From contig JBDRPX010000028.1 of assembly GCA_043826565.1 (NCBI GenBank), forward strand, positions 16,607-80,606: a DNA stretch of 64,000 nt, in the 5' to 3' direction. Shown here piece by piece: positions 1-64,000 of the stretch (positions within the stretch are counted from its first letter, which is position 1; the number at the start of each line of letters is the position of its first letter). Under the pieces are notes generated by a model that was not told where the DNA came from, searched no databases, and worked only from the letters and a program-made list of their open reading frames with translations. This stretch comes from Candidatus Omnitrophota bacterium. GTDB taxonomy: Bacteria > Omnitrophota > Gorgyraeia > B26-G9. Position numbers and translations under genes: made by a program.

Positions 1-91
1 TTTGTATTTTATTAGGAAATACTAAGGATTAACGATTTTATACATGAGTGTATAATATTTTTTCTTATTGTGATAGATATGTCGATATTAT

Positions 92-1153
92 ATGAAAAAT
101 AAAAAAATTGTTTTTCTCATAAGTTTTTGTCTGCTTTTGTTAAACTGCTCTGTTGCGTTCGCAACTTCATCCCCAGGATATGCATCAATATCCGGGCATG
201 TAAGCGATAAGATTATGGAAACCCCTTTACAGGGTGTATATGTCTTAATAAAATGCGGTTCATTTAAATCTTCGGTGATTACGGATGCTTCCGGATATTA
301 TGAATTTCCTCAAGTTCCTATTGATAAAAAGAAAAATAAAGATCAGGATAAAGCGCAGATTATTGTGCTTGCAAAACAATACCGTCCGGAAATAAAAAAA
401 CTTAATTTAAAGCCTAATAAAAATTACACCGTTGACTTCGCGCTCAATACGTTATTTCAATACCCTATTCTTAAGGGGAAGATAATTGATAGTTCTACTT
501 CTGAAGGTATTGCCGGAGCTCTAATTACTGTAAAAAATCCAAAAGAGACTTATACGGCAATAACCAATACACTTGGTCATTATGTTCTGCGGATAATGAA
601 CCGGCGAAAAGGCAAGTATACAGTAGAAGCTAGTGCTGATGGGTATATATCCAGCGCACCTCAAGTCCTAACAACCCGTCCACGCCTTACCTATACTTTA
701 AATTTCTCCCTAGATAAGGTAATGCTGGGAATTAATGTATCTCCGGATTCTTGGAACATTGGGGAAATAGCTCCTGGGAACATAGCGACAATGTCTTCCG
801 GACAAGAAATAGTTGTCAGTAATATAGGTTGGGAGACAAATCAGACCTATAGTCTGATGGTGGTCAATCCTTCAGGATGGACTGTTTCTCAAACTAGTGT
901 CGGAAGTGACAAATATATTTTAAATGCTTCTTTTGCTGAGAATCCGCTAACTATAAATTGGAATGAAGCTAATCACGCACTTTCTACAGAAGCTCAGAAA
1001 GCAACAAATACTAAATTTGCCGCGGATCAGACCGGGGTTAATGTCGCGCCGAATGAAGAACGAACTCTTTGGCTGCAATTTAAAGCTCCGACATCGACAA
1101 CTATTACCCAACAGCAGGAAATTGAGGTAATTATAAATACACAAGCTCCTTGA
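92..1153 (+). CDS. Secreted protein with two carboxypeptidase-regulatory-like (CarbopepD_reg) beta-sandwich domains
   Basis: N-terminal signal peptide (MKNKKIVFLISFCLLLLNCSVAFA). Two segments with the G-V-x-D..G-x-x-V..DxxGxY pattern typical of CarbopepD_reg domains. Long clean ORF. Confidence 0.6.
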   Translation: MKNKKIVFLISFCLLLLNCSVAFATSSPGYASISGHVSDKIMETPLQGVYVLIKCGSFKSSVITDASGYYEFPQVPIDKKKNKDQDKAQIIVLAKQYRPEIKKLNLKPNKNYTVDFALNTLFQYPILKGKIIDSSTSEGIAGALITVKNPKETYTAITNTLGHYVLRIMNRRKGKYTVEASADGYISSAPQVLTTRPRLTYTLNFSLDKVMLGINVSPDSWNIGEIAPGNIATMSSGQEIVVSNIGWETNQTYSLMVVNPSGWTVSQTSVGSDKYILNASFAENPLTINWNEANHALSTEAQKATNTKFAADQTGVNVAPNEERTLWLQFKAPTSTTITQQQEIEVIINTQAP

Positions 1154-1233
1154 TTATAAGGAGCTTTTATATAGATCGGTATTTTATATTAATTGTTAAA
1201 CATGTGAAAAAGGAATGAAAGGAGGAACAAGAA

Positions 1234-1707
1234 ATGAAGAAAGGGTTAATTTTAGGATTAATTATAGTTTTGTTGTGCGCGGCCAACGCGATGGCGCAGA
1301 CAGCCCAAATAGCGGTTACGGTTACAATCACTCAGAGTATTTCCGTGTCGGTAACTCCGGGCAGCTATGCGTTTGGGGGAACTGATTCCGGGCAGACTTT
1401 GTCTACAGCAGCAGGCGCGTTTGTCGCGACAAACGATGGAAATGGCGCAGAAAATCTTGCGATAACAGTTGGTGACAGCGCGAATTGGACCGCAAGTACA
1501 GCAGCAGGCGCGGATGCATTCGCGATGAATGCTTATATTGGAGCTACTTGGGCTTTGATAGATCCGGCAAGCGGAGTAAGTTTAGATGCCGGGTTAGCAC
1601 CAGCAGGAACCCAGAGTTTTGGGTTACAGCTTTTAGTGCCGACTTCTACATCTAATGCCGGAGTTGAACAGACTATTCCGGTAACAGTTACAGCATCAGC
1701 AAGTTAA
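1234..1707 (+). CDS. Small secreted Ala/Thr/Gly-rich protein, possibly a pilin/SCPU-like beta-strand subunit
   Basis: RBS AGGAGGAAC 8 nt upstream. Signal peptide ending AMA|QTA. Alternating T/V/A beta-strand-like N-terminus. 157 aa. Confidence 0.5.
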   Translation: MKKGLILGLIIVLLCAANAMAQTAQIAVTVTITQSISVSVTPGSYAFGGTDSGQTLSTAAGAFVATNDGNGAENLAITVGDSANWTASTAAGADAFAMNAYIGATWALIDPASGVSLDAGLAPAGTQSFGLQLLVPTSTSNAGVEQTIPVTVTASAS

Positions 1708-1725
1708 ATTTAAACTGAAGTTTGC

Positions 1726-1770
1726 GGGAATAGGATAGAAAGTGCGAAATATGCTTTTTATCCTATTCCC
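1726..1770. terminator. Perfect 12-bp inverted repeat (GGGAATAGGATA...TATCCTATTCCC) with a long loop, downstream of the 1234..1707 gene
   Basis: Arms at 1726-1737 and 1759-1770 read directly from the sequence. The loop is 21 nt and the T-tract is weak, so this may be a terminator or an operator-like hairpin. Confidence 0.35.
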
Positions 1771-1803
1771 CAGTACCTTTTAGAAAAAGAAAGTATATTT
1801 ATA

Positions 1804-2247
1804 ATGAAATCATTTTGTTTACTAATTATATTTTTATTAGCGCCGGTTACCGTTTATGCCGGAGGATTATCCTCTAATTGGGGGGAAGTTATTGTAAATA
1901 ATTTAGAACCGGGTAATACCTATGATCTTAATGAGATTGCCGGGAGTACTTTTAAAATCACTAATAATTTTGATAAGGAAATAACCATAAAGCTGGAAGT
2001 TTTAAGGCCAATAGAAGAAGAATTAAAACCAGGGTATGAACCGATTGAAAATACTTCCTGGGTGCAAATAGAGGAAGAAGCAAAAATCAATGCCGGAGAA
2101 TATAAAGTTATTCCCATAAAAATATCTATTCCTGATGATAGCAAGTATTTGGGAAAGAAATATCATTTTTGGGTATGGACGTATACTTCCGGGCAGGCTG
2201 TAGGTGTAGGATTAAAAAGCAGGATATTGATTTCGATAATAGATTAG
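1804..2247 (+). CDS. Small secreted hypothetical protein
   Basis: Signal peptide MKSFCLLIIFLLAPVTVYA. 147 aa. No recognisable catalytic motif. Confidence 0.5.
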   Translation: MKSFCLLIIFLLAPVTVYAGGLSSNWGEVIVNNLEPGNTYDLNEIAGSTFKITNNFDKEITIKLEVLRPIEEELKPGYEPIENTSWVQIEEEAKINAGEYKVIPIKISIPDDSKYLGKKYHFWVWTYTSGQAVGVGLKSRILISIID

Positions 2248-2261
2248 ATATTTAAAATGTT

Positions 2262-5200
2262 ATGATAAGAAAATTAATTTCTACAATAATAGGCATAATC
2301 TTAATGTTCGGGGTAAGCAGTTCTGCTTTAGCCGGACTTTCGGAGACGATTCTGCTTACTGTAACTGTCACTGATAATGACCCGCCTCCGTTTGTGGAAA
2401 TACTTTCTCCAATAGAAGGACAGGCCTATTCCGGAAGTTTTGAGATCCGGGGTACAGCTACAGATGATAATTTTGACTATGCTCAGCAGTATCATGGCCG
2501 GGGCGCAGTGCCTACAGAGTGGCTTTTGGATGATACCTATGATGATCCGTTTGAAAACTTTGTCGTTGCGAATGCTGATATAAGTGAAACAATAAACGGT
2601 GTTTACTCTATAAAATTTTGGGCAATAGATACTGCCGGACATGAAGCAGAAGATATTGTGATTTTTTCAATTGAAAATCCCCTTGTCTTACATACTCCGG
2701 CATCTTCTGAAGAAATGATTTCACCAAATGCCGATGGAAACAAAGATACAGTTGTCTTTTCCGCATATACTAATGATCCCAGAGTCAATTGGGATATTTC
2801 TATAAAAAATGATAGCAATGTGGAAATAAGGCATATCAGCGGAAGCGGAGCAGTTATTAGGGAAATTCCTGATCCTGGTGATCCGGGTGATACGAATGAA
2901 GCGGCAGTTATCGAACAGGTTTGGGATGGAAAAAATAATTCCGGAGTTGTTGTGTTGGATGGAAATTACACCTTTGAAATAATGGCTAATTATAATGGCC
3001 AGACTGTTGGGCCGGTTGGCGGTCAGGTTGAAGTTGATACAGCTCCACCGATAGCGCAGATTATCTCTCCGCAGGATTATGATGTTATCTCCGGAACCAT
3101 TGAAATGATCGGAACAGCAACTGATGCAAATTTTGAAATATGTGAAGTATATCATGGGTTAGGGGATGCCCCCGCGGAATGGGAGTTATTAAATGAATCA
3201 TACACAATTCCCCAGATCAATGCTGTTTTATTGTCAGCAAATATAATGGAAACAGTTAATGGCCTGCATTCTTTGCGGATTGTGGTTAAAGATAAAGCGG
3301 GCAATGAATCCATAGATACTCTTATAGTGGAATTTCAGAATGAGTTTAGATTATCGGATGGTGATGTTTCGGAGGATTTATTTTCTCCTAACACGGATGG
3401 GAACAAAGATACAGTTACAATTTCCGCGCGAACTAATGAAGAAACAGCCGCATGGACAATTATTATAAAAGATTCTATTGGCGCGGAAGTTAAACAATTT
3501 TCCGGACAAGGTGCTCAGATAGAACAGATTTGGGATGGTAAGGATGATTTCGGAGTTGTTGTGCCGGATGGAGTTTATACTTATGAGATCAGGGCTGCTT
3601 ATAATAGCCAGACTTTGGGTCCGTTAACCGGAACAGTAGAAATAGATACAGTTTATCCTGCGGCGGTGATTAGTTATCCGCAGAATGATGATGTAGTGAC
3701 CGAAGGCCCGAGGGTTGATGTGATTGGAACAGCCACAGATGATAATTTTGTGAGGTGTACTGTTTATTCAGGGTATGGGAGTAATCCTGATGAATGGGGG
3801 TATCGAGATACTTATAATGAACAAAAATCAGCAGAAATTTTGGCTGTTTTCGGAGTGTATTCACCTTTAATTAATACTACTTATGGAGCAAAAATAAGTG
3901 TTTTAGATAGAGCCGGCAATGAATCTGTGGCAACAGTGGTTTTTGATGTAAATTTAGGTTTTTATATTACTAATCAAAATGCTTCTTCGGCATTTATTTC
4001 TCCGAATGCTGACGGAGCTAATGATACCACAACGATTACAGCGGATGTTGTGGGATATATTTATTCTAGTACCTGGTTAATTTCTATTAGAGATTCGATA
4101 AATCAGGAAGTAAAACAGTTTAGCGGTTCAGGAAATATTAATCAAATATGGGATGGTAAGGATGCGCAGGGACAAGTGGTTCCTGATGGAGAGTATACTT
4201 ACGTGATAACCGCTACTTTTGGAGAGCAGACTACAGATCCTGTACAGGGAACTATTACTAAAGACACAGGGACTCCTATTGCTTTGATTACTTCCCCGCA
4301 GGAAAATGAAATTATTGATGATGGGCATACTGACCTTATCGGTACAGTGGGTGATGAAAATTTAGCCCAATATTCAGTTTATTACGGTCAGGGAAATTCC
4401 CCAGCAGAGTGGCATTTAATAGGGGCAGAGACTCATCATAGACTGAATGATGAGCTGGTGGTTAATGGCTGGTATACACAAGGATTGGGAAATGGCGCAT
4501 ATACTGTGCGGCTATTAGTAGAAGATAAAGCGGGAAATAAAGCTATAGATGATGTTTTAGTTGAAGTTAATAACGGGTTTTATATAGAGAATTACAATGC
4601 AAATCCTGAAAATATCTCGCCTAATAATGATGGATTTAAGGATAGCACAGTAATTAATGCGACAGTTGTTGGATATGAAACTAACTGGACGATTGCTATT
4701 AAAGATATAGAGAACAATATTATCCGTCAAATAAATGGTTTTGGTTTTAGCATTAACTTTGTTTGGGATGGGAATAATGAATCAGGGGAGACGGTTCCTG
4801 ACGGTATTTATACGATAGAAATTACGGCTGCATATAATACTATTACTACCGATCCTGTGGGTAGTCAGATTCAGGTAGATGTTTCTCCGCCAATAGCTAT
4901 TATTGCATCTCCGCAGGAAAATGCTGTTGTTTCCGGTTATGTAGAGATTTCCGGAACAGCTGCTGATGAAAGTTTTAAACAATATTCTGTTTTTTATGGT
5001 GAAGGGGCTGCTCCTGCAGAATGGAGTCAATTGGCAGTGAATAGTTATATTAAAGTTGATGAGGTATTAGCGTACTGGGATACTCGAGATTTAAATAACG
5101 GCACATATTGCCTGAAATTAGTTGTGGAGGATAATCATAATCTTGAGACCGAACAGATTATTCAGGTTGAAGTTGATAATGGATTTTCTATAATCAACTT

Positions 5201-8200
5201 TTGGATGGATCCGGATTATATTTCACCGAACGGAGATAATTTTAGAGATACAACTTCATTTCATGCGCAAATAATCGGGTATGCTGCGGATTGGGCAATT
5301 AGTATTAAAAATTCTGAGAATATGGAAGTTAGACGGCTTAGTGGACAAGGCTATTCAGTGAATGTTTCCTGGGATGGTAAAAATGAGTCAGGCATAGTAG
5401 TCCCGGATGGTGATTATACCTGGGAGCTTACTGCTGTATATAATACTCATACAGCAGATCCGATAAACGGGACCATAAAAATTGATGCTGCTTTTCCGAT
5501 AGCAGAAATAATTTCGCCTTTGCAAGATGAAGCAATTTCCGGAGAGGTTGATATTATGGGAACTGCTAATGATGCGAATTTTCATAGTTTTTCTCTTCAT
5601 TATGGCAAAGGAACAGATCCTCAGACTTGGGTATCTCTTTGTACGTCGCAGGATCCTGTGACTAATGGCATGTTGAATACATGGAATACTAATAATCTTG
5701 TAAATGGCATTTATACCTTGAGACTTGGAGTATGGGATGAGATAGGAAATAGTGTTTTTGATTTTGTACCGGTATTTTTGGCGAATGACCTTATTTTTGA
5801 AGATGTTAATATTACCCGTGATAGGATTTCTCCAAATGATGATGGTTTGAATGACAATACAATAATCACCGCTTGGACTAATGAAGCGGAAGCAGTCTGG
5901 ACGATTTCCATAAAAGATTCTACAGAGACAGTAGTGCGTGAGTTTACTGGTCAGGGATCTGATATAGAACAGGTATGGGATGGAAAGAACGAAGGGGGTG
6001 TTGTAGTAGACGGGGAATATAGCTGCGAGATAAGTGCAGAGTATAACAGCCAGACTGTTAGCGTGATTGCGGGAACTGTTATTGTGGATATTACTCCGCC
6101 GACAGCAATAATAACCTCGCCTGTTGAGAATGATAATGTTGCCGGGATTGTTACAATAACCGGGCAAGCTAATGATATTCATCTAAGTTCAAGAACACTT
6201 TATTACGGGCAAGGAGCTGGTCCAACAGAATGGATACAGCTATCTAATGTGGATTGGAATGAAGATGGTTTTAGCGCAACATGGGATACTTCTGGTCTGA
6301 CTAATGGGGTTTGTGTGTTACGTTTGGTAGTTAATGACAATTTTTCTCAGCAGACTATTAATTATGTTTCAGTTAATGTGCAAAATCCGTTAGTGTTGAT
6401 TTCTCCGAGTGTTGATTTTGAATATATAACTCCTAATGGTGATGGTATTCAAGATAATGTGACAATTACCGCTGTGGTAAATGAGCCACAAGCTAACTGG
6501 ACGATTTCCATAAAAGATTCTACAGAGACAGTAGTGCGTGAGTTTACTGGTCAGGGATCTGATATAGAACAGGTATGGGATGGAAAAGATGAGTTTGGTG
6601 TAGTTGTTCCGGACGGTGAATATACATATGAAGTAACTGCCGAATATGATACCCAGACAGCTGGGCCGGTTAGCGGGACAGTTATTGTGGATAATACTCT
6701 ACCTATAGCTGAAATAATATCTCCGCAGGAAAATGGAACGATTATGTGGTTTATGTCTATTATCGGAACAGCTAAAGATGATAATATCGCGGATTATTCT
6801 ATAAGTTATGGAAGAGGGGATGCTCCGGATACCTGGAGTACTTCTAGCCTTACCTTAAAGAGTCCAAGAAATATTTCCCGGGAAAATATTGAATTAGCTA
6901 CATGGAATACATCGGATAATTTTAATGATAGATATACGATAAAGCTTTCCGTTATTGATTTAGCCGGAAATACATCTACGGCTGAGGTTAGAGTAGATTT
7001 AGCTACCGGATTATGGATTCAAGATGCAGCGAGTAGTTTGAATTATATGTCTCCGAATGGAGATGGCGTTAAAGACACAGCAGCTATTAGCGGACGTCTA
7101 AATGAAGAATTCGCAAATTGGAAAGTTGAAATAAAGACTTCCTGGGGGGCGGTGATTCGCCAGTTTAGCGGACTGGGGTATAATATATCACAAGTTTGGG
7201 ATGGTAAAGACGAAACCGGAACTGTGGTAGATGACGGTGCGTATATATGGGAAATCAACGCAGAATATAATGGGCAAACCGCTTCTCCGGAAAGCGGTTG
7301 GATTACAGTTGATCTTAATCTGCCAACTGTTTCCATAACGACTCCTGGGGAAAATGATATTGTAAGCGGAAGTGTGAAAATAATTGGCACAGCAACAGAT
7401 GCGAATTTTTACTATTATAAATTTTCTTATGGAGTAGGTGCTGATCCTGTTGCTTGGAACAACTCTAATAATATAAGTACTCCTGTAGAAGATGGTGTTT
7501 TGGCTACTTGGTCTACTGGTAATCTAATCAATGGTATATATTCCTTAAGAATCATGGCCTGGGATCGCTTATTGCAGGTATCTTCAGATACGATTTTGGT
7601 TACCGTGGCTAATGAACTAACTTTACAGAATAGTTCTGTTTCTTTAGATGTAATATCTCCAAATGAAGATGGACAAAATGATAGTACAATAATAACAGCT
7701 TGGACAAATGAAGAATTAGCTACCTGGGCTATTTCCATAAAGAATTCCACAGATGGAGTAGCGCGTGAGTTTACCGGTCAGGGGTCTGATATAGAGCAGG
7801 CCTGGGACGGTAAAAATGAAACGGAAACAGTGGTTGCTGACGGTGAATACACTTATGAGGTTAGTGTTGAATATAATAGTCAGACAGTTGGCCCGATAGG
7901 CGGTACGATTATTGTAGATTCAACTGCACCTATTGCTTTAATTAGTTTACCTGGAGAAAATGATATTGTTAGCGGGAATGTGGATATTATTGGTATTGCT
8001 GCTGATCCTAATATGCATAAATATTATATTCATTATGGAAAAGGAACTGCGCCGACTGAGTGGACAAACATTAAAGAGAGTACGCAAACAGTAGATAACG
8101 CAGTTTTATTTACCTGGGATACGTTGAATAGAACTAATGGAATATATACATTAAGACTTCTGGTTCGTGATATTGTTAATAATGAATCTATGGATACTGT

Positions 8201-9758
8201 AAGTATTATTTTGAATAATGAACTGATATTAGATAATCTTACCATTTCCTTGGAGGTAATTTCTCCGAACGCAGATGGAAATAATGATAGCACAACAATT
8301 ACAGCTTGGACAAATGAAGAGTTAGCTAACTGGACGATTTCCATAAAAGATTCAGCAAGTACAATTGTACGTCAGTTTACCGGCCAGGGTTCTGATATAG
8401 AGCAAGTCTGGGATGGTAAAAATGAAACGGAAACAGTGGTTGCTGACGGAGAGTATACTTATGAGGTTAGTGCTGAATATAATAGTCAGACAGCGGGCCC
8501 GATAGGCGGTACGATTATTGTAGATTCAACTGTTCCGATTGCTGTGATTAGCTCTCCTGGGGAAAATGAAACTGTTTGGGGGGATATTTCTGTAATTGGA
8601 ACTGCTAATGATGCGAATTTGTTGTGGTACAGAGTATATTATGGAGAGGGGGAAAATCCCCAGACATGGTATCAGCTTATAAGTTCAAGTAACAGTGTTG
8701 TAAGCGGCCAATTGACAAGTTGGGATACTCTAACATTCCCCAACGGTATTTATACTTTAAAGTTACTTGTAAGAGATACTGTAAGTAATATATCGGAATA
8801 CTATACTAAGGTTAATCTGGAAAATATGGAAATTAAGAATGTGTCTGCTTCCCAGCAGTTTATTAATCCTGCGCATTCAGAGATTAGCACAATAGACTTT
8901 ATTTTGGATCGGGATGCGCAAGTAGCAGTAAAGATGTATCACGTATACATTAGATTTAATTCACTTGAAGGTACATATACGAGGAGTTATGTGGATACTG
9001 TAGCAACAGTTTTTGGTCAAGCCGGGGGTAACAGCTGTGTTTGGGACGGCCGGGATTCCGGAGGGGACCTGATGTCTTATGGAGCTTATGTTTATGAATT
9101 GGAAGCACTTGCTCCTGATGGGCGAAATGGGTTTTACGGCCCTGATTATGTGCGTGGTTTTGTGGATGTGACTAATATGACGGTAAATGCTAATGCGAAT
9201 CCGTATTATTGTGAGCGTTATAAAATCGATTATGATATTTCCCAGCCGGCTTTTGTAGTGATTGCTTTTAAAAATTTAGTAGGAGCTGTTTTGTGGGGAG
9301 AGCCAAGGTCAGCGGGAGGTCATTATGAATACTGGGATGGACGTAATCCTTTTACCGGTAAGATAGTGAATAATCAAACGACAACGCTAAGCGGGTTTGC
9401 CTGGACTTTGCCGGATAATTGTATTGTTGTTTATGATGACACATTGGAAATAACTGAATTATCCAGTGGAAGCTTTTTGATTCAACCGGGGTATAGCCAG
9501 GTTAGTAGTATAGGATATGCGATTAATGAAGATGCGGAAATTACAATTAAGTTATCTGATCCTAATGGTAATTATTGTAAAACACTTATAGATAATTCAC
9601 TTGTCAGCGCCGGGGCTTATCAAGTAGAATGGGATGGAATGAATGATGATGGAGAGCTTGTCTCAATAGAAGGGGATTATATCATTGAAGTTACCGCGTC
9701 TACTCCCGGAGGAGAAACTACGGTTATTAGAAGAGGCAATATAAAAGTCTATAAATGA
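2262..9758 (+). CDS. Giant modular cell-surface adhesin (2498 aa) built of tandem Ig-like plus FlgD-Ig-like modules
   Basis: Signal peptide. About 12 tandem ~200-aa modules. Each pairs a 'PIAxIxSPxxNxxVxGxVxIxGTAxDxNF..YYGxG..PxEW..WDTxxLxNGxYTLRL' domain with a FlgD-Ig-like 'ISPNxDGxNDxxxI..W(T/A)IxIKDS..FxGQGxxIEQVWDGKxExGxVVxDGEYTYE' domain. The C-terminal ~400 aa hold two more FlgD-Ig-like 'WDGRD/WDGMNDDGELV' units. Confidence 0.85.
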   Translation: MIRKLISTIIGIILMFGVSSSALAGLSETILLTVTVTDNDPPPFVEILSPIEGQAYSGSFEIRGTATDDNFDYAQQYHGRGAVPTEWLLDDTYDDPFENFVVANADISETINGVYSIKFWAIDTAGHEAEDIVIFSIENPLVLHTPASSEEMISPNADGNKDTVVFSAYTNDPRVNWDISIKNDSNVEIRHISGSGAVIREIPDPGDPGDTNEAAVIEQVWDGKNNSGVVVLDGNYTFEIMANYNGQTVGPVGGQVEVDTAPPIAQIISPQDYDVISGTIEMIGTATDANFEICEVYHGLGDAPAEWELLNESYTIPQINAVLLSANIMETVNGLHSLRIVVKDKAGNESIDTLIVEFQNEFRLSDGDVSEDLFSPNTDGNKDTVTISARTNEETAAWTIIIKDSIGAEVKQFSGQGAQIEQIWDGKDDFGVVVPDGVYTYEIRAAYNSQTLGPLTGTVEIDTVYPAAVISYPQNDDVVTEGPRVDVIGTATDDNFVRCTVYSGYGSNPDEWGYRDTYNEQKSAEILAVFGVYSPLINTTYGAKISVLDRAGNESVATVVFDVNLGFYITNQNASSAFISPNADGANDTTTITADVVGYIYSSTWLISIRDSINQEVKQFSGSGNINQIWDGKDAQGQVVPDGEYTYVITATFGEQTTDPVQGTITKDTGTPIALITSPQENEIIDDGHTDLIGTVGDENLAQYSVYYGQGNSPAEWHLIGAETHHRLNDELVVNGWYTQGLGNGAYTVRLLVEDKAGNKAIDDVLVEVNNGFYIENYNANPENISPNNDGFKDSTVINATVVGYETNWTIAIKDIENNIIRQINGFGFSINFVWDGNNESGETVPDGIYTIEITAAYNTITTDPVGSQIQVDVSPPIAIIASPQENAVVSGYVEISGTAADESFKQYSVFYGEGAAPAEWSQLAVNSYIKVDEVLAYWDTRDLNNGTYCLKLVVEDNHNLETEQIIQVEVDNGFSIINFWMDPDYISPNGDNFRDTTSFHAQIIGYAADWAISIKNSENMEVRRLSGQGYSVNVSWDGKNESGIVVPDGDYTWELTAVYNTHTADPINGTIKIDAAFPIAEIISPLQDEAISGEVDIMGTANDANFHSFSLHYGKGTDPQTWVSLCTSQDPVTNGMLNTWNTNNLVNGIYTLRLGVWDEIGNSVFDFVPVFLANDLIFEDVNITRDRISPNDDGLNDNTIITAWTNEAEAVWTISIKDSTETVVREFTGQGSDIEQVWDGKNEGGVVVDGEYSCEISAEYNSQTVSVIAGTVIVDITPPTAIITSPVENDNVAGIVTITGQANDIHLSSRTLYYGQGAGPTEWIQLSNVDWNEDGFSATWDTSGLTNGVCVLRLVVNDNFSQQTINYVSVNVQNPLVLISPSVDFEYITPNGDGIQDNVTITAVVNEPQANWTISIKDSTETVVREFTGQGSDIEQVWDGKDEFGVVVPDGEYTYEVTAEYDTQTAGPVSGTVIVDNTLPIAEIISPQENGTIMWFMSIIGTAKDDNIADYSISYGRGDAPDTWSTSSLTLKSPRNISRENIELATWNTSDNFNDRYTIKLSVIDLAGNTSTAEVRVDLATGLWIQDAASSLNYMSPNGDGVKDTAAISGRLNEEFANWKVEIKTSWGAVIRQFSGLGYNISQVWDGKDETGTVVDDGAYIWEINAEYNGQTASPESGWITVDLNLPTVSITTPGENDIVSGSVKIIGTATDANFYYYKFSYGVGADPVAWNNSNNISTPVEDGVLATWSTGNLINGIYSLRIMAWDRLLQVSSDTILVTVANELTLQNSSVSLDVISPNEDGQNDSTIITAWTNEELATWAISIKNSTDGVAREFTGQGSDIEQAWDGKNETETVVADGEYTYEVSVEYNSQTVGPIGGTIIVDSTAPIALISLPGENDIVSGNVDIIGIAADPNMHKYYIHYGKGTAPTEWTNIKESTQTVDNAVLFTWDTLNRTNGIYTLRLLVRDIVNNESMDTVSIILNNELILDNLTISLEVISPNADGNNDSTTITAWTNEELANWTISIKDSASTIVRQFTGQGSDIEQVWDGKNETETVVADGEYTYEVSAEYNSQTAGPIGGTIIVDSTVPIAVISSPGENETVWGDISVIGTANDANLLWYRVYYGEGENPQTWYQLISSSNSVVSGQLTSWDTLTFPNGIYTLKLLVRDTVSNISEYYTKVNLENMEIKNVSASQQFINPAHSEISTIDFILDRDAQVAVKMYHVYIRFNSLEGTYTRSYVDTVATVFGQAGGNSCVWDGRDSGGDLMSYGAYVYELEALAPDGRNGFYGPDYVRGFVDVTNMTVNANANPYYCERYKIDYDISQPAFVVIAFKNLVGAVLWGEPRSAGGHYEYWDGRNPFTGKIVNNQTTTLSGFAWTLPDNCIVVYDDTLEITELSSGSFLIQPGYSQVSSIGYAINEDAEITIKLSDPNGNYCKTLIDNSLVSAGAYQVEWDGMNDDGELVSIEGDYIIEVTASTPGGETTVIRRGNIKVYK
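5897..5986 (+). repeat. Intragenic 90-bp exact direct repeat, copy 1; copy 2 lies exactly 600 bp downstream
   Basis: The 90 nt 'ctggacgatttccataaaagattctacagagacagtagtgcgtgagtttactggtcagggatctgatatagaacaggtatgggatggaaa' is identical at 5897-5986 and 6497-6586. Confidence 0.8.
6497..6586 (+). repeat. Intragenic 90-bp exact direct repeat, copy 2
   Basis: Identical to 5897-5986. A second near-identical pair of about 115 bp lies at about 7810-7925 and about 8413-8528, offset 603 bp. Confidence 0.8.
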
Positions 9759-10624
9759 GAAAATATATTATATCTTTAATGTTATTAATATTTATATGCT
9801 TAACGGCAGTTTTTTGTCAGGGACAGGGAATGATTAAAGGCAAAATTGCTTATTCGGGGTTTACCGACGGATATTGGCAGATTTGGGTTATGGATTGCGC
9901 GGCAAAGTCTGCAGTTCAGCTGACCTCATCAAAGGTTGATAAAAAGACCCCGGTTTGGTCTCCGGAAGGAAAGAGAATTATTTATCGTACCAGCAACGGT
10001 GAATTTTTTCTGATTGATGTCGAAAGTAAAGAAGAAAAAAGAATATTTTCTAAGTTGGGATATCTGGTTGATCCATCATGGATTAGCTTAGAACGGATTC
10101 TTTTCGCGCGCTATCGTAGTGACTTAAAAGATGACAGTGATATTTGGAGCGCTGATCTTAATGGAGCCGGCGTAAAAGTAATAAATGAGGATTTGGGATT
10201 GCAGTACTTTCCGGCGATTTCTCCGGATGGGGAAAAAATAGTATATGTTTCCGGGAAAAAAGCGCATGAACATGATATTTGGGTTATGAATAAAAACGGG
10301 CAGGATAAAGTTCTGCTTGTTCAAAAATACGGCTATGACATTTGTCCGCGCTGGTCTCCTGACGGAAAGAGTATTGTGTTTGTTTCCGACCGTACGGGAA
10401 GCTATGAGATTTGGATAATGAATGCGGACGGAAGTAATCAAACGCAGTTTACCCGTACCAAAGGGTATAATAATAATCCGGCTTGGTCTCCTGACGGAGA
10501 AAGAATAGTATTTGTATCCAATGCCGGCGGGGATTTGCAGTTATGGGTAATGGATAAAGATGGCAATAATGCGGTACAGATAACAAGAGGCGCGGAATGC
10601 GTAGATCCGGCGTGGTGTTTGTAG
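9755..10624 (+). CDS. TolB-like periplasmic beta-propeller protein (PD40/WD40-like repeats)
   Basis: Signal peptide. Repeated 'P.WSPDG..I.FVS' PD40 motifs (PVWSPEGKRIIY, PAISPDGEKIVYVS, PRWSPDGKSIVFVSDRTG, PAWSPDGERIVFVS). ATGA overlap with the adhesin stop. Confidence 0.75.
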   Translation: MRKYIISLMLLIFICLTAVFCQGQGMIKGKIAYSGFTDGYWQIWVMDCAAKSAVQLTSSKVDKKTPVWSPEGKRIIYRTSNGEFFLIDVESKEEKRIFSKLGYLVDPSWISLERILFARYRSDLKDDSDIWSADLNGAGVKVINEDLGLQYFPAISPDGEKIVYVSGKKAHEHDIWVMNKNGQDKVLLVQKYGYDICPRWSPDGKSIVFVSDRTGSYEIWIMNADGSNQTQFTRTKGYNNNPAWSPDGERIVFVSNAGGDLQLWVMDKDGNNAVQITRGAECVDPAWCL

Positions 10625-10663
10625 GGACAATCTGGAAGAGGTGAGAGTATTAACACAAATAAT

Positions 10664-11788
10664 ATGCGTAGAATAATTTTTTTACCATTAATAGTAATGA
10701 TTGTAAGCGGCTGTGCCGCAAGACAGATGACTGTAAAAGAAGACCTTTATCCTGAACAAAGGTTTACGATATCTAATGTCTCGGCCAAGCCAAAGACTAT
10801 TAACAATACAAAAAGTCAGCGAGTAAAAATAGAATATTCGCTTTCGCAAGACGCGGAGGTTTCTGTTGATATATATGACAGTGATGACCGGTGGATAAAC
10901 TCAATTAAAAAAGACGTGACGGAAAAAGCCGGTAAAAATTTAGTAAAATGGGATGGTAAAGATAGTAATGAAGAACTTGTGCCTAGCGGCGCGTATATTT
11001 ATGTGATCAAAGCCAAGGATAATGCTGGTAAAAAAACAAAGTACGATCCTGCGGACATTAGTAAAGGCATCGGATTAAGTGAGCGGGAACTTATCTATAA
11101 TAAGGAAAAGAATAAAGTGCGATATATTCTTCCCCGGGCGGCAAGGGTTCTGATTCGCGCGGGTATTAAAGAAGGCCCGCTTCTAAAAACATTGGCAGAT
11201 TGGGAGCCGCGGGAAGCGGGTAAAAATTCCGAGGGTTGGGATGGCCAGGACAATGCCGGGAATTTAATAACTCAACATCCTGATTTTACTTTGTTTCTTT
11301 CCGCGTATTCTTTGCCGGATAACAGTATTATTGTAAAAAACAATAATAAAGGATTTGAATATGAATGTGCTTTTGAATTAAAAACAGAGCAGCCCCGGAG
11401 AGTCCCGCGGAATGTTACCGGAATAATCTTGCATCCTAGTGCAAAGCAAAGCTGCCGAAAAACCCGAGTGCCGCGTTTTAGTATTGAATTCCCAGAAGCA
11501 GACCATGATGAAAAAAGTGTTCCGGTTATTGCTGGTCCTACGACAATTAGGCTTAGTTGTGATGAACAGGATAAGCATCTGCTGGTTGAATCCCGTTTTG
11601 AAATCATTTGCTATATTGATAATATATTTTATTTTGAAGAGGAACAGGGTTTTACACCGTTTAATTACCGCTGGGATCCTCAGGGAATGACAGCTGGAGA
11701 ACATATTGTAACGTTTAATCTGCAAAGTTATACCGGAGCTGTGGGTACTAAAAGTTTAAAGGTTAGAATAAAAGGAAGAAAACAATAA
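10664..11788 (+). CDS. Lipoprotein with FlgD-Ig-like domains
   Basis: Lipobox IVMIVSGC|A. 'VKWDGKDSNEELVPSGAYIYVIKA' and 'EGWDGQDNAGNL' motifs matching the FlgD-Ig-like units of the adhesin. Confidence 0.7.
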   Translation: MRRIIFLPLIVMIVSGCAARQMTVKEDLYPEQRFTISNVSAKPKTINNTKSQRVKIEYSLSQDAEVSVDIYDSDDRWINSIKKDVTEKAGKNLVKWDGKDSNEELVPSGAYIYVIKAKDNAGKKTKYDPADISKGIGLSERELIYNKEKNKVRYILPRAARVLIRAGIKEGPLLKTLADWEPREAGKNSEGWDGQDNAGNLITQHPDFTLFLSAYSLPDNSIIVKNNNKGFEYECAFELKTEQPRRVPRNVTGIILHPSAKQSCRKTRVPRFSIEFPEADHDEKSVPVIAGPTTIRLSCDEQDKHLLVESRFEIICYIDNIFYFEEEQGFTPFNYRWDPQGMTAGEHIVTFNLQSYTGAVGTKSLKVRIKGRKQ

Positions 11789-14700
11789 TGAGAATTTACG
11801 CGAAAAAATTTAAAATACTATCCTTATTTATTATTATATGTTTTTTGTTTAATACTACAGTGGCTCCCTACGCGTATGCTTCACATTTAGGAGCTTGGGA
11901 TGATCATATCGGAATTCCCGGGCCGGATGTTCCTCCGCCCTATAATCCGGATAATCCGGATAATCCGGATGCGCCGCCATGCAATCCTTCGCCGCCGCCG
12001 CCGCCGGACATGTGTCCAAATCCGGAATCTCCGCCGGATCCCGGAGATGAGGATAAGAGCGAATGTACCGGAGGAGAACCGGTGTCTTTATATGACGGCA
12101 GTTTTTATTACCGGCATACCGACCTGGAAATTCCGGGAAGGATGTCTCTTTCTCTAAAAAGAGCCTATGATACCCGAAGTACCTATAACGGAGTTTTCGG
12201 ATACGGCTGGTCATTTAACTTTCATACGCGTTTATTTAAGGTATCTGACGGCACATTACTGCTTAAGCGCGGAGATAATACCGAAGATACATTTACCTAT
12301 GACAATGTAACAGGTAATCATCTTAGCCCTTTGGGTAAATACGAAACAATCATTTCTAATTCAGATGGTACCTATGTTTTAAAAAGTAAATATGGGTCAA
12401 AGTATCATTTTGATATTAATGGAGTCCTGGTAAAGATGGAAAATACAAAGGGCAACCAGATATTCTTAAGTTATGACCCGGCAGGCAAACTGCCGATTAG
12501 CGGCATATCTCCCTATTCAAACATAACCAATTCGATTGTGATCGGATATGACTACCGCTTGATAAAGATAGAAGAAGCGCAGAATGATATTCCCAGCGGA
12601 AGGTTTATAGAATTTTTCTATAATAATGACGGACGAATTATAAAGGCTAAAGATTTTACGGACAGAGAAGTTATCTATACCTATGATCCCAGCGGGAACG
12701 GAGATCTGCTGTCTGTGCAGGATCCGGAAGGTAATCTTTATGAATATGTCTATGATGAACACCGGATTGCTGTATTTTCCGATACAGCCAGCTGCAGCGG
12801 ATGCGGGGGATTGGGCGGCGGAGTGCATATAAACACCTATGATGACCAAAAGCGGATAAGCCGGCAGGTACATGGGAATAATATTGTGGATATAGAATAC
12901 ATTGTTCCTTATGAAAAAACCAAAGTAACTACGAGTATCTATAATGACGAAACCGAAGAATTTTTGCATACCCGGTATGAATATTTTGAATTTGATGAAG
13001 ATGGCTATACAATTAAACAAACCCGGCAGATGGGTGATTTTCTTGATGAAGACGGCGGCACAGAAAACGATGATATTATAAAAGAGATGGTTTATAATAA
13101 CGCGAAGAAAGTCGAGTCAAAGACCTATGCGCAAGGGAATGCTGTAGATTATACCTATGATGATAAGGGCAATATCCTGACCAAGACAGTGACATTAGAA
13201 GACGGAACTATTGTAACTACGCGGTATACTTATGAACCTAATAACAGTAAAGCAATGTCCAAAGAGATTACTTCTACGGATACTTCACAAACATACCGCA
13301 AGGAATATACGCGTTATGCTGACGGCAGTATCCACGAAGAAAAGACAATATTAGATGATACAACTACTTATACAACAACCTACACTTATACAGCTCAGGG
13401 AGATATTGATACTATAATTGATCCCAGAGGCAATACAATTAAACATGAGTATAATGGATATGGTTATCTTACCCGTGTCTATGACCCGAATAATCCAAGT
13501 CATCAGACATTATATGGTTATAATGATGTGGGCAATCGCGTATCCATGACTGATGCAAATAATAATACTTCAACTTTTACTTATGATAAACTCAACCGGA
13601 TTACAAAGATCACGACGCCTAAAAATGAAGAAACAATATATACCTGGGAAGGCACAAACTTAATCCAGATTGAAACCGGAAAATTAGGGGCGCAGGAAGG
13701 CCGGATTACGCAAATAGAATATGATGATTTAAACCGGAAAACCGCGATAAAACAGAAAAACGACAGTGCTGTTTTTGTAACTATGGCGGCTTATACTTAT
13801 GACTCCGAAGGTAAAGTTTTAACCACTACCGACGCATTAGGACATACTACGGCAAATAGTTATGATGTGATGGGGAGGCTGATACAGGTTACAAGCCCCC
13901 TGTCGCAGGCCACAAGTTATGAATATGATAAAAATAGTAATCTTATCGCTGTAATTGATGCCAATAACAATACTACAGAATATGAATATGACAAAACCAG
14001 CCGGCTTAGTAAAGTAATTCAATATGAAGGTACTGCTCCCATAGAGACAAGCTATATTTATGATTTTCAGGGGAACATTAAAACTATTACTGACGCGGAA
14101 ACTCACACAACTACTAATATCTATGATAATCTGGGCAGGCTGATACAAGTCACAAGTCCCATGTCACAAGTCACAAGTTATGAATATGATGCTAACGGAA
14201 ATCTAACTAAGAAAACAGACGCGAAAAATCAGGTTATTGAATATGAATATAATGCCTATAATCAGCTAACGCATGTTTATTATGGGGGGAAAACATCACC
14301 AATAAAGACAGTAGCTTTTACTTATGATGATGTGGGCAACATGGAAACCTGGAGCGATGGGGCTTATTCAGCAACGTATATATATGATGAATTAAATAGA
14401 GTCCTTAATGTTGCTACACAATATCCATTGGGCACAAAGACTGTATCGTATACATATGACCGGTTCGGGAACAAAGCTACACTGATATATCCGGATGCGC
14501 TGGGTGCGGTGACGTATAGTTATGATGCGTTTAATAGGTTAGTGCAGGTCACAGGTCCCATGTCGCAAGTCACAGGTTATGAATACGACAACTCTGGGCG
14601 GCTTCTAAGTAAGACTTTGCCCAATGGAGTTTATACGGATTATGGGTATGATGATGCAAATAGGCTGACGAGCTTGGTGAATAAGAAAAGTGACGCGAGT

Positions 14701-16008
14701 GTGATTAGTTCATTTAGTTATACGCATGATGGGGTGGGTAACAGAGTACAGACTATAGACCATAGACCATCGACCATGGACTATACCTATGATGATGTGT
14801 ATAGGTTAAAGCAGGTGGATGAGGATACGGTAACCACAGAGACGTATAGTTATGATAATGTAGGGAATCGGGAGACAAGTGTAGCACATAGTGATTGGAT
14901 GTATGATTCGGAAAATAAATTGCAATCTTACAACGGAATAACGTATAATTATGATAACAACGGAAATCTTATTTCAAAAGACGATAATGGTTCTTTGACT
15001 ACGTATAGTTGGGATTATGAGAATAGGTTAACAGGTGTTATTAATGCATCGAATATCAGCTATAGTTATGATCCTTTTGGGAAGCGAATAAGTAAGACTG
15101 TTGATGGAGTAACAAAGTACTATTTATATGATTCAGAAGATATCATTGTTGAGTATGATGCTGGAGGTGTTGTGGTAGCGCATTATGTGCATGGACAGGG
15201 AATAGATGAGCCGATTTCGATGACTCGAAATTCCAATACTTACTATTACACTATGGATGGATTAGGGTCAGTAAGAGGTTTGACGGATAATATAGAAGCA
15301 GTAGTTGAAAGTTATGAATATGATTCTTTTGGCAATCTTAAATCACAGCCGGCAACTGGGAATCCTTATACATACACATCAAGAGAATATGATGCAGAAA
15401 CGGAGCTTTATTTTTACCGGGCACGGTATTATGATAGTAGTGTAGGGAGGTTTATCAGCGCGGATATTATTGGATTTTTTGGGGGTATTAATTTTTATAC
15501 ATATGTAGAAAACAATCCGATATTAAGATTGGATGTATTTGGTTTAGCATGGACAACGATTGACTTTATATATCATTTTTATCGGGGTGGGGGGACAACT
15601 GTTGATATATCTACTGTAGGATTGCTAGAAAGATATAAAATGGATTCTTCCGTTGGGGTAGTGCGTAGTTTTTCGGAAATGGAAGTCAAAATTAAAACTA
15701 GAAGTTTTTATCAAACACTAAATGGAGGTGAGTCTGGAGACTTTAAAGTTTCTGGGGCAGGCCTAGTATATGTTACTACGATTTATGTATTGGCGGGGGG
15801 GTATTTAAATTATAATGGGAACTGCGTGGCAGTTAAAGACAAAAATTGTGAATGTGTGACAACTGTTTGTGAAATGTCATATAATTTTAGAGATACTTTT
15901 ACAGATCCCTTAGATACTGGGAAAGATTATGGCGGGACTAAATATGATATTATTGGTTCTTGGAAGGATACCTATTCTTATAAATACTGTCCGAGGGGTG
16001 AGAAATGA
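11788..16008 (+). CDS. RHS/YD-repeat polymorphic toxin with an uncharacterised C-terminal toxin domain
   Basis: Signal peptide, then a Pro-rich stretch (PDNPDNPDAPPCNPSPPPPPD). Dozens of YD repeats (YxYDxxGNR/L..). RHS core end 'YYDSSVGRFISADIIGFFGGINFYTYVENNPILRLDVFGL' (a DPxGL-type variant). A ~150-aa C-terminal tail (nt ~15550-16005) with no recognisable motif. Start overlaps the preceding stop (TAATGA). Confidence 0.9.
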   Translation: MRIYAKKFKILSLFIIICFLFNTTVAPYAYASHLGAWDDHIGIPGPDVPPPYNPDNPDNPDAPPCNPSPPPPPDMCPNPESPPDPGDEDKSECTGGEPVSLYDGSFYYRHTDLEIPGRMSLSLKRAYDTRSTYNGVFGYGWSFNFHTRLFKVSDGTLLLKRGDNTEDTFTYDNVTGNHLSPLGKYETIISNSDGTYVLKSKYGSKYHFDINGVLVKMENTKGNQIFLSYDPAGKLPISGISPYSNITNSIVIGYDYRLIKIEEAQNDIPSGRFIEFFYNNDGRIIKAKDFTDREVIYTYDPSGNGDLLSVQDPEGNLYEYVYDEHRIAVFSDTASCSGCGGLGGGVHINTYDDQKRISRQVHGNNIVDIEYIVPYEKTKVTTSIYNDETEEFLHTRYEYFEFDEDGYTIKQTRQMGDFLDEDGGTENDDIIKEMVYNNAKKVESKTYAQGNAVDYTYDDKGNILTKTVTLEDGTIVTTRYTYEPNNSKAMSKEITSTDTSQTYRKEYTRYADGSIHEEKTILDDTTTYTTTYTYTAQGDIDTIIDPRGNTIKHEYNGYGYLTRVYDPNNPSHQTLYGYNDVGNRVSMTDANNNTSTFTYDKLNRITKITTPKNEETIYTWEGTNLIQIETGKLGAQEGRITQIEYDDLNRKTAIKQKNDSAVFVTMAAYTYDSEGKVLTTTDALGHTTANSYDVMGRLIQVTSPLSQATSYEYDKNSNLIAVIDANNNTTEYEYDKTSRLSKVIQYEGTAPIETSYIYDFQGNIKTITDAETHTTTNIYDNLGRLIQVTSPMSQVTSYEYDANGNLTKKTDAKNQVIEYEYNAYNQLTHVYYGGKTSPIKTVAFTYDDVGNMETWSDGAYSATYIYDELNRVLNVATQYPLGTKTVSYTYDRFGNKATLIYPDALGAVTYSYDAFNRLVQVTGPMSQVTGYEYDNSGRLLSKTLPNGVYTDYGYDDANRLTSLVNKKSDASVISSFSYTHDGVGNRVQTIDHRPSTMDYTYDDVYRLKQVDEDTVTTETYSYDNVGNRETSVAHSDWMYDSENKLQSYNGITYNYDNNGNLISKDDNGSLTTYSWDYENRLTGVINASNISYSYDPFGKRISKTVDGVTKYYLYDSEDIIVEYDAGGVVVAHYVHGQGIDEPISMTRNSNTYYYTMDGLGSVRGLTDNIEAVVESYEYDSFGNLKSQPATGNPYTYTSREYDAETELYFYRARYYDSSVGRFISADIIGFFGGINFYTYVENNPILRLDVFGLAWTTIDFIYHFYRGGGTTVDISTVGLLERYKMDSSVGVVRSFSEMEVKIKTRSFYQTLNGGESGDFKVSGAGLVYVTTIYVLAGGYLNYNGNCVAVKDKNCECVTTVCEMSYNFRDTFTDPLDTGKDYGGTKYDIIGSWKDTYSYKYCPRGEK

Positions 16009-16415
16009 TTAAAAAATTTTTTATTGAATTTTTGTATTTTATTTTTGGCTCAATAATTACTTCAACATTATTTGTTATTATGCATAATTATTTTGCTAAT
16101 TATAATAATATGCCATTTTTCATAATTCTGATATTTCGAATAATAGATATATTTATTATCGGTTTTCCTGCTTTTGTGATCGCATTCCTGTGTTATATAT
16201 TAAGGAAACAAAAAGACTTTATCGATTCAAGTTGGTTCTTGGTGGGGTGTTTGTGGGCAGCGGTTTTAATAACAATAAAAAATATGCCTAACTTTTCTGA
16301 AAGATCGTTGTATCTATACGGCAAATTAATGGTATATTTTTTGCCAATGGTATTCAGCTATTTGATTGTTTTCCTTTTAAATCTTATTAGAATTAAGATT
16401 TTGGAGAAAAATTAA
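16005..16415 (+). CDS. Small polytopic membrane protein; cognate immunity candidate for the RHS toxin
   Basis: ATGA overlap with the RHS stop. 136 aa with about 4 hydrophobic helices. Position typical of rhs immunity genes. Confidence 0.5.
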   Translation: MIKKFFIEFLYFIFGSIITSTLFVIMHNYFANYNNMPFFIILIFRIIDIFIIGFPAFVIAFLCYILRKQKDFIDSSWFLVGCLWAAVLITIKNMPNFSERSLYLYGKLMVYFLPMVFSYLIVFLLNLIRIKILEKN

Positions 16416-16466
16416 TGTCAGCTCTCCACCTTCCACTATAGGGTTATAATAAGGGGGCAGGGGATA

Positions 16467-16694
16467 ATGGTAAAAATTATTTTAGCTATAATATTAGTTT
16501 TATTTGGAATAATGATTATAATTAGGCATAATAAAGTTGCAAAAGTTTTAGAAGATTTCTATAAAAAATATCCTTTTATAAGGTACGCGTCTGATAAACA
16601 GTTTAAAATGCGTCCAATTTTTATTATAAGTGTAGGCGTTACGATTATATTTATCGGGATTATTGCGTTTGTGGACATTGTGAACTACCTATGA
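16467..16694 (+). CDS. Small membrane protein (2 TM), possible second immunity or orphan
   Basis: RBS AGGGGGCAGGGG upstream. 75 aa, two hydrophobic helices. Confidence 0.4.
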   Translation: MVKIILAIILVLFGIMIIIRHNKVAKVLEDFYKKYPFIRYASDKQFKMRPIFIISVGVTIIFIGIIAFVDIVNYL

Positions 16695-16716
16695 TTAATG
16701 GAATGTGAAATAGTAG

Positions 16717-17121
16717 ATGAAACTCTTAAAAACAATCCCAATTTTACTTATATTTTTTTGCCTTGCCAGTCAGTTAGCTTTTGCCCAGCCTGCTGAAGTT
16801 GTATTTGAACAATATAAGGAAGCGGTTGAGCAGGGGAATGATGGGTTATATGGATCTTTTGCAACACAGGCTTCTGTGCAAAAAGGATATCATAAACTTA
16901 GCGCTGGTCAACGAAAAGCGGTTTTATCCTGTATCAAAGATAATAGCTATGCGGTTGAGAATAGAACTGATAATGAAGCTATTATTACTTTTTCCGATAG
17001 CCGGAATGGAAAAGCTAATCCGTATATTTTTACCAAAGAAAACGGCGAGTGGAAAATAGATTTTGTGGAGATGAGTAAGCGGATTGTTTTTGATAAAAAT
17101 GATAAATGGAGATGGCGTTAA
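16717..17121 (+). CDS. Small secreted hypothetical protein
   Basis: Signal peptide MKLLKTIPILLIFFCLASQLAFA. 134 aa. Confidence 0.5.
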   Translation: MKLLKTIPILLIFFCLASQLAFAQPAEVVFEQYKEAVEQGNDGLYGSFATQASVQKGYHKLSAGQRKAVLSCIKDNSYAVENRTDNEAIITFSDSRNGKANPYIFTKENGEWKIDFVEMSKRIVFDKNDKWRWR

Positions 17122-17492
17122 AGAATTTCACCTTTAATTTCAATAGTAATGAATGAATTTTTTGTTTGTTCTAATTTTAAAAATAAATATTTACGGAATT
17201 TTCCTGGTTTTAGAGTGGTTGTGTTAAGCTGTAAGGTAAGTTTGAGAGATTCATTTGGATTGATTGTGTGTATCGTATTATCGTAAACAATAGTAATACA
17301 GTTGCAGGATGAGCGCACTTTTTTTAAGATAATAGTGTTGTCCTCATTATTTTTTATAGTGAGGACTTTTTTATAAACAACTTCATCTTGTTGAATTTCG
17401 CCAAAATTAATGTTTTTTGGTGTTATTTCAACAGCATAAGCTATGTTTGTTGTTAGTAATGTGAAACATATAAGTAAAGTTAGTTTTTCCAT
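17118..17492 (-). CDS. Secreted DUF1573-like (Ig-fold, CxC motif) protein
   Basis: Signal peptide. 'KKVRSSCNCITIV' CxC motif in a small beta-sandwich-like protein. RBS GGAGACC upstream on the minus strand. Confidence 0.55.
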   Translation of the reverse strand: MEKLTLLICFTLLTTNIAYAVEITPKNINFGEIQQDEVVYKKVLTIKNNEDNTIILKKVRSSCNCITIVYDNTIHTINPNESLKLTLQLNTTTLKPGKFRKYLFLKLEQTKNSFITIEIKGEIL

Positions 17493-17531
17493 TTGGTCTC
17501 CTTGTTATAATTATAAGGAATTACACAAGTT

Positions 17532-18701
17532 ATGCAATATATTTTTAGGTATAAGATTAAAAAATTTGTTCTTGGCATTTTGATATTGAGTTTATTACTT
17601 GTTGCTAAAGGGTATAGCACAGAACCTTTAAAAGTATATTTGTTTGCTTCTTCAACATGTGAAGAATGCCGCCAGTTAAAAGAAGCAGTTATCCCGGAAG
17701 TCTTGGCAAAGTATAAAGATAAGGTTATTTTCGAGCATATTGCGGTTGATAATAAAGAAATGTTTGAACTGCAGTTGCTTTATGAGGAAGAGTTTGAGGA
17801 TGATTCTGATTCTAGTGTGAAGCTGTTTGTGGGCACACAATGTTTAGCTGGAGTTAAAGCAATAAAGAATAATTTAGATAGGGTATTATCTGAGGAATTC
17901 GGGAAAGGAACTGATACCATATCTCCGGATCAGATCTTAGCAAAACGTAGTGAGGGTATGATTAAACAGCGTTTTTCTTCTTTTAGCCCGATTTTAGTAG
18001 CAAGTGCCGGTTTAATAGACGGGGTTAATCCTTGCGCTTTTGTGACCCTGGTATTTTTTATTTCTGTATTATCCTTACTTAAAAAATCCAAAAAAGAAAT
18101 ATTATTTGTGGGATTGGCTTTCTCAATTGTTGTGTTTTTGACATATCTATTGTTGGGAATCGGAGTATTGCATGCAGTGAAAATTATATCGGTGAATGCA
18201 GGTATCGCCAAAGGTATTACAGTATTAGTTGGTATTATTGCTTTGATCCTGGCTTTTTTTAGTTTTTTGGATTGTGCGCGTTATTATATCAGTAAAAAAT
18301 CTTCAGATATTAGTCTAAAACTGCCGAAGATGATACGCAATATAATTAATCGTTTAATCAGCTCAAAAATGAGAACAAGGAATATTGTGTTTGCGGCTAT
18401 TGGCTTGGGAGTTATGGTCTCTTTACTGGAGTCAATGTGTACAGGCCAGGTTTATTTACCGACAATTATGTATGTACTGCAGGATAAAACATTAAACCTT
18501 AAGGCAATATCTTATTTGATTTTGTATAATCTGATGTTTATTGTGCCGTTGCTTATTGTGTTTTTATTTGCTTATATCGGAATAAGTTCACAGAAGATTA
18601 CTGCATTATTTACCCGAAATATCGGAATGATTAAATTTTTAATGGGGTTATTGTTTTTAGTAATGGGAAGTGTTTTAATATATAAGAGTTATGTTTTTTA
18701 A
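17532..18701 (+). CDS. Thiol:disulfide interchange membrane protein (CcdA/DsbD-family TM domain) with an N-terminal thioredoxin-like CxxC domain
   Basis: N-terminal periplasmic segment with CEEC (CxxC). TM core with conserved Cys in 'GVNPCAF' and 'LESMCTGQ', as in the DsbD/CcdA family. Confidence 0.65.
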   Translation: MQYIFRYKIKKFVLGILILSLLLVAKGYSTEPLKVYLFASSTCEECRQLKEAVIPEVLAKYKDKVIFEHIAVDNKEMFELQLLYEEEFEDDSDSSVKLFVGTQCLAGVKAIKNNLDRVLSEEFGKGTDTISPDQILAKRSEGMIKQRFSSFSPILVASAGLIDGVNPCAFVTLVFFISVLSLLKKSKKEILFVGLAFSIVVFLTYLLLGIGVLHAVKIISVNAGIAKGITVLVGIIALILAFFSFLDCARYYISKKSSDISLKLPKMIRNIINRLISSKMRTRNIVFAAIGLGVMVSLLESMCTGQVYLPTIMYVLQDKTLNLKAISYLILYNLMFIVPLLIVFLFAYIGISSQKITALFTRNIGMIKFLMGLLFLVMGSVLIYKSYVF

Positions 18702-18714
18702 AGGAGGGGAGAGC

Positions 18715-19737
18715 ATGAGATATAGAAATATAATAACATTGTTTCTAGTAATTGGAATTATTCTAACATCAGCTTTATTGGTAAAAGCAGAAAAACAAAA
18801 AGAAGTTGTTTTATATACAGCTTTAGACCAGATTTTTTCTGAGCCGATAATTAAAGATTTTGAAAAACAAACCGGGATTAAAGTAAAAGTTGTCTATGAT
18901 ACAGAGGCAGCGAAAACCACCGGCCTGGTAAACCGTTTAATTGCCGAAAAAAACAATCCCAATGCGGATGTCTTCTGGAACAATGAAATTGCCCGAAGCA
19001 TTATCTTAAAGGACAAGGGGATATTAGGTGCTTATTTTTCAACTTCGGCAAAAGATATTCCGCCGCAGTTTAAGGATGCCGGAGGGTATTGGACCGGATT
19101 CGCGGCGCGCGCGCGGGTTTTAATCTATAATAAGAATATGCTTTCGGAAAGCAATATCCCGCAATCTATTTTTGATTTAACTAAAACGCAATGGAAAGGC
19201 CGTTTTGCTATGGCTAATCCATTATTCGGAACCACGGCTACGCATTGCGCGGCTTTATTTGTGAAACTGGGGGATGAAAAAGCCAAAGAATTTTTTACTT
19301 CTTTAAAAGAGAACGGAGTGGTCATGGTGCCGGGTAATTCCACTTCCCGGGACCGGGTAGTGGATGGTGAATTACCAGTTGGATTTACTGATACAGATGA
19401 TTCCTGGGTGGCGATGAGTGAAGGACAGCCGGTAGATATGGTGTACCCTGATGCTGATGGCTTGGGAACATTATTAATTCCCAATACAGTTTGCCTGATC
19501 AAAAATTGCCCGCATCCGGAAGAAGCAAAGCAATTGATTGATTTTATTTTAAGTAAAGAAGTAGAAGAAAAACTCGCTTATTCAGAAAGTATGCAGATAC
19601 CTTTGCGTAAAGACGTAAAAAAACCAAAACATGTACCGGATTATGATACACTTAAAGTTATGGAAGTTGATTTTGAAGCAGTAGCGCATAAACTGCCGGA
19701 ATCCGGTGAGTATTTAACCGAATTATTTTTACAGTGA
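18715..19737 (+). CDS. ABC transporter periplasmic substrate-binding protein, Fe(III)/thiamine-type family (FbpA/AfuA-like)
   Basis: RBS AAAGGAGGGGAGAGC then ATG. Signal peptide. Family resemblance to FbpA/AfuA (motifs VVLYTAL, VFWNNE, WTGFAARARVLIYNK). Confidence 0.75.
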   Translation: MRYRNIITLFLVIGIILTSALLVKAEKQKEVVLYTALDQIFSEPIIKDFEKQTGIKVKVVYDTEAAKTTGLVNRLIAEKNNPNADVFWNNEIARSIILKDKGILGAYFSTSAKDIPPQFKDAGGYWTGFAARARVLIYNKNMLSESNIPQSIFDLTKTQWKGRFAMANPLFGTTATHCAALFVKLGDEKAKEFFTSLKENGVVMVPGNSTSRDRVVDGELPVGFTDTDDSWVAMSEGQPVDMVYPDADGLGTLLIPNTVCLIKNCPHPEEAKQLIDFILSKEVEEKLAYSESMQIPLRKDVKKPKHVPDYDTLKVMEVDFEAVAHKLPESGEYLTELFLQ

Positions 19738-21293
19738 GCATATTGCCAAAAACCGTTATTGCTATTTGTCTGAGTGTATTCTGCGTTATTGTGATCGCGC
19801 CGTTGCTGCTGTTATTATTTAATGCAATTACTTCTGTGCCTTTATCGAGTTTTCTGCTTGAGGCTAGACAGCTGAACCTGTTAAAAAACAGCCTTGTTAT
19901 CGGGATCGGAACAGCGTTATTCGCGTTAATACTTGGTATTCCGTACGCTTTTTTCCTGACGAGAACAAGTATATTATTTAAACAGGGTTTTCTTTTAGCG
20001 GGTTTAATTCCGCTTTTTTTGCCCGCGCAGATAACTACAATCGGCTGGCTGAAATTAATGGGTACGCAGGGTTTGGATTTAGGATTTAAGTTATACGGTT
20101 TAGGGGGAATAGTCTTTATCCTGGGATTATCCTACTTTCCTTTTGTAGTACTGCTTACGCTTACCGGATTAAATTCCATGGATCCTAAACTGGAGCAGGC
20201 CGGAGAACTGACTTGTTCGCGAGCTAAGGTATTTACCCGGATTACTTTGCCGTTACTTTTACCTTATATATTTTCCGGAGCGATATTTGTGTTTATTTTT
20301 TCTATCGCGAACTACGGAGTGCCGGATCTTTTGAGAGTAAATACCTATCCGGTAGAAATATTTGTGCAGTTCAGTGCTTTCTATAATACGCAAAAAGCTG
20401 TAATTCTGGCTATACCATTAATATTAATTACCCTGGGATTGATATTACTGCAAAGGCATTTAATGGCGGAGAGATCATATGTTACTCTGCGCTGTCAAAA
20501 GGGGATCCCGCATTATATTGATTCCGCGAAAATTAAATGGCTGGGAATTGTATTTTGCAGTTTTGTTTTTATTTTATCTGTAGTTGTGCCCATGCTTATG
20601 CTGATTATCGGTGCCGGGCCAATAGCTACTTATGCAGCAGCTTTTAAAACTGCACAGCAGCAGATTTTTAACAGCTTATTTTTTGCGGTAATTGCCGCGA
20701 CTTTTATTTGTATAATATGTTTTCCGTTAGCCTATGTAATCCAGCGTGCGTCAAAACGATTTTCTTTGTTTGTTGATATTGTTTCTATGCTGCCGTTTGC
20801 GATTCCGTCGGCGATTTTTGGTATTGCTCTAATTAAGTTCTGGAATCATCCACAAACCAATTTTATTTACCAGACATTTTTGATTGTTGTTTTTGGCTAT
20901 ACTGTACGGTTTAGTGCTTTTGCTATTAGAACCATGAGTGCGAGTATAAGCCAGATACATAGAAACCTTGAAGAATCCGCCGGGCTTGTGCCGATATCGT
21001 GGTTTAAAAGATTTTGGAAGATTTTATTTCCTTTATCCGGTACCGGAATATTAGCCAGCTGGGTTTTATGTTTTTCTCTGGCTATGGGAGAGTTAGGTAC
21101 AACGCTTTTGGTTATTCCTGCCGGAGAAGCAACTATGCCCATACGGATATACACATTAATGCATTACGGCGCGCATAAACTGGTTTGCGGATTATGTGTG
21201 CTTTTAGTAATGATTATCTTGTTGCCGGGTATTATTTTGTTTATAATGCATAATTGGCGGCAGAGGAGAAAAAAGGCAAAGGTTCTATGTTAA
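19734..21293 (+). CDS. ABC transporter permease, fused two-domain FbpB-type
   Basis: 519 aa with two sets of about 6 TM helices. GTGA overlap with the upstream stop. Adjacent to the binding protein and ATPase. Confidence 0.8.
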   Translation: MSILPKTVIAICLSVFCVIVIAPLLLLLFNAITSVPLSSFLLEARQLNLLKNSLVIGIGTALFALILGIPYAFFLTRTSILFKQGFLLAGLIPLFLPAQITTIGWLKLMGTQGLDLGFKLYGLGGIVFILGLSYFPFVVLLTLTGLNSMDPKLEQAGELTCSRAKVFTRITLPLLLPYIFSGAIFVFIFSIANYGVPDLLRVNTYPVEIFVQFSAFYNTQKAVILAIPLILITLGLILLQRHLMAERSYVTLRCQKGIPHYIDSAKIKWLGIVFCSFVFILSVVVPMLMLIIGAGPIATYAAAFKTAQQQIFNSLFFAVIAATFICIICFPLAYVIQRASKRFSLFVDIVSMLPFAIPSAIFGIALIKFWNHPQTNFIYQTFLIVVFGYTVRFSAFAIRTMSASISQIHRNLEESAGLVPISWFKRFWKILFPLSGTGILASWVLCFSLAMGELGTTLLVIPAGEATMPIRIYTLMHYGAHKLVCGLCVLLVMIILLPGIILFIMHNWRQRRKKAKVLC

Positions 21294-21976
21294 AACTTGT
21301 AAATGTATCGAAGAATATCAATAAAAAGAAAATTGTGGAGGATGTTTCTTTTTCTGTGAAGCAGGGGGAGACTTGTGTTATTCTCGGGCCCTCCGGCAGC
21401 GGTAAAACCACATTATTGCGAATGATTGCCGGTTTTGACAAACCGGATCGCGGAAATATTATTATCGGAGGAAAAGATGTTAAAAATATACCGCCGCATA
21501 AACGCAATGTGGGAATGGTATTTCAGGATTTAGCTTTATGGCCGCATATGAGTGTGGAAGGAAATGTTTCTTTTTGCGCGGGAAAGGATATTCCCTTTAA
21601 GGAAATCACGCAGATGCTCCAATCCGTAGGATTAGCCGGCCGGGCCAAATGCTATCCGGCGCAGTTATCCGGAGGAGAACAGCAGAAGCTGGCTTTAGCC
21701 CGAAGTTTAATCGCCCAGCCAAAGATATTACTGCTTGATGAGCCGCTTTCGAGTATTGACCCGCTTTTTAAAGAAGATTTAAAAAAACTAATTCTGGAGC
21801 TTCAGCAGAGAATGAATGTTTCGCTTATCTATGTTACCCATGATCAGAATGAAGCATTTAGCTTATCGGATAATCTTATTGTTTTACATCAGGGGAAGAT
21901 TGAGCAGATGGGAAAGAAGGATAAGATATTTAAAAACCCATCATCGGAATTTGTGAAACGTTTTCTTGGTTTGTAA
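21287..21976 (+). CDS. ABC transporter ATP-binding protein
   Basis: Walker A GPSGSGKTT, ABC signature LSGGEQQKLALAR, Walker B LLLDEP, H-loop VTHD. Start chosen at the internal ATG (MLKLVNVSK) abutting the permease stop. Confidence 0.85.
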   Translation: MLKLVNVSKNINKKKIVEDVSFSVKQGETCVILGPSGSGKTTLLRMIAGFDKPDRGNIIIGGKDVKNIPPHKRNVGMVFQDLALWPHMSVEGNVSFCAGKDIPFKEITQMLQSVGLAGRAKCYPAQLSGGEQQKLALARSLIAQPKILLLDEPLSSIDPLFKEDLKKLILELQQRMNVSLIYVTHDQNEAFSLSDNLIVLHQGKIEQMGKKDKIFKNPSSEFVKRFLGL

Positions 21977-22010
21977 GACATCCTATAAGAGAAAAATAAA
22001 AGGATGTCTT
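21975..22010. terminator. Hairpin AAGACATCC-N18-GGATGTCTT directly after the ABC ATPase gene
   Basis: 9-bp perfect arms at 21975-21983 and 22002-22010. The downstream tract is not strongly T-rich, hence low confidence. Confidence 0.35.
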
Positions 22011-22153
22011 GATTATATAGATTAGAAAGAAGATTACAGTGATTTAAAAGCTATTCAGACAGGAGATTAATGGTTTAATCTCCGTAATCTAATATTAATC
22101 GTTTTAATCAGGTATAATTATTAGTGGATTGAAGATTATACCTGGAGTAAACT

Positions 22154-22639
22154 ATGGTTCGATATCTTTTTATTTTTTGTCTTCTGATCTCTGTCTCCTT
22201 TTTTCTGACATCTGAGGGGAGAACTGCTCAGGATGGACATTTTTACTCCACCTGGGATACCTTAGAACTTGATACCTGTGCAAGTGCTTGGCTGATAAAA
22301 AACTTTGTGGATAAAGAAGCGGAATTTAAATTTTATCCTAAAGGTGAAATTATTACCGAAGGCATGCCTTTTGACACTCCGGATGCGGAATTAAGAAGGA
22401 CAGCTAATGCTTCGGCTTATGAAAACGCGCTTATAAAATATAAACTAACCGATCCGGCTTTAATAGAGATCGGGAATATCATCCATGATATCGAAATTAA
22501 TTACTGGGGGCAAAAGCAAAAGGAAGAATCTCAGGTTTTAAAAGATAAAATCCTGCCGATAATAGAAAATTCAAAAACTCCGGAAGAATGTTTTAAGAAA
22601 ACCTTTATTGTTTTAGATGAATTGTATGGACAACTGTAA
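22154..22639 (+). CDS. Secreted protein, possibly ChrB C-terminal (Chrome_Resist)-like
   Basis: Signal peptide. 'DTCASAWLIKNFVDKEAEFKFYPKGE' resembles the conserved core of chromate-resistance exported proteins. The family call is tentative. Confidence 0.4.
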   Translation: MVRYLFIFCLLISVSFFLTSEGRTAQDGHFYSTWDTLELDTCASAWLIKNFVDKEAEFKFYPKGEIITEGMPFDTPDAELRRTANASAYENALIKYKLTDPALIEIGNIIHDIEINYWGQKQKEESQVLKDKILPIIENSKTPEECFKKTFIVLDELYGQL

Positions 22640-22688
22640 GATGGGATTATGGTCGAAGCAGAACAATCAAAAAAGGGAGGGAATGTAT

Positions 22689-23162
22689 ATGTTGGCTAAA
22701 AAAATTATTTTAGGATTTGGGATTGCAATCCTTTTGCCTATGTTGGTTTATTATGGATTAAGTTCTTTTGTGCATCGTCCATTTTGGAAAGATTATCAAA
22801 TTGAGGATTACTCTGAAAGATATGATGATGCCACTCCATTACAGAAGGCGGCGCTTGAAAAAGAAAGAAAAGAACTAAATAACAAATGGAAAGAAGATAA
22901 TGAAGTATTTGAGAGATATTTTTTCTATGCAGCTATTCCGATTGGGATTGTTGTAACTATTGGGGGTATAATTGTAAAAATTCAAGCTGTCGGAGCAGGT
23001 TTGATGGTGGGAGGGATAGTTACTTTGCTTTGGGGGTGTTCTACTCGCTGGGCAGAGTTACCTGCTTGGATCAGATTTGTCTCTCTTCTGGTTGTTTTTT
23101 TATGTCTTGTAGGTTTTGGAATCTCAAAAATTCAAAATGGGAAGGATAAGGATGAAAAGTAA
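22689..23162 (+). CDS. Membrane protein, hypothetical
   Basis: RBS AAGGGAGGG upstream of the internal ATG. About 4 hydrophobic helices. Confidence 0.45.
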   Translation: MLAKKIILGFGIAILLPMLVYYGLSSFVHRPFWKDYQIEDYSERYDDATPLQKAALEKERKELNNKWKEDNEVFERYFFYAAIPIGIVVTIGGIIVKIQAVGAGLMVGGIVTLLWGCSTRWAELPAWIRFVSLLVVFLCLVGFGISKIQNGKDKDEK

Positions 23163-25950
23163 GCGTCTTATCCATATATTTTTTTTATTGATAATTATAA
23201 GCTGGTTTTTTGTGGAAATTTCTTCTGCAAAATCGATTTTTTCCGGTATCCAAGTTCAAGAACTTAGAAAGATAACAGAAAACGATTTGGTTAAGGATTG
23301 GTTTTCAATTCCGGTATATCGAAGTGAAGATATGTTTAATCCTGTATTTTTACCCTTTACATATGTATGTGAAGAAGGAATAGAAGATCCTAATCAATCT
23401 CTAACTTTTCCATGTCTTTTGTCATTTAAATTTGATTTTGTTCCGGATAATTTTTCAGCGCGTCATCCGGGTTTTGTTTTTCGAAGTGATCCGAGTGTGT
23501 TGAAAATTGATCCTAAGGAAGCTGAGGAGATTGCTTATTATATTAAAAATTGGCAAGCTACTCACGTAATAACAGGAACCATAATCCAGAAGGATGATGA
23601 CTATAGGGGTGAATTAGTTGTCTATGATGTGAATGGGGTAGAAATATTACGCCAGGAATATGCAATTTCTAGGCCTTATTTTGAATTGATGGGAGAAATG
23701 GTTGAAAGTTGGATGGATTTTCGTAAGCAGGTTATCTCGGAAAAAATGGCTATGGAATTATTTAGGGATATGACTACTGATATGGAAACTGTGAAGTGGT
23801 ATGGCGAGACTTTTGATGTAGAATGGCGAAGTTTTGATGAATGGGATATTTATGAAAGAATTTTAGAACGGGATCCTGAATTTGCTGAAGTTAGATTTTG
23901 GTATGCCAATCAAAAAGGATGGTCAACAGGTGAGAAAACATCAAATCATTTTGAATATATACGTGCGTCAGAGAGTCATATTGTTATTCCAGCTATTTCA
24001 TATATTAGTTATAAAACTATAAAAGATCAATCTCTTCGCGAGCGATTTAAGGCAAATTTAGAAAAGGCCAGAGAAATATGCGGAGAAAGTCCTGTTATCG
24101 CGGAAACATATTTAGAACTTGGCAGGAATTATTTTTCTACTAAAGAATTAGATGAGTTTTTACCTTTAGCAGAAAAATACCCTAATTATAAATCATTTAT
24201 AGATGAACTTGCGGATAAATATTTTTATGCCGAGAAATACGACAAAGCCGCTCCGCTGTACTTAGCCACATTACATTCATCATATTTGCCAGGAGAAGGG
24301 CTGCAAGGGTTTTCCTGGGCATTCATACAATTAGTTAGAATTTATATGGAGTTAGGATATTTGTCAGAAGCTAAGGAATGTATTGAATTGGCCTTGGTTA
24401 ACTACGACTATAATAATAAGCCATGGCTTGATTACTATAGTGGAGTCATTTATCAGGAGTTATTTGATTTTAAAAAGGCAAAGGGGGTTTTAGATGTAGA
24501 TAAAATTACAGTTGGGGTCGTGAATCATATGTTTTTTCGAGCAGCTATGGGAGCATTTATTCTAGAAGACTTTGATACTATGAAAAAATGGGAAAATACT
24601 CCTAGTATGCAGTCATTGCTTTTTGGGATACGACATTTTTACAAGGCGCGAAAAGCACTTTTAGATAACAACCCTTTTACTGCTTTATTAATAATGGAAG
24701 ATGCTCCTTTTCGCAGTATGGAAAGTGATGAAATATATCGTTTTGAAAAAGAATCTATAAAAGCTGAAGCTTTTTTGGTTTTAAAACAAAAAAAGAAGGC
24801 GGTGAAAAGTGCTTTAAGGGCATGGTATCTATTTCCCCGAAGTAGAAAAGCCGGATATCTTTTAGAGGCTGTTTTAGATGGCAAGGTTCAAACCTGGGGC
24901 CGTTTTTTAGAGGTGGCGTCATTTATTTTTCCATCGCAGCATTACTGGGCGGATAAGTTGTCAGCTTTAAAGGGGCAAGGATATAAGACTGAAACTGATG
25001 ACTGGGTTCTTAATGCATTTTACGACTTGAAAAAGCGATTTGGTGAGATATCTTCAGGAGCTAAAATAGATTTTTTTATTTCCACCCCACCTTTTCTCAT
25101 TGAATATTTATGTATGAGAATTTTACAGACGGAAGATAGTAACCATATAAATGATGCGTTAGATTTTTATGTTAATTTTGCTGCGACAATTAGCGCCTTT
25201 TCTAGATATCAGAAAACTCATACACGAATTTATTTAATGCAAATTTTATCATCAGCATCAAAGGAAGAAAAAAATAAGTGGAGTAAAAAGCTGGAAGATT
25301 TAATTGAAAGAGAATTTGGCAAATATGAACGTCTTGAAGGAGATGGGTGGAGATATGTTGACGAAAACATGGATGATGAAGCCCTGAAAGTATTTGAGGA
25401 AGTTATTAAATTATTTCCTGAGAAAGCAGGAGGCTATCACGGGGTCGGATATGTTTATGAGAAAAAGGGGATGTCTGATGAAGCAATTCAGATGTGCGAA
25501 AAAGCAATAAGTATCAGTCCTGACGATTCACCGCCATATATAGTGATGGGGAATGCTTATATAGATAAAAAGATGGAAGATGAGGCGTCAGAAGCGTTTA
25601 AAAAAGCAACCCAAATAAATCCAGCTCAGTCAAGGAAATGGAAAAAAGGTGGTACTACTTTTAAGGTTTTTGGTAAAAGGGGTAGTGGGTTTCTGCACAG
25701 CGGAGAATTAGATAAGGCAATTGAAGAGTATGAAATTGCCTTGTCAATTAACCCCACATATTCGTGTATTTATCATGATCTTGCTGCGGTTTATTCGTTA
25801 AAAAAAGACAAATACAATGCATTGAGATTTTTGAAAATGGCTTTTTCTTTGGGTGTGTCTGATAAATGTAAAGAATGGGTAAAGACTGGCAAAGAGTTTG
25901 ATTTTGTGCGTAATGACCAAGAGTTTCAGAAAATTATACAGGAAGAGTAA
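23152..25950 (+). CDS. Large secreted TPR-repeat protein
   Basis: Signal peptide after the ATG at 23152 (MKSKRLIHIFFLLIIISWFFVEISSA). Multiple TPR-like motifs in the C-terminal half (AGGYHGVGYVYEKKGMSDEAIQMCEKAISISPDD...). Confidence 0.65.
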   Translation: MKSKRLIHIFFLLIIISWFFVEISSAKSIFSGIQVQELRKITENDLVKDWFSIPVYRSEDMFNPVFLPFTYVCEEGIEDPNQSLTFPCLLSFKFDFVPDNFSARHPGFVFRSDPSVLKIDPKEAEEIAYYIKNWQATHVITGTIIQKDDDYRGELVVYDVNGVEILRQEYAISRPYFELMGEMVESWMDFRKQVISEKMAMELFRDMTTDMETVKWYGETFDVEWRSFDEWDIYERILERDPEFAEVRFWYANQKGWSTGEKTSNHFEYIRASESHIVIPAISYISYKTIKDQSLRERFKANLEKAREICGESPVIAETYLELGRNYFSTKELDEFLPLAEKYPNYKSFIDELADKYFYAEKYDKAAPLYLATLHSSYLPGEGLQGFSWAFIQLVRIYMELGYLSEAKECIELALVNYDYNNKPWLDYYSGVIYQELFDFKKAKGVLDVDKITVGVVNHMFFRAAMGAFILEDFDTMKKWENTPSMQSLLFGIRHFYKARKALLDNNPFTALLIMEDAPFRSMESDEIYRFEKESIKAEAFLVLKQKKKAVKSALRAWYLFPRSRKAGYLLEAVLDGKVQTWGRFLEVASFIFPSQHYWADKLSALKGQGYKTETDDWVLNAFYDLKKRFGEISSGAKIDFFISTPPFLIEYLCMRILQTEDSNHINDALDFYVNFAATISAFSRYQKTHTRIYLMQILSSASKEEKNKWSKKLEDLIEREFGKYERLEGDGWRYVDENMDDEALKVFEEVIKLFPEKAGGYHGVGYVYEKKGMSDEAIQMCEKAISISPDDSPPYIVMGNAYIDKKMEDEASEAFKKATQINPAQSRKWKKGGTTFKVFGKRGSGFLHSGELDKAIEEYEIALSINPTYSCIYHDLAAVYSLKKDKYNALRFLKMAFSLGVSDKCKEWVKTGKEFDFVRNDQEFQKIIQEE

Positions 25951-26050
25951 CCTAATAAAATAGCAGGGAACAGAATAACAGGAATTCCCGTCTGACCCTG
26001 ATACTTTTAGAAAACTTTTACTGTTTTTGATGAATTATATCTACAGGTGA

Positions 26051-26932
26051 ATGATACAAATGAAGAAAATTGAAATTTTGGTTATAATAATTATTTTGAT
26101 TTTTCAAACTTTTTGCTTTGCGGATATCGTCTACCTTAACAGTGGGAAGAAAATTGAAGGAGAAATAATAGAGCAAACACAAGACTATGTTAAAATAAAT
26201 ATGATGGGCATGGGTTTTTATGTAACCTACCAAACGGAAGATATAAAAGAAATCAAAAAGACGGAAAATAAAGCATATATTCCCAATTCTTCTAATAATG
26301 ACTTATCGCAACCAATGCAGAATTTAGTTGAACAAATAGAAGCGCAAACAATTGATCAAGAAAGTTATCTTCTATATATTCCCTCTAATATTCATAAGGA
26401 AAAGAAATACCCGTTGGTTATTGCTCTGCATCCCGGAGGACATGCTCCGGCTATGATTGAAACATGGAAAAATATAGCGGAAGAACATAAATGGATAGTA
26501 TTTGCTTCAAAGACCTTTCGGAATGGAGCTAGTAATTGGAATGAGCCTATTTATGAAGCTTTAGAAGAAGTATTTATGAAATATCCTATAAACAAAAGAA
26601 AAATTATTTCTACGGGAATATCAGGAGGAGGAATGGGAGCACATATGCTTTCATATAGTTCTCTGAATCTAGTTTCGGCGGTAATTGCTAATGTGGGTAG
26701 GATCCATCCTAATTATAAAAAAGCTCCTGCTAAAAATGACTATCCAAGAAAAAAGATAGCGGTATTTTTAGCTAGCCCTACAGATTTTAATTATGAACAT
26801 ATGAAAGACGATAGAAATTTTTTAAGGGACCTTGGATGGGATGTTAAATGGATTGAATTTGAAGGAGGGCATGTAACGGCTCCAGAACATGCGTATCAGG
26901 AAGCCGCAGCATGGCTTGATAGGTATTTGTAA
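26051..26932 (+). CDS. Secreted alpha/beta-hydrolase (esterase/depolymerase-like)
   Basis: Signal peptide. Nucleophile elbow GISGGGMGAH (GxSxG) and HPGG motif. C-terminal 'EGGHV' His. Confidence 0.6.
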   Translation: MIQMKKIEILVIIIILIFQTFCFADIVYLNSGKKIEGEIIEQTQDYVKINMMGMGFYVTYQTEDIKEIKKTENKAYIPNSSNNDLSQPMQNLVEQIEAQTIDQESYLLYIPSNIHKEKKYPLVIALHPGGHAPAMIETWKNIAEEHKWIVFASKTFRNGASNWNEPIYEALEEVFMKYPINKRKIISTGISGGGMGAHMLSYSSLNLVSAVIANVGRIHPNYKKAPAKNDYPRKKIAVFLASPTDFNYEHMKDDRNFLRDLGWDVKWIEFEGGHVTAPEHAYQEAAAWLDRYL

Positions 26933-27074
26933 GGAGGTAAATTACAAAAACGATTTTTGTTTTATTAATTGTTTAGTTTTTCAATTAACGAATATTCAAT
27001 TAACGAATAACTGGAGCTCCCCCGATTTAATAGACACCTAGTTTACTATTCTTATTTTCTTTTCCAGCTGGCTC

Positions 27075-27103
27075 TTGACAATAATTATATTGTGTGGTAT
27101 TAT
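27075..27103 (+). promoter_or_regulatory. Sigma70-like promoter TTGACA-N17-TATTAT upstream of the AbiEi gene
   Basis: -35 TTGACA at 27075-27080, 17-nt spacer, -10 TATTAT at 27098-27103. About 40 nt upstream of the ATG at 27144. Confidence 0.45.
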
Positions 27104-27143
27104 TATTTCTGTAAGTTAACATTAATGTTAATTAAAGGAAATT

Positions 27144-27773
27144 ATGCGTTACGATGAATTTAAAGCAAAAGTACGGGGTTTCCCGGTATTAAGTACGCAA
27201 TTGCTGCAATTATTATCCGGCGAGGATGCGGGGTTTTCGGTGCAATTAGGGCGCTGGGTAAATGCGGGAAAAGTAATTCAGCTGAAGAAGGGGATTTACT
27301 TACTTAATGAACTTGACCGGAAGATTATGCCTTCAAGGCTTTATCTTGCCGGAGAACTATATAAACCTTCTTATATTAGCCTGGAGTATGCTTTGGCATA
27401 TTATGGCTTAATTCCGGAAAAAGTAGCAGATGTTACTTGTGTTTGCGCGAAAAAAACGGCAATGTTTCAAACTCCACTGGGAAGGTTTATTTATCAGCAT
27501 GTTAAAGATGGTTGTTTTAACGGATTTAGGCAAGTAAAAGATGAATCCGGTTTGAATTTTTTTATCGCATCTCCCGAGAAAGCACTAGTGGATTTTTTTT
27601 ATTTGAATTTGGGATTATTTAAAAAAGATTATGTGTTGGTTGGGCGGGAATCACTTCGTTTGCAAAATATGAAAACTCTTGATTGGGAAAAATTATTAAG
27701 TTTAGCCGGGCTATTCAGGGTTAAAAAACTAATGGAGGTTGTCCGTGCTTTTAGGGAGGAAAATAATGATTGA
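27144..27773 (+). CDS. abiEi: Type IV toxin-antitoxin system antitoxin, AbiEi family (wHTH transcriptional regulator)
   Basis: N-terminal 'FPVLSTQLLQLLSG...LGRWVNAGKVIQLKKGIYLL' typical of AbiEi. About 200 aa. Immediately upstream of, and overlapping, the AbiEii gene. Confidence 0.7.
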   Translation: MRYDEFKAKVRGFPVLSTQLLQLLSGEDAGFSVQLGRWVNAGKVIQLKKGIYLLNELDRKIMPSRLYLAGELYKPSYISLEYALAYYGLIPEKVADVTCVCAKKTAMFQTPLGRFIYQHVKDGCFNGFRQVKDESGLNFFIASPEKALVDFFYLNLGLFKKDYVLVGRESLRLQNMKTLDWEKLLSLAGLFRVKKLMEVVRAFREENND

Positions 27774-28566
27774 TGTCTTAAGGCAGAGTTTATCGGAAGC
27801 TGCTACACAGGAAGAAAAAGCGTATAAGGTTCGTGAAATGCTGCAGGTATTGATGCTGAAAATAATGTTTGACCGGGGCGCGTTTAAGCATCTTTGTTTT
27901 GTCGGCGGGACTGCTTTACGGATTCTTTATGGTTTAAGAAGGTACAGCGAAGACCTGGATTTTAGTTTAGTAGGAAAAACTCCGTATTCTTTTTCGGAGA
28001 TGCTGAAAAAATTATTATCTGAGCTTAGGCATTATGGTTTTACGGCGGAAGCGCGGGCTAATCAAAAAGGAGTAGTTCAAAGCGGTATGGTGAAGTTTCC
28101 TGATTTGCTGGAACAACTGGGATTGAGCAGGTTAAAGGAACAAAAGCTTGCTGTAAAGTTAGAAGTTGATACCAATCCTCATCAGGGCGGCAAAACATTG
28201 TTTATGCCGGTAACCAAATCATTTGTTTTTGCTGTGAATACTTTTGATTTGCCTTCGTTATATGCTACCAAGTTACATGCCTGTTTCTACCGGAAATTTA
28301 TTAAGGGAAGGGATTTTTATGACCTGGTTTGGTATCTTGGCAAAAGAATTGAGCCTAATTATTTGCTTCTTAATAATGCTATCCAGCAGACGAAAAAGGG
28401 GTATCGGAAAATCGAAACCAGTAATTTTAAAGAGTTTTTAGCGGAGCATTTGTCCCAGGTTGATTTAAGTGCTGCTAAAAAAGATGTTGAGCGTTTTTTA
28501 GAAGATAAGAAGGAATTAAAGCTTTTAGATAAAAAAATTATTCTGGGTATGGTTGAGGGAAGTTAG
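27766..28566 (+). CDS. abiEii: Nucleotidyltransferase toxin, AbiEii/AbiGii family (DUF1814)
   Basis: 'CFVGGTALRILYGLRRYSEDLDFSL' matches the GGTAL...SEDLDF nucleotidyltransferase motif of AbiEii. RBS AGGGAGGA. ATGATTGA overlap with the antitoxin stop. Confidence 0.85.
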   Translation: MIDVLRQSLSEAATQEEKAYKVREMLQVLMLKIMFDRGAFKHLCFVGGTALRILYGLRRYSEDLDFSLVGKTPYSFSEMLKKLLSELRHYGFTAEARANQKGVVQSGMVKFPDLLEQLGLSRLKEQKLAVKLEVDTNPHQGGKTLFMPVTKSFVFAVNTFDLPSLYATKLHACFYRKFIKGRDFYDLVWYLGKRIEPNYLLLNNAIQQTKKGYRKIETSNFKEFLAEHLSQVDLSAAKKDVERFLEDKKELKLLDKKIILGMVEGS

Positions 28567-28574
28567 AAAACCAA

Positions 28575-28602
28575 AAGAGGGGAAATAATTATCTCCCCTC
28601 TT
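28575..28602. terminator. Bidirectional rho-independent terminator between convergent genes
   Basis: Perfect 9-bp stem AAGAGGGGA / TCCCCTCTT with a 10-nt loop. Reads T-rich (TTTTGGTTTTCT) on the minus strand for the convergent 28623..29558 gene. Confidence 0.55.
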
Positions 28603-28622
28603 TGTGAAGATACTAAGAATTG

Positions 28623-29558
28623 TTATTTTTTCTGAGCCAGGACATTGGCGATGCTGTATTTATAAGCCGCGCCCACAGAGTTGATGACGTCCATTAAAGC
28701 TTTGTCATAAGCAGACATATCAATACTGCCTTTTTCCGGCCCGGCAATATCCGCGATATTCATGATCGGCAGAGGCATTTCCAGAATCGGCAGCCACTGG
28801 GTATAAAGGTCATAACGCATTTTTTTATTACCCTTAAACCCGACTTCCTGCCCGCGGATATCCGCGCTTAAAAGAACATTAAATGACTGCAGTATCGGAG
28901 TGCCGCCGCTGCCTTTATCTACTCTAAAATTAATCTGCAAAAATCCGTCCGCGCCCAGTTCATGAGTTATCTCCGCGACATTCATCGCTACTTTGATCAT
29001 GCCTAAAGGCCCGGGGAAAAGCCCTAATCCGGTGGCGGATACTTTTTGCGTTTTGGTTACAACCGTATCCGACATCATTCCTGATTTTACTCCGCGTCCG
29101 GCTTTTTCTTCAGCCAGGTTGAATGTCTGATATAATTCGTTTTGGCCGACTTCTTCGGTAGAAATTATCTCGATGCCGTTGTCTTTAAAAATTTCCGTAA
29201 CAATGTCATAAACCCGGTTTACAGTATTGGTGTAATAATCTTTGTCTAAATCCAAGGTGCTGGTTTTTGTGGTGGTTGTATAAAATTGCCGGCCCTGATT
29301 AGCCGCGGATCTGGCAGCGGCTCTGCTGGCAAATGCTCCTGCACTTACCTCTTTGGAGGTAACAAACTCTCCGTAACATTCCAGGATTACCAGTTTTTTA
29401 ATATTTTTTGATTTAAGTATTTTTACATTCGCTTTGGCAATTTTTCTGGCGATCTTTTCCGTATCGCTGAATTTTGCTTCGTCATACTTCAGCGGCCCGG
29501 CATATACCGCGGACTGACAGAGTAAAACCATTACTGCTGACCATAACCATTTTTTCAT
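28623..29558 (-). CDS. Secreted hypothetical protein
   Basis: RBS AAGGAGGA then ATG (MKKWLWSAVMVLLCQSAVYA|GP signal peptide). About 311 aa. No recognisable motif. Confidence 0.6.
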   Translation of the reverse strand: MKKWLWSAVMVLLCQSAVYAGPLKYDEAKFSDTEKIARKIAKANVKILKSKNIKKLVILECYGEFVTSKEVSAGAFASRAAARSAANQGRQFYTTTTKTSTLDLDKDYYTNTVNRVYDIVTEIFKDNGIEIISTEEVGQNELYQTFNLAEEKAGRGVKSGMMSDTVVTKTQKVSATGLGLFPGPLGMIKVAMNVAEITHELGADGFLQINFRVDKGSGGTPILQSFNVLLSADIRGQEVGFKGNKKMRYDLYTQWLPILEMPLPIMNIADIAGPEKGSIDMSAYDKALMDVINSVGAAYKYSIANVLAQKK

Positions 29559-29745
29559 AAATCCTCCTTTCAAGTGTTTATAATTTAGGACAATATATTT
29601 AATTTATTATACTAATTTATCATTTCCGGGGCAAGAAATAACTGGAATATAAAAAAAGTATTTATGGTAAAAGGTTTACTTTTGTGTTAGAATTTTTAAT
29701 GGATTTATAAACTTTAAATTTGTGTCGGATACATGGAGGTTTAAG

Positions 29746-30798
29746 ATGCTGGAAATTTTAGTTGTTGATGATGAGCGTGAAATAGCCAAAGCTCTCAAGA
29801 ATTTTTTCATTGCGAAAAATTATACGGTGTATGTTGCCAATAACGGCAAAAAAGCGATTGAAATAGTTAAAACACACCGGCCTCATCTTGTCTTTTTAGA
29901 TATCCGCATGCCGGAGATGGATGGACTGACAGTTCTCCGGACTATCCGAGAATATGATAAATCAATAAAAGTTATTATGGTTACCGCCTTTGGTACGCGT
30001 GAGATCGTTAATGAAGCCATGCGTCTGGGCGCGGCTGATTTTATCCGCAAGCCTTTTACTCTCGACTATCTGGAACATGATGTTATGGAAAAAGTAAATG
30101 TTCAGTTATTCGAAGATTTGCGCACAGAGATAAGTGAAAAAGATGATCTTATCGACCAATTACAAAAACTAAACAAAAGAGTATCACGCAATTTTTATCA
30201 GACCATGCTTTCTTTGGCCGCGGCATTAGAAGCCCGGGATCAATATACCCACGGACATTCCGAACGGGTTGATTTATTCAGCAAACTTATTGCCGGAGAA
30301 TTAAAAGCGAATAATAATCCTGTGGTCACAACAAAATTCTTTGATGATTTGCATATTGAATCACGGTTGCATGATATCGGTAAGATCGCGATCCCGGATG
30401 ATATTTTAAACAAACCGGGGAAGTTGACCAAAGAAGAATTCCGTGAAATCCAAAGACATCCCGCGGAGAGCGCGCGTATTTTAGCGCCGTTGGATGGGAT
30501 TAAAGAACATATTGATGTTGTTTATAACCATCATGAGCGTTTTGACGGCACCGGGTATCCGGAACAGCGGACCAGGCAAGATATCCCGCTGCGGGCCAGA
30601 ATAATTTCCGTGGCTGATGCTTTTGACGCGATGACGTCAGACCGGCCGTATCGTATGGCGATGCCGCAGGAAAAGGCTTTTTCTGAACTGGAAAAAAACA
30701 AAGGCACGCAGTTTGACGCGGAAATAGTGGACGCGTTTGTTTCCGCTTATAAGAATAAAAAAGATAAAGCTAAGGAGGCAATGGAAGCGATCATCTAA
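29746..30798 (+). CDS. Response regulator with receiver domain and HD-GYP phosphodiesterase domain (RpfG-like)
   Basis: Receiver 'LVVDDE...D55-like FLDIRMP...K'. HD-GYP 'HGHSERVD...HDIGKIAIPDDILNKPGKLT...HHERFDGTGYP'. RBS GGAGGT. Confidence 0.85.
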   Translation: MLEILVVDDEREIAKALKNFFIAKNYTVYVANNGKKAIEIVKTHRPHLVFLDIRMPEMDGLTVLRTIREYDKSIKVIMVTAFGTREIVNEAMRLGAADFIRKPFTLDYLEHDVMEKVNVQLFEDLRTEISEKDDLIDQLQKLNKRVSRNFYQTMLSLAAALEARDQYTHGHSERVDLFSKLIAGELKANNNPVVTTKFFDDLHIESRLHDIGKIAIPDDILNKPGKLTKEEFREIQRHPAESARILAPLDGIKEHIDVVYNHHERFDGTGYPEQRTRQDIPLRARIISVADAFDAMTSDRPYRMAMPQEKAFSELEKNKGTQFDAEIVDAFVSAYKNKKDKAKEAMEAII

Positions 30799-30938
30799 CG
30801 CGGATAAAAAGGACTTTTCGGCTTAGCACTGCTAAATATTAATTATTCCATAATTTATCATTCATACATAATACGCATTAATTTTTTATAAATAATAAAC
30901 CTTAATATTAACTTACAATATTCAATCGGAGGTTTGTA

Positions 30939-31988
30939 ATGCTAAAGATCCTGGTAGTGGATGATGAGCCGGAAATAACAGAGTTACTAAAAAACTTTTT
31001 TTCGCGTAAAGAGTATACAGTTTTTATTGCCAATAACGGAGAATCTGCTTTAGAGATTGTCAAGGAGCAGAGGCCGCATCTGGTGTTCCTGGATATCCGT
31101 ATGCCGGGGATGAACGGATTAAATGTTTTGAAAAATATCCGCCAGATGGATACGAGTATCAAGGTTATTATGGTAACCGCGCTCGAAAGTGATGCGATGG
31201 TAAGAGAGGCTTATTCTTTGGGGGCAGTTGATTTTGTGCGCAAGCCGTTTAATCTGGAGTATCTTGAACGTGATGTTATCGAAAAAGTAAATGCCAAACT
31301 TTTTGGCGACTTGCGGCAGGAACTTGACGAAAAAAGTAAACTGGTCGAACAATTAGCGGATCAGCTTAATCAGATCAGTGAGCTGAACAGTAAGCTAAAA
31401 CGCAATTTTTATCAGACGATTCTTTCTTTGGCCACGGCATTAGAAGCCCGGGACCAATATACTCACGGACATTCCGAACGGGTTGATTTATATTCCAAGA
31501 TTATTGCCGAAGAGTTGAGAGATAATCAAAACTGGCCGATCGATGATGAATTTTTGGATAATCTGCATGTGGAAGCGCGTTTACATGATATCGGCAAGAT
31601 CGCGATTCCGGACGGAGTTTTGAATAAGCCCGGGAAATTAGATGACGAAGAATTTAATTTAATTCAAGCGCATCCGGTAAAAAGCGCGAAAATTTTAGCT
31701 CCTTTAGAAGACCTTAAGGAAAATGCCGAAGTGATCCGTCATCATCATGAAAGATATGACGGCCGGGGATATCCCAGTGCTTTAAAAGGAGAAGATATCC
31801 CGGCCCGGGCCAGAATTATCGCGGTAGCTGATTCTTATGACGCGATGACATCTAATCGTCCGTATCGGAAGGCTTTGTCGATTGAAATCGCCATGGGAGA
31901 ACTGGAAAAAAATAAAGGCACGCAGTTTGACGCGCAGGCTGTAGATGCTTTTATCAGCGCGATCAAAAAAGGTAAAATACCTAATTAA
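30939..31988 (+). CDS. Response regulator plus HD-GYP domain, tandem paralog of the preceding gene
   Basis: Same architecture and about 60% identity by eye ('HGHSERVDLYSK', 'HHERYDGRGYP'). Same RBS context GGAGGTTTGTAATG. Confidence 0.85.
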   Translation: MLKILVVDDEPEITELLKNFFSRKEYTVFIANNGESALEIVKEQRPHLVFLDIRMPGMNGLNVLKNIRQMDTSIKVIMVTALESDAMVREAYSLGAVDFVRKPFNLEYLERDVIEKVNAKLFGDLRQELDEKSKLVEQLADQLNQISELNSKLKRNFYQTILSLATALEARDQYTHGHSERVDLYSKIIAEELRDNQNWPIDDEFLDNLHVEARLHDIGKIAIPDGVLNKPGKLDDEEFNLIQAHPVKSAKILAPLEDLKENAEVIRHHHERYDGRGYPSALKGEDIPARARIIAVADSYDAMTSNRPYRKALSIEIAMGELEKNKGTQFDAQAVDAFISAIKKGKIPN

Positions 31989-32030
31989 AAGATGATAATT
32001 GAGAATTGACAGTTGAAAGTTGAGTATTAA

Positions 32031-32387
32031 ATGTCTAAAAGATTTGAAGATTTACAAGTATGGCAACTGGCGGTTGATTTGGCAGTTAAAATATATAAGA
32101 GTTCAAAGGTATTTCCTGCAGAAGAGATATATGGGTTGACTTCACAATTAAGAAGAGCTGTTGTATCAGTTTCTACTAATATTGCTGAAGGAAGCGGCAG
32201 ATCATCAAAAAAAGAATACCGCCATTTTGTTGAAATAGCGATTGGTTCAATTAATGAGGTGGAAAATCTTTGGATAATCGCACAAAAGATAGGATATTTA
32301 AAAGAAATAGATTTTAAGTTGATAAAAAATAATATTGAGGAAGTGCATGGATTATTAAATGGATTTCGCAGGTATTTGAGTAAGTAA
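32031..32387 (+). CDS. Four-helix-bundle protein (23S rRNA intervening-sequence protein family)
   Basis: 'FEDLQVWQLAVDLAVKIYK...FPAEEIYGLTSQLRRAVVSVSTNIAEGSGRSSKKEYRHF' is the hallmark of this family. 118 aa. Confidence 0.8.
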   Translation: MSKRFEDLQVWQLAVDLAVKIYKSSKVFPAEEIYGLTSQLRRAVVSVSTNIAEGSGRSSKKEYRHFVEIAIGSINEVENLWIIAQKIGYLKEIDFKLIKNNIEEVHGLLNGFRRYLSK

Positions 32388-32472
32388 TTTGTTTTTACAA
32401 TTATCAATTATTAGAAATATGAAAATTGCAGGTTGAATGTTGAAAGTTGGGTATAAATAGTTTTTTATTTTA

Positions 32473-32502
32473 CAATTGTCAATTGTCAATTGTCAATGTT
32501 CA
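32473..32502. repeat. Tandem heptamer array (AATTGTC)x3 plus a degenerate unit in the mtnP leader
   Basis: 'acaattgtcaattgtcaattgtcaatgttca' read directly. Further 7-periodic units at 31997-32024 and 32416-32447. Confidence 0.7.
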
Positions 32503-32518
32503 AATCAAAGGGGGATTA

Positions 32519-33375
32519 TGGAATCAGTTAAAATAGGAATTATCGGCGGCAGTGGAATTTATGATATTGAGGAAATCAAGGAAGTTGATGTTATTGAAAT
32601 CGATACTCCTTTTGGAAAACCTTCGGATAAGGTTATTATCGGTACTTTAGAAGGGGTGAAATTCGCTTTTCTGCCGCGTCACGGCCGGGGGCATACCATA
32701 TCACCGTCGGAGTTAAATTACCGGGCGAATATTTATGCTTTAAAATCATTGGGCGTAGAACAGATAATTTCTGTTTCCGCGGTGGGCAGTCTTAAGGAAG
32801 AATTAAAGCCGCGTGATTTTGTGGTTCCGGACCAGTTGTTTGACCGGACCAAGAACCGTCCGTGTACGTTTTTCGGCAATGGAATAGTCGCGCATGTCGG
32901 CGTTGCCGATCCGTTTTGTCCGGAATTAACCAGCCTGGTGTATGATACTATTAAGGAAGTCGGTATTCCCGTACATAAAGGCGGCACCTATGTTTGTATT
33001 GAAGGCCCGCAGTTTTCTACGCGCGCCGAATCAAACGCCTACCGTCAATTAGGATTTTCCATTATCGGCATGACCAATGTGCCGGAAGCAAAACTGGCCC
33101 GGGAAGCGGAAATATGTTATGTAACTGTGGCTTTGGTTACTGATTATGATGTGTGGAAAGCAGACGAAGAAGTTACTTTAGAAACCGTGCTGGCTAATCT
33201 TAATGCTAATTCCGCTAATGCCAAGAATTTCATCAAGGCCATCCTGCCGAAAATGGACCGGGCGCGTAATTGCGGATGTCCAAGCGCTTTAGCCACGGCG
33301 ATCGTTACATCCAAAGATATTGTTCCGAAAGAGACTTTGAATAAGCTTCAGCTTTTGATCGGGAAGTATCTATGA
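32519..33375 (+). CDS. mtnP: S-methyl-5'-thioadenosine phosphorylase
   Basis: RBS AAAGGGGGA then ATG (MESVKIGIIGGSGIY). PNP/MTAP-family motifs and phosphate-binding region. The ORF-track start at 32476 is less likely. Confidence 0.85.
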
Positions 33376-33466
33376 TTAGCTGAAATGTAGGGGCTAAGGA
33401 TTAGGGGCTTTGTCCCGTCTGTCAGACAGTAATCGCTGTTCTATTGATATCACTTATTAGATTAAA

Positions 33467-34339
33467 ATGATAAAACAAATTAGAAAAAAAATTAGAATTC
33501 TTTTTGATGTAATATCTTATTTTATCCTTTCTGTAAAGCTTCATCTTATGCATTCTTATTCATGTTATATCTGTGGAAATAAAACACCAAATATTTATCT
33601 GCCTTACTGGAGAAGGCCTGTTCTTAAATGTTCCAGATGTGATTTAAAATTTGCTTTAACAAAACAAGGCCTTGACGATGTTAAAGTAATTCATGGCCGC
33701 CGCCATTGGAACGATATTTATAAAGAACTAGGATGTGAGGATAACTCTTTGGCCTGGAAAGATTGGCAAAAATGGAAACACGGCTTATTAGAGAAGTTTG
33801 CTTTTTCCGAGATTGAAAAGGAGTTTGGTTCTGCAAGAAGTGTCTTAGATGTGGGGTGTGGAAATGGTATGTTTCTGGAAATGTTCCTGCAGCGTAAATG
33901 GAGATGCGTAGGTGTTGATTTCAGTGAATTTGTTAAAGATATTTCGTTTTCTCCAGAAATTAATATTATAATATCTCCTTTTGAAAAGACACGTTTTGAT
34001 AGCAAACAGTTTAATTTAATTACTTTAATGCATGTCTTAGAGCATTTTATTGATCCAGTTGCATGTTTAATTGAAATTAAAAGGATTTTGAAAGATGATG
34101 GATATTTATTAATGGAAGTTCCTTTGACCCAGGATTATTACGGTATTTATCATCAAAGTTATTTTACAAAAAAAAGCTTATATCTTTTGTTGAAAAAAGT
34201 TGGAATAAAGGTCGTACAATGTTTTACGTATAAAGATGAGATTAAAAAGAAGGCACACTATAATTTTGTAGTACTTGCTAACAAGCTGACCTCCTCCCTA
34301 AAAACTGTACCACTTGCAAATGTGAAAATCAAGTGGTAA
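33467..34339 (+). CDS. Class I SAM-dependent methyltransferase with an N-terminal Cys4 zinc-ribbon
   Basis: CYICGN...CSRCD zinc ribbon. SAM motif I 'VLDVGCGNGMF'. Confidence 0.65.
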   Translation: MIKQIRKKIRILFDVISYFILSVKLHLMHSYSCYICGNKTPNIYLPYWRRPVLKCSRCDLKFALTKQGLDDVKVIHGRRHWNDIYKELGCEDNSLAWKDWQKWKHGLLEKFAFSEIEKEFGSARSVLDVGCGNGMFLEMFLQRKWRCVGVDFSEFVKDISFSPEINIIISPFEKTRFDSKQFNLITLMHVLEHFIDPVACLIEIKRILKDDGYLLMEVPLTQDYYGIYHQSYFTKKSLYLLLKKVGIKVVQCFTYKDEIKKKAHYNFVVLANKLTSSLKTVPLANVKIKW

Positions 34340-34360
34340 AACAGTAAAAGGAGGTGCAGG

Positions 34361-34627
34361 ATGAAAGGGAAAAGATATCCGGTAGAGCAGATCATTGGGA
34401 TACTAAAAGAATGTGAATCGGGGATGAAAACGGGAGATTTATGCCGCAAGCATGGGATTTCGACCAATACTTTGTATAATTGGAAGGCGAAATACGCAGA
34501 CATGAATATCAGTGATGCTCGCAGGTTAAAAGAACTTGAGCAAGAAAACGGACGGCTTAAGAGATTAGTAGCGAATCAAGCATTAGATATCCAGATGCTC
34601 AAGGAGATAAACTCAAAAAACTGGTAA
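34361..34627 (+). CDS. IS3-family transposase OrfA (HTH protein)
   Basis: See the mobile_element entry. RBS AAAGGAGGTG upstream. Confidence 0.75.
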   Translation: MKGKRYPVEQIIGILKECESGMKTGDLCRKHGISTNTLYNWKAKYADMNISDARRLKELEQENGRLKRLVANQALDIQMLKEINSKNW

Positions 34628-34662
34628 AGCCCGAAGCAAAACGCGAAGCGGCAAAACATCTC

Positions 34663-35028
34663 ATGAATCGTTTCGGGCAGAGTCAAAGACGCAGTTGTAA
34701 AATTGTTAAATTACATCGATCATCGTATAGTTACAAACACCAGTGCAAAGATGATGGCAAAGCACGAACAAGAATTAAGCAATTAGCAAAAGAAAACCGT
34801 AAATGTATGTGTTTAGCAAAGAAGTTTTTCTCTAAACTGGAAGAATATCCAACAGATAAAGCTGCGTATCAAAGGAATATTCATAATACGCTTAAGGTTG
34901 CGAAGTATTTGAATAATATCAATAATTTCGATGTTTCAGAAATACGTGTTCTTTTAGACCAGCTTTTACAAATATGGCAGATGGTCTGGGCAGAGAAAGA
35001 TATTGAGGAAACGTTGCTCATTCCATAG
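34663..35028 (+). pseudogene. Truncated IS3 OrfB fragment (N-terminal HTH only, no DDE domain)
   Basis: Only the first ~30 aa resemble OrfB N-termini. The remainder is non-homologous and Lys-rich. No frameshift site (A6G-like) seen. Confidence 0.5.
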
Positions 35029-35239
35029 GTTTATGCCTAACCTTTAACGTGTTATGCTCCAATAAGTTACCTTCCAAAATGTGATAATATACCGCTATTC
35101 TTGATAATTCCATCTGTTTATGATAGTATAACATATCTATAATTATAAAATATATTAGGTGTGTACCATTGAAAATTGAATATTGAGTATGGTATCAAAG
35201 ATCAACGCTCATTTTGACAGAAGTTATTGACTATAATAT

Positions 35240-36364
35240 ATGCGAAGAATTCTACTACTATATATATCTAATAATTCCGGCCATCACCGGGCGACTTTGG
35301 CGATAGAGGAGGCCTTAAACTTTCTTTGTCCGGAGCTCAAGGTGCTGAATATCAACTGTTTTAACTATACCAACCCGGTATTGGAAAAAGTTATAAACAG
35401 TACCTATAACAAGGTGATAAAGATAAAGCCGGAAGTTTGGGAGTATCTCTATGATAATCCTAAGATTGTGCGGCGTTCCTTAAAGCTGCGGGCGATGATC
35501 CATAAGTTCAATTCTAAGAAACTTAAAAAAATGATCTATAATTTTAAGCCGGAAGCGATTGCCTGTACCCAGGCTTTTCCCTGCGGCATGGTTGCTGATT
35601 TTAAAAAAACATATGATCTGGATGTTCCGCTTATCGGAGTATTAACCGATTATTATCCGCATTCTTATTGGAAATACGATAATGTGGACGGATATGTTGT
35701 TCCCAGCGACCAGGCTAAAAAGCGTCTGGTGGATAATGGCGTAAAAAAAGACAGGGTCCATGTATTCGGAATACCCATAAGTCCGACATTTTCCAAGCCG
35801 TTGGATAAAAATTTTATTTTAAAGAGTTTAAATCTGCAGACGAATATTCCCACGATCCTGCTGATGGGCGGCGGCCAGGGGTTAGGCCCGATCGAAGACC
35901 TGGTTTTTGCGATCAATACAATTGAAGGACAGTTTCAGGTGATTATTGTCTGCGGAACAAATAAAAAACTAAAAAAATGGCTGGAAAAAAGAAAAACTCT
36001 TTTTAAAAAAGACATGGCGATATTCGGATATACCAGGCAGATAAATATACTCATGGATATTTCGGATCTGATCGTAACTAAGCCGGGCGGATTAACTACT
36101 GCCGAAGCGCTTACCAAGGGCCTGCCGCTGGTAATCGTCAATCCGATCCCCGGGCAGGAAGCAAAAAATACCGAGTTTCTTTTAAGTGCAGGTGTTGCGG
36201 TTAAAGCCAAGAACCCGCTGGATGCTGCGGTGCTGATAGAATCGCTGTTAAATACTCCCGGCAAACTGGATAAAATGAAAGCCGCGGCATTAAAGCATGC
36301 TAAACCGCAATCAGCTATGGACACAGCAAAACTTTTATTAAGCCTTATTCAACAGGAGTCATAG
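35240..36364 (+). CDS. MGDG-synthase-like / processive diacylglycerol glycosyltransferase (GT28 family)
   Basis: N-terminal 'ILLLYISNNSGHHRATLAIEEAL' (MGDG_synth domain). C-terminal GT28 'GGGQGLGP...TKPGGLTTAEAL..GLPLVIVNPIPGQE'. Confidence 0.75.
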   Translation: MRRILLLYISNNSGHHRATLAIEEALNFLCPELKVLNINCFNYTNPVLEKVINSTYNKVIKIKPEVWEYLYDNPKIVRRSLKLRAMIHKFNSKKLKKMIYNFKPEAIACTQAFPCGMVADFKKTYDLDVPLIGVLTDYYPHSYWKYDNVDGYVVPSDQAKKRLVDNGVKKDRVHVFGIPISPTFSKPLDKNFILKSLNLQTNIPTILLMGGGQGLGPIEDLVFAINTIEGQFQVIIVCGTNKKLKKWLEKRKTLFKKDMAIFGYTRQINILMDISDLIVTKPGGLTTAEALTKGLPLVIVNPIPGQEAKNTEFLLSAGVAVKAKNPLDAAVLIESLLNTPGKLDKMKAAALKHAKPQSAMDTAKLLLSLIQQES

Positions 36365-36369
36365 AATAG

Positions 36370-37251
36370 ATGCTGATATATTTTTTATACCGATTAGCAC
36401 AGTGGTTAGCGTGCAGCCTTCCTATTTCTGTCGGTTATCGTGTCGCGGTTTTTATAACCGGGCTTAAGTTTTCTTTTACGAAAAAAGAACGTGTTTTTGT
36501 AAATAATAATCTAAAGACAATTCTCGGCGCAGATGATCCGCGCATTCCGCAATACACCAGGGAATTATATAATAATTTCGGGAAATATCTTAATGATTTT
36601 TTCCGTTCTTCAAAGCTGGATAAAAAATTCATTGATAGATTTGTCCGGATCGAGAATTTACGATATATGGATGAAGCTTTAAGTAAAGGTAAGGGCGTGA
36701 TCGGGCTTACCGCTCATTTGGGCAACTGGGAACTTACGGCTTCGATTCTGGCGGTACTCGGGTATAAGATGAATGCTATTGCCCTGACACATAAAAATAA
36801 GCAGATTGACCGGATCTTTGATCATCAGAGAAAAGTAACAGGAATGAATGTTATTCACTTAGGGATTAGTGTCCGGCAGTGCTTTGCCGCGTTAAAACGC
36901 AATGAAATTGTCGGGATCTTAGGTGATCGTGATTTTTCCGGGGAAAACGGTGTCCTTATGGATTTTTTCGGCAAGAAGATGCTGATCCCCCGCGGCCCGG
37001 CAGTATTGAGTTTAAAAACAAAAGCGGCGATTGTGCCGGCTTTTGTTGTCCGCGAGACACAAGATGACCGGTGCTTTCGTTATATTTTTGAAAAACCGAT
37101 CTACCCGCAAAATTCCGGAAATGATGAAGAGGATATATTAAGGATGACCGAAAAGTTCACCCGGATTATCGAAAAGTATGTAAAGCAGTATCCTCAGCAG
37201 TGGTTTATATTCCACGAGTTCTGGAATCCGTCAAAGGTAGAAATAATATAA
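36370..37251 (+). CDS. Lipid A biosynthesis lauroyl/myristoyl acyltransferase family protein (LpxL/HtrB-like)
   Basis: N-terminal TM. 'TAHLGNWEL' HX4(D/E)-type acyltransferase motif. 'ILGDRDFSGENG' second motif. Size 293 aa. Confidence 0.75.
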   Translation: MLIYFLYRLAQWLACSLPISVGYRVAVFITGLKFSFTKKERVFVNNNLKTILGADDPRIPQYTRELYNNFGKYLNDFFRSSKLDKKFIDRFVRIENLRYMDEALSKGKGVIGLTAHLGNWELTASILAVLGYKMNAIALTHKNKQIDRIFDHQRKVTGMNVIHLGISVRQCFAALKRNEIVGILGDRDFSGENGVLMDFFGKKMLIPRGPAVLSLKTKAAIVPAFVVRETQDDRCFRYIFEKPIYPQNSGNDEEDILRMTEKFTRIIEKYVKQYPQQWFIFHEFWNPSKVEII

Positions 37252-37252
37252 T

Positions 37253-37345
37253 ATGAATATTGAATATGGAATATGGAATATGGAAAGTTGGATATAAATA
37301 GTTATATGTTTTTCAATTTTCAATTTTCAATTCTCAACTGTCAAT
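37253..37345. repeat. Two adjacent heptamer arrays, (GAATATG)x4 then (TTTTCAA)x3 plus 3 degenerate units, filling the intergenic region
   Basis: 'tatgaatattgaatatggaatatggaatatggaaagttgg' and 'tttttcaattttcaattttcaattctcaactgtcaattatcaaaattatg' read directly. Confidence 0.75.
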
Positions 37346-37355
37346 TATCAAAATT

Positions 37356-38021
37356 ATGAAATGCTGTGTATTACTTCCCGCATATAACGAAGAAAAAACT
37401 ATCGGTGCGCTGGTTAATGATGTCCGGGCGCAGGGATTGGATGTTATTGTTGTTGATGACGGCTCCAAAGATAATACCGCGGCGGTTGCCGAGCAATCGC
37501 AGGCTGTGGTATTAAAACATGCGCAGAATCAGGGAAAAGGAAAAGCGTTGCGTACAGGATTTGATCATGTTATAAATAATCGTTATGACGGGGTGATTGT
37601 TATGGATGCGGACGGCCAGCATTCTGAAGGGGAAATTCAAAATTTTATTAAATTGGCTGAAGAATCTGAAGCGGGAATAATTATCGGTAACCGGATGCAT
37701 AATCCTCAGGGTATGCCTTTTGTCCGGAGAATGACTAATATTATTACATCTTCGGTAGTTTCTGCTTTAGTCGGAGATAATATCCCGGATAGTCAGTGCG
37801 GATTTCGGCTGATCAAGACCGAAGTGCTTAAAAAGCTCAGTCTTTCTACAATAAATTATGATACGGAAACAGAAATATTGCTTGAAGCCAGCCGGGCTAA
37901 ATTCCGGATTGAATCCATCCCCATCAAAACAGTCTATGCCGACCAAAAAAGCCAAATTAATCCTTTTATCGATACATTGCGGTTTTGGAGTTTGATAATC
38001 AGAAGCTTATTTAAGAAATAG
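37356..38021 (+). CDS. Family-2 glycosyltransferase (dolichyl/polyprenyl-phosphate sugar transferase-like)
   Basis: 'LLPAYNEEKTI', 'VIVVDDGSKDNT', 'GKGKALRTGF', 'VMDADGQH' are GT2 DPM1-like motifs. Confidence 0.8.
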   Translation: MKCCVLLPAYNEEKTIGALVNDVRAQGLDVIVVDDGSKDNTAAVAEQSQAVVLKHAQNQGKGKALRTGFDHVINNRYDGVIVMDADGQHSEGEIQNFIKLAEESEAGIIIGNRMHNPQGMPFVRRMTNIITSSVVSALVGDNIPDSQCGFRLIKTEVLKKLSLSTINYDTETEILLEASRAKFRIESIPIKTVYADQKSQINPFIDTLRFWSLIIRSLFKK

Positions 38022-38047
38022 TGTTTAAAGAAGGGGAAGTTCCGGGT

Positions 38048-38710
38048 ATGTGCGGAGAAACTGATTTTTATTTTTTGCGCGACCAAATGATTGAAACCCA
38101 GCTTACTTTGCGCGGGATTAAAGACCGAAGGGTTTTGGACGCGTTCCGGAAAGTCGCGCGTCATGAATTTGTATCCCCGGAATTAGAAAAGTCAGCCTAT
38201 GAAGATCATCCTTTGCCGATCGGCAGCGGGCAGACGATTTCCCAGCCGTATATGGTGGCATTGATGAGTGAGCTTTTAGAGCTTAAGGGGCAGGAAAGAG
38301 TCTTAGAGATCGGTACCGGCAGCGGTTATCAGTCGGCGATTCTCGCGCAGTTAGCTAAAGAAGTTTATTCGCTGGAGAGAATTGAAAAATTAGCTCATAA
38401 AACAAGAGAACGTTTCCAAAATCTGGGGATTGACAATGTTTTTATTGAAGTCGGGGACGGGACATTAGGGTTTGAAAAGCATAGTCCGTATGACGCGATT
38501 ATTGTTACGGCCGCGTCTCCGGAAATTCCTCCGGCATTATTATCGCAGTTAAACGACGGGGGCAGATTGGTTATTCCGGTGGGGGGCAGGTCTCAGCAGG
38601 TGCTGACCTGTTGTGTGAGGAAAAAAGAGCAGGTAGAAATTAGAAAAGTATGCGGATGTGTGTTTGTTCCGCTTATTGGTAAGGAAGGATGGAAGAGCGT
38701 ATATGAATGA
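38048..38710 (+). CDS. pcm: Protein-L-isoaspartate O-methyltransferase
   Basis: 'GQTISQPYMVALM', SAM motif 'VLEIGTGSGYQSAILAQL', 'VPVGG'. The start is uncertain (ATG 38048 or 38087; the ORF track begins with GTG 38021). Confidence 0.85.
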   Translation: MCGETDFYFLRDQMIETQLTLRGIKDRRVLDAFRKVARHEFVSPELEKSAYEDHPLPIGSGQTISQPYMVALMSELLELKGQERVLEIGTGSGYQSAILAQLAKEVYSLERIEKLAHKTRERFQNLGIDNVFIEVGDGTLGFEKHSPYDAIIVTAASPEIPPALLSQLNDGGRLVIPVGGRSQQVLTCCVRKKEQVEIRKVCGCVFVPLIGKEGWKSVYE

Positions 38711-39164
38711 AGCAGTTGTAGAATCTTTTAAGGTTGTGGCTCTTTCGGCAATGCCGATTTCGGAATTAAGAGGAGCGATCCCTGTGGGAGTGATGATGGG
38801 GATACCGCCGCTGAAAGTGTTTGTTCTGGCGATTATCGGGAATATTTTGCCGGTTCTGCCGTTATTGTATTTATTGGATCCGGTTTCCGCGAAACTGCGC
38901 AAATTTAAATTATTTAAAAAGTTTTTCGATTGGTTATTCGAACGGACAAAACGAAAAGCGCAGATCGTGGAAAAGTATGAATTATTAGGCCTGATCATTT
39001 TAGTGGCGATCCCTCTGCCGATGACCGGTGCGTGGACCGGATGTATGGCGGCATCATTATTCGGCCTGAATAAAAAACTTTCTTTTATCGCGGTTACGGT
39101 GGGCGTGCTTATCGCGGGAATTATTGTGATGTTGTTAACTCTCGGCGCAAAGAATATTTTTTAA
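38706..39164 (+). CDS. Small membrane protein (COG2426-like putative small exporter family)
   Basis: Start ATGA overlaps the pcm stop region. 4 TM helices. The family call is tentative. Confidence 0.45.
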   Translation, partial: NEAVVESFKVVALSAMPISELRGAIPVGVMMGIPPLKVFVLAIIGNILPVLPLLYLLDPVSAKLRKFKLFKKFFDWLFERTKRKAQIVEKYELLGLIILVAIPLPMTGAWTGCMAASLFGLNKKLSFIAVTVGVLIAGIIVMLLTLGAKNIF

Positions 39165-39411
39165 TAAAACATTAACATTAAAAATTTAGTATAACAAGGC
39201 AGTTTATATATCGCAAAAACACGTCTTTGAGCTAAGTCTGCTGCGGCATCCTGCCTTGCAGCCGCGCGTTCTTACTATTTTGACATCCTTGTCAAAATCA
39301 CGTTCGAAAGCGCCGCTCAAAGAGAATTTTTGCGCTATCTAGTTAGCTTGTACATGTAAACATATATTCAAAATAGTACATGCATTATATATTAGTATTA
39401 AAATTTTTAAG

Positions 39412-39456
39412 TTTTGAATTTAATTTTTGACTTTTGACCTTTGACTTTTGACTTTA
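39412..39456. repeat. Tandem heptamer array (TTTTGAC-like x5) immediately upstream of the priA start
   Basis: 'tttgaatttaatttttgacttttgacctttgacttttgactttactattatg' contains 4 TTGACT -35-like hexamers in a row. Confidence 0.75.
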
Positions 39457-39461
39457 CTATT

Positions 39462-41474
39462 ATGTATATACAGGTTGCGGTAAATCTACCGCTAAAAAAT
39501 ATATTTGATTATTCGGTTCCCGCGGAGATGACCGCGGATATCGCTATTGGTAAGCGGGTCTGGGTGCCTTTTCGTAATCGGACGATCATCGGTTATATCA
39601 TCAGTATCAGCGAGCATACGGATATTCGCCGGACCCGGGCGATAAAAGAAGTGATCGATGAAAAACCTATTCTAGCACCGGATATGCTTAAGCTGACCCG
39701 CTGGATCGCGGATTATTATTTTTGTTCCTGGGGTGAGGCTATTGAAGCAGCTATCCCCGGGCCGTTTAAAAAAGGAAAAACTTCTATACGTCTTCGCGAT
39801 AAAGAAGAAGATGATCTTCCTCAAAAGCAGGAGGTTGCCCGGGGGCGGGAGAATCTTTTAAATGCGCATCAGGGAATTGCCTTAGTAGAAATCATCCAGC
39901 ATATTAATAAAGGTGAATTCGGCGCGTATCTTTTGCACGGGATTACGGCCAGTGGAAAAACCGAAGTATATTTTGGGGCGATTGAAGCGGCTTTGCACAA
40001 AGATAAAACCGCGATCGTGTTTGTCCCGGAAATCGCGCTTACTCCGCAGACTTTAGAACGGTTTGAGCGGTGCTTTGGTAAAGACAAGCTTGCGGTCGCG
40101 CACAGCCGTTTAAGTAATAGCGAAAAATTCATACAGTGGCAGAGGATTAAAAGCGGAGAAGTAAAAATTGTTGTCGGCCCGCGTTCGGCGATATTTACGC
40201 CGTTGGAAAATCTGGGGGTAATTGTTGTTGACGAAGAACATGAAAATACCTATAAACAGGAAGATGTGCCTCGTTATAATCTTGTAACAACAGCTATTAA
40301 GCGGGCGCAGATTTCTCATGCCGTGGTGATCTTAGGCAGTGCTACTCCTTCTTTAGAGTCCGCCTATCGCGCGAAAAAGGGTATTTTAAAATTAATTGAA
40401 TTGCCGGAACGCATAGAGGGCAGTGATCTGCCCACAGTGCAGATAGTGGATATGCGCGGCCAGCGCCGGATTGTAAAACGCCAGCCGATCATATCTAAAA
40501 TTTTAGAGGATAATATTAACCGCTGTTTAAATAAAAAAGAGCAGATAATTCTTTTTCTTAACCGCCGGGGGTTTTCTACATTTATCCACTGCGCAAAGTG
40601 CGGTTATGTGGTGGGGTGTAAACGCTGTAATGTCGCTTTAGTGCATCATTTTGACCGGCAGAATCTTATCTGCCATCATTGTAATTATAAAACATCTTTG
40701 CCGAAAATATGCCCGGAATGTAATAGCGATTACTTGCGTTATGTCGGAGCGGGAACCCAAAAAGTGGAAAGCGAATTACACCGCCTTTTTCCGAACGCGG
40801 CTATCGGCCGGATGGATTCGGATGCTTTAGCGAAAAAGACCGCGCATTTTGAGGCTTTTGAGGATTTTAAATCCCGGAAAATCGATATTATGGTCGGTAC
40901 GCAGGTACTGGCGAAAGGTCTTGATTTTCCCAATGTTACTTTAGTCGGAGTAATATCCGCGGATATTACTTTAAATATCCCGGATTTCCGGGCTTCGGAG
41001 AGGACGTTTTCTTTATTGACGCAGGTTGCCGGCCGGGCCGGCCGCGGAAAAACTCCGGGCAAGGTTATTATCCAGACGTATACTCCGGAGCACTATGCGA
41101 TTCAATGCGCGCTAAAGCATGATTATGATAGTTTCTATAAGCAGGAGATCGTGTTTCGCGAGCAATTAAAACTGCCTCCTTTTGTGGAGATGGTATCCGT
41201 AATGCTGCGTTCGAAAAAAGAAGAGAACGCGATCAAGACCGCGCAAACTTTGGCAAATCTTTTAAGTATTAAAAATAAGGACAAAGGTATTCTGATTATG
41301 GGGCCGTCGCCATTACCGGTGGCCAAGCTGCGCGGATATCACCGCTGGGCCGTGACTTTAAAAGGCGCGGATGTTTTAAAAATGAATAAACTTCTGGAAT
41401 TGTGTTTTGCCAACTGGAAACCTTCATCAACAGTTAAGATGGCGGTGGATGTTGAGCCGCGGATGGTGGTTTAG
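39462..41474 (+). CDS. priA: Primosomal protein N' (replication restart helicase PriA)
   Basis: Walker A 'GITASGKTEVY', DEEH box 'VVDEEHE', Cys-rich zinc-binding insert (CAKCGY..CKRCN..CHHCN..CPEC), helicase motif 'QVAGRAGR'. Confidence 0.9.
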   Translation: MYIQVAVNLPLKNIFDYSVPAEMTADIAIGKRVWVPFRNRTIIGYIISISEHTDIRRTRAIKEVIDEKPILAPDMLKLTRWIADYYFCSWGEAIEAAIPGPFKKGKTSIRLRDKEEDDLPQKQEVARGRENLLNAHQGIALVEIIQHINKGEFGAYLLHGITASGKTEVYFGAIEAALHKDKTAIVFVPEIALTPQTLERFERCFGKDKLAVAHSRLSNSEKFIQWQRIKSGEVKIVVGPRSAIFTPLENLGVIVVDEEHENTYKQEDVPRYNLVTTAIKRAQISHAVVILGSATPSLESAYRAKKGILKLIELPERIEGSDLPTVQIVDMRGQRRIVKRQPIISKILEDNINRCLNKKEQIILFLNRRGFSTFIHCAKCGYVVGCKRCNVALVHHFDRQNLICHHCNYKTSLPKICPECNSDYLRYVGAGTQKVESELHRLFPNAAIGRMDSDALAKKTAHFEAFEDFKSRKIDIMVGTQVLAKGLDFPNVTLVGVISADITLNIPDFRASERTFSLLTQVAGRAGRGKTPGKVIIQTYTPEHYAIQCALKHDYDSFYKQEIVFREQLKLPPFVEMVSVMLRSKKEENAIKTAQTLANLLSIKNKDKGILIMGPSPLPVAKLRGYHRWAVTLKGADVLKMNKLLELCFANWKPSSTVKMAVDVEPRMVV

Positions 41475-42088
41475 GGATTATCAAAGCCTTCTTCCATGAC
41501 TCCGAAGGCGGCGATGTTTTTAAGGATATTTTCCGCTTCCAGATGATGCGGATTAATTTTTAGCAGCATTTGCGCAATAAGCTTTGCTTTTTGATAATCT
41601 TTATCCTGTAAATAAAGTTGAGCCAGTTCCGCGAGTACTTTGAGATTATTATTATTTATTAAGAGCGCTTCTTCAAGCGAAACCTTAGCCAATGCTCTTT
41701 TTTGCTGCTGAATGAAAAGTGTTGCCAACTTATAAAAAGCTGATATATTATCAGGATTAAGCAGTATGATTTTTTGCAGGACAGTAATTGCCGGATCCGG
41801 ATTATTTTTTAATAGTAAAAAAATAAGTTTAAAATTTAAAGTTAAAATTTTTGTTTGTTTGAAGAGCATATTAAAAATTGATGATTTTGAGGTTTTATTG
41901 CTTTCCCGGATTGCGGTCCAGAGATTGTGGAGGCATTCCGGTGAATCAGGATTTGTTTTAAGTACTTCCTGAAATAGTTCCACAGCATAGGCATAATTAT
42001 TTTTTCGTAAAGCAGAAATGCCTTTTTGATAGAACGGATTGTCCTGGATTGAAAAATTTTCACTATTCATGATATAGTATTGTAGCAA
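41471..42088 (-). CDS. TPR-repeat protein
   Basis: Three or more TPR-like units ('YAYAVELFQEVLKTNPDSPECLHNL', 'AFYKLATLFIQQQKRALAKVSLEEALLINNNN'). Convergent with priA; 4-bp end overlap. Confidence 0.6.
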   Translation of the reverse strand: MLQYYIMNSENFSIQDNPFYQKGISALRKNNYAYAVELFQEVLKTNPDSPECLHNLWTAIRESNKTSKSSIFNMLFKQTKILTLNFKLIFLLLKNNPDPAITVLQKIILLNPDNISAFYKLATLFIQQQKRALAKVSLEEALLINNNNLKVLAELAQLYLQDKDYQKAKLIAQMLLKINPHHLEAENILKNIAAFGVMEEGFDNP

Positions 42089-42115
42089 ATAAAGATGAAA
42101 ATTGAAAGATGAGAG

Positions 42116-43057
42116 ATGAAAATTGTATTTTTCGGATCTTCAGAGTTTGCTGTAGAAAGCCTGAAAAAACTTATCGATAAATATGATGTTGTTGCGGTGT
42201 TTACCCGGCCGGATCGTCCCAAGGGCCGGCATTTGCATTTAAGCAAGACTCCGGTTAAAATATATACCGAGGAGAGGGGGCTTACTCTATTGCAGCCGGA
42301 AGATGCCGGCAGTGCGGAATCTATTCTTCAGCTTAAAAGCTATGCCGCGGATTTATTTGTTGTAGTCAGTTACGGAACGATACTTAGTAAACAGGTTTTG
42401 GAAATTCCAGGGCAGTGCTGTATAAATGTGCATGCGTCATTGCTTCCGCGCTGGAGAGGCGCGGCGCCGATCAACCGGGCGGTTATGAGCCGTGATGAGC
42501 AGACCGGCGTTAGTATTATCCGGATGAATGAAGCCATGGATGCCGGAGATGTTATCTTAACCAAAAGCATAAGTATCGGGGAAGATGATTCGATAGTACT
42601 TTTTGATAAACTTGCTAAACTCGGAGCAGAGGCGCTGATCCAGGCCGTTGATCAGATCATTGCCGGAACAGCACAGTTTATTCCTCAGGATGAAAATGAA
42701 ATAACTATTGCGCATAAGCTTAAGAAAAGCGGCGGGCTTATTGATTGGCAGAATAAAGCTCTGGATATTCATAGCCAAGTCCGCGGACTTTTGCCATGGC
42801 CGTGCGCGTTTGCATATTATAAGGAAAAGTTTTTAAAAATTTTAAAAACAAGTGTTGCGGATAGTAATAAAGGTTTTTCGGCCGGAGAGATTATTGCCGC
42901 TGATCAGAAAGAAGGTATTATTGTCGCCTGCGGAGAAGGGGCGATCCTGATCGAGCAATTGCAGATTGAAGGCAGACGGGCAATGTCCGCGCATGATTTT
43001 TTATTAGGACATAAAATGATTCCCGGAGAAAAACTGGGAGATAAATGGGAAAAATAG
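42116..43057 (+). CDS. fmt: Methionyl-tRNA formyltransferase
   Basis: 'KIVFFGSSEFAVESL', 'INVHASLLPRWRGAAPINRAVM', C-terminal Fmt domain. Confidence 0.9.
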   Translation: MKIVFFGSSEFAVESLKKLIDKYDVVAVFTRPDRPKGRHLHLSKTPVKIYTEERGLTLLQPEDAGSAESILQLKSYAADLFVVVSYGTILSKQVLEIPGQCCINVHASLLPRWRGAAPINRAVMSRDEQTGVSIIRMNEAMDAGDVILTKSISIGEDDSIVLFDKLAKLGAEALIQAVDQIIAGTAQFIPQDENEITIAHKLKKSGGLIDWQNKALDIHSQVRGLLPWPCAFAYYKEKFLKILKTSVADSNKGFSAGEIIAADQKEGIIVACGEGAILIEQLQIEGRRAMSAHDFLLGHKMIPGEKLGDKWEK

Positions 43058-43058
43058 T

Positions 43059-44078
43059 ATGCCGGAATTAAGAAAAGATCCTTTAATCGGAAGATGGATA
43101 ATTATTGCCGCAGAACGCGGTAAGCGGCCGCATGATTTTATTGTCGAGCGTAAAGCTCCCAAGGAAGAAGACTGTCCTTTTTGCCAAGGCCAGGAACAGG
43201 AAACTCCTCCGGAAATAACTTCTGTACGGGATAATGGAACTGCTCCGGATTCTCCCGGATGGCAGGTGCGGGTTATCCCGAGTGCCCTGCCGCTAATGCA
43301 GATAGAAGGAGATATGGGGCGGCGCGGTAAAGGGATGTATGATCTTATGAACGGTATCGGGGCTCATGAACTTATTATTGATACTCCGGAGCATATCGCG
43401 AATATCGCGGATTTAGACCAGGAGCAGATCGCTAAGGTTTTTCGAGTATATGCCGAGCGCATGAAAGACTTAGAAGGCGATGAGCGGATAAAGTATGTTT
43501 TGATTTTTAAGAATTACGGCATTATTGCCGGAGCCAGTGCTTTGGGGCATTCCCGGACGCAGTTAATCGCGATGCCGGTCAACCCCCGCCGGGTCAAAGA
43601 AGAACTTGTCGGAGCGAGGCGTTACTATGAGTATCGTGAACGATGTATTTTTTGCGATATGATCAAGCAGGAAATTGATACCGATGCCCGGATCATTGCC
43701 CGGGAAGAAGGGTTTATTGCGATTGCGCCGTACGCCTCACGTTTTCCTTTTGAAATAATGGTTTTGCCGGAGAAGCATTGCTGTGATTTTTATACTATTG
43801 AAAATACGCTTGGTTTAGCAAAAATAATGAAGAAGGTTATGAAAAAATTATCGGTCGGCTTAAAAGATCCGCCGTATAATTATATTATTCATTCCGCGCC
43901 TTTTCGCAGAATGGTTTCCGCGGGTTATTGGAAAACTATTGATTATGATTATCATTGGCATATTGAGATTATGCCGAGATTGACAAAAGTTGCCGGATTT
44001 GAGTGGGGCAGCGGGTTTTATATTAATCCGACTCCGCCGGAACAGGCCGCGGAATTTTTGAAAGGGGTAAGGATTTAA
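43059..44078 (+). CDS. Galactose-1-phosphate uridylyltransferase-family (GalT/HIT-like) nucleotidyltransferase
   Basis: Zn-binding 'CPFCQGQE'. HIT-like 'HWHIEIMP'. 'GAHELIIDTPEH'. Confidence 0.7.
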   Translation: MPELRKDPLIGRWIIIAAERGKRPHDFIVERKAPKEEDCPFCQGQEQETPPEITSVRDNGTAPDSPGWQVRVIPSALPLMQIEGDMGRRGKGMYDLMNGIGAHELIIDTPEHIANIADLDQEQIAKVFRVYAERMKDLEGDERIKYVLIFKNYGIIAGASALGHSRTQLIAMPVNPRRVKEELVGARRYYEYRERCIFCDMIKQEIDTDARIIAREEGFIAIAPYASRFPFEIMVLPEKHCCDFYTIENTLGLAKIMKKVMKKLSVGLKDPPYNYIIHSAPFRRMVSAGYWKTIDYDYHWHIEIMPRLTKVAGFEWGSGFYINPTPPEQAAEFLKGVRI

Positions 44079-44089
44079 ATAATAAGTAA

Positions 44090-44235
44090 TTAATTCAAAA
44101 GTCAAAGGGCAAAAGTCAAAACTACAAGTTAAAATTCAAAATTAAAAAGAAAATAATTTTAAAAAATTTAGTTAACAAAAACTTTTGATTTTTGAATTGA
44201 ATTTTTGAGTTTTGCATTTTAAGTTTTGACTTTAA
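44090..44235. repeat. Long imperfect inverted repeat (about 50-nt arms) built from heptamer units, lying between the two GalT paralogs
   Basis: Left arm 'aaagtcaaagggcaaaagtcaaaactacaagttaaaattcaaaa'. Right arm 'ttttgatttttgaattgaatttttgagttttgcattttaagttttgacttt'. The reverse complement of the right arm aligns with the left arm with a few mismatches; the centre is near 44160. Confidence 0.6.
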
Positions 44236-44236
44236 T

Positions 44237-45265
44237 ATGATAGGAAGAAAAAATATGCAGCAGTTACGACGTGACCCAATTTTAGGCCGATGGATTATTG
44301 TGCATTATGACCGGGAAAAAGGGCCTCAGGATTATCAGGTTGAAGCCGTTAAAAAAGATGACAAAATGAAAGTCTGTCCTTTTTGCCCGGGACATGAGGT
44401 AAAAACTCCCGTGGAAATATATGTAGATAGAACTCCGAAAGCGCATTCGGAAGGCCCGGATTGGAATTTACGGGTTATTGCTAATAAATTTCCCGCGCTT
44501 TGTGTCGAAGGTGATTTATGCCGGGAGGGGTTGGGGATATATGATCAAATGAACGGCGTGGGAGCGCATGAAGTTATTATCGAGACACCGTATCATGATA
44601 AGGACCTGGGTGATTTACCGGTAGCGGATGTTAAAAAAGTCATCCTGGCTTATAAACACAGGTGTCTTGATCTAAAGAGAGATACCCGTTTTCAATATAT
44701 ATTAATATTTAAAAATCATGGAGCTCCGGCCGGAGCTTCTTTAGAACATTCCCATTCCCAGCTGATCGTTCTGCCGATTATGCCGAAAAAGGTTTTGCAG
44801 GCAATACAGGGGGCGGAGAATTATTATAAGTTTAAAGAACGCTGTGTGTATTGCGATATTATCCATCAGGAATTAGAGGATAAAGAGAGGCTGGTTTACG
44901 AGAATAAAAATTTTGTCGCTTTTGCTCCGTTTGCTTCCAGTTCGCCGTTTGAGACCTGGATAATTCCCAAGCGCCATGTTTCCCATTTTTATAATATTTC
45001 CGACGAACTTATCGAAGATTGCGCGGATATGCTGCGGGAGATTCTCTGGAGATTAAAAAAAGTATTGACAGACCCGCCATTTAATTTTATTATTAACACT
45101 GCTCCTATTCAGCGTGAAGAGGAGCTTAGTTTTTATCACTGGCACATAGAGATAGTGCCAAAACTCACCAGAGCTGCCGGGTTTGAATGGGGAACCGGTT
45201 TTTATATAAACCCGAGCCCGCCGGAAAAAGCTGCGCAATGGTTGCGCGAAGCAAAGAAAAAATAG
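44237..45265 (+). CDS. GalT/HIT-like nucleotidyltransferase, tandem paralog
   Basis: 'CPFCPGHE', 'HWHIEIVP', 'GAHEVIIETPYH'. About 45% identity to the upstream copy by eye. Confidence 0.7.
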   Translation: MIGRKNMQQLRRDPILGRWIIVHYDREKGPQDYQVEAVKKDDKMKVCPFCPGHEVKTPVEIYVDRTPKAHSEGPDWNLRVIANKFPALCVEGDLCREGLGIYDQMNGVGAHEVIIETPYHDKDLGDLPVADVKKVILAYKHRCLDLKRDTRFQYILIFKNHGAPAGASLEHSHSQLIVLPIMPKKVLQAIQGAENYYKFKERCVYCDIIHQELEDKERLVYENKNFVAFAPFASSSPFETWIIPKRHVSHFYNISDELIEDCADMLREILWRLKKVLTDPPFNFIINTAPIQREEELSFYHWHIEIVPKLTRAAGFEWGTGFYINPSPPEKAAQWLREAKKK

Positions 45266-45380
45266 CATATAGCGGGTAGCGTTTAGCGGATAGGAAAAAC
45301 CAAAGACACAAAACAAATAATTGTAAAGTTTGTGCTTACCGCGGCCTGTGTAATGTAAACAATGGAGAGGAGGAGTTACA

Positions 45381-46391
45381 GTGGGAGTAAAAATAGGTAT
45401 TAATGGTTTTGGGAGAATCGGGCGTCATGTATTCAAAATAGCATTTGCTAAAAAAGATATCGAGGTGGTGGCGATCAATGATATTACTGACGCGAAGACA
45501 CTTGCGCATCTTTTAAAATATGATTCAATTTACGGCAGATTCGGTAAAGATGTAACCGTTGACGGAGAGGCGATTGTTATCGACGGTAAGAAAATAAAAA
45601 TCTCCGCGGAAAGAGATCCCAAGAATTTGCCCTGGAAAGAATTAGGGGTAGATGTGGTTATTGAATCCACCGGGGTGTTTGTCAAGAAAGAACAATGTAT
45701 GTGGCATGTCGAAGCCGGGGCGAAAAAAGTCATTCTTACAGTTCCGTCCAAGGATAAAGTAGATAATACAATTGTGCTTGGAGTTAATGATGATGATTTA
45801 AGAGCGGAAGATATCGTAGTTTCCAATGCTTCCTGTACAACTAACTGCTTAGCTCCGGTAGCTAAGGTATTACATGATAATTTTGGGATAGTAGAAGGGT
45901 TGATGACAACAATTCACTCTTACACAAATGACCAGAGAATTCTTGATCTGCCGCATTCTGATTTAAGGAGAGCAAGAGCAGCGGCACTTTCGATGATTCC
46001 GACAACAACCGGTGCGGCAAAGGCTGTGGGCTTGGTTATTCCTGCGCTTAACGGTAAGTTAAACGGAATGGCTATTCGGGTGCCGACACCTACCGGGTCA
46101 CTGGTTGATTTGGTAGTTCAGCTGGAAAAAGATGCTTCTATTGAGCAAATTAATGCCGCGGTTAAAGCCGCTGCGGAAGGCCCGATGAAAGGTATTCTTT
46201 ATTATTGTGTGGATCCGATTGTGTCTGCGGATGTCATCGGAGATGCGCATTCTTCAGTTTTTGATTCTATTGCGACAATGAAGATCGGAAAGGGTATGGT
46301 TAAAGTCCTCTCCTGGTATGATAATGAATGGGGATATTCTAATAGAGTAGTAGATCTTATTAGCTTACTGGCTAAAAAGGCCGCCAAGTAG
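45381..46391 (+). CDS. gap: Glyceraldehyde-3-phosphate dehydrogenase (type I)
   Basis: GTG start after RBS GGAGAGGAGGAG. 'INGFGRIGR', active site '[12 protein letters not shown]', 'WYDNEWGYS'. Confidence 0.9.
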
Positions 46392-46483
46392 AAACTGAAA
46401 GTTTCCAGTGGCGAGCCTCGCCGTGGGTAGCTTCAAAGAGTTAACCCGGCGGGGACATAGATGTTAATAACTAATATATATAA

Positions 46484-46517
46484 GTGCAGAGAATTGATTT
46501 TTCTCTGCACTTTTTTT
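46484..46517 (+). terminator. Rho-independent terminator downstream of gap
   Basis: Stem GTGCAGAGAA / TTCTCTGCAC (10 bp perfect), 7-nt loop, followed by TTTTTTT. Confidence 0.75.
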
Positions 46518-46729
46518 ATAGTACTTTTTTATAGTACTTCTTTTTCAGCAACAGGTTAATGCTTGTTTTGGTAGGATATATTACTTGACAATAATTACAA
46601 TATATGCTATTTTAAAATTGTTTAAAATAGGGGAGTTGTATACGCTCTCAGGAAAATAAAATCCTGCCTTTTCCAGGGATGGGCGTGTTTATATTTAAAT
46701 GGAGTTAATATCTTTTTAATGATTTAGGA

Positions 46730-46981
46730 GTGGACATGGACGATGTATTGACCGCAATGGATGTGGTTAAAGAATTCAACATTTCATATCAAACATTAAA
46801 TCACTATACCAATTTTGGTCTGCTTAACGCGGTTAAAAAAAGAGGCTTAGGCAATAAGCGTTTATATGCCGCATCCGAAGTCAGAAGTAATCTCCAGAGA
46901 ATCGATCAATTAAAAGAAAAAGGATATCCTTTAAAAATCATTGTAGATATCATAAAAGAAAATGATGTTTTACCGGTATAA
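46730..46981 (+). CDS. Small MerR-like HTH DNA-binding protein
   Basis: 'LTAMDVVKEFNISYQTLNHYTNFGLL' is HTH-like. RBS GGAGTGGAC. 83 aa. Low confidence on family. Confidence 0.4.
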   Translation: MDMDDVLTAMDVVKEFNISYQTLNHYTNFGLLNAVKKRGLGNKRLYAASEVRSNLQRIDQLKEKGYPLKIIVDIIKENDVLPV

Positions 46982-47126
46982 CTTGGTATCTTTGTGTATG
47001 CCTGCCGGCTGGCAGGGAAGGAAAGGAATATAAAATGGAGTTTCGTGAGAAACAGTATTCTGTTGTAACATGGTTGAGCTATCCCTTTTTAAAGGGGGCT
47101 GTTCTTTATCTTTTGCGAGGTGAGAG

Positions 47127-47987
47127 ATGAGTTACTATAAAATACTGGGGTTTAATAAAGAGCCGTTTTCTACCAGCCCTGATCCATCCTTTTTTTATGA
47201 ATCCCGGGATCATGAACGGGCACTAACTAATCTGATGATTGAATTGCGGTTAAAGCGCGGCCTGTCGGTTATTTTGGGAGATGTCGGTACGGGCAAGACG
47301 ACTCTCAGCCGTAAGCTTTATCAGCTGATCAGATCCCAGGAAGGGTTTAAATGTCATATGATCCTTGATCCTGTCTATAGCGATGAGGAGATTTTTTTGA
47401 CTTCTCTGGTCAGGAATTTTGAGGTGGAACCGAATAATTTCGGGCCGGCAATCCTGAATCTTAAAGAAGCATTGGAAAAATTTCTTTATCAGCAGGGCGT
47501 AGAAAAAGATCAGACGGTTGTTTTGATTATCGATGAAGCGCAAAAACTTAATGAGGTAACCTTGGAAGCTTTGCGCGTACTTCTTAATTACGAAACAAAT
47601 GAATTTAAACTCCTGCAGCTTGTCTTGCTGGGACAAATGGAATTACATTCAAAGATTATTAATATCCCTAATTTTATTGATCGGATCAGCTTCAAATACA
47701 CTCTTAATCCGCTTGATGGTGAAGAGGTGCGTCAGATGATCGAGTTTCGCGTGCGTCAAGCCGGATACCAGTCAAATATACATTTGTTCCTTGACCGGGC
47801 CATAAAAGAAATACATCGTCACACCGGAGGTTATCCCCGCCGGATCAATATGCTTTGTCATAAATTGCTTAAGCAGTTGGTTATGAAAAACCAGTTTGTT
47901 GTGGATGAATCATTGGTCAAAGAAGTGGTTGAAGAAGAAACGCGCCAAGGGCTGCAATGGATAAGGCACCCTTCGGTAGTCGCATAA
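47127..47987 (+). CDS. ExeA/GspA/MshM-like AAA ATPase (secretin/pilus assembly accessory)
   Basis: 'PFSTSPDPSFFYESRDHERAL' N-terminus. Walker A 'GDVGTGKTTL'. Walker B 'VVLIIDEAQ'. Typical of the AAA_22 ExeA family. Confidence 0.75.
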   Translation: MSYYKILGFNKEPFSTSPDPSFFYESRDHERALTNLMIELRLKRGLSVILGDVGTGKTTLSRKLYQLIRSQEGFKCHMILDPVYSDEEIFLTSLVRNFEVEPNNFGPAILNLKEALEKFLYQQGVEKDQTVVLIIDEAQKLNEVTLEALRVLLNYETNEFKLLQLVLLGQMELHSKIINIPNFIDRISFKYTLNPLDGEEVRQMIEFRVRQAGYQSNIHLFLDRAIKEIHRHTGGYPRRINMLCHKLLKQLVMKNQFVVDESLVKEVVEEETRQGLQWIRHPSVVA

Positions 47988-48014
47988 CCTCAAAAGGTTT
48001 ATAAAATAATTAAA

Positions 48015-48692
48015 ATGGTAAATAAAGATCCTTCTCCGGAAAAACGTTTATTAAAAATAATTGAAGGCAAACAGGATGAGTCGGCGATAGCTTCTACTTT
48101 GCGGCAGAGCAAAAAATTTATCGCGCCCAGCAGTTTAAGAGGAAGGATGTCTTTTCTAAAGGAGAAGTTTAAACGGGGGAAAAAGTCTCCCCGCCGTGCC
48201 GAGGCTTTTGATGTAAAGAAATTTAATGTATTTTTGCAATGCTGTGTTGTGCTTCTGGTTATTGCGCTGGGAGTAAATGTAACTATGGAAATTATTAGTA
48301 TAAATAAGGATCAATTAATTCCCGTGCCTAAGTTCGGCGCGAACGCGAACGCGGAACCGGCACAGATAGTTTCTTTGCTGCAGCCGCAGGATTACTATCT
48401 GCAAAAGGTAACTGACCGGGATCTTTTTAAATTTGGAGATATTCCGAAGAAAAAGGTGGATTTTAAAGAGGATACTCAGCCAAAAATCTCTAAATTGCAG
48501 AGCATGGTGCAAGGATTAAAACTGGTGGGGATTTCCTGGGGCGAGGTGCCGGATGCTATTATTGAGAACGGGAATCTTAATAAAACATATTTTGTCAAAA
48601 AAGGATCTGGAGTTGAAGATATGCAGGTAAAAGATATTTTAAAAGATATGGTAATTTTGAGTTTTGAAGGGGAAGTTTTTGAATTGAAATGA
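48015..48692 (+). CDS. Bitopic inner-membrane protein with a C-terminal PilP/GspC-like secretin-interaction domain
   Basis: Single TM (CCVVLLVIALGVNVTMEIISI). C-terminal 'LKLVGISWGEVPDAIIENGNLNKTYFVKKGSGVEDMQVKDI...VILSFEGEVFEL' resembles the PilP/GspC HR beta-sandwich. Confidence 0.5.
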   Translation: MVNKDPSPEKRLLKIIEGKQDESAIASTLRQSKKFIAPSSLRGRMSFLKEKFKRGKKSPRRAEAFDVKKFNVFLQCCVVLLVIALGVNVTMEIISINKDQLIPVPKFGANANAEPAQIVSLLQPQDYYLQKVTDRDLFKFGDIPKKKVDFKEDTQPKISKLQSMVQGLKLVGISWGEVPDAIIENGNLNKTYFVKKGSGVEDMQVKDILKDMVILSFEGEVFELK

Positions 48693-50476
48693 GAAAAAAA
48701 ATAGGGGGACTTATAACGCTGTTACTATTGGGGGCTTGCGCAAGAGTAGCGCAGGCTGAGGAGCTTGCTTCGGCAATATTACCTGTGCCGAGTCAGGTGC
48801 AGGTAACTTCTTTAGCGGAAGGTATCTATGGAAAGATTTCTTTAGACCTGCGGCAAATAGATATTAACGATGCCCTAAAATATTTTTCCTTAAAAAGCGG
48901 ATTAAATATTATTACTTCCAAAATGGTCAGCGGCCGGGTAACCTTGGTTGTTGAGGATGTTCCGGTAAAAGATGTTTTTGATATTATGCTGCGTTCAAAC
49001 GGATTGGCCTATGATAAGACCGGGGATATCTATAATGTAATGACCCAGGAGGAATACAAGACACTTTACGGAAAAAGGTTTTCTGATGTTCGTGTCGTGG
49101 AAGTGTTCCGGTTACAATACGCTCTTCCGGAACAGGCCTTTGCCATGCTTGATACTATTAAAAGTGAAATCGGACGGATATTAGTCGATACTGAATCAGG
49201 TACGGTTTTATGTCTGGATTCGCCGGGAAAAATTGAACAGATGAAAGCGGCTCTCGTGGGATTTGAAAGAGAAACATTGGTCAAAGTTTTTGATCTAAAC
49301 TATGCCAAAGCCGCGGTTGTCGAGGAGCAGTTAAAAAGCCGGCTTGATGAAAAAAAAGTTGGTTCGATCAAAGCGGATGTTCGTTCAAACCGGGTGGTTG
49401 TTCAGGCTTTGCCGGACCGGATGACGGAAATTGAAAAATTAATTAAAGCTTTGGATACTAAAACAAGAGAGGTTTTAATTGACGCTAAGGTTTTAAAGGT
49501 TAAAGTCGGCGATGAACTTAATGTTGGGGTAAGATGGGAAGGGCTTGCTGAGGTGGTCGGAGGTGATGATGGGCTGACTTATTTGGGGTCGTCTCCCTTT
49601 AGCGCTGTTCAGGCAACAACCGATGCCTGGCGTTCGCGAAAACAAGTTTATCAGGATGTCGGCTATGCCGGGTCCTATGCTAGTAGCGGAACAACTTCCA
49701 ATTATTCATCGGCAGCTTCGGCACTGGGTATAAATAATTTGCATTATGGGGTTATCGGATCAAGCGATATCGATGCTGTCCTAACTTATTTAAAAACAGA
49801 AAATAATGCTAAGATACTTTCTAATCCTAAAATTGCGGTAACGAATAATCAGGAAGCGCGTATCCATGTGGGAGAACGTCAGGCTTATGTTACGACTACG
49901 ACGACCAGCGGACAGTCAACCAGTACTATTTCCGAAGATGTAAATTTTATTGATATCGGAATTCAGATGCATGTTATCCCGACGATCAGTGAGAACGGGT
50001 TTGTCAATTTACAGATCAAAACGGAAATCAGCAGTGTGGTGGACGTATTAATTACTCCCACGGAAAACCGGATCCCGATCGTGGATACCTCACTTGCCGA
50101 AACAACTGTTTTGATCAAGGAAGGCAAGACTGTTATTATCGGAGGTTTACGCCGCGAAGAAGTATCCCAGACAGTTAGGCGGGTTCCGATCTTGAGTAAA
50201 ATCCCGATATTGGGTTTCTTGTTTAAGGAAAAATCAGAAAATAAATATACTACGGAATTGCTGATCATGATTACGCCGATTGTAATCACCGGAGATGTAT
50301 TAGTCTTGGAAGAAGGCAAGAAGATCGGGGTTCCGGAGATAAAAGAAGCTCAGGAATATAAAGAGCTTGAAAGAAGGAAAAAAGAAATTGAAACTTATCA
50401 GCCGGTACCAAGTGATTTAGGGGGCATGAATTTTAAAAAGTTCAAAGTATATGAGGGGATACGGGATAAGGACTAA
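48689..50476 (+). CDS. Secretin (type II secretion/type IV pilus PilQ/MshL-like outer-membrane channel), copy A
   Basis: Signal peptide. N-terminal N0/N1-like repeats. C-terminal secretin domain 'ILSNPKIAVTNNQEARIHVGERQAYVTTTT...TVLIKEGKTVIIGGL...VPILSKIPILGFLFK'. ATGA overlap with the upstream gene. Confidence 0.85.
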   Translation: MRKKIGGLITLLLLGACARVAQAEELASAILPVPSQVQVTSLAEGIYGKISLDLRQIDINDALKYFSLKSGLNIITSKMVSGRVTLVVEDVPVKDVFDIMLRSNGLAYDKTGDIYNVMTQEEYKTLYGKRFSDVRVVEVFRLQYALPEQAFAMLDTIKSEIGRILVDTESGTVLCLDSPGKIEQMKAALVGFERETLVKVFDLNYAKAAVVEEQLKSRLDEKKVGSIKADVRSNRVVVQALPDRMTEIEKLIKALDTKTREVLIDAKVLKVKVGDELNVGVRWEGLAEVVGGDDGLTYLGSSPFSAVQATTDAWRSRKQVYQDVGYAGSYASSGTTSNYSSAASALGINNLHYGVIGSSDIDAVLTYLKTENNAKILSNPKIAVTNNQEARIHVGERQAYVTTTTTSGQSTSTISEDVNFIDIGIQMHVIPTISENGFVNLQIKTEISSVVDVLITPTENRIPIVDTSLAETTVLIKEGKTVIIGGLRREEVSQTVRRVPILSKIPILGFLFKEKSENKYTTELLIMITPIVITGDVLVLEEGKKIGVPEIKEAQEYKELERRKKEIETYQPVPSDLGGMNFKKFKVYEGIRDKD

Positions 50477-50480
50477 AATT

Positions 50481-52874
50481 ATGAGAAAAAATAAAAGTAT
50501 TTATCGAGCAAGTTTACCTGCCGGGGGAATGCTGATCATTACCGCATTACTTATGGTTTTTGCGGTTAATGGATATGGTCAATCCGCGCCGGAAAAACCG
50601 CAGGCACAGGTATCTTCTATTGTCGCGACAATAGAACAGAATATGTCGGCTTTGGCCAAAGAATTAGATGATAACAAAAAAGCTTATGAACAGCTCAAGG
50701 AAGAGTATGATAAAAAACAGCAGGATTTAAGTTTTAGCCAGGATGAGGTAAAGGAATTAGAGAAGAATTTTGAAGAGCTAAAACAGGATTTTAAACAGAA
50801 ATCGCAGGCATTATTAGAAAAAAAGGCTGATGAGGTCGGAGCATACAAGGCGCAGATAGACAAATTGCAAAATGAAATAGACGAGAGAGGAAAAACAATT
50901 GTCCGGAAAAAGGAAGAGATCATATCTTTAGAAACCCAGCTGAAAGAAGAAAAGAGAATACTAGAGGACAAAGAAAAATCGTTAAAAGCAAAAGATTTAG
51001 AGATCAATGATCTGCAAAAACAATTAAGCGACTTTGACCGGCTGCTTAAAGAAGCACATAATTCCATTAATGACCTCAGGCAGGAGGATACCAAAAAAGA
51101 TAATCTGGTTGAATCTTTTCGCGCGGAAATGCATAAAAAACAAAAAGAATTTGATGATAATATGCAAAATGAACGAGGCCAGTTCCAAAAGAGGCTTTTT
51201 GATGAGGAGCAGAAAGAAGAGAAATTAAGAAGACAAAATGCCGACCAATTAAAGGAGTATACTAAACAGCTTCAGGATAAAGATGATTTAATGTCCGCGC
51301 AGAAAGAGATGCTGGTTAAAAAAGACAAGCTTATTAATGATCTTAATATTAGTTTGGATAAGCAAAAACTGGATAATGAAAATATTCGTAAACAGAATAA
51401 TATTCTGGCCGAAGAAAAGAAACAGCTGCTGCTTAATATTTCTGTTTTTGAAGAGGAGATCGGTAAGCAGGGGTCTTTATTGAAGAATGGCAAACAGAAT
51501 TTGACTGTCGCGCAAAAGGAACAAGAGTATCTTCAGAAGGAGCAGCAGGATCTTAAAAAGAGATATGAAGAATTACACAATGAAAAAGAGGTTTATTTGA
51601 GCAAAAGTCAGTATCTTGAAAAACAGGTAGAAGAAAGAGATAAAAAATTGCAGGCATTGCGGGATGATATCCAGAAACAGGTAACTTTGCTGCATCAGCA
51701 GCTTGGCGGGGTGGTTCAGCAGACTCAGGACCCGCAGAATAAACAAGCATTGAAAGATAAACGGGATGAGCTTGAACAGATAAATCTTTCCTCTAAGCAG
51801 CAGGAGCGGGAATTACGCAAACAAATAGATGATCTTAAATCAGAAAAGCAGGATCTTTTTAATCAGAGTAATAATCTGATCCAGGAAAAACTTCAGATTC
51901 TGGCCAGGATGGTCCAGCTGGAAGCGCAGCAAAAGGCTTCCGGAGCTTCGGATGGAGCTGTCGGTATGTCTGAGGAAGAAATTGCCTATGTAAAACATGA
52001 ATTAGAGAATCTTAATAAATCATTAGATAAAAAAGCAAGTGAACTGGGTAAAGTCCAGGAAGAAAATTATAAGCTGTTTAAAGAAAAAGAGGAGCTGCGA
52101 AAACTTGTTAATGATTGCAATGATCAGATAACTTCTCAAAAGAAGCAGCTTAATGACCTGCAGGAAATGATGCGGAATAATGAGAATGAAAGCCAGTTGA
52201 AAGTTCGCGATATGAGAAAAGACCTTGATGGTCAAAGGGCTGAGTTCCAGAGAGTTTCTAAAGAATTGGAGAAAAAGAATGCTTTATATGATAAGGATAT
52301 AAAGAAATACTTAGCCCGCTGTGAAGATTTCCGGGGTAAATTAGCGGCTTCCCAGGAGAAATATGATACGATGAAAGCTGATTACGATATTTATGTAAAA
52401 CGTATCAAAGAAGTATACTCAGAGCAGCGCAAATTAGAAGGAAGGGTCCAAGAGCAGATTAAACTTCTTAATACATACTCAAAAACTATTGACGAGCTGA
52501 GCGCGGACAACAAGTCTATGGAAACGGAAAATGAGCGGCTGGGGTTGTTGTTAAAGACAATTCCGCAGAAATTAAATACTTTGGAAAGTGATGTCGCCCA
52601 ATTACGCAAACAAAATTCTACTTTACATTATAACTTAGGGGTTTTTCATACGCAGCGCCAGGAATATCCGCAGGCAATCGCGGAATTTAAACAGTCTTTA
52701 AAATATAATCCCAATGACGCGAGTACCCATTATAATATGGGCGTTATTTATTCGCAGTATTTAGTTGATGAATCCAGTGCGGTTATGCATTTTAGGCATT
52801 ATCTGTCGCTTGATCCTAATGATAAAGATTCTCAGCGGGCAAAAGAATATATTTTGCTCTGGGGAAGTAAATAA
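50481..52874 (+). CDS. Membrane-anchored long coiled-coil protein with a C-terminal TPR domain (MshN/PilF-like partner candidate), copy A
   Basis: N-terminal TM/signal anchor. About 650 aa of K/E/Q-rich heptad coiled coil. C-terminal 'LHYNLGVFHTQRQEYPQAIAEFKQSLKYNPNDASTHYNMGVIY' TPR units. Confidence 0.6.
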   Translation: MRKNKSIYRASLPAGGMLIITALLMVFAVNGYGQSAPEKPQAQVSSIVATIEQNMSALAKELDDNKKAYEQLKEEYDKKQQDLSFSQDEVKELEKNFEELKQDFKQKSQALLEKKADEVGAYKAQIDKLQNEIDERGKTIVRKKEEIISLETQLKEEKRILEDKEKSLKAKDLEINDLQKQLSDFDRLLKEAHNSINDLRQEDTKKDNLVESFRAEMHKKQKEFDDNMQNERGQFQKRLFDEEQKEEKLRRQNADQLKEYTKQLQDKDDLMSAQKEMLVKKDKLINDLNISLDKQKLDNENIRKQNNILAEEKKQLLLNISVFEEEIGKQGSLLKNGKQNLTVAQKEQEYLQKEQQDLKKRYEELHNEKEVYLSKSQYLEKQVEERDKKLQALRDDIQKQVTLLHQQLGGVVQQTQDPQNKQALKDKRDELEQINLSSKQQERELRKQIDDLKSEKQDLFNQSNNLIQEKLQILARMVQLEAQQKASGASDGAVGMSEEEIAYVKHELENLNKSLDKKASELGKVQEENYKLFKEKEELRKLVNDCNDQITSQKKQLNDLQEMMRNNENESQLKVRDMRKDLDGQRAEFQRVSKELEKKNALYDKDIKKYLARCEDFRGKLAASQEKYDTMKADYDIYVKRIKEVYSEQRKLEGRVQEQIKLLNTYSKTIDELSADNKSMETENERLGLLLKTIPQKLNTLESDVAQLRKQNSTLHYNLGVFHTQRQEYPQAIAEFKQSLKYNPNDASTHYNMGVIYSQYLVDESSAVMHFRHYLSLDPNDKDSQRAKEYILLWGSK

Positions 52875-52887
52875 AAACAGAATACAG

Positions 52888-54711
52888 ATGACAGAATACA
52901 GAAAACAGAAATTAAATATCCTGATAATATATTTTGCTCTGGCTTTATGCGGCAGTGTGTGCCGGGCAGATGAGAATAAAGAATATGCCGCTTTGCCAGT
53001 ACCCGCGGCTAATGGAATGATCTCAAATTTGGCGATAACGAAAGAGCGGATATCTTTGGAGTTGCGGGATATAGATATTAAAGACGCGCTTAAATATTTA
53101 GCATCCAAGGCCGAGATTAACATTGTTCCGACAAATCAGGTTTCCGGACGCATAACCTTAATGATTAAAGATGCGCCGATTGATGATGTTTTTGAAATGG
53201 TTATCCGTTCCAACGGGCTGGCGTATGATAAGATTGGAAGTATTTACAATGTTATGACGGAAACAGAATACAAGGAACGCTATGGACAGGCGTTTGATGA
53301 CCGCAGGCATCTTGAGGTCTTTCATCTTAAATATGTAATACCGGAACAGGCGTATTCAATAATTGATTCTATCAAAAGCACAATCGGAAAAGTTTTAATA
53401 GAGAACGATTCCGGGACGATTTTAGTTTTGGATACCCCGGAGAAATTAGAAGAAATAAGAAAGACCATTAAATCCTTAGAGCGCAAAGGTACTGTACGGA
53501 TGTTTGATTTAAAGTATGCCAACGCAGAAGATGTCGCAAAACAGCTTAAGTCACAGCTGGATAAGAAAAAAGTAGGGTCTATCCGGGCGGATCAGCGTAC
53601 GAATCAGGTGATTGTGCAGACTTTACCGGAACGTATGGACAATATTGCCAAATTGATCGAAGGCTTAGATCAAAAGACAAAAGAAGTTTTGATCCAGGCC
53701 CGGATCATCCAGATAAAACTTACGGATAATCTTAGTGAAGGCGTGGAATGGGAAGGATTGTTTGAGCTCTCAAAAGGCAGTAACAGCACGACGTATCTGG
53801 GCAGTACCCCGGTCGCGGCTGTGGGCAGTCCGGTGGATACTTGGCGCTCAAGACAGCAGGTGCTTGCCGATACCGGATATGTCGGGTCATATCCGTTTAG
53901 CGGAACATCCACGGATTATGCCAGCGGGCAGAGCAGTGTCGGGACCGAACAAATGCATGTCGGAGTTGTCGGCGAGAGTGATTATGATGTATTGATAAAA
54001 TATTTAAAAACATTAGGGCATGTGCAGATATTATCTAATCCAAAACTGGCGGTAACGAATAATCAGCAGGCACGTGTGCATGTCGGCGAGCGGCAGGCAT
54101 ATATAACTACGGTTACTACGGCCGGACAGACGACAACCACAGTTTCTGAAGAAGTTACTTTTCTTGACGTGGGTTTGCAGTTGTTTATTACTCCGACGAT
54201 TAACGATCAGGGATATGTAACATTAAATATTAAACCGGAGATAAGCAGTGTGGTGGGTACATTGTTAACCGCGCAGAATAACAAGATTCCGATCATTGAT
54301 ACTTCCACAGCGGAAACTACGGTCATGGTCAAGGATGGAGCAACAGTTGTAGTCGGAGGATTGCGCAGAGAGGAAGAGACATCTAGTTCCCGGCGCATGC
54401 CGATACTGGGAAGTATCCCTTTTTTGGGGAATTTATTTAAGACTGAAGATCGAGGAAAATCACGTAATGAATTATTAATCATGGTTACCGCGCATATTAT
54501 CGAAGGGGATGAGTTGATCACCGGCGATGACCGTGATTTTGGAAGTAAATCACATGAAAAATATCAGGAATATAATTTAATGACTAACGAATCGGATTTA
54601 ACAGAGTATGAGAAAGAACAGAAAAAAACATTAGAGCAGAAGATGTACCAGGAATATCCGGAATATAAGGAAGATAAAGAATTTTACCCCGACTTAAAAC
54701 CATTAAAATAA
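52888..54711 (+). CDS. Secretin, copy B (paralog of 48689..50476)
   Basis: Start ATG 52888 with signal peptide (MTEYRKQKLNILIIYFALALCGSVCRA). Collinear with copy A at about 50% identity ('ILSNPKLAVTNNQQARVHVGERQAYITTVTT', 'VVVGGLRREEE', 'MPILGSIPFLGNLFK'). Confidence 0.85.
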   Translation: MTEYRKQKLNILIIYFALALCGSVCRADENKEYAALPVPAANGMISNLAITKERISLELRDIDIKDALKYLASKAEINIVPTNQVSGRITLMIKDAPIDDVFEMVIRSNGLAYDKIGSIYNVMTETEYKERYGQAFDDRRHLEVFHLKYVIPEQAYSIIDSIKSTIGKVLIENDSGTILVLDTPEKLEEIRKTIKSLERKGTVRMFDLKYANAEDVAKQLKSQLDKKKVGSIRADQRTNQVIVQTLPERMDNIAKLIEGLDQKTKEVLIQARIIQIKLTDNLSEGVEWEGLFELSKGSNSTTYLGSTPVAAVGSPVDTWRSRQQVLADTGYVGSYPFSGTSTDYASGQSSVGTEQMHVGVVGESDYDVLIKYLKTLGHVQILSNPKLAVTNNQQARVHVGERQAYITTVTTAGQTTTTVSEEVTFLDVGLQLFITPTINDQGYVTLNIKPEISSVVGTLLTAQNNKIPIIDTSTAETTVMVKDGATVVVGGLRREEETSSSRRMPILGSIPFLGNLFKTEDRGKSRNELLIMVTAHIIEGDELITGDDRDFGSKSHEKYQEYNLMTNESDLTEYEKEQKKTLEQKMYQEYPEYKEDKEFYPDLKPLK

Positions 54712-54714
54712 AAG

Positions 54715-55695
54715 GTGGCTAAAGTGAGACTACTAATAATTACAATTGTTGTAAGTTGTATCATGGCGATGCCCGGAAATGTATTCAGTCAAGCAGCGGA
54801 TGATCATGTGAAGATAAAGGCGGAGTATGAAAAGCTGCGTAAGGAAAATGAAGACATCTCCAATGACCGGGATAATTTACGGGCTCAGATGAAAGTGCTT
54901 TTGCAATATAAAAGTGAGATCGTCAAGGCTCAGGAGATGGTAAATCAGACGAAGATGGAGCGCAATCAGTGGGAAACCCAGAAAAAACTGCTGCAGAATG
55001 AGAATCAAAATCTGCAAGATAGGATGAATCTGCTTAAAGCGCAGATAGATGACCATGAATCTGAACGGCTGCAGTTTGAGGCAGAAAGAGATAATATGAG
55101 AAAGTCTTTGTCTAAATCCAAAGCTGGATATATAATAGTAGACGATCTCAAAAGAAAAAACAGTGAAGAAAAAAGGAATAATAGCCTATTGCAAAAACAG
55201 ATTGCCGGCTTAGAGAAAAGAGTAAAAACGCTTACTGAAGAATCAGGAAAAATGGAGACAATTGAGGAGGTATTGCGCAGCCAGTTAAAGGAGCTTAAAG
55301 ATAAATACGCCCAGGCGCAGAAGAAAAACAAATCTTTTGAGAAAAAACTAGAACAGCAGCCGAAGCGGTACGCGGAAGTTGCCCGGGAGAATAAAGTTTT
55401 ATTAAAGCGCACGGCGTTGATGCATTATAACCTAGGGGTCTTTTACACAAAGGGGAAAGAGTATCCCCGGGCGATTGCGGAATTCGAAAAAGCTGTAGAA
55501 CTTAACCCTGAAGATACTTACGCTTATTTTAATTTAGGGTATATTTACGCGGAACACTATGTGGATAGGCCCAAAGCAATTGATAATTTCCGAAAATATC
55601 TGAGTTTGGCGAAAAAGGAGGATAAAGATGTGGACTGGGTAAAGAGGTATATTCTTACCTGGGAGACTTGGGAAGGTAAAGAGATAACTAAATAA
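54715..55695 (+). CDS. Coiled-coil protein with a C-terminal TPR domain, copy B (shorter paralog of 50481..52874)
   Basis: Signal/TM. Coiled coil. C-terminal 'LMHYNLGVFYTKGKEYPRAIAEFEKAVELNPEDTYAYFNLGYIY' aligns with the copy A C-terminus. The start is uncertain (GTG 54715 or 54724). Confidence 0.6.
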   Translation: MAKVRLLIITIVVSCIMAMPGNVFSQAADDHVKIKAEYEKLRKENEDISNDRDNLRAQMKVLLQYKSEIVKAQEMVNQTKMERNQWETQKKLLQNENQNLQDRMNLLKAQIDDHESERLQFEAERDNMRKSLSKSKAGYIIVDDLKRKNSEEKRNNSLLQKQIAGLEKRVKTLTEESGKMETIEEVLRSQLKELKDKYAQAQKKNKSFEKKLEQQPKRYAEVARENKVLLKRTALMHYNLGVFYTKGKEYPRAIAEFEKAVELNPEDTYAYFNLGYIYAEHYVDRPKAIDNFRKYLSLAKKEDKDVDWVKRYILTWETWEGKEITK

Positions 55696-55734
55696 AAACT
55701 AATTAAGTCGGGGAAAAGAGGAAGGGAGGAAGCA

Positions 55735-56322
55735 GTGAAAAAAACAATTACTTACGGTCTGATAATAATGTGTGTTTTCGTGTTTTCCGCAGTAGACAGC
55801 GGATATGCTTTTTTGGGTAAAAAGAAAACCGAGGAAGCGGAAAGCAAAACGGTAAAAAAGGCAGAAAAAACAGAGGTTCAGGAAATTCAAAAAACTGAGT
55901 CCAAGGTTGAAGAAAAAGCAGTTGAGAAAAAAGATGAAAAAGTCCAGGATAAAGAACGCGCTTTGAAAAAGAAGAAAAAAGCTCAATTGGATAATACAAT
56001 GTGGGATATAACCCTTATCCGTATGTCCGGCGAGGGTAAAAAGAAGTCTGATGTTTTGGTTTTTGAAGAAAACCGTTTTTATTCGCAAGCGTATATGGAT
56101 CAGGGATTTAGCGCAACAAATTATACGTTGAATGTAAAAGAGGAAGAGGCTGTGGTTTGGGAAACAATGCAGACTTCTGCCGGAGAAAAAGTTATTTTCT
56201 GGAGAGGGGAAATTGATCCTAAGTTAAATGATATGCGCGGGGTATTAAGTGTTCAGGTCAGTCCGGGCAAATCAGAAGATTTCTCATTTATTAGTAATGG
56301 TAAGAAGCCTTTTAAAAAATAA
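55735..56322 (+). CDS. Secreted Lys/Glu-rich hypothetical protein
   Basis: GTG start after GGAAGGGAGGAAG. Signal peptide. Charged K/E-rich segment, then a globular C-terminal part. Confidence 0.5.
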   Translation: MKKTITYGLIIMCVFVFSAVDSGYAFLGKKKTEEAESKTVKKAEKTEVQEIQKTESKVEEKAVEKKDEKVQDKERALKKKKKAQLDNTMWDITLIRMSGEGKKKSDVLVFEENRFYSQAYMDQGFSATNYTLNVKEEEAVVWETMQTSAGEKVIFWRGEIDPKLNDMRGVLSVQVSPGKSEDFSFISNGKKPFKK

Positions 56323-56363
56323 CTATAGTTTAAACAGTTTGATCGCAGCAAAAAGAATGCCGA

Positions 56364-57467
56364 ATGCTGAAAATATCCGATATTTTAAAAAAAGCCAAAG
56401 TACGCAAAAATAAAGAGGGGGGGGGGCCTTCTCCCAAACCTGCTGTTCCTGAATCGTCCAAAGCACCGGAATCTAAAAAGGCAGAGATAGCCAGGAGGGT
56501 GAAAAAACATCCTCCGGAAGATACTTTGCCCAAGAAGTCTTCAGGAAAAGAAAAAGCGGTGCCGGTCTTACCGATAGACAGTGATGAAGCCATCGGAAAA
56601 TATGAAACGGCAATAGCATTACTAAAAGATATCATGGAACCTCTGGCGGAAAAAAGAGATGATTTAATAGATGCCGCGGATAATCTGATCGAAAATATTA
56701 TTGAATTGCTTAAAAAAGATGATTCAGCTTTGATGGGGCTTTTTTTTCGGGATTATGAGGTATTAAAGGAGTATGTTTATCAACATTCGATTAATGTATG
56801 TGTTCTGGCCTTAAGGATCGGTTTGAATTTAGAATGTGATTTTGGTCATCTTAAAAAACTGGGGATGGCTGCGCTGCTTCATGATTTGGGCCAGTTAAAG
56901 TTTGAATCACTTGTAAATAAACCGCGGAAGCTTGAACAGAGTGAATATGAAAAAATAAAAAGTCATCCTGCCGTAGGCAGGGATATCTTAAAAAAGTTTG
57001 CGAGAAAATTGGATCTCAAGATTTTAGATGTTATATATCAAGAGCATGAACGGATCAACGGCACCGGATATCCGCAGGGGTTAAGCAAAGATATGATTGC
57101 CGATGACGCTAAACTGATCGGGATGGTTGATGTTTATGAAGCTTTAGTTCATTCCCGCCCGCATCGGTCAAAATTCGGCGGGCATGAAGCTATCCAGATG
57201 ATCATAAAAGAAAAAAGTAGTTTTGAATATAATTTAATAAAGGTTTTAATCGATACCATTGGTTTGTTTCCTCTGGGAACACTGGTCGAGTTAAATACAA
57301 AGGAAATAGGTATCGTCGTCAATCAAAATCCCAAAATGCCATTGAAGCCGATTATTGATATAACTCATAATATCAATAAACAAAAGTTATCGAAACCTAA
57401 GCGCGTCGATTTATCAAAGAATTACGCTATTTATATAAAACAGTGCTTTGATGAGCTTCAGGATTAA
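56364..57467 (+). CDS. HD-GYP-like domain protein (stand-alone, no receiver), with a G10 tract near its 5' end
   Basis: 'LLHDLGQLKF', 'HERINGTGYPQGL' (GYP motif), 'HSRPHRSKFGGHEAIQMI'. N-terminal Lys/Pro-rich low-complexity region. Confidence 0.65.
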   Translation: MLKISDILKKAKVRKNKEGGGPSPKPAVPESSKAPESKKAEIARRVKKHPPEDTLPKKSSGKEKAVPVLPIDSDEAIGKYETAIALLKDIMEPLAEKRDDLIDAADNLIENIIELLKKDDSALMGLFFRDYEVLKEYVYQHSINVCVLALRIGLNLECDFGHLKKLGMAALLHDLGQLKFESLVNKPRKLEQSEYEKIKSHPAVGRDILKKFARKLDLKILDVIYQEHERINGTGYPQGLSKDMIADDAKLIGMVDVYEALVHSRPHRSKFGGHEAIQMIIKEKSSFEYNLIKVLIDTIGLFPLGTLVELNTKEIGIVVNQNPKMPLKPIIDITHNINKQKLSKPKRVDLSKNYAIYIKQCFDELQD

Positions 57468-57470
57468 AAT

Positions 57471-59165
57471 ATGCAAAAATCCCATAAAATCATAACTATT
57501 TTATTTTGCTCTCTACTTGTAGCCAGCGGGTATCTTTTACTGCGGTTTATGATCACAGTCAATTATGTGGGCGAACTCAAAGACAATTATACTGTTTTAT
57601 CGGGAGAAAAAAATGTCCTGAAAAAACAGCTTGAGGCAGAAAAAGAGATTAACGTCGTGCGGGTGAAGAAATTAGAAAATGAGATTGCCGGCTTAAGTAA
57701 TGTTAAAAATATTCAGGATAATCTTGCTCTGACCCAGGAGAAACTTTCCAGTGTTGATAAAGACTTCAAACAAATTAGTCAGGAAAAAAAGCAATTAGAA
57801 CAAACAACCCTGAATTTAAATAACCGCATTAGTAATCTGACCAAGGAATTCACCAAGACTTTAGATCAATTGAAAGCCGTGAGGGAGGAATTGGTAAAAG
57901 CGCAGAGCGGAAGTGCTATGCGAAAGTATGAGAAAGAAATTGAAGGATTAAATGCGCAGCTTGAGCAAAAGGCCGAGCAGATCGTAAAACTGAATAATGA
58001 AATCAAAAAAATAAATGATGAAGTGGTAAATCTGAAGAAAGACGGCACAGAAGCTCACGGTCAAAACAAGGTTTTGGAAAATCAAATTACCCGGCTGGAG
58101 AAAAAAAAGCAAGAACTCCAGTTGAGATACACCAATCTTGAGGAAAGGATGTCCAAGAAGAAAGACCCTACCCTCGGATTAGGAGAGAAGCTGAACAAGC
58201 TTAAGGCGGAACTTTCCGAGAAAGAGAAACAGTTAGCAGAATTAGAAAAGAAAAATTCCCAGGAAGTCGAATATCTGAAAAAAAATCTGGAAATGGCCAG
58301 AGCGGAAAAAGAAACTCTGCAGGCAAATCTTAATAGAGCCGAAGACCGGCTCCGGGAAAAAGATAAATTTGCAGATGAGCTTGAAGAGAAGCTTAAGCGT
58401 TTTGATAAACAGCTTACCCAGCGGGAAGATGAAAGAGATGCTTTAGAAAAAGAAATTGCTCAGCTGAGAAAGACAAAAGTTGAAGTGACCGGAACTCTGC
58501 CGAGAGAAATGGTGCAGTACCAGGAAGAAGGAGCCTTAGATGCCCATGATATGGGTACGATGCAGGAAAAACTGAATAAGGTGTATGCTCTTTATGATAC
58601 CGCTAAGGCGCAAGTAGTTAAGTTCTCGGAACTTCTTATGCAAAAAGAATTGGAGATAGAGAAATCAAAGCAAAGAATTGTTGGTTTAGAGCAGGAGTTA
58701 AGTATGATTAAGGGCGGCGCGGCTTTCTCGGGAACCGGAGAAACTTCCGGTCAGATCGCGGATCTTGTCCAGGTCAAAGCTAAACTTGAGACGCAGTTAC
58801 AATACGAAAAGCAAAAGTATGAAGATATGAATTCTCTATATATTAATTTAAAGAGCCAGGTGGTCCAGGTTACGACACTTCTGACGCGGCGCGAATCCGA
58901 ATTAGATGATAAGAATGAAGAAATCGCAAACTTAAAAAGGGAAATGTTAAGGGTCCAGCAGGAGTATTCCATGGCCCAGCGGGAACTTAAAGATGTTGCA
59001 GAACGTCAGAAGAGAACCTTAGAGGATCTCTCGCGGTCGACGCGCCTGAATTCGACTTTGCAGGAAAACCTTTCATATCGTACAATAACAGCCGAAGATA
59101 GCAAAAAAAGCCATGAAGAAGCGGAGAGATTAAAAAAGGAAATTGAAGTCTTATTAGGTAAATAA
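57471..59165 (+). CDS. Membrane-anchored long coiled-coil protein
   Basis: N-terminal TM (IITILFCSLLVASGYLLLRFMITV), then about 500 aa of heptad-repeat K/E/Q/L-rich sequence. Confidence 0.55.
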   Translation: MQKSHKIITILFCSLLVASGYLLLRFMITVNYVGELKDNYTVLSGEKNVLKKQLEAEKEINVVRVKKLENEIAGLSNVKNIQDNLALTQEKLSSVDKDFKQISQEKKQLEQTTLNLNNRISNLTKEFTKTLDQLKAVREELVKAQSGSAMRKYEKEIEGLNAQLEQKAEQIVKLNNEIKKINDEVVNLKKDGTEAHGQNKVLENQITRLEKKKQELQLRYTNLEERMSKKKDPTLGLGEKLNKLKAELSEKEKQLAELEKKNSQEVEYLKKNLEMARAEKETLQANLNRAEDRLREKDKFADELEEKLKRFDKQLTQREDERDALEKEIAQLRKTKVEVTGTLPREMVQYQEEGALDAHDMGTMQEKLNKVYALYDTAKAQVVKFSELLMQKELEIEKSKQRIVGLEQELSMIKGGAAFSGTGETSGQIADLVQVKAKLETQLQYEKQKYEDMNSLYINLKSQVVQVTTLLTRRESELDDKNEEIANLKREMLRVQQEYSMAQRELKDVAERQKRTLEDLSRSTRLNSTLQENLSYRTITAEDSKKSHEEAERLKKEIEVLLGK

Positions 59166-59239
59166 ATAATGATTACATCGATTGAATACAGATTACACAG
59201 ATTAAATATAAGTTTATCGAATAGAGTTATGGTGATGGA

Positions 59240-60139
59240 ATGATCAGGAAAGTTAAGAAATATATTACTGTTACGATGATGGTATCTATCCTTTCTGCGG
59301 GGGGAATTTGTCCGGCACAAGATTTTAAAATGGAAGCTGACGCGCATTACCAAAAGGGGTTGATTTTATATCATCAAGGCAAATATGATCAAGCCCAGGA
59401 AGAATTTAGCCAAGCCAAAGAATTGCTTAAAAAAAACGAAGCCGAAAAGCCGGCTGTTTTAGAAAAAAAAACAGAAGTGATTAAAAAACAGACGAAAGTG
59501 ATCGAACTTAAGGCAGAAGATAAAAAAGAAGATACTGTGCCTAAAAAGAAACCGGTTATTGAATATACTATCGGAGCGGGTGATGAGCTGGTTGTTTCGG
59601 TATGGGAAAACGCGGATCTTGATAGAGAAACGATTGTGCGTCCGGATGGTAAGATATCTTTTGCGCTTATTGGAGATATGAAAGCTGCCGGGCTTACGAT
59701 TGAACAGTTTAAGAATAATTTAACCGAAGCTCTTCAAGAATATATCCGTTATCCTCAGGTATCTGTTTACATAAAAAAAATGGGTGGGGAAAAAGTCATT
59801 GTTTTAGGAGAAGTGCATGACCCGGGAGTGTATGAGGTTACCGGCCGCAGGACGATTTTAGAAGCTATCGGCATGGCCGGGGGATTTACCAAAGAAGCGG
59901 TGCTGAAAAGTGTGATTTTGGTCAAAGGCGGTGTGGATCAGCCTGTGCCCAAAAAGCTTAATCTTACCCGGGCTTTGTATAAAGGTGAAAGTATTGAGAA
60001 TGTCGTTCTTGAATCTGAAGATATCGTTTATGTGCCGAGTAAGGTTATTTCCGACGTAAGCTATTTCCTTAAAACAATTCTTGATCCGATCACATCCAGT
60101 ATTTATATAAATAAAGAAGTTCGTACTTGGGGAGAGTAA
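59240..60139 (+). CDS. Polysaccharide export protein (Wza/Poly_export plus SLBB domains)
   Basis: Signal peptide. 'YTIGAGDELVVSVWENADLDRETIVRPDGKISFALIGDMKAAGLTIEQFKNNLTEAL' is the Poly_export/PES motif. A second SLBB-like 'YVPS' segment. Confidence 0.75.
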   Translation: MIRKVKKYITVTMMVSILSAGGICPAQDFKMEADAHYQKGLILYHQGKYDQAQEEFSQAKELLKKNEAEKPAVLEKKTEVIKKQTKVIELKAEDKKEDTVPKKKPVIEYTIGAGDELVVSVWENADLDRETIVRPDGKISFALIGDMKAAGLTIEQFKNNLTEALQEYIRYPQVSVYIKKMGGEKVIVLGEVHDPGVYEVTGRRTILEAIGMAGGFTKEAVLKSVILVKGGVDQPVPKKLNLTRALYKGESIENVVLESEDIVYVPSKVISDVSYFLKTILDPITSSIYINKEVRTWGE

Positions 60140-60142
60140 TAA

Positions 60143-61446
60143 TGGAAGATGTGAAGTTAGTAACTAAAAATATTAAATCATTTGCTTCAAATAAAGAAAT
60201 TGAATCTGTATTTCGTCCGATGAAATTAATTCACCATGCCCTTATGAAAAAGCAGTGTCCGGGCAATGACTACTTAGGCTGGCTGGATTTGCCTTCTAAA
60301 TTACCGGCAGCGCTGATCAAGGATATCGAGCAAACCGCAAAAAAGATAAGAAAACAGGCCGATGCTTTTGTCTGCCTGGGGATTGGCGGGTCATATCTGG
60401 GAGCTAAAGCGGCTATAGAATTTTTAAAACCGACATTTGCTAATGAACTGAATACGGAAAAACCGAAGATTTATTTTGCCGGACATAATTTAAGTGCGGA
60501 TTATCTCGCGGATCTATTTAGCGTATTAAAGAACAAAAAGATCGTGGTTAATGTAATATCAAAATCAGGCACAACTACTGAGACTGCGGTAGTATTCAGG
60601 ATCATTAAGCAGTATATGGAAAAGCTCTATGGTAAAAAGAAATTAAAAGACAGGATTATTTGCACGACGGACCAATCAAAGGGAGCTTTACTTAAATTAG
60701 CCAAGGATGAAGGATTTAAAACTTTTGTGATTCCGGATGATGTGGGCGGCAGGTTTTCTGTGCTTACTCCGGTGGGGCTTTTACCGATTGCTGTAGCCGG
60801 GATCAATATTCGCGAGCTTTTAAAAGGTGCGGCTGATTTTGAAAAAAAATGCAATAGTTTAACCTTGCGCAATAATCCGGCATATCAATACGCGGCGATA
60901 AGACATATTCTTTATAAAAAAGGAAAAGTTATTGAGATATTATCATCTTTCCATCCAGCGCTTCATTATATCTCGGAATGGTGGAAACAGCTTTTTGGCG
61001 AAAGTGAAGGCAAGGATAATAAGGGGGTTTTTCCGGCATCATGTGATTTTACTACAGATCTGCATTCTTTAGGGCAGATAATTCAGGAAGGACAACGTAA
61101 TATATTTGAAACATTTATGGTCATAAATAAAACTTCGGCAAAATGCAGTATTCCCAAAGACAAAGAAAATCTGGACGGTTTAAACTATTTGGCGGGTAAG
61201 GATATTGAATTTGTCAATCGTAAGGCTTATGAGGCCACTGCCAGTGCGCATTATGACGGAGAAGTGCCGAATATGACCATTGAAATACCTTCACGTAATG
61301 CCTATTCTCTGGGGCAATTATTTTATTTATTCGAAAAGGCGATCGCGATGTCCGGATTACTTAGCGGCGTGAATCCGTTTAACCAGCCGGGCGTAGAAGC
61401 TTATAAAAAGAAAATGTTTAAGCTGCTGGGCAAACCGGGAACATAA
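60143..61446 (+). CDS. pgi: Glucose-6-phosphate isomerase
   Basis: RBS GGGGAGAG then ATG 60143. 'CLGIGGSYLGAKAAIEF', 'VISKSGTTTETAV', 'FGESEGKDNKG', 'VNPFNQPGVEAYK' are PGI family motifs. Confidence 0.85.
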
Positions 61447-61561
61447 TAATAGGACATCCTGAGAGGTTCCACGAACAAAGTGAAGTGCAACCGGGAGTGT
61501 AATAGGAAACTTGGCTTATAGCTTATGGTTAATAGCTGATGGGAAAAACAGATACAAGATA

Positions 61562-61594
61562 AAAGTCACAAGTCTCAAGTTACAAGTCGCAAGA
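61562..61594. repeat. Tandem heptamer array (AAGTCNC-like x4); a second TCAA-unit array lies at 61631-61658
   Basis: 'aaagtcacaagtctcaagttacaagtcgcaag' and 'ttctcaattttcaatactcaatattcag' read directly. Confidence 0.7.
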
Positions 61595-61680
61595 AAAAAT
61601 AAAACTATGCCGAAGTTCGGTTTATTACTATTCTCAATTTTCAATACTCAATATTCAGTAATAAAATAAATAAAAAACTT

Positions 61681-61863
61681 ATGGATTGTAAAAAGTGTAA
61701 AAAATCATTGGCCCAGTTTCTGGACGAGCAATTGGCCAAATCACAGCAGCGATCCATGGAAAAACATCTTAAGAGCTGCCCCAAGTGCGCGGATAATCTC
61801 AAATCTCTGCAAAAAATGATCTCGATCATGCGTACCATGAACAGTGAAAAATCCCCTGAATAA
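61681..61863 (+). CDS. Small zinc-finger protein (zf-HC2 anti-sigma-factor-like)
   Basis: 'CKKCKKSLAQFLDEQL...HLKSCPKCADNL' is a CxxC...H..CxxC pattern typical of anti-sigma zf-HC2 N-termini. Only 60 aa. Confidence 0.4.
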   Translation: MDCKKCKKSLAQFLDEQLAKSQQRSMEKHLKSCPKCADNLKSLQKMISIMRTMNSEKSPE

Positions 61864-61982
61864 AAATATGCATTTTGTTAGAAGATATCCTGTCTTTACC
61901 GGCGAATAGCCGTCCGGATAAACCGAGGAGCATTTTTAATCATAACATGTTTATTTATAGCTGGTTCTGGCTATGGATTTAT

Positions 61983-62011
61983 TTGCAAAAACCCCGTCAA
62001 TATGGTATACT
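61983..62011 (+). promoter_or_regulatory. Sigma70-like promoter TTGCAA-N17-TATACT upstream of the Kdo-transferase-like gene
   Basis: TTGCAA at 61983-61988, 17-nt spacer, TATACT at 62006-62011. About 85 nt upstream of the ATG at 62095. Confidence 0.35.
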
Positions 62012-62094
62012 TTAAAACCTTTTCTAATTCATGAAAACTTATTGTAACATGTTTAAGATGTTTAAGTTAGTTAAATAATAATTAAATTAAAATT

Positions 62095-64000
62095 ATGAAA
62101 ATATATAAAAAAATAAACCACATAATAATAATTTTGCTGGTGCAGGCACTGGTGATAGGCAGCATTGCTTTCGCGGCCCCGGAAATCATTGATGTGCCGC
62201 GCCGGACACAGGTTAATCTGGCGCCTTCCTTAGGAATTAGCAATTCGGGTTTCCAAAGAGCGTTTACTGATAAAAGCGGAAATAATTCACAACGGCTTCC
62301 CCTGAATAATGTTAAAAAAGTCGGGGCAAAGGTGGAGAAATTAAGGGGGAAAACTGAAGTTCTGGTTAAGCGTATAGTTGAAGCTGTTCTGCGTAAACTG
62401 CCGGATGGATATGTCGCGAAATTTTTATATTGGCAGATGCTGGTTGCCAGAAAATTAAGAGATGTGCATTTCAAAGGTTTTTTAGAGGAGATCTCTTTTA
62501 AAAGGATAAGCCGGTGGTTTAATTATCAGGGTGAACTTTCCCGGGAATTAGCCGGGGAAAAGATCATCTGGATTAATGGGATCGATGTTGGAGAGTGGAA
62601 TATCGCCGAATCATTAGTACGTGACCTGCAAAAAAAATATCCCGGACATAAACTAGTACTCTCTTCTCCTTATAAGATGGGTGTTGAATACGCTAAAAAT
62701 AAATTTCCCGGAGTTAAGGTAGTGTATACTTCTTACGGAATGCCGGTACTTAGGCCGGGTTTTTTTAAAAGCATTAATGTGGAATTGTTCATCATGATCG
62801 AAGGCCCCGGGCGTTCTGTTCCGGAATGGTTTAAAGCGATTAAACAAAAAGGCGGAAAGGTTATTGTGGTCAACGGACTGGCGCATTCTTTTATTGATAG
62901 AGTTTCCTATCGGGCATATCCGGATGAATTGTTTGGCAATATTGATGTACTTCTTGTGCGGGATCAGGCAGAACTTCAACAGATTCGCAACGATGGGTTA
63001 CCGGTTTCCCAGGTACAAGTAGCCGGAGATATAAAATTTGATACTTCTTCAATAACGGTTTCTGAGAGTCAACAGGAACAATTAAGGAATCTTTTGGGAA
63101 TAAATAACAATACTCCGGTTTTATTAGCCGGCAGTACCTGGCCGGGAGAACCGGAAATAATAATCCGGGCTTATGAAAAATTGAAACAGAAATATCCGGA
63201 TTTAGTTTTAATTCTCGCGCCCCGGCGGATGGATACAGTGGAGGAAACAATGGCGGCAGTGCCGAAGCGGTTTAGATGCCTCAGAAAAACAGAATTAGCC
63301 GCGGATCGTTCTTTTAGTTCTCCGTCGCCGGATATTGTGGTTCTGGATACGGTAGGGGAATTGCGTCAGTTTTACAGTATTTGTTCAGTAGCGATTATCG
63401 GGAATAGTTTTGGAAAGCAGCATGGAGGGCATAATCCCTTAGAACCGGCTAACTTTGCTAAACCGGTGGTTTTCGGCCCGAACATGGAACATTTTGCGAC
63501 AATGACCAGTTTGATGTTTAAAAGAAATGCGGCCATACAGGTAGCGGACGAAACAGAGTTATATGCCGCGTTAGAACGTTTATTTTCCGACAGCCGCCTG
63601 CGTGTTGAATATGGTAATGCCGCGCATCAGGTACTTCAGGAAAACCGCGGAGCAGTAGAGCGGACAATGCAGGTAATAGACGGCTTATTGAATCCGGAAC
63701 AAGTTCAGGATGTTGCGGGTGTGGAGGGTATAAGGCAGAGAGATAAATATGATTATGATGATATTTCTGCGTTGTACGGTAAGGTTTATGAGCGGAGGAA
63801 GCTGCAGGGAAATATGGGGTGGCTGATCAATCATATCCGCCGGGGTGCGGCAATAGTAGAAAATGTCGCGGATAGAATGGGGCTGAGTAAGAAAGATAAA
63901 GCAATAGTGCTTAATGCTTTTTTTATGCATGATCTGGGAAAACTATATAGTGAAGATTTATGGGCGATTGTTTCTTCGAATGAAATATATCCCCGAAAGG
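62095..64000 (+). CDS. 3-deoxy-D-manno-octulosonic-acid (Kdo) transferase-like glycosyltransferase with a C-terminal HD-domain extension; partial, continues past the window end
   Basis: My own translation reads with no stop from the ATG at 62095 to 64000 (it is absent from the ORF track because it has no in-window stop). N-terminal TM. 'IWINGIDVGEWNIAESL' and 'GGHNPLEPANFAKPVVFGPNMEHF' resemble Kdo transferase (WaaA/KdtA). The last ~70 aa, 'INHIRRGAAIVENVADRMGLSKKDKAIVLNAFFMHDLGK', look like an HD domain. Confidence 0.6.
   Translation, partial: MKIYKKINHIIIILLVQALVIGSIAFAAPEIIDVPRRTQVNLAPSLGISNSGFQRAFTDKSGNNSQRLPLNNVKKVGAKVEKLRGKTEVLVKRIVEAVLRKLPDGYVAKFLYWQMLVARKLRDVHFKGFLEEISFKRISRWFNYQGELSRELAGEKIIWINGIDVGEWNIAESLVRDLQKKYPGHKLVLSSPYKMGVEYAKNKFPGVKVVYTSYGMPVLRPGFFKSINVELFIMIEGPGRSVPEWFKAIKQKGGKVIVVNGLAHSFIDRVSYRAYPDELFGNIDVLLVRDQAELQQIRNDGLPVSQVQVAGDIKFDTSSITVSESQQEQLRNLLGINNNTPVLLAGSTWPGEPEIIIRAYEKLKQKYPDLVLILAPRRMDTVEETMAAVPKRFRCLRKTELAADRSFSSPSPDIVVLDTVGELRQFYSICSVAIIGNSFGKQHGGHNPLEPANFAKPVVFGPNMEHFATMTSLMFKRNAAIQVADETELYAALERLFSDSRLRVEYGNAAHQVLQENRGAVERTMQVIDGLLNPEQVQDVAGVEGIRQRDKYDYDDISALYGKVYERRKLQGNMGWLINHIRRGAAIVENVADRMGLSKKDKAIVLNAFFMHDLGKLYSEDLWAIVSSNEIYPRK

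Follow-up and report, generated by a model that had tools for sequence, protein, structure and literature searches.

One known group of comparable toxins is that of the T6SS-dependent Rhs effectors, such as RhsA, Tse5, RhsP and Tre23, with Eag chaperones, PAAR and VgrG. They share with the locus analysed here, from a Candidatus Omnitrophota MAG, an RHS cage, a DUF6531 domain, a core with an autoproteolysis motif and a small accessory gene directly upstream of Rhs; their variable C-terminal toxin and the immunity gene behind it have putative counterparts here. In contrast, the present type of Rhs starts with a Sec signal peptide and, after cleavage, a conserved N-terminal motif, where those effectors have PAAR or prePAAR/TM helices, and its accessory set is wholly different. 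Sec-dependent YD/Rhs toxins of Gram-positive bacteria, among them WapA of Bacillus subtilis, likewise have a signal peptide and work without a T6SS, and their polymorphic C-terminus with an immunity gene again has a putative counterpart here, but WapA carries cell-wall-binding repeats and has no propeller, Ig or ChrB_C partners. Our hosts are diderm, as a lipid A acyltransferase gene in the window indicates, so that, unlike WapA, their toxins have an outer membrane to cross.

Three further systems resemble parts of the locus. Tc (ABC) toxins, teneurins and bacterial teneurin-like proteins also combine a YD/RHS cocoon with a β-propeller and Ig-like/TTR-like domains, but here these parts are separate genes rather than a single chain, and the propeller is of the PD40/TolB type, not the TcB or NHL type. 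Assignment to the Tc toxin complex was rejected: the TcA channel and the SpvB/TcB N-terminal region are absent from this locus and its relatives. Tol-Pal likewise places a periplasmic PD40 propeller gene beside the gene of an outer-membrane lipoprotein, and the codons of the two often overlap, whereas the lipoprotein described here consists of three Ig-like sandwiches and is not OmpA-like, and tolQRA and the TolB N-domain are missing. CDI (CdiB/CdiA, T5SS) shares the polymorphic toxin, an immunity gene, presumed in our locus, and a large surface filament, proposed for it; it differs in that TpsA/TpsB (CdiB) domains are lacking here and toxin and filament are separate proteins.

Gene organization of the locus

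The window, which is the whole 64,000-nucleotide stretch of DNA analysed, contains eight consecutive plus-strand genes between 92 and 16415 (Table 1). The original prediction placed a translationally coupled surface operon at 92–11788, leading into the Rhs gene. All eight ORFs were found at their stated positions on the plus strand. The row is real, but the system is larger than this extent, also taking in the Rhs/immunity pair, the ChrB_C and DUF1573 genes and an ABC trio. Read from the sequence, the ATGA overlap of the adhesin and PD40 genes and the stop-start overlap of the lipoprotein and Rhs genes (TAATG, 1 nt) are as described; the lipoprotein gene follows the PD40 gene after 39 nt, and the Rhs gene meets the next ORF in a second ATGA. 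Close coupling holds for the two predicted overlaps, but not for g1, g2 and g3, which are separated by uncoupled spacers of 80 and 96 nt containing two strong RNA hairpins. The first of these, matched in stability by none of 200 shuffles, is a candidate attenuator or stabiliser.

A scan of the window found no terminator-like site at the adhesin/PD40/lipoprotein/Rhs junctions, and its matches between 2262 and 16008 are weak and lie within coding sequence. Neither a terminator nor a strong promoter, both of which would have spoken against the predicted operon, separates these four genes. The best plus-strand terminator-like site beyond the Rhs cassette is the probable end of the transcription unit, judging by its sequence. 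The predicted absence of T6SS, T5SS and T7SS genes is borne out, no such domain occurring in the 49 larger ORFs scanned; two secretin genes lie at 48689–54711, which amends the earlier account.

The three upstream proteins, described as small and secreted, all have signal peptides, although g1 reaches 353 aa. Homologues of g1 occupy the same position in loci L001 and L010 (4e-97 and 4e-94), which also keep g2 (1e-51 and 2e-57) and g3 (2e-58 and 3e-55). There is no family match for g2. By sequence comparison, g1 is an Omnitrophota-specific member of the array, limited to Omnitrophota loci.

Table 1. Features of the locus, by position in the window
Feature	Position	Strand	Evidence and remarks
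Sigma-70-like promoter candidate, TTAACG-16-TATAAT, 5' of g1	29–56	+	Consensus scan, 10/12 matches; weak alone
g1, 353-aa signal-peptide protein, CarboxypepD_reg x2	92–1153	+	Pfam 9.9e-23
RNA hairpin over g1 stop codon, then UUUUAUAU	1143–1166	+	dG −12.5 kcal/mol, z −4.05
g2, 157-aa signal-peptide Thr/Ala-rich β protein	1234–1707	+	Strong RBS AAAGGAGG
18-bp-stem RNA hairpin, g2–g3 gap	1726–1770	+	dG −29.7 kcal/mol, z −7.07
g3, 147-aa signal-peptide protein, weakly Ig-like	1804–2247	+	Conserved in other loci
Giant 2498-aa signal-peptide protein (presumed adhesin)	2262–9758	+	FlgD_ig in 11 stretches, 3.5e-68, plus Big_7 (Pfam)
C-terminal module of giant protein, aa ~2190–2498	8829–9755	+	Paralogue of lipoprotein domains 1–2, plus terminal FlgD_ig
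289-aa signal-peptide PD40 β-propeller	9755–10624	+	PD40 (PF07676) 3.9e-39
374-aa lipoprotein, lipobox VSGC	10664–11788	+	FlgD_ig (PF13860) 1.1e-13
1406-aa Rhs toxin	11788–16008	+	RHS_repeat x11, 6.5e-75; DUF6531 2.3e-17; TIGR03696
136-aa four-TM ORF (presumed immunity protein), ATGA overlap with Rhs stop	16005–16415	+	GC 0.26
124-aa signal-peptide DUF1573 Ig-like protein	17118–17492	−	Pfam 2e-13; recurrent partner, here on opposite strand
Best intrinsic-terminator-like site 3' of Rhs cassette	17340–17376	+	11-bp stem, then TTTTTTATAA
389-aa membrane protein, weak thioredoxin-like N-terminus	17532–18701	+	Pfam Thioredoxin_4 0.0018
ABC importer-like trio (solute-binding protein, permease of two fused domains and ATPase)	18691–21976	+	Pfam; recurrent partner
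161-aa signal-peptide ChrB_C-domain protein	22154–22639	+	PF09828 1.7e-29; core recurrent partner

The Rhs toxin and its presumed immunity protein

The Rhs protein begins with a signal peptide (residues 1–31), a mature N-terminus of SHLGAWDDH and a Pro/Cys-rich linker, followed by DUF6531 (residues 96–169), the RHS cage, the Rhs core (residues 1178–1253) and a C-terminal domain of about 150 aa. The RHS/YD repeats match PF05593 in 11 stretches and TIGR01643 at 176 bits (cut-off 15.8), and the core matches TIGR03696 at 73.7 bits (cut-off 32.5). The core sequence ...NNPILRLDVFGL reads as a variant of the PxxxxDPxGL cleavage motif. Among PDB entries its sequence matches 8h8a, 8qja and 7q97 best, and the proteins matched include TcB/TcC cocoons (TcdB2-TccC3) and solved chains named "teneurin-like protein." Pfam finds no PAAR or VgrG domain in the protein, whose N-terminus is a signal peptide. 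Membership in the T6SS-delivered class was rejected, since the signal peptide replaces PAAR/prePAAR and T6SS domains occur neither in the window nor in the related loci. A Sec signal peptide is present on every full-length Rhs protein associated with such loci and PAAR on none; in 10 of 15 the motif W-[DN]-x(1,2)-[HR] lies within about 10 residues of the predicted cleavage site.

Neither the C-terminal domain nor the four-TM ORF that follows has a family match, and their position together with the drop in GC to 0.26 fits a toxin/immunity cassette. The ORF is presumed to encode the immunity protein, and its four membrane spans suggest that the toxin is membrane-directed.

The Ig-repeat, propeller and lipoprotein partners

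The giant protein, a presumed adhesin, consists of about 10 repeats of about 203 aa, Big_7-like plus FlgD_ig, with a DNA repeat period of 606–621 nt. The FlgD-Ig-like units that had been noticed in the adhesin, its C-terminus and the lipoprotein are indeed common to them: the adhesin has 13 WDG motifs at intervals of about 203 aa and the lipoprotein has two, and the C-terminal module matches the lipoprotein at 3e-22 in BLASTP (31% identity over 209 aa). This paralogy with lipoprotein domains 1–2 recurs in all nine loci tested (the window and eight others), and lipoprotein-like C-terminal modules are also found in giant proteins of the representative library. T9SS cargo has a sorting domain (CHU_C / type B) at its extreme C-terminus; in the adhesin, the CHU_C stretch with a listed position (residues 1594–1683; there are five further stretches) is part of an internal repeat unit. 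The gene set also occurs in Desulfobacterota and Gammaproteobacteria, where a T9SS is not expected.

The description "TolB-like" stands for the propeller, which resembles the six-bladed TolB C-domain, but not for the rest of TolB. PDB TolB chains are its nearest solved relatives (6e-22), with only propeller positions aligning. A full TolB was rejected on the length of 289 aa, the missing N-terminal α/β domain and a score of 171 bits against the TIGR02800 equivalog cut-off of 343. The gene's neighbours are those for the adhesin, the Ig lipoprotein and Rhs, not the tolQRA-tolB-pal context.

The lipoprotein comprises three β-sandwich domains (FlgD_ig plus two), predicted by AF2 with pLDDT 90.7 and pTM 0.84, and defines the marker family of the system. 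It has 101 homologues, and in a library of 50%-identity representatives its family matches 1390 proteins with E<1e-30, giant adhesins included. "Lipoprotein" fits the window protein with its VSGC lipobox, but not the family, as many homologues have an ordinary signal peptide. The family profile matches FlgD chains at 5.7e-11; identity with FlgD, the hook cap, was rejected because the N-terminal FlgD domain is missing, no flagellar genes lie nearby and NCBIfam FlgD equivalogs score 16–36 bits against cut-offs of 230–383. An OmpA/Pal-like peptidoglycan-binding domain is absent from the protein.

Conservation across genomes

The comparison of gene order proposed with the original prediction was carried out, and the Rhs, PD40 and FlgD-Ig genes stay together in related genomes. 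Twenty distinct loci have a lipoprotein homologue and enough flanking DNA to be evaluated, and 19 of them have a DUF6531-Rhs gene within about 10 kb of it. They come from Omnitrophota, Desulfobacterota and Gammaproteobacteria and include cultured Desulfosarcina ovata, plasmid pTs485 of Ca. Thiodictyon syntrophicum and Photobacterium sp. GJ3. The arrangement, described at first as unusual and in terms of this lineage, is a recurrent pattern in at least three phyla, cultured strains included. Gene order varies, with at least three orders, and protein identities between loci are 21–58%. The 108 kb of control flanking DNA contains no Rhs, PD40, lipoprotein or adhesin matches. Seven loci have the order adhesin-PD40-lipoprotein-Rhs, and in each of them the Rhs start codon either overlaps the lipoprotein stop codon or is no more than 9 nt away from it. 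When pairwise identities are compared as matrices, those of the lipoprotein, PD40 and the Rhs core correlate with one another (r = 0.66, 0.78 and 0.81; the two pairs put to a Mantel test, lipoprotein-Rhs and lipoprotein-PD40, give p = 2e-4), which is partly expected because of shared organismal phylogeny.

DUF6531-Rhs-like matches occur in 922 of 72,556 plasmid records; only two of these, from Thiodictyon and Photobacterium, align from the N-terminus, and the same two plasmids alone carry the lipoprotein family. Several loci are on plasmids or ICEs, so that co-transfer contributes to the linkage. The domains listed for the surveyed loci include none of T6SS, T5SS or T7SS type, and there is no vgrG, eag or T6SS core gene within about 10 kb. 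According to the genome paper on Thiodictyon, T6SS genes are present in other parts of its genome, on the chromosome and on pTs485; none is listed in the 49 kb downstream of the pTs485 locus.

Recurrent members downstream of the Rhs cassette (ChrB_C, DUF1573 and the ABC trio) occupy 17118–22639 in the window. Nearly every locus with sufficient flanking DNA has ChrB_C, either by itself or as a fusion with DUF1573 or rhodanese, and the window protein is predicted with an AF2 pLDDT of 91.9. The chromate-resistance regulator ChrB was rejected as its identity: it has 161 aa, a signal peptide and the C-domain only, and no chrA is nearby. DUF1573 comes after the lipoprotein gene in the gene order of L001, L003, L029 and L035. 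The ABC trio, nearest to NCBIfam PhnS2/PhnU2/PhnT2 with all three below cut-off, is present in L003, L008, L018, L029, L030, L033 and L035. The 389-aa membrane protein is not conserved in other loci; in our reading it carries a CcdA/DsbD-like motif. The core set comprises Rhs and its presumed immunity gene, the giant Ig-repeat protein, the PD40 propeller, the three-β-sandwich FlgD_ig protein and secreted ChrB_C. Optional members are DUF1573, a small helical protein of the periplasm, and either a multi-pass membrane protein or the ABC importer-like trio.

What the gene set may do

Before the comparison only a single locus was known, and surface-protein genes might have adjoined an Rhs gene in one MAG by chance. 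The recurrence of the association across phyla and its absence from control DNA refute this idea, whose probability we put at next to nothing. It is possible, if unlikely, that two unrelated modules travel together: one for the envelope or nutrient uptake, of oxyanion, metal or phosphonate type (PD40, Ig protein, DUF1573, ChrB_C and ABC), the other a competition cassette of adhesin, Rhs and immunity genes that repeatedly lodges alongside on mobile islands. The ABC trio and ChrB_C do form a compact, highly conserved unit (solute-binding protein E ~1e-130) with a permease akin to the ModB/CysT/PhnU families; L036 has ABC and ChrB_C but lacks Rhs in its 4 kb of upstream DNA, which reach to the contig start, L015 has the propeller/Ig pair without Rhs, and plasmid, ICE, IS and defence-gene surroundings are common. 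However, type C loci (Photobacterium, L023–L028 and L032) lack the ABC trio and yet retain ChrB_C, propeller, Ig protein, adhesin and Rhs. Where the order is that of the window, the PD40 and lipoprotein genes lie in among those for the adhesin and Rhs, with overlapping stop and start codons; the Ig protein is a paralogue of the adhesin C-terminus, and linkage persists through 21–30% identity and several rearrangements.

Signal peptides on all parts and the cocoon and teneurin-like matches of Rhs would also suit a split Tc-toxin-like or teneurin-like holotoxin, soluble or surface-bound, in which propeller and Ig proteins would dock on the exported cocoon, after the model of the TcB and teneurin propellers, and the giant protein would bind a receptor. 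The CarboxypepD_reg/TTR-like g1, the propeller, the Ig/FN-like domains and the YD shell mirror domains fused in teneurins. We consider such a toxin distinctly unlikely, given that a TcA-like translocation channel and an SpvB domain are both absent, Rhs has its own DUF6531 N-terminal domain and g1 is found only in Omnitrophota loci. Quite improbable is a role in envelope handling or self-protection, by which a TolB-Pal-like pair and ChrB_C would modulate outer-membrane integrity or vesiculation, with periplasmic Rhs leaving in vesicles or on lysis, or would shield the producer's envelope from the toxin. The propeller/lipoprotein adjacency as in tolB-pal, the propeller's kinship to TolB, the lack of a translocon gene and the membrane nature of the immunity ORF all agree with it, but the Ig protein has no peptidoglycan-binding domain of the Pal kind, the TolB N-domain and tolQRA are missing, and adhesin paralogy and the conserved Rhs N-terminus are left unaccounted for.

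The reading we prefer, at slightly less than an even chance, is that the window carries one example of a gene set, conserved in several phyla, that accompanies a distinct Rhs subclass exported by Sec and not loaded on a T6SS spike. The members of the set remain linked despite reshuffled gene order and divergence. Our proposal is a helper complex of the periplasm and outer membrane that would present Rhs independently of a T6SS. Every part would reach the periplasm via Sec. At the outer membrane the propeller would pair, in the manner of TolB and Pal, with the three-domain Ig protein, which in the window is a lipoprotein, and the pair would capture Rhs by the conserved and exposed start of its mature chain and by the flexible linker rich in Pro and Cys. 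The giant Ig-repeat protein would dock on the same complex; its C-terminal module is a paralogue of the Ig protein. The toxin cage would thus be presented with the adhesin for contact-dependent attack, and the C-terminal toxin freed by the usual Rhs autoproteolysis. ChrB_C and the inner-membrane module may provide energy or redox coupling.

Several observations count against such a helper complex. Its components include no recognisable outer-membrane channel, secretin or export ATPase, which leaves the step across the outer membrane unexplained, and the ABC trio is of importer type and, with E ~1e-130, far better conserved than the other parts, as one would expect if its role were metabolic transport. 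The lipobox that is not family-wide and the Rhs-less L015 weigh on the same side, as do the shared phylogeny behind the matrix correlation, co-transfer on plasmids or ICEs and the T6SS genes reported elsewhere in the Thiodictyon genome. Of the original prediction, the linkage stands, the limits of lineage and extent and the lipoprotein trait do not, and delivery or display of Rhs is something we infer. No description of a helper set for T6SS-independent Rhs presentation was found in the literature searched, and the conserved association points to an undescribed helper set for non-T6SS Rhs toxins.

The Rhs Gene Row and Its Transcription

Open reading frames and domain searches confirmed a row of eight genes on the + strand between 92 and 16415, which is a genuine Rhs polymorphic-toxin locus. 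The overlaps described in the original prediction exist, ATGA at 9755 and TAATG at 11788, and a further ATGA lies at 16005, while the propeller and lipoprotein genes are separated by 39 nt. The minimal spacing claimed for the whole row holds from the adhesin onward, but not between g1 and g2 (80 nt) or g2 and g3 (96 nt). Similarly, the three leading proteins, described as small and secreted, do carry signal peptides, although g1 is too long to be called small. Signal peptides and cleavage sites were called by eye. The recurrence of FlgD-Ig-like units was borne out by a WDG...VPDGxY unit, of which the giant protein has 13 copies and the lipoprotein two. The adhesin repeats were recovered by a repeat search and missed by Tandem Repeats Finder, their period being >500 nt.

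Features of the window and its Rhs locus
Feature	Position	Strand	Description
g1	92-1153	+	353 aa; signal peptide; two CarboxypepD_reg domains
g2	1234-1707	+	157 aa; signal peptide; no family
g3	1804-2247	+	147 aa; signal peptide; weakly Ig-like
Giant protein (adhesin)	2262-9758	+	2498 aa; signal peptide; FlgD_ig in 11 stretches; Big_7
Propeller	9755-10624	+	289 aa; signal peptide; PD40
Lipoprotein (Ig protein)	10664-11788	+	374 aa; lipobox VSGC; FlgD_ig
Rhs	11788-16008	+	1406 aa; DUF6531; 11 RHS repeats; Rhs-associated core
Immunity-like ORF	16005-16415	+	136 aa; four TM segments
Small ORF	16467-16694		2 TM
Small ORF	16717-17121		signal peptide
DUF1573	17118-17492	-	downstream of Rhs cassette
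Thioredoxin-like/CcdA-like	17532-18701		membrane protein
SBP/permease/ATPase	18691-21976		downstream of Rhs cassette
ChrB_C	22154-22639		downstream of Rhs cassette
AbiEii-type toxin gene	27144-28566		209-aa partner upstream
Response-regulator/HD-GYP-like	29722-31988		two genes in tandem
Secretin cluster	47127-55695		secretin genes 48689-50476 and 52765-54711; AAA_22 ATPase; TPR proteins

Neither Pfam nor NCBIfam gave a match to the C-terminal toxin region at aa ~1256-1406, to g2 or g3, to the immunity ORF, to the small periplasmic proteins or to a 217-aa membrane protein found at other loci; a PDB sequence search with g2 was empty. The host is diderm, since a lipid A acyltransferase gene sits in the window. 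The predicted lack of T6SS, T5SS and T7SS genes stands for the 49 larger window ORFs scanned, none of which has such domains, though two secretin genes lie 33 kb downstream.

A scan found no terminator-like site at the adhesin, propeller, lipoprotein, Rhs and immunity junctions, where terminators would have spoken against a single operon. Matches inside 2262-16415 are weak and fall within coding sequence. Because these junctions are free of terminators and the best + strand site is at 17340-17376, the layout suggests a transcription unit running from ~92 to ~17370, with the ABC and ChrB_C genes making up another. Very stable RNA hairpins flank g2 on either side, at 1143-1166 (z -4.05) and 1726-1770 (z -7.07), and g2 has a strong RBS. 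These sequence features suggest that g2 may be differentially expressed, a pattern typical where a structural subunit is made at high level and its neighbouring genes are attenuated. GC content falls to 0.26-0.31 over 15.8-17.6 kb, a stretch comprising the end of Rhs, the immunity-like ORF, the two small ORFs and DUF1573. Low GC is usual for exchangeable toxin/immunity cassettes, and the two small ORFs may be orphan immunity genes.

A Conserved Partner Set

The lipoprotein belongs to a well-defined family with members of ~360-420 aa, and one database protein, from an 87.6-kb contig of a Candidatus Omnitrophota MAG, matches it with 100% identity. A first search returned 101 homologues, and a profile search of 1.84 billion representatives returned 1390 matches at E<1e-30; ~85 of the best 150 library representatives are full-length members with a single domain array. 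DNA around family members was taken from genomes, metagenomes and plasmids, and all ORFs were compared with the window proteins by phmmer. The surveyed loci, denoted here by L numbers, are mostly metagenomic; a related-locus search with a narrow alignment of the family yielded only 5 genome and 10 metagenome loci, most context coming instead from contigs encoding homologues.

The proposed co-occurrence with Rhs withstood this synteny check: a DUF6531-Rhs gene lies within ~10 kb of the lipoprotein homologue in 19 of the 20 distinct loci with enough flank, L015 being the sole exception. Control DNA totalling 108 kb, drawn from L036, L037 and the remainder of the window, contains no Rhs, propeller, lipoprotein or adhesin match. 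Hosts include Omnitrophota (the window, L001, L009, L010), Desulfobacterota (Desulfatirhabdium, L008; a 'delta proteobacterium', L011; Desulfosarcina ovata, L035) and Gammaproteobacteria (plasmid pTs485 of Ca. Thiodictyon syntrophicum Cad16T, L030; Photobacterium sp. GJ3, L031, on pGJ3-1 at ~884-913 kb), as well as unassigned MAGs. The family is also present in L005, a 'Cellvibrio sp.' MAG, on a contig that stops before any Rhs position.

Three gene orders recur. Type A runs giant Ig protein, PD40, lipoprotein, Rhs (window, L001/L013, L008, L009, L010, L014), and in Omnitrophota g1-g3 precede the array. L011, with only frameshifted lipoprotein and Rhs genes and no adhesin or PD40 match, may also be type A. 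Type B (L003, L018, L019, L029, L030, L033, L035) begins with a PKD/FlgD_ig protein, in some cases a small helical protein, Rhs and immunity, and continues with PD40 and the Ig protein in either order, DUF1573, SBP, permease, ATPase and ChrB_C. Type C (L023-L028, L031, L032) begins with a ChrB_C-rhodanese protein, the 217-aa multi-pass membrane protein, a divergent propeller and the Ig protein, followed by a PKD/FlgD_ig protein, a small helical protein and Rhs. The window conforms to this multi-locus pattern through the DUF1573, SBP/permease/ATPase and ChrB_C genes downstream of its Rhs cassette, and the system exceeds 92-11788. Its invariant core is Rhs, a large protein with a terminal FlgD_ig, the PD40 propeller, the three-domain Ig protein and ChrB_C. 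Membership in the mechanism is least certain for the importer-type ABC trio, which is conserved well above the other parts and missing from type C loci.

When pairwise identities (21-58%) are compared across 14 loci, the matrices for lipoprotein, propeller and Rhs core correlate with one another at r = 0.66, 0.78 and 0.81, and the Mantel test gives p = 2e-4 for both lipoprotein-Rhs and lipoprotein-PD40; shared host phylogeny is expected to account for part of this correlation. This co-variation argues that Rhs has long been inherited together with its partners and was not inserted recently. Taken as a whole, the survey shows that the linkage of these envelope proteins with a Sec-exported Rhs subclass is conserved and selectively maintained.

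Individual loci add detail. One Omnitrophota contig (L001 1-11406) has two paralogous PD40-Ig pairs in tandem, one with DUF1573 after it and the other inside a full g1-g3-adhesin-PD40-Ig-Rhs array in which an additional 134-aa ORF separates PD40 from the Ig gene. L010 and L036 come from the same MAG (GCA_018817165.1); the L010 array stops at the contig end with an Rhs fragment, L036 has ABC and ChrB_C genes 4 kb from its contig start, and the two contigs may be adjacent, split by repeated Rhs sequence.

Several loci have mobile or defence-like surroundings. In Desulfosarcina ovata (L035, AP021879.1, ~798-818 kb), the complete system adjoins F-type conjugation genes (TraF, TrbC, TraU, TraN, coupling protein), so that an integrative conjugative element is its probable carrier. 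The interval from Rhs to PD40/Ig in L030 (pTs485 232-241 kb) and L033 (400-9100) has gathered IS elements, defence-like ATPase genes (AAA_15/AAA_21 with DUF4276) or genes for orphan immunity proteins (MafI, DUF1493, ankyrin). L023 (5321-6834) and L029 (11981-13610) differ in architecture yet share a flank with a Phage_P4_cII-like gene and a convergent 'Beta_protein' gene.

The Rhs Subclass and Its Partners

Every full-length associated Rhs starts with a Sec-type signal peptide, and none has PAAR; the locus does not encode a T6SS-type Rhs. In 10 of 15, an aromatic residue and then W-[DN]-x(1,2)-[HR] stand directly at the predicted mature N-terminus, as in SHLGAWDDH (window) and, at other loci, YHFPWDQGHD and YDQPWNGNRED; the other five have G-[ST]-G-D-type or different variants. 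A Pro-rich, often Cys-rich linker then leads to DUF6531. A DUF6531-Rhs-like match is present in 922 of 72,556 plasmid records. Among these 922, alignment starts at the N-terminus only for the Thiodictyon and Photobacterium genes, and no other plasmid has the Ig-protein family. Because the two results coincide, the partner set singles out a small and specific Rhs-toxin subclass.

Within its final ~310 residues, the giant protein has two domains that are homologous to domains 1-2 of the lipoprotein (BLASTP 3e-22, 31% identity; common motif LPDN[SC]I[IV]V) and then the terminal FlgD_ig. The same paralogy is found in all eight other loci tested, and many giant proteins from the representative library show it too. 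A fold search with the lipoprotein model gave only generic beta-sandwich matches (Vpr, PorU, FlgD, complement), from which no function is assignable, and identity with true FlgD was rejected. The closest solved relatives of the propeller are TolB C-domains; it is not a true TolB, having no TolB N-domain and scoring below the TolB equivalog cut-off. The ChrB_C protein is predicted to fold as one compact alpha/beta domain (pLDDT 91.9); an uncharacterised H. pylori protein comes closest to it, and DHH-family N-domains show a weak similarity.

In type C loci (L025 3952-4605, for instance), the 217-aa protein is multi-pass and His-bearing, adjoins ChrB_C-rhodanese and may resemble YedZ/MsrQ. Together with the window's thioredoxin/CcdA-like protein and Cys-rich Rhs linkers (e.g. 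CPSGNCDECG), it hints at periplasmic redox handling.

Models for Rhs Presentation

The reading we consider most likely, which is inferred, is that the propeller and Ig protein present Rhs together with the adhesin. The two would act as a TolB-Pal-like pair at the outer membrane and would bind the exposed mature N-terminus of Rhs. The giant Ig-repeat protein, through its paralogous C-terminal module, would either be bound by the pair or mimic it, so that adhesin and toxin cage could be shown jointly for an attack that depends on contact and needs no T6SS. This mechanism is weakest at the outer membrane, for which the recurrent set encodes no conduit; general machinery such as the window secretins, vesicles or lysis may be needed for that step. 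The window's secretin cluster looks like a T2SS/T4P-like outer-membrane cluster and could serve Sec-exported folded proteins such as Rhs. That the propeller, Ig protein, secreted ChrB_C and an inner-membrane module (the ABC trio or the multi-pass membrane protein) constitute a trans-envelope pathway exporting or presenting Sec-delivered Rhs with the giant adhesin is possible, if doubtful.

Other explanations distribute the same genes differently. Two unrelated modules might co-travel on mobile DNA, which we consider unlikely. The products might instead be parts of a split holotoxin, Tc-like or teneurin-like, a rather improbable arrangement, and a module for envelope handling or self-protection is very unlikely. 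Assignments of the locus as a Tc toxin or as CDI were each rejected; T9SS cargo was a further candidate. The Thiodictyon genome paper places T6SS genes elsewhere in the genome, on the chromosome and pTs485; the RefSeq listing has no T6SS genes in the 49 kb of pTs485 downstream of the locus.

Significance

Rhs toxins are widespread weapons, yet how diderm bacteria deliver them has been worked out for little besides T6SS cargo. The question addressed here is how Rhs proteins with signal peptides exit the periplasm and reach their target, and the conserved partner set provides concrete candidate genes. The comprehensive 2012 polymorphic-toxin survey assigned RHS proteins with a signal peptide to Sec/T2SS by default, gave them no neighbourhood partners and makes no mention of TolB, PD40, FlgD or ChrB; our full-text literature search found no description of this Rhs neighbourhood. 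Three uncharacterised families, the ~370-aa three-sandwich FlgD_ig protein, the secreted ChrB_C proteins and DUF1573, are now assigned a context. Photobacterium sp. GJ3, Desulfosarcina ovata and Ca. Thiodictyon syntrophicum are cultured, making genetics and biochemistry feasible. The system may be relevant to the suspected epibiotic or predatory habits of Omnitrophota. If the trans-envelope reading is true, it would represent a new T6SS-independent route for Rhs in diderm bacteria, spread across phyla by plasmids and ICEs.

Follow-up and report, generated by a model that had tools for sequence, protein, structure and literature searches.

A perfect 90-nt repeat points to short-tract gene conversion between old Ig-like modules of a giant gene in a predicted Omnitrophota RHS-toxin operon

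The giant Ig-repeat gene found in a 64,000-nt stretch of DNA from a Candidatus Omnitrophota bacterium (hereafter the window) very probably encodes an old, diverged chain of Ig-like modules, between which short patches have recently been copied non-reciprocally and in the same module register. One patch is the tract shared by modules M6 and M7, whose two copies, as originally predicted, are identical at 90 of 90 positions with an offset of 600; it is the longest exact repeat internal to the gene. Intragenic gene conversion, also put forward in the original prediction, is backed by silent-site identity, sharp boundaries and nearest-neighbour switching. Together, these three features argue for short-tract conversion and against the homogenised 600-bp modules that had been proposed, the perfect tract covering 15% of one module and the Big-like halves of M6/M7 and M9/M10 sharing only 48% and 59% DNA identity, respectively.

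The database entry identical to the gene product originates from a Candidatus Omnitrophota MAG, where the gene is unbroken within a contig of 87.6 kb; the claim that such repeats will confound short-read assembly is therefore weak. Behind a signal-peptide-like segment at the N-terminus, the first Big-like domain starts at about aa 41. Pfam searches on the protein gave FlgD_ig (PF13860; 226 bits over 11 stretches, gathering cut-off 27) and Big_7 (65.9 bits). Instead of about 12 equal modules, as first counted, the layout comprises 10 complete two-domain modules (i.e. a Big_7-like Ig domain followed by FlgD_ig) of 201-221 aa (n=10), then an additional Big-like domain and three FlgD_ig-like domains of about 100 aa (Table 1). 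This C-terminal region is the best-conserved part of the protein among orthologues (34-40% to those of loci L001 and L006). Module pairs share 36-62% protein identity and 48-72% DNA identity; adjacent modules, announced at 50-60% protein identity, were measured at 38-62%, mostly 38-50%. Tandem Repeats Finder reported no array of module-length (~600-bp) period, because its search stops at a period of 500 and the copies have drifted too far apart. Judged from their sequences, the modules are old paralogues with saturated silent sites. An AlphaFold2 model of M6 (pLDDT 95.1) has two all-beta domains (beta-sandwiches), and fold matches of the tandem Ig were obtained with the extender region of a large adhesion protein (6xi3), cadherin EC1-2 and RbmA. 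The giant product would be exported by the Sec route as a rod-like string of Ig-fold domains.

Table 1. Features of the giant gene and of its operon, with positions in the window
Feature	Position	Strand	Remarks
o353, two CarboxypepD_reg-like domains	92-1153	+	upstream operon gene; conserved in orthologous loci
o157, small secreted protein, family unassigned	1234-1707	+	60-74% identical across Omnitrophota loci
o147, small protein	1804-2247	+	53-62% identical across loci
Giant gene, 2498 aa	2262-9758	+	ORF; NCBI MFH2138360.1 (100% match, P0001), 'FlgD immunoglobulin-like domain containing protein'
M1	2382-3044	+	Big_7-like Ig + FlgD_ig; module alignment, identity matrix
M2	3045-3653	+	Big_7-like Ig + FlgD_ig; module alignment, identity matrix
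M3	3654-4271	+	Big_7-like Ig + FlgD_ig; module alignment, identity matrix
M4	4272-4886	+	Big_7-like Ig + FlgD_ig; module alignment, identity matrix
M5	4887-5492	+	Big_7-like Ig + FlgD_ig; module alignment, identity matrix
M6, 201 aa	5493-6095	+	bears tract copy 1; module alignment
Probable conversion tract, M6 copy, 90 nt	5897-5986	+	100% identical to 6497-6586; encodes WTISIKDSTETVVREFTGQGSDIEQVWDGK
M7, 201 aa	6096-6698	+	bears tract copy 2; module alignment
30-nt exact match M7/M10	6491-6520 vs 8324-8353	+	same interval mosaic among four modules
Probable conversion tract, M7 copy	6497-6586	+	100% identical to 5897-5986
M8, 207 aa	6699-7319	+	outside M6/M7/M9/M10 subfamily
M9, 202 aa	7320-7925	+	module alignment
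M9 arm, patchy high-identity block	7635-7970	+	offset 606 to M10; dip ~7725-7790; limits approximate
M10, 202 aa	7926-8531	+	module alignment
M10 arm, patchy high-identity block	8241-8576	+	core 8397-8531; limits approximate
11th Big-like Ig domain	8532-8861	+	without canonical FlgD_ig partner; 61% nt identity to M10 Big-like half
C-terminal region, three divergent ~100-aa FlgD_ig-like domains	8862-9755	+	WDG at aa 2261, 2358, 2457
PD40/TolB-like beta-propeller protein	9755-10624	+	start overlaps giant gene's stop
374-aa protein, one FlgD_ig domain	10664-11788	+	domain match
RHS/YD-repeat toxin (predicted)	11788-16008	+	DUF6531, 11 RHS repeats, Rhs_assc_core; N-terminal signal-peptide-like segment
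136-aa multi-TM ORF	16005-16415	+	overlaps RHS stop; candidate immunity protein

The product of the M6/M7 tract forms three successive beta-strands of the FlgD_ig domain. When the M6/M7 match vector was shuffled (n=5000), the longest run of matches was 25, compared with the 90 observed; under a null model with site-specific conservation drawn from the 43 other module pairs, log10 P was -23.9, and -15.4 when the same null was drawn from the four closest module pairs. Inside the tract, all 27 degenerate codons for the same amino acid are the same codon in both modules, whereas outside it silent sites match at the background level (33/70 = 0.47, against 0.478 for the 43 other module pairs), which excludes protein-level selection as an explanation. 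The edges are sharp, M6/M7 identity being ~45% immediately 5' and ~65% immediately 3'. On the 5' side, M6 is closest to M9 and M10 (66% and 65%) and shares only 56% with M7. An over-long run of identity, synonymous identity within saturated flanks and incongruence between tract and flanks, i.e. the features by which conversion tracts are operationally recognised, were thus found together. A minus-strand ORF overlapping the M6 copy (5388-6182) was not retained as a gene, since it matches no Pfam family and M7 lacks a corresponding ORF.

A second near-identical pair had been placed in M9 and M10. The similarity itself holds (7810-7925 vs 8416-8531, 110/116 = 94.8%), but the offset is 606 and not 603, at which identity falls to 31%. 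The core of this block (7791-7925) is identical at 126 of 135 positions (93.3%), against 89.7 +/- 4.2 matches expected, and 84% identity is maintained over 7610-7925. The four modules M6, M7, M9 and M10 are mosaic in the interval of the tract: M9 and M10 share 80% and 95% in the flanks, but their identity falls to 78% across the tract interval, over which both are 82% identical to M6/M7.

A protein search against 5.8 G sequences gave 30% identity for the nearest relative of the giant protein; the giant protein itself is a singleton in protein clustering, and its exact sequence was not found on any recorded contig. Orthologous loci were found by searches anchored on o157, the closest being 74% identical in that protein. 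Syntenic orthologues have 4, 7, 8 and 10 modules, modules group by genome and not by position, and the L004 and L007 orthologues align best with a register shift of one module. No comparable patch was detected in 5 of the 7 orthologous genes, where the best 90-nt windows reach 54-67/90, so that conversion appears sporadic and is no constant trait of this family. Together with the differing module counts, this indicates that module number shifts over long timescales in arrays that are mostly old and diverged.

We considered whether differing tracts could have been made identical by an assembler that popped a graph bubble or collapsed a repeat, or by polishing with mis-mapped reads. The tract is known from a single MAG contig, with no independent copy among the collections searched, and the collapse of an assembly bubble could render a near-identical tract perfect. 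Such an artefact is nevertheless improbable. The copies lie in two distinct flanking contexts, with the reading frame preserved and the module register exact; for both junctions to arise in a graph assembler, reads must contain them; and collapse presupposes a near-identity that itself needs conversion. Furthermore, the imperfect identity of the M9/M10 block (93%) and its mosaic structure form a pattern that collapse does not make, and orthologues from other assemblies have similar imperfect patches (83/90 in L003, 81/90 in L014).

It is still harder to see M6 and M7 as products of a recent whole-module duplication that diverged fast except in one protein segment kept by strong purifying selection, a history we regard as highly improbable. 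The tract does lie in a relatively conserved part of FlgD_ig, ending at the invariant WDG motif, and M6, M7, M9 and M10 do make up one module subfamily. Against this, selection that conserves a protein leaves synonymous positions free to change, and these are saturated outside the tract and wholly identical inside; nearest-neighbour switching is unexpected under simple duplication; codon-level constraint was not seen and the orthologues are devoid of such identity.

We give hardly any credence to the idea that the 90 nt act as a nucleic-acid element occurring in two copies, whether as RNA motif, internal regulatory site or TR/VR pair of a diversity-generating retroelement: selection on it would likewise yield perfect nucleotide identity, but Rfam gave no match across the whole window, folding z-scores of the tract were -0.39 (plus strand) and -1.86 (minus strand), inverted-repeat and promoter/terminator scans revealed nothing specific to it, blastn self-comparison of the window found no copy beyond the giant gene, its exact 58-nt core was absent from the JGI metagenome contigs and from the GTDB genomes, and a retroelement was rejected on the lack of a reverse transcriptase among window ORFs of at least 150 aa and of adenine bias in the M9/M10 mismatches (14 A, 14 T, 13 G and 9 C).

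Under short-tract gene conversion, the 90-nt patch of M6/M7 would be one copied patch, and that of M9/M10 (~330 nt) a second one, older or composite, with smaller mosaic pieces joining M7 and M10. The copying would most likely involve misaligned modules, between which homologous-recombination repair or template switching would leave a short conversion patch without crossover; there is a weak indication that it ran from M6 to M7. As a by-product, direct repeats would be left at a spacing of exactly one module (600 and 606 bp), which could occasionally permit in-frame loss or gain of a module, and the giant gene may vary in length at present. Simulated crossovers at either patch gave in-frame products (-200, +200 or -202 codons) without internal stop codons; the in-frame outcome foreseen in the original prediction is correct but trivial.

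Short-tract conversion and concerted evolution among tandem paralogous repeats, as detected by GENECONV-type tests, are a general phenomenon. The present case resembles it in the identity run, the silent identity, the sharp edges, the incongruent phylogeny and the clustering by genome, with no essential difference; it is clean and of textbook quality, but it is ordinary gene conversion, already known. In Omnitrophota repeat proteins, the architecture goes back to ancient duplications that no longer resemble each other at the nucleotide level (bioRxiv 10.64898/2026.06.07.730766; 10.1101/2023.11.21.568195). The giant gene, from the same phylum, follows the same old-duplication pattern as these tandem-repeat scaffolds and giant genes, but its product is far smaller (2.5 kaa) than the published giants and its perfect 90-nt tract is an exception to their pattern. 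FlgD is not mentioned in these two studies, nor do they draw a link between RHS toxin genes and repeat proteins of this sort.

The designation of the protein as an adhesin is unproven, since only the stalk feature is present and the gene lies within a conserved RHS-toxin operon. Neither Pfam nor NCBIfam revealed an adhesive (ligand-binding) domain in it, only Ig-like domains of stalk type, and no surface-anchor domain, OmpA or other, was recognised. A T9SS C-terminal sorting signal was rejected because the TIGR04131 (T9SS type B) matches are internal, overlapping FlgD_ig; the C-terminal 298 aa have no match. Like fibrillar adhesins (PMC9210967), the protein has a predicted rod-like stalk of repeated Ig-like domains; in contrast, neither an adhesive domain nor a recognised anchor was detected in it, and its gene belongs to an RHS-toxin operon instead of occurring by itself. 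Periscope proteins (SasG/Aap, Rib/alpha C, Sgo_0707) combine highly identical repeats throughout the array with observed length differences between strains (PMC8201768). Similarly, the giant protein strings globular beta-sandwich domains in tandem into a long secreted chain, predicted to form an elongated rod, and identical DNA one repeat apart could permit in-frame gain or loss of repeats through intragenic recombination. It differs from them in that its modules share 48-72% DNA identity, only 90 nt and ~330 nt being similar, and in that the searches revealed neither an anchor nor a distal binding domain.

The giant gene is not stand-alone but part of a conserved operon that ends, by prediction, in a signal-peptide-bearing RHS toxin gene. 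The gene order in this operon is o353, o157, o147, the Ig-repeat giant, the PD40 propeller, the FlgD_ig protein, the RHS toxin and the candidate immunity gene; o157 and o147 have no informative family or PDB sequence match. The RHS gene product scored 246.7 bits for RHS_repeat and 73.7 bits for TIGR03696 (aa 1178-1253), and its C-terminus is a ~150-aa (151 aa) domain without annotation. The predicted layout is thus that of an RHS polymorphic-toxin locus, in which repeats and core precede a variable C-terminus and a small ORF follows the toxin gene. WapA is a Sec-dependent RHS/YD polymorphic toxin, and Rhs contact-dependent competition systems were reportedly described by Koskiniemi et al. in 2013 (cited in PMC12057145). 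The downstream gene resembles WapA-type toxins in its signal peptide, DUF6531, RHS repeats, core, variable C-terminus and adjoining small membrane ORF; the locus differs from described WapA/Rhs systems by its conserved accessory set (o353, o157, o147, Ig giant, PD40 and FlgD_ig protein), whose association with RHS toxins we did not find described in the literature searched. It is conceivable, although rather unlikely, that the Ig-repeat protein would serve as an arm of variable length in a Sec-dependent system for RHS-toxin delivery, encoded by a so far undescribed operon conserved in Omnitrophota; the reach or target specificity of this arm versus host or prey cells would then be tuned by intragenic conversion and by modules being gained or lost. 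What suggests this is the conserved synteny, the much faster evolution of the giant compared with its operon neighbours and the differing module numbers.

The conversion finding is of limited weight: it indicates that old, diverged arrays in an uncultured nanobacterial phylum still swap short patches, and it alerts annotators to the perfect 90-nt repeat within this particular gene. Its context may outweigh it: in Omnitrophota, a fast-evolving Ig-repeat protein with a module number that differs from lineage to lineage is consistently linked to a predicted gene for a secreted RHS toxin. A host-dependent or predatory way of life has been proposed for members of this phylum. Should the Ig-repeat and RHS proteins cooperate, they would constitute a candidate cell-contact weapon without a type VI secretion system.

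The region consists of a single plus-strand ORF, the giant gene, whose 2498-aa product matches the Pfam families FlgD_ig (226 bits in 11 stretches), Big_7 (65.9 bits) and CHU_C. The module layout listed in the table was obtained by reading the translation and aligning the modules. An AlphaFold2 model of module M6, built with the ten modules as alignment, displayed two all-beta domains (mean pLDDT 95.1), and a Foldseek search with this model retrieved tandem Ig-type structures, i.e. PorU, C5a peptidase, RbmA, cadherin EC1-2 and 6xi3, the latter being the extender region of a large adhesion protein. NCBI lists the giant protein, with an identical sequence, as MFH2138360.1 ('MAG: FlgD immunoglobulin-like domain containing protein [Candidatus Omnitrophota bacterium]'); it forms a singleton cluster, its contig measures 87.6 kb, and no relative above 30% identity was found among 5.8 billion sequences.

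Features of the giant gene, its cluster and the remaining window
Feature	Position	Strand	Description
Cluster	92-16415	+	Tightly packed, includes the giant gene
o353	92-1153	+	First gene of cluster; CarboxypepD_reg domains
o157, o147	1234-1707, 1804-2247	+	Small secreted proteins between o353 and giant gene
Giant gene	2262-9758	+	Signal-peptide-like N-terminus
M1-M10		+	Ten complete modules, 201-221 aa; Big_7-like Ig domain then FlgD_ig domain in each
Tract (M6/M7)	5897-5986 / 6497-6586	+	90-nt identity
M7/M10 match	6491-6520 / 8324-8353	+	30-nt exact match
M9/M10 block	roughly 7635-7970 / 8241-8576	+	Dip near 7725-7790
M9/M10 patch	7810-7925 / 8416-8531	+	Offset 606 nt
M9/M10 core	7791-7925	+	
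Eleventh Big-like domain	8532-8861	+	After M10
Three divergent FlgD_ig-like domains	8862-9755	+	About 100 aa each; C-terminal part of giant gene
PD40/TolB-like propeller gene		+	Start overlaps stop of giant gene
374-aa FlgD_ig protein gene		+	Between PD40 propeller and RHS gene
RHS gene		+	1406 aa; signal-peptide-like N-terminus, DUF6531, RHS repeats, Rhs-associated core, unannotated ~150-aa C-terminus
136-aa membrane ORF		+	Multi-TM; overlaps RHS stop codon
Unannotated ORF / AbiEii-type gene	27144-27773 / 27739-28566		Overlapping
Response-regulator/HD-domain genes	29722-30798 / 30939-31988		Diverged adjacent paralogues
TTTTGAC/TTTTGAA arrays	39408-39463, 44095-44125, 44183-44236		Intergenic heptamers
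Secretin genes	48689-50476 / 52765-54711		Diverged nearby paralogues

Direct comparison confirmed the original prediction of an identical stretch in M6 and M7, the two copies of the tract agreeing at 90/90 positions with a spacing of exactly 600 nt. No longer exact repeat occurs within the giant gene. In the M6 model the tract corresponds to module residues 135-164, which form three beta-strands in succession in the FlgD_ig domain. A second pair of similar stretches had been placed at an offset of 603 nt, where identity is 31%; the high identity itself was recovered at the true offset of 606 nt (110/116 positions, 94.8%), within a wider, patchy M9/M10 block whose core is identical at 126/135 positions (93.3%). 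Module pairs share 36-62% identity in protein (38-62% for adjacent modules) and 48-72% in DNA, and Tandem Repeats Finder, whose longest covered period was 500, detected no array of module-length period, so that the array as a whole is old and diverged. Not one of the 600-bp modules is homogenised over its length, and the proposed homogenisation of whole modules was an overstatement.

Chance is excluded as the source of the tract: when the M6/M7 match vector was shuffled 5000 times, the longest identity run reached 25, versus 90 in the tract, and a null based on per-column match frequencies in the 43 other module pairs gave log10 P = -23.9 (-15.4 when limited to the four closest pairs). Among aligned codons for the same degenerate amino acid, M6 and M7 use the same codon in 27/27 cases within the tract and in 33/70 (0.47) outside it; the latter value equals the background (0.478 over the 43 other pairs), so the rest of M6/M7 is as diverged silently as any module pair. 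The edges are sharp, identity being about 45% directly 5' of the tract and about 65% 3' of it. On the 5' side M6 is closest to M9 and M10 (66% and 65%) and only 56% identical to M7; inside the tract M6 and M7 are the same; M9 and M10, which share 80% and 95% in the flanking segments, share 78% in the tract interval, where each is 82% identical to M6/M7. These switching nearest neighbours, together with the 30-nt M7/M10 match, show that the interval was exchanged more than once among the four modules. The tract resembles M9/M10, the relatives of M6 on its 5' side, a weak hint that copying may have run from M6 to M7. The long identity run, the silent sites, the sharp edges and the neighbour switching all support intragenic gene conversion, as originally proposed.

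An assembly artefact could account for the last few percent, i.e. perfect instead of near-perfect tract identity; as the origin of the tract and patches it is unlikely, since the tract recurs in frame and in register between two different sets of flanks, the M9/M10 block is mosaic and falls short of full identity, and similar imperfect patches occur in orthologues from other assemblies. A retroelement-type mechanism is unsupported, with no reverse transcriptase among window ORFs of at least 150 aa and no adenine bias in the M9/M10 mismatches. Neither is a nucleic-acid element supported: Rfam gave no match anywhere in the window, folding z-scores were -0.39 and -1.86, no further copy of the tract was found elsewhere in the window, and a minus-strand ORF overlapping it matched no family. 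Protein-level selection is ruled out, as it does not freeze synonymous sites.

Present-day length variation, as originally proposed, is hypothetical: in simulation, a crossover in the tract would yield an in-frame product of 2298 or 2698 aa, and one in the M9/M10 patch a product of 2296 aa. Neither the JGI metagenome contigs nor the GTDB genomes contained a match to the tract core, and in the loci retrieved through o157, the conserved gene upstream, this gene was at most 74% identical to its window counterpart. Syntenic orthologues carry 4 modules (L006, 1651 aa), 7 (L001, 1860 aa; the L002 record holds the same gene, DNA-identical, and the two are possibly not independent) or 8 (L004, 2250 aa), versus 10 in the window gene. 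N-terminal to its modules, L006 has putative FN3-like and three repeated ~100-aa pre-peptidase C-terminal (PPC)-like segments, both assigned by reading the translation. Modules group by genome rather than position (36-62% identity within the window gene vs 17-35% between genes). The giant proteins of L004 (2127-8879) and L007 (2099-7219) give their best alignment when shifted by one module (41% vs 35%), which indicates that one module was gained or lost between lineages, the rest being positionally orthologous. These differing arrays, the grouping by genome and the register shift show that module number changes over evolutionary time.

The best internal 90-nt window has 90 matches in the window gene, and 83, 81, 67, 62, 59, 59 and 54 in L003, L014, L006, L001, L004, L007 and L009, respectively, a conversion-like patch thus being absent from most of the seven orthologues compared. 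This fits a recent survey that traced the repeat architectures of long Omnitrophota genes for the most part to old duplications that have lost their similarity at the nucleotide level (10.64898/2026.06.07.730766). Imperfect high-identity patches were observed in L003 (62-9142, longest exact run 39 nt) and L014 (10450-13545, 26 nt), so sporadic conversion is not unique to the window. In Periscope proteins, high DNA identity between repeats was proposed to allow intragenic recombination and length change (PMC8201768); the mechanism proposed is the same, but the giant gene lacks the high identity across the array that defines this class.

Elsewhere the window carries ordinary chromosomal genes (ABC transporter, PriA, Fmt, GAPDH, lipid A acyltransferase, secretins). 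The heptamer arrays are found upstream of priA and between two galT-like paralogues, where they occur in both orientations. Nucleotide identity is 68% between the response-regulator/HD-domain genes and 64% over 1347 nt between the secretin genes. The AbiEii-type nucleotidyltransferase toxin gene and the overlapping upstream ORF may form a type IV toxin-antitoxin pair.

The giant-gene finding is best classed as a new and clean case of short-tract gene conversion in a tandem domain array, of low to moderate interest; the RHS-linked conserved operon is the more interesting lead. The designation as an adhesin is unproven: fibrillar adhesins have an adhesive region, a stalk and an anchor (PMC9210967), of which the giant protein has the stalk only, and its gene does not stand alone but sits in the RHS cluster. 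Past the Rhs-associated core, the last 151 aa of the RHS protein matched no Pfam family, and the 136-aa ORF is a candidate immunity gene (15553-16415 for the two together). Several Omnitrophota MAGs and metagenome contigs carry the operon, with completeness varying by locus: L006 has the full gene order; L001, from the giant gene onwards, has PD40, FlgD_ig protein and an RHS protein whose C-terminus is Ntox33, followed by DUF4279; L004 has o353, o157, o147, giant gene and RHS; L003 has giant gene and RHS; L007, L009 and L014 keep the upstream part alone before the contig end. No description of the o353-to-RHS operon was found in the searchable literature, nor any link between FlgD_ig repeat proteins and RHS toxins in the library searched; synteny by itself suggests a functional link between the Ig-repeat giant and the RHS toxin. 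The o157 protein had no match in Pfam, NCBIfam or PDB sequences, and o147 gave sub-threshold hints alone (BT_3987-like_N, E 0.007; WxLIP_PGBD, E 0.05). Both are 53-74% identical across lineages, much better conserved than the adjoining giant gene. With the small upstream genes about 60% identical between lineages and the giant about 24-30%, the Ig array is evolving much faster than its neighbouring genes.

Follow-up and report, generated by a model that had tools for sequence, protein, structure and literature searches.

Does the pair of overlapping genes found in a 64-kb stretch of a Candidatus Omnitrophota chromosome (hereafter the window, 64,000 nucleotides in its entirety) form an intact toxin-antitoxin module, and how would such a module be controlled? 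The abiEi-abiEii pair can be assigned as an intact two-gene module of the AbiE family (COG5340/COG2253), and we estimate at roughly 85% the joint probability of this family identity and of the mechanism derived from the family. The cassette is an ordinary member of a well-known family, real and not new; by family it would combine a DNA-binding antitoxin and a nucleotidyltransferase toxin into a phage-defence or addiction module. Both ORFs are open on the plus strand and start with ATG, as first claimed (Table 1). They overlap by 8 nt (ATGATTGA), the abiEi stop codon TGA being located at positions 27771-27773 and the abiEii ATG at 27766-27768, which confirms the reported overlap. The earliest possible start of the abiEii ORF is TTG 27739, but ATG 27766 is preferred because of the AGGGAGG ribosome-binding site that precedes it, the length of the homologues (263-270 residues), and the invariant M1. 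Sequence, profile and fold together point to a bicistronic, translationally coupled operon that is driven by a strong promoter and has the antitoxin gene first. Of 84 related loci, 73 have an AbiEi-like ORF immediately before the toxin gene, and in the other 11 the toxin lies at most 340 nt from a contig end. In 25 of 31 relatives, the two genes either overlap by 4 or 8 nt or are separated by 3 nt. A database search returns more than 7,000 relatives of the AbiEii toxin, and the clade of related AbiE cassettes comprises Omnitrophota, Elusimicrobiota, Planctomycetota, Firestonebacteria, and other MAGs. No second copy of the cassette (paralogues) is found within the 64-kb window.

The sigma-70-type promoter, described from the outset as near-consensus, matches 11 of the 12 consensus positions, and its 17-nt spacer ends in TGG, which provides an extended -10 element; it is the top site of a 4-kb scan. 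Five sites reach 11/12 in the whole window, both strands included, and the abiE promoter is the sole one with the TG extension. The consensus match alone is not significant (14 sites found by the scan for 13.2 expected); the arrangement TTGACA-N17-TAnnnT is present equally far upstream of abiEi in seven diverged relatives (L005, L008, L009, L011, L012, L014, and L042). Downstream of abiEii, a hairpin folds with -15.9 kcal/mol on the plus strand (z -2.7) and -21.1 kcal/mol on the minus strand (z -4.0), and the terminator scan called it on the minus strand, with 13 pairs. Its tail is U-rich on the minus strand (UUUUGGUUUUCU) and reads UUUGUG on the plus strand. The perfect-stem bidirectional terminator of the original prediction is hence partly right: a strong hairpin does follow abiEii, but a good U-tract exists on the minus strand only. 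Since the U-rich tail is on that strand, the hairpin would serve the convergent gene 28623..29573, of which it is the predicted intrinsic terminator, and it is probably a weaker stop for abiE.

Table 1. Positions of the features assigned in and around the abiE cassette (numbering of the window).
Feature	Position	Strand	Details
Sigma-70-type promoter	27075..27103	+	-35 TTGACA 27075-27080, N17, -10 TATTAT 27098-27103
Candidate AbiEi operator, ~38-bp imperfect palindrome	27105..27142		ATTTCTGTAAGTTAACAT-TA-ATGTTAATTAAAGGAAAT
Perfect 16-bp core of the palindrome	27116-27131		TTAACATTAATGTTAA; part of the candidate operator
abiEi, antitoxin and predicted autorepressor, 209 aa	27144..27773	+	ATG start; PADLOC, profile, fold
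AbiEi loop G88-L89-I90-P91-E92	27405..27419	+	Aligns with the essential D85-E86-I87-P88 loop of S. agalactiae AbiEi
abiEii ribosome-binding site AGGGAGG	27753..27759	+	Inside the abiEi 3' end; 6 nt upstream of ATG 27766
abiEii, DUF1814 nucleotidyltransferase toxin, 266 aa	27766..28566	+	Pfam, PADLOC, motifs, fold
Toxin G47-G48	27904..27909	+	Motif I, sequence V46-G47-G48
Toxin S61, predicted phospho-acceptor	27946..27948	+	Alignment with T65 of 9hlo_B
Toxin D63-L64-D65	27952..27960	+	Catalytic motif II
Toxin K169..R176, KLHACFYR (motif III)	28270..28293	+	Conserved in homologues
Toxin R182-D183-F184-Y185-D186 (motif IV)	28309..28323	+	Conserved in homologues
G+C-rich hairpin between convergent genes	28574..28603		10-bp perfect stem AAAGAGGGGA/TCCCCTCTTT
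IS3 orfA	34361..34627		PF01527
Truncated ORF of the IS3 remnant	34663..35028		

Pfam analysis of the toxin reports a strong hit with PF08843 (2.2e-25; 90.4 bits for a cut-off of 22.5; profile positions 9-229 out of 238), and PADLOC assigns it as AbiEii (5.5e-70). The GGTAL (residues 47-51) and SEDLDF (residues 61-66) segments, pointed out in the initial assignment to AbiEii, are indeed found in the toxin and are invariant across homologues. Moreover, it possesses all four published AbiEii motifs, defined as hGG...R..DhD (I, II), KLxAaxxR (III), and +DxxD (IV) (PMC3985639). Among 41 toxin homologues (30-67% identity), residues G47, R59, S61, D63, and D65 are invariant, as are K169, A172, and D186, and conservation is 90% or more for R176, R182, and D183; E133/D135, which complete the list of key residues, are likewise invariant or nearly so. 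A profile alignment with S. agalactiae AbiEii (9hlo_B, 5.8e-7) superimposes G47/R59/S61/D63/D65 on G49/R63/T65/D67/D69, and motifs III and IV on K173..R180 and KDFYD, respectively. The alignment does not yield a reliable counterpart of R220, the position considered for nucleotide specificity. The AF2 model of the toxin displays a pLDDT of 90.2, and Foldseek analysis reports hits with 6j7r (TglT/MenT3, 8.5e-8) and 4o8s (JHP933, 1e-7). The alignments and the model indicate that AbiEii is a DUF1814 nucleotidyltransferase of the DNA-polymerase-beta type in which all the catalytic motifs are intact. A search of isolated phage genomes does not return any relative of the toxin.

The antitoxin is less readily recognized. 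PADLOC reports an AbiEi match (1.4e-50), which together with the Pfam and PADLOC matches of the toxin agrees with the families expected for the two proteins. The Pfam search does not return any match at E 0.01, and the protein falls under the NCBIfam cut-off, so that profile and fold evidence is needed for its assignment. PDB sequence searches with the single sequence or with a 22-sequence profile return nothing meaningful, while a profile built from 38 relatives reaches 6Y8Q/9HLO_A at 6e-4. The fold is nearest to that of S. agalactiae AbiEi (6Y8Q), followed by Rv2827c. From profile and fold, AbiEi comprises two domains, a winged-helix DNA-binding domain and an antitoxicity domain. The antitoxin-first AbiEi/AbiEii (COG5340/DUF1814) bicistronic cassette of known kind, as originally proposed, is borne out by this profile, motif, and fold evidence.

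The S. agalactiae AbiEi-AbiEii system (6Y8Q, 9HLO; PMC3985639, PMC7319586) resembles the cassette in many aspects. Its antitoxin gene comes first and the genes overlap, its antitoxin associates a winged helix-turn-helix with a C-terminal domain and exhibits a conserved I-P loop, its DUF1814 toxin contains motifs I-IV and a Ser/Thr acceptor two residues before the first catalytic Asp, and its operator, like the candidate described below, is an inverted repeat located between promoter and start codon. However, the two systems share only ~14-19% identity, and the cassette differs by its gene overlap (8 nt instead of 4), its GG-to-DxD spacing (14 residues instead of 15-16), its predicted acceptor residue (Ser instead of Thr), its candidate operator arms (~18 nt with a 2-nt gap instead of 23 nt with a 3-nt gap), and its host, an uncultured Omnitrophota bacterium. 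In Mycobacterium tuberculosis, the MenA3-MenT3 pair (TakA-TglT, Rv1044-Rv1045) provides the best fold match of the toxin, MenT3/TglT, and the Rv2827c-Rv2826c pair (MenA4-MenT4) the second-best fold match of the antitoxin, Rv2827c. The S-x-D-x-D arrangement is common to the toxin and MenT3, the matched PDB entries being the S78A, D82A, and E146Q mutants, and MenT3 has been shown to transfer nucleotides to tRNA 3' ends and to be neutralised through phosphorylation. The rv2827c promoter contains four inverted repeats, the binding of which shows negative cooperativity. By sequence profile, the closest solved structure is that of Helicobacter pylori JHP933 (4O8S, 4OK0; 1.9e-9). This protein, shorter than the toxin with 232 residues, contains the identical RFSEDLDF motif and has the KL..C/A..F motif in common with it. 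JHP933 is encoded in a plasticity zone, and it is not known to have a characterised AbiEi-type partner. Lastly, the Lactococcus lactis pNP40 AbiE, Shewanella SanaTA, and Rhizobium RlegTA systems, likened to the cassette by description, also pair COG5340 with DUF1814 and have phage phenotypes that were demonstrated, but are plasmid-borne or belong to Proteobacteria/Firmicutes.

How the operon is controlled and the toxin neutralised can each be read in two ways. The palindrome, a candidate AbiEi operator that resembles known AbiEi inverted repeats, starts just past the -10 box, covers both the transcription start, expected near 27110, and the Shine-Dalgarno sequence, and stops at the start codon; the repeat search reports a 22-nt inverted repeat with 77% complementarity there (27102-27123/27124-27145). 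A palindrome occupies the same position in related loci, with a mean score of 9.4 versus 5.7 for shuffles; for 16 of the 27 loci, no more than 5 of 100 shuffles reach the observed score. The half-site consensus between loci is TTTC-YGTAA-RTAAYCA, the outer TTTC/GAAA being invariant. Alternatively, the palindrome could act as a 5'-leader RNA hairpin that masks the ribosome-binding site, a translational control devoid of any DNA operator, as its right arm includes the Shine-Dalgarno sequence and reaches to the start codon, and two of the four mismatches between the arms would be G-U pairs in RNA. However, this hairpin is weak (-4.7 kcal/mol, z -0.8; an equally good fold in 39 of 200 shuffles), and the left arm extends on its outer side to positions before the expected transcription start. 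Moreover, the half-site sequence itself is kept between loci, beyond mere complementarity, and inverted repeats are known AbiEi targets, the protein binding two 23-bp repeats 3 bp apart (PMC7319586). The fold being no better than that of shuffled sequence, the RNA-hairpin reading was rejected as the main explanation and appears highly improbable. Regarding neutralisation, the "type IV" label first given to the cassette follows historical use but is probably outdated, as Ser61 of the toxin aligns with Thr65 of S. agalactiae AbiEii and a 2026 preprint (bioRxiv 10.64898/2026.01.19.700257) reclassifies AbiE as type VII, AbiEi binding AbiEii and inducing its auto-phosphorylation. The case for a type VII mechanism is partly preprint-based. 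Thr65 is the experimentally mapped phospho-acceptor of S. agalactiae AbiEii, and its modification reportedly depends on AbiEi. Ser61 is located two residues before the first catalytic Asp, in an S-x-D-x-D pattern that matches MenT3 S78/D80/D82, and the I90-P91 segment of the antitoxin loop aligns with I87-P88 of S. agalactiae AbiEi. In a classical type IV system, toxin and antitoxin would never interact and AbiEi would counteract the toxin indirectly, as suggested by the original type IV description, in which no co-precipitation was seen (PMC3985639). The AbiEi:AbiEii heterodimer crystal structure (9HLO, chains A and B) argues against such a mode, as do the reported AbiEi-dependent phosphorylation of T65 and the invariance, in this clade, of the equivalent Ser61 and of the contact loop, which makes classical type IV neutralisation very unlikely here.

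The role of the module raises a further choice. By analogy with its relatives, the cassette may function in abortive infection or phage defence, as the phage phenotypes of lactococcal AbiE and of the related SanaTA/RlegTA suggest. [quoted passage not shown] The same machine could instead serve to keep a mobile or variable segment in the genome, as an addiction or stabilisation system acting through post-segregational killing, without phage defence. Relatives occur on plasmids, in 42 records of which 8 are conjugative, and AbiE is described as stabilising an ICE in Streptococcus suis (PMC11062541). Furthermore, the IS3 remnant announced about 6 kb downstream is located 5.8 kb from the cassette, and the closest relative, L005, is surrounded by other toxin-antitoxin fragments in a different context. 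Against this, the cassette has ordinary chromosomal genes on its flanks, with no integrase, transposase, conjugation, or replication gene next to it. The repeat search does not return any convincing flanking direct repeats or att-like sites, nor does GC content reveal a compositional break around the cassette. An addiction role is possible, though we consider it on the unlikely side. Whichever role is served, the cassette appears self-contained, as had been proposed: when the five flanking proteins are compared by tblastn with 91 related loci, neither the hydrolase nor the secreted protein nor the TPR gene adjoins any of these cassettes, which indicates that the module moves independently of its neighbours. 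The tblastn matches are confined to generic similarity of HD and receiver domains (~30% identity), and a scan of genome contigs with the downstream secreted protein returns only relatives of 45-54% identity from unrelated MAGs.

On the model of the characterised family, with a DNA operator and type VII neutralisation, the working of the cassette can be proposed as follows. AbiEi monomers would repress their own operon by binding both arms of the 38-bp palindrome, which covers the transcription start together with the ribosome-binding site. [quoted passage not shown] Once the antitoxin runs short or the toxin loses its phosphate, as might happen when a phage infects or the element is lost, free AbiEii would add nucleotides (pyrimidines in characterised relatives) to tRNA 3' ends, which would block aminoacylation and translation and lead to a growth arrest that is reversible, or to abortive infection. 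Relatives sharing only 14-20% identity are the source of the toxicity, neutralisation, DNA binding, phosphorylation, and tRNA target proposed for the cassette.

AbiE/DUF1814 modules being among the most widespread toxin-antitoxin/abortive-infection systems, the cassette in itself has little discovery value. Nevertheless, its antitoxin gene, a "hypothetical protein" in the public record that Pfam does not recognise, can now be annotated as AbiEi, and a candidate operator with its half-site consensus is now defined, from sequence, for a large environmental clade. In more distant relatives, the same palindrome seems to include the promoter hexamers and to stop ~6 nt before the ATG, from which a leaderless message would result. 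It is conceivable, if rather doubtful, that one AbiEi-bound palindrome might govern both transcription and, via the leader, translation in the environmental AbiE clade. If true, this would represent a variant regulatory architecture for AbiE and, together with the Ser61 switch, a compact model of the way in which uncultured phyla set and release their type VII systems. The conserved Ser61, for its part, supports applying the recent model of AbiE/MenAT control by auto-phosphorylation (type VII) to candidate phyla as well.

The 266-residue product of abiEii is assigned to the AbiEii family by Pfam (PF08843, 90 bits; cut-off, 22.5) and by the PADLOC AbiEii model (5.5e-70). The motifs described for this family by Dy et al. 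(PMC3985639), namely I/II hG[G/S]...DhD with an Arg, III KLxAaxxR and IV +DxxD, are present as V46-G47-G48, R59...D63-L-D65, K169-LHACFY-R176 and R182-DFY-D186. When 41 toxins (30-67% identity) are aligned, each of these residues proves either invariant or conserved to at least 90%. The profile of this alignment matches S. agalactiae AbiEii as crystallised with AbiEi (9HLO_B, 5.8e-7), placing R59, S61, D63 and D65 on its R63, T65, D67 and D69. Structurally, the nearest matches to the AlphaFold model (pLDDT 90.2) are TglT/MenT3 of M. tuberculosis (8.5e-8) and JHP933 of H. pylori (1e-7), those to generic pol-beta-fold enzymes being far weaker. The AbiEii/DUF1814 nucleotidyltransferase of the original prediction is therefore borne out. 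Of note, one AbiEii homologue from a metagenome contig (L021, 1077..1820) contains an in-frame stop codon and may be a pseudogene or reflect a sequencing error.

The 209-residue product of abiEi, labelled 'hypothetical protein ABII88_07680' by NCBI, returns no Pfam match and falls under the NCBIfam AbiEi cut-off (39.9 versus 150 bits). Despite this, its assignment as an AbiEi-type antitoxin holds: the PADLOC AbiEi model matches it over its full length (1.4e-50), and the profile of 38 relatives, 21 of which match PF13338 (AbiEi_4), reaches S. agalactiae AbiEi (6Y8Q_A/9HLO_A) at 6e-4. In this profile, G88-L89-I90-P91 aligns with the loop D85-E86-I87-P88, which S. agalactiae AbiEi needs in order to form the complex and counter the toxin; within the clade, P91 and E92 never vary and I90 hardly does. 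The two ORFs lie on the same strand, as predicted, with an 8-nt overlap (ATGATTGA). A mechanical listing of ORFs would allow abiEii to start earlier, at TTG 27739, but ATG 27766 is preferred because homologues measure 263-270 residues, M1 is invariant and the public gene call also has 266 residues. Among 31 non-redundant relatives, the junction is a 4-nt ATGA overlap in 16, a 3-nt gap in six and an 8-nt overlap, as in the window, in three. Of 84 related loci drawn from metagenomes and assemblies, 73 have an AbiEi-like ORF immediately 5' of the toxin, and in the other 11 the toxin is within 340 nt of a contig end.

Features of the abiE cassette and of the downstream insertion-sequence remnant
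Feature	Position	Strand	Description
abiE promoter	27075..27103	+	TTGACA-N17-TATTAT, 11/12 match, TG extension
Candidate AbiEi operator	27105..27142		Palindrome ATTTCTGTAAGTTAACAT-TA-ATGTTAATTAAAGGAAAT, from -10 box to start codon
abiEi ORF	27144..27773	+	209 aa
abiEii ribosome-binding site		+	AGGGAGG, 6 nt 5' of second ATG
abiEii ORF	27766..28566	+	ATG start, 266 aa
Hairpin	28574..28603	both strands folded	10-bp perfect stem
IS3-family remnant	34361..35028	+	orfA PF01527 HTH_Tnp_1, 1.1e-22

The near-consensus promoter is likewise substantiated. Promoter-like matches overall show no excess over shuffled sequence (14 versus 13.2), but the abiE site is the only one of five 11/12 sites on both strands of the window with a TG extension; seven diverged relatives keep TTGACA-N17-TAnnnT at the matching position 5' of abiEi. 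Farther 5', 65-95 nt before the -35 box, the intergenic region that follows the esterase-like gene carries two perfect tandem copies of a 15-nt sequence (TTCAATTAACGAATA, 26980..27009), a direct repeat with no counterpart in the closest relative, L005.

Added here to the original description is the palindrome between promoter and abiEi, also recovered independently by a repeat search (inverted repeat I3). Its arms agree at 14 of 18 positions around a perfect 16-bp core (27116..27131). The 27 non-redundant relatives whose start codon could be mapped carry a palindrome at the equivalent place, from roughly -40 to roughly 0, and its arms attain 14-19 matched positions in three of them (L012, L029 and L033). 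Scores average 9.4, versus 5.7 for dinucleotide-shuffled sequence and 5.4 for DNA lying further upstream; in 16 of the 27 loci, no more than 5 of 100 shuffles score as high as the real sequence. The 11 closest loci share the half-site consensus TTTC-YGTAA-RTAAYCA in both arms, the outer TTTC/GAAA being invariant. This conserved half-site, the weak RNA fold (-4.7 kcal/mol, z -0.8) and the fact that AbiEi monomers bind two inverted repeats of 23 bp separated by 3 bp (PMC7319586) favour a candidate operator bound by AbiEi as DNA. Once bound, AbiEi would mask the ribosome-binding site as well as the transcription start, which is expected near 27110. In four more distant loci (L017, L028, L031 and L047), the palindrome itself contains a -35-like TTGCA and a -10-like hexamer ending about 6 nt 5' of the ATG; since no Shine-Dalgarno sequence is visible upstream of abiEi there, this arrangement suggests a leaderless message and an operator doubling as promoter.

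Downstream of abiEii, the hairpin proposed as a bidirectional terminator is real, but two-way action is only partly upheld. Its minus strand has a U-rich tail (-21.1 kcal/mol, z -4.0), which makes it primarily a terminator for the convergent gene 28623..29573, whereas the plus-strand tail is UUUGUG (-15.9 kcal/mol, z -2.7).

The suggested co-variation of neighbours with the cassette is not found: the flanking genes compared, which encode a TPR protein, the secreted esterase-like protein 26051..26932 and the secreted 28623..29573, are missing from the surroundings of all 91 related cassettes, in keeping with a self-contained unit. L005 (67% and 57% identity) has a different neighbourhood with other toxin-antitoxin fragments. 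Relatives occur on plasmid records (42, at most 36% identity) and IMG/VR contigs (eight); none was found in isolated phage genomes. From these occurrences and the changing neighbours, the abiE module appears autonomous and horizontally mobile. The window's cassette shows no compositional break, flanking repeats or adjoining mobility gene. The IS3 remnant reported downstream is present, with an intact-looking orfA followed by a 121-residue ORF without Pfam match, and no DDE transposase domain.

Several nearby genes deserve mention. The secreted protein 26051..26932 (+) weakly resembles extracellular short-chain PHA depolymerase/PHB-depolymerase esterases and, at its N-terminus, Leptospira LA_0442-type domains, all family matches being under curated cut-offs. 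Just past the convergent gene are tandem paralogous response-regulator/HD_5 (HD-GYP-type) genes (29722..30798 and 30939..31988, +). An HD_5 protein (L005 9095..9889, about 30% identity) also directly follows the L005/L006 cassette, probably by coincidence. About 2-4 kb 5' of the L005 cassette, 3985..6076 holds genes for a 72-residue AbiEii fragment, an HTH_31/HTH_3 protein and an NTP_transf_8 protein, which make up a small cluster of toxin-antitoxin-like genes. Further along the window, 32031..32387 (+) encodes a 118-residue PF05635 '23S rRNA-intervening sequence protein' (3.2e-37), a four-helix-bundle family that also takes in accessory proteins of diversity-generating retroelements. For the methyltransferase gene 33467..34339 (+), PADLOC gives a weak, partial match (2.3e-10) to mad2, from the candidate defence system 'mads'; the resemblance is most likely that of methyltransferase domains in general.

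Toxins of the AbiEii type are nucleotidyltransferases whose effect is reversibly bacteriostatic (PMC3985639). Transfer of nucleotides to tRNA is described for MenT toxins and for S. agalactiae AbiEii, which prefers UTP and CTP. In S. agalactiae, AbiEi binds to AbiEii and makes it phosphorylate itself at T65, abolishing activity, on which ground the authors reassigned AbiE, formerly type IV, to type VII (bioRxiv 10.64898/2026.01.19.700257). Since Ser61 is invariant and occupies the T65 position, this switch likely operates in the window's cassette as well, where AbiEi-induced auto-phosphorylation of Ser61 would turn AbiEii off. The predicted type IV label is best taken as historical. The observation behind the original prediction is confirmed and its interpretation supported, with small corrections to terminator strand, type label and defence role. 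Cassette anatomy, intact catalytic motifs, candidate operator, Ser61 and antitoxin loop are all present, the last three conserved, and the cassette reads as an intact further example of a thoroughly known system, in an uncultured Omnitrophota MAG. Of the proposed phage-defence or addiction module, AbiE membership stands and a defence role is inferred from the family. Phage phenotypes are known for lactococcal AbiE, SanaTA and RlegTA, S. agalactiae AbiE gave E. coli no protection against 32 phages, and AbiE is reported to stabilise an ICE in S. suis (PMC11062541). By analogy, the module may serve its Omnitrophota host in abortive infection or in stabilising a genome segment.
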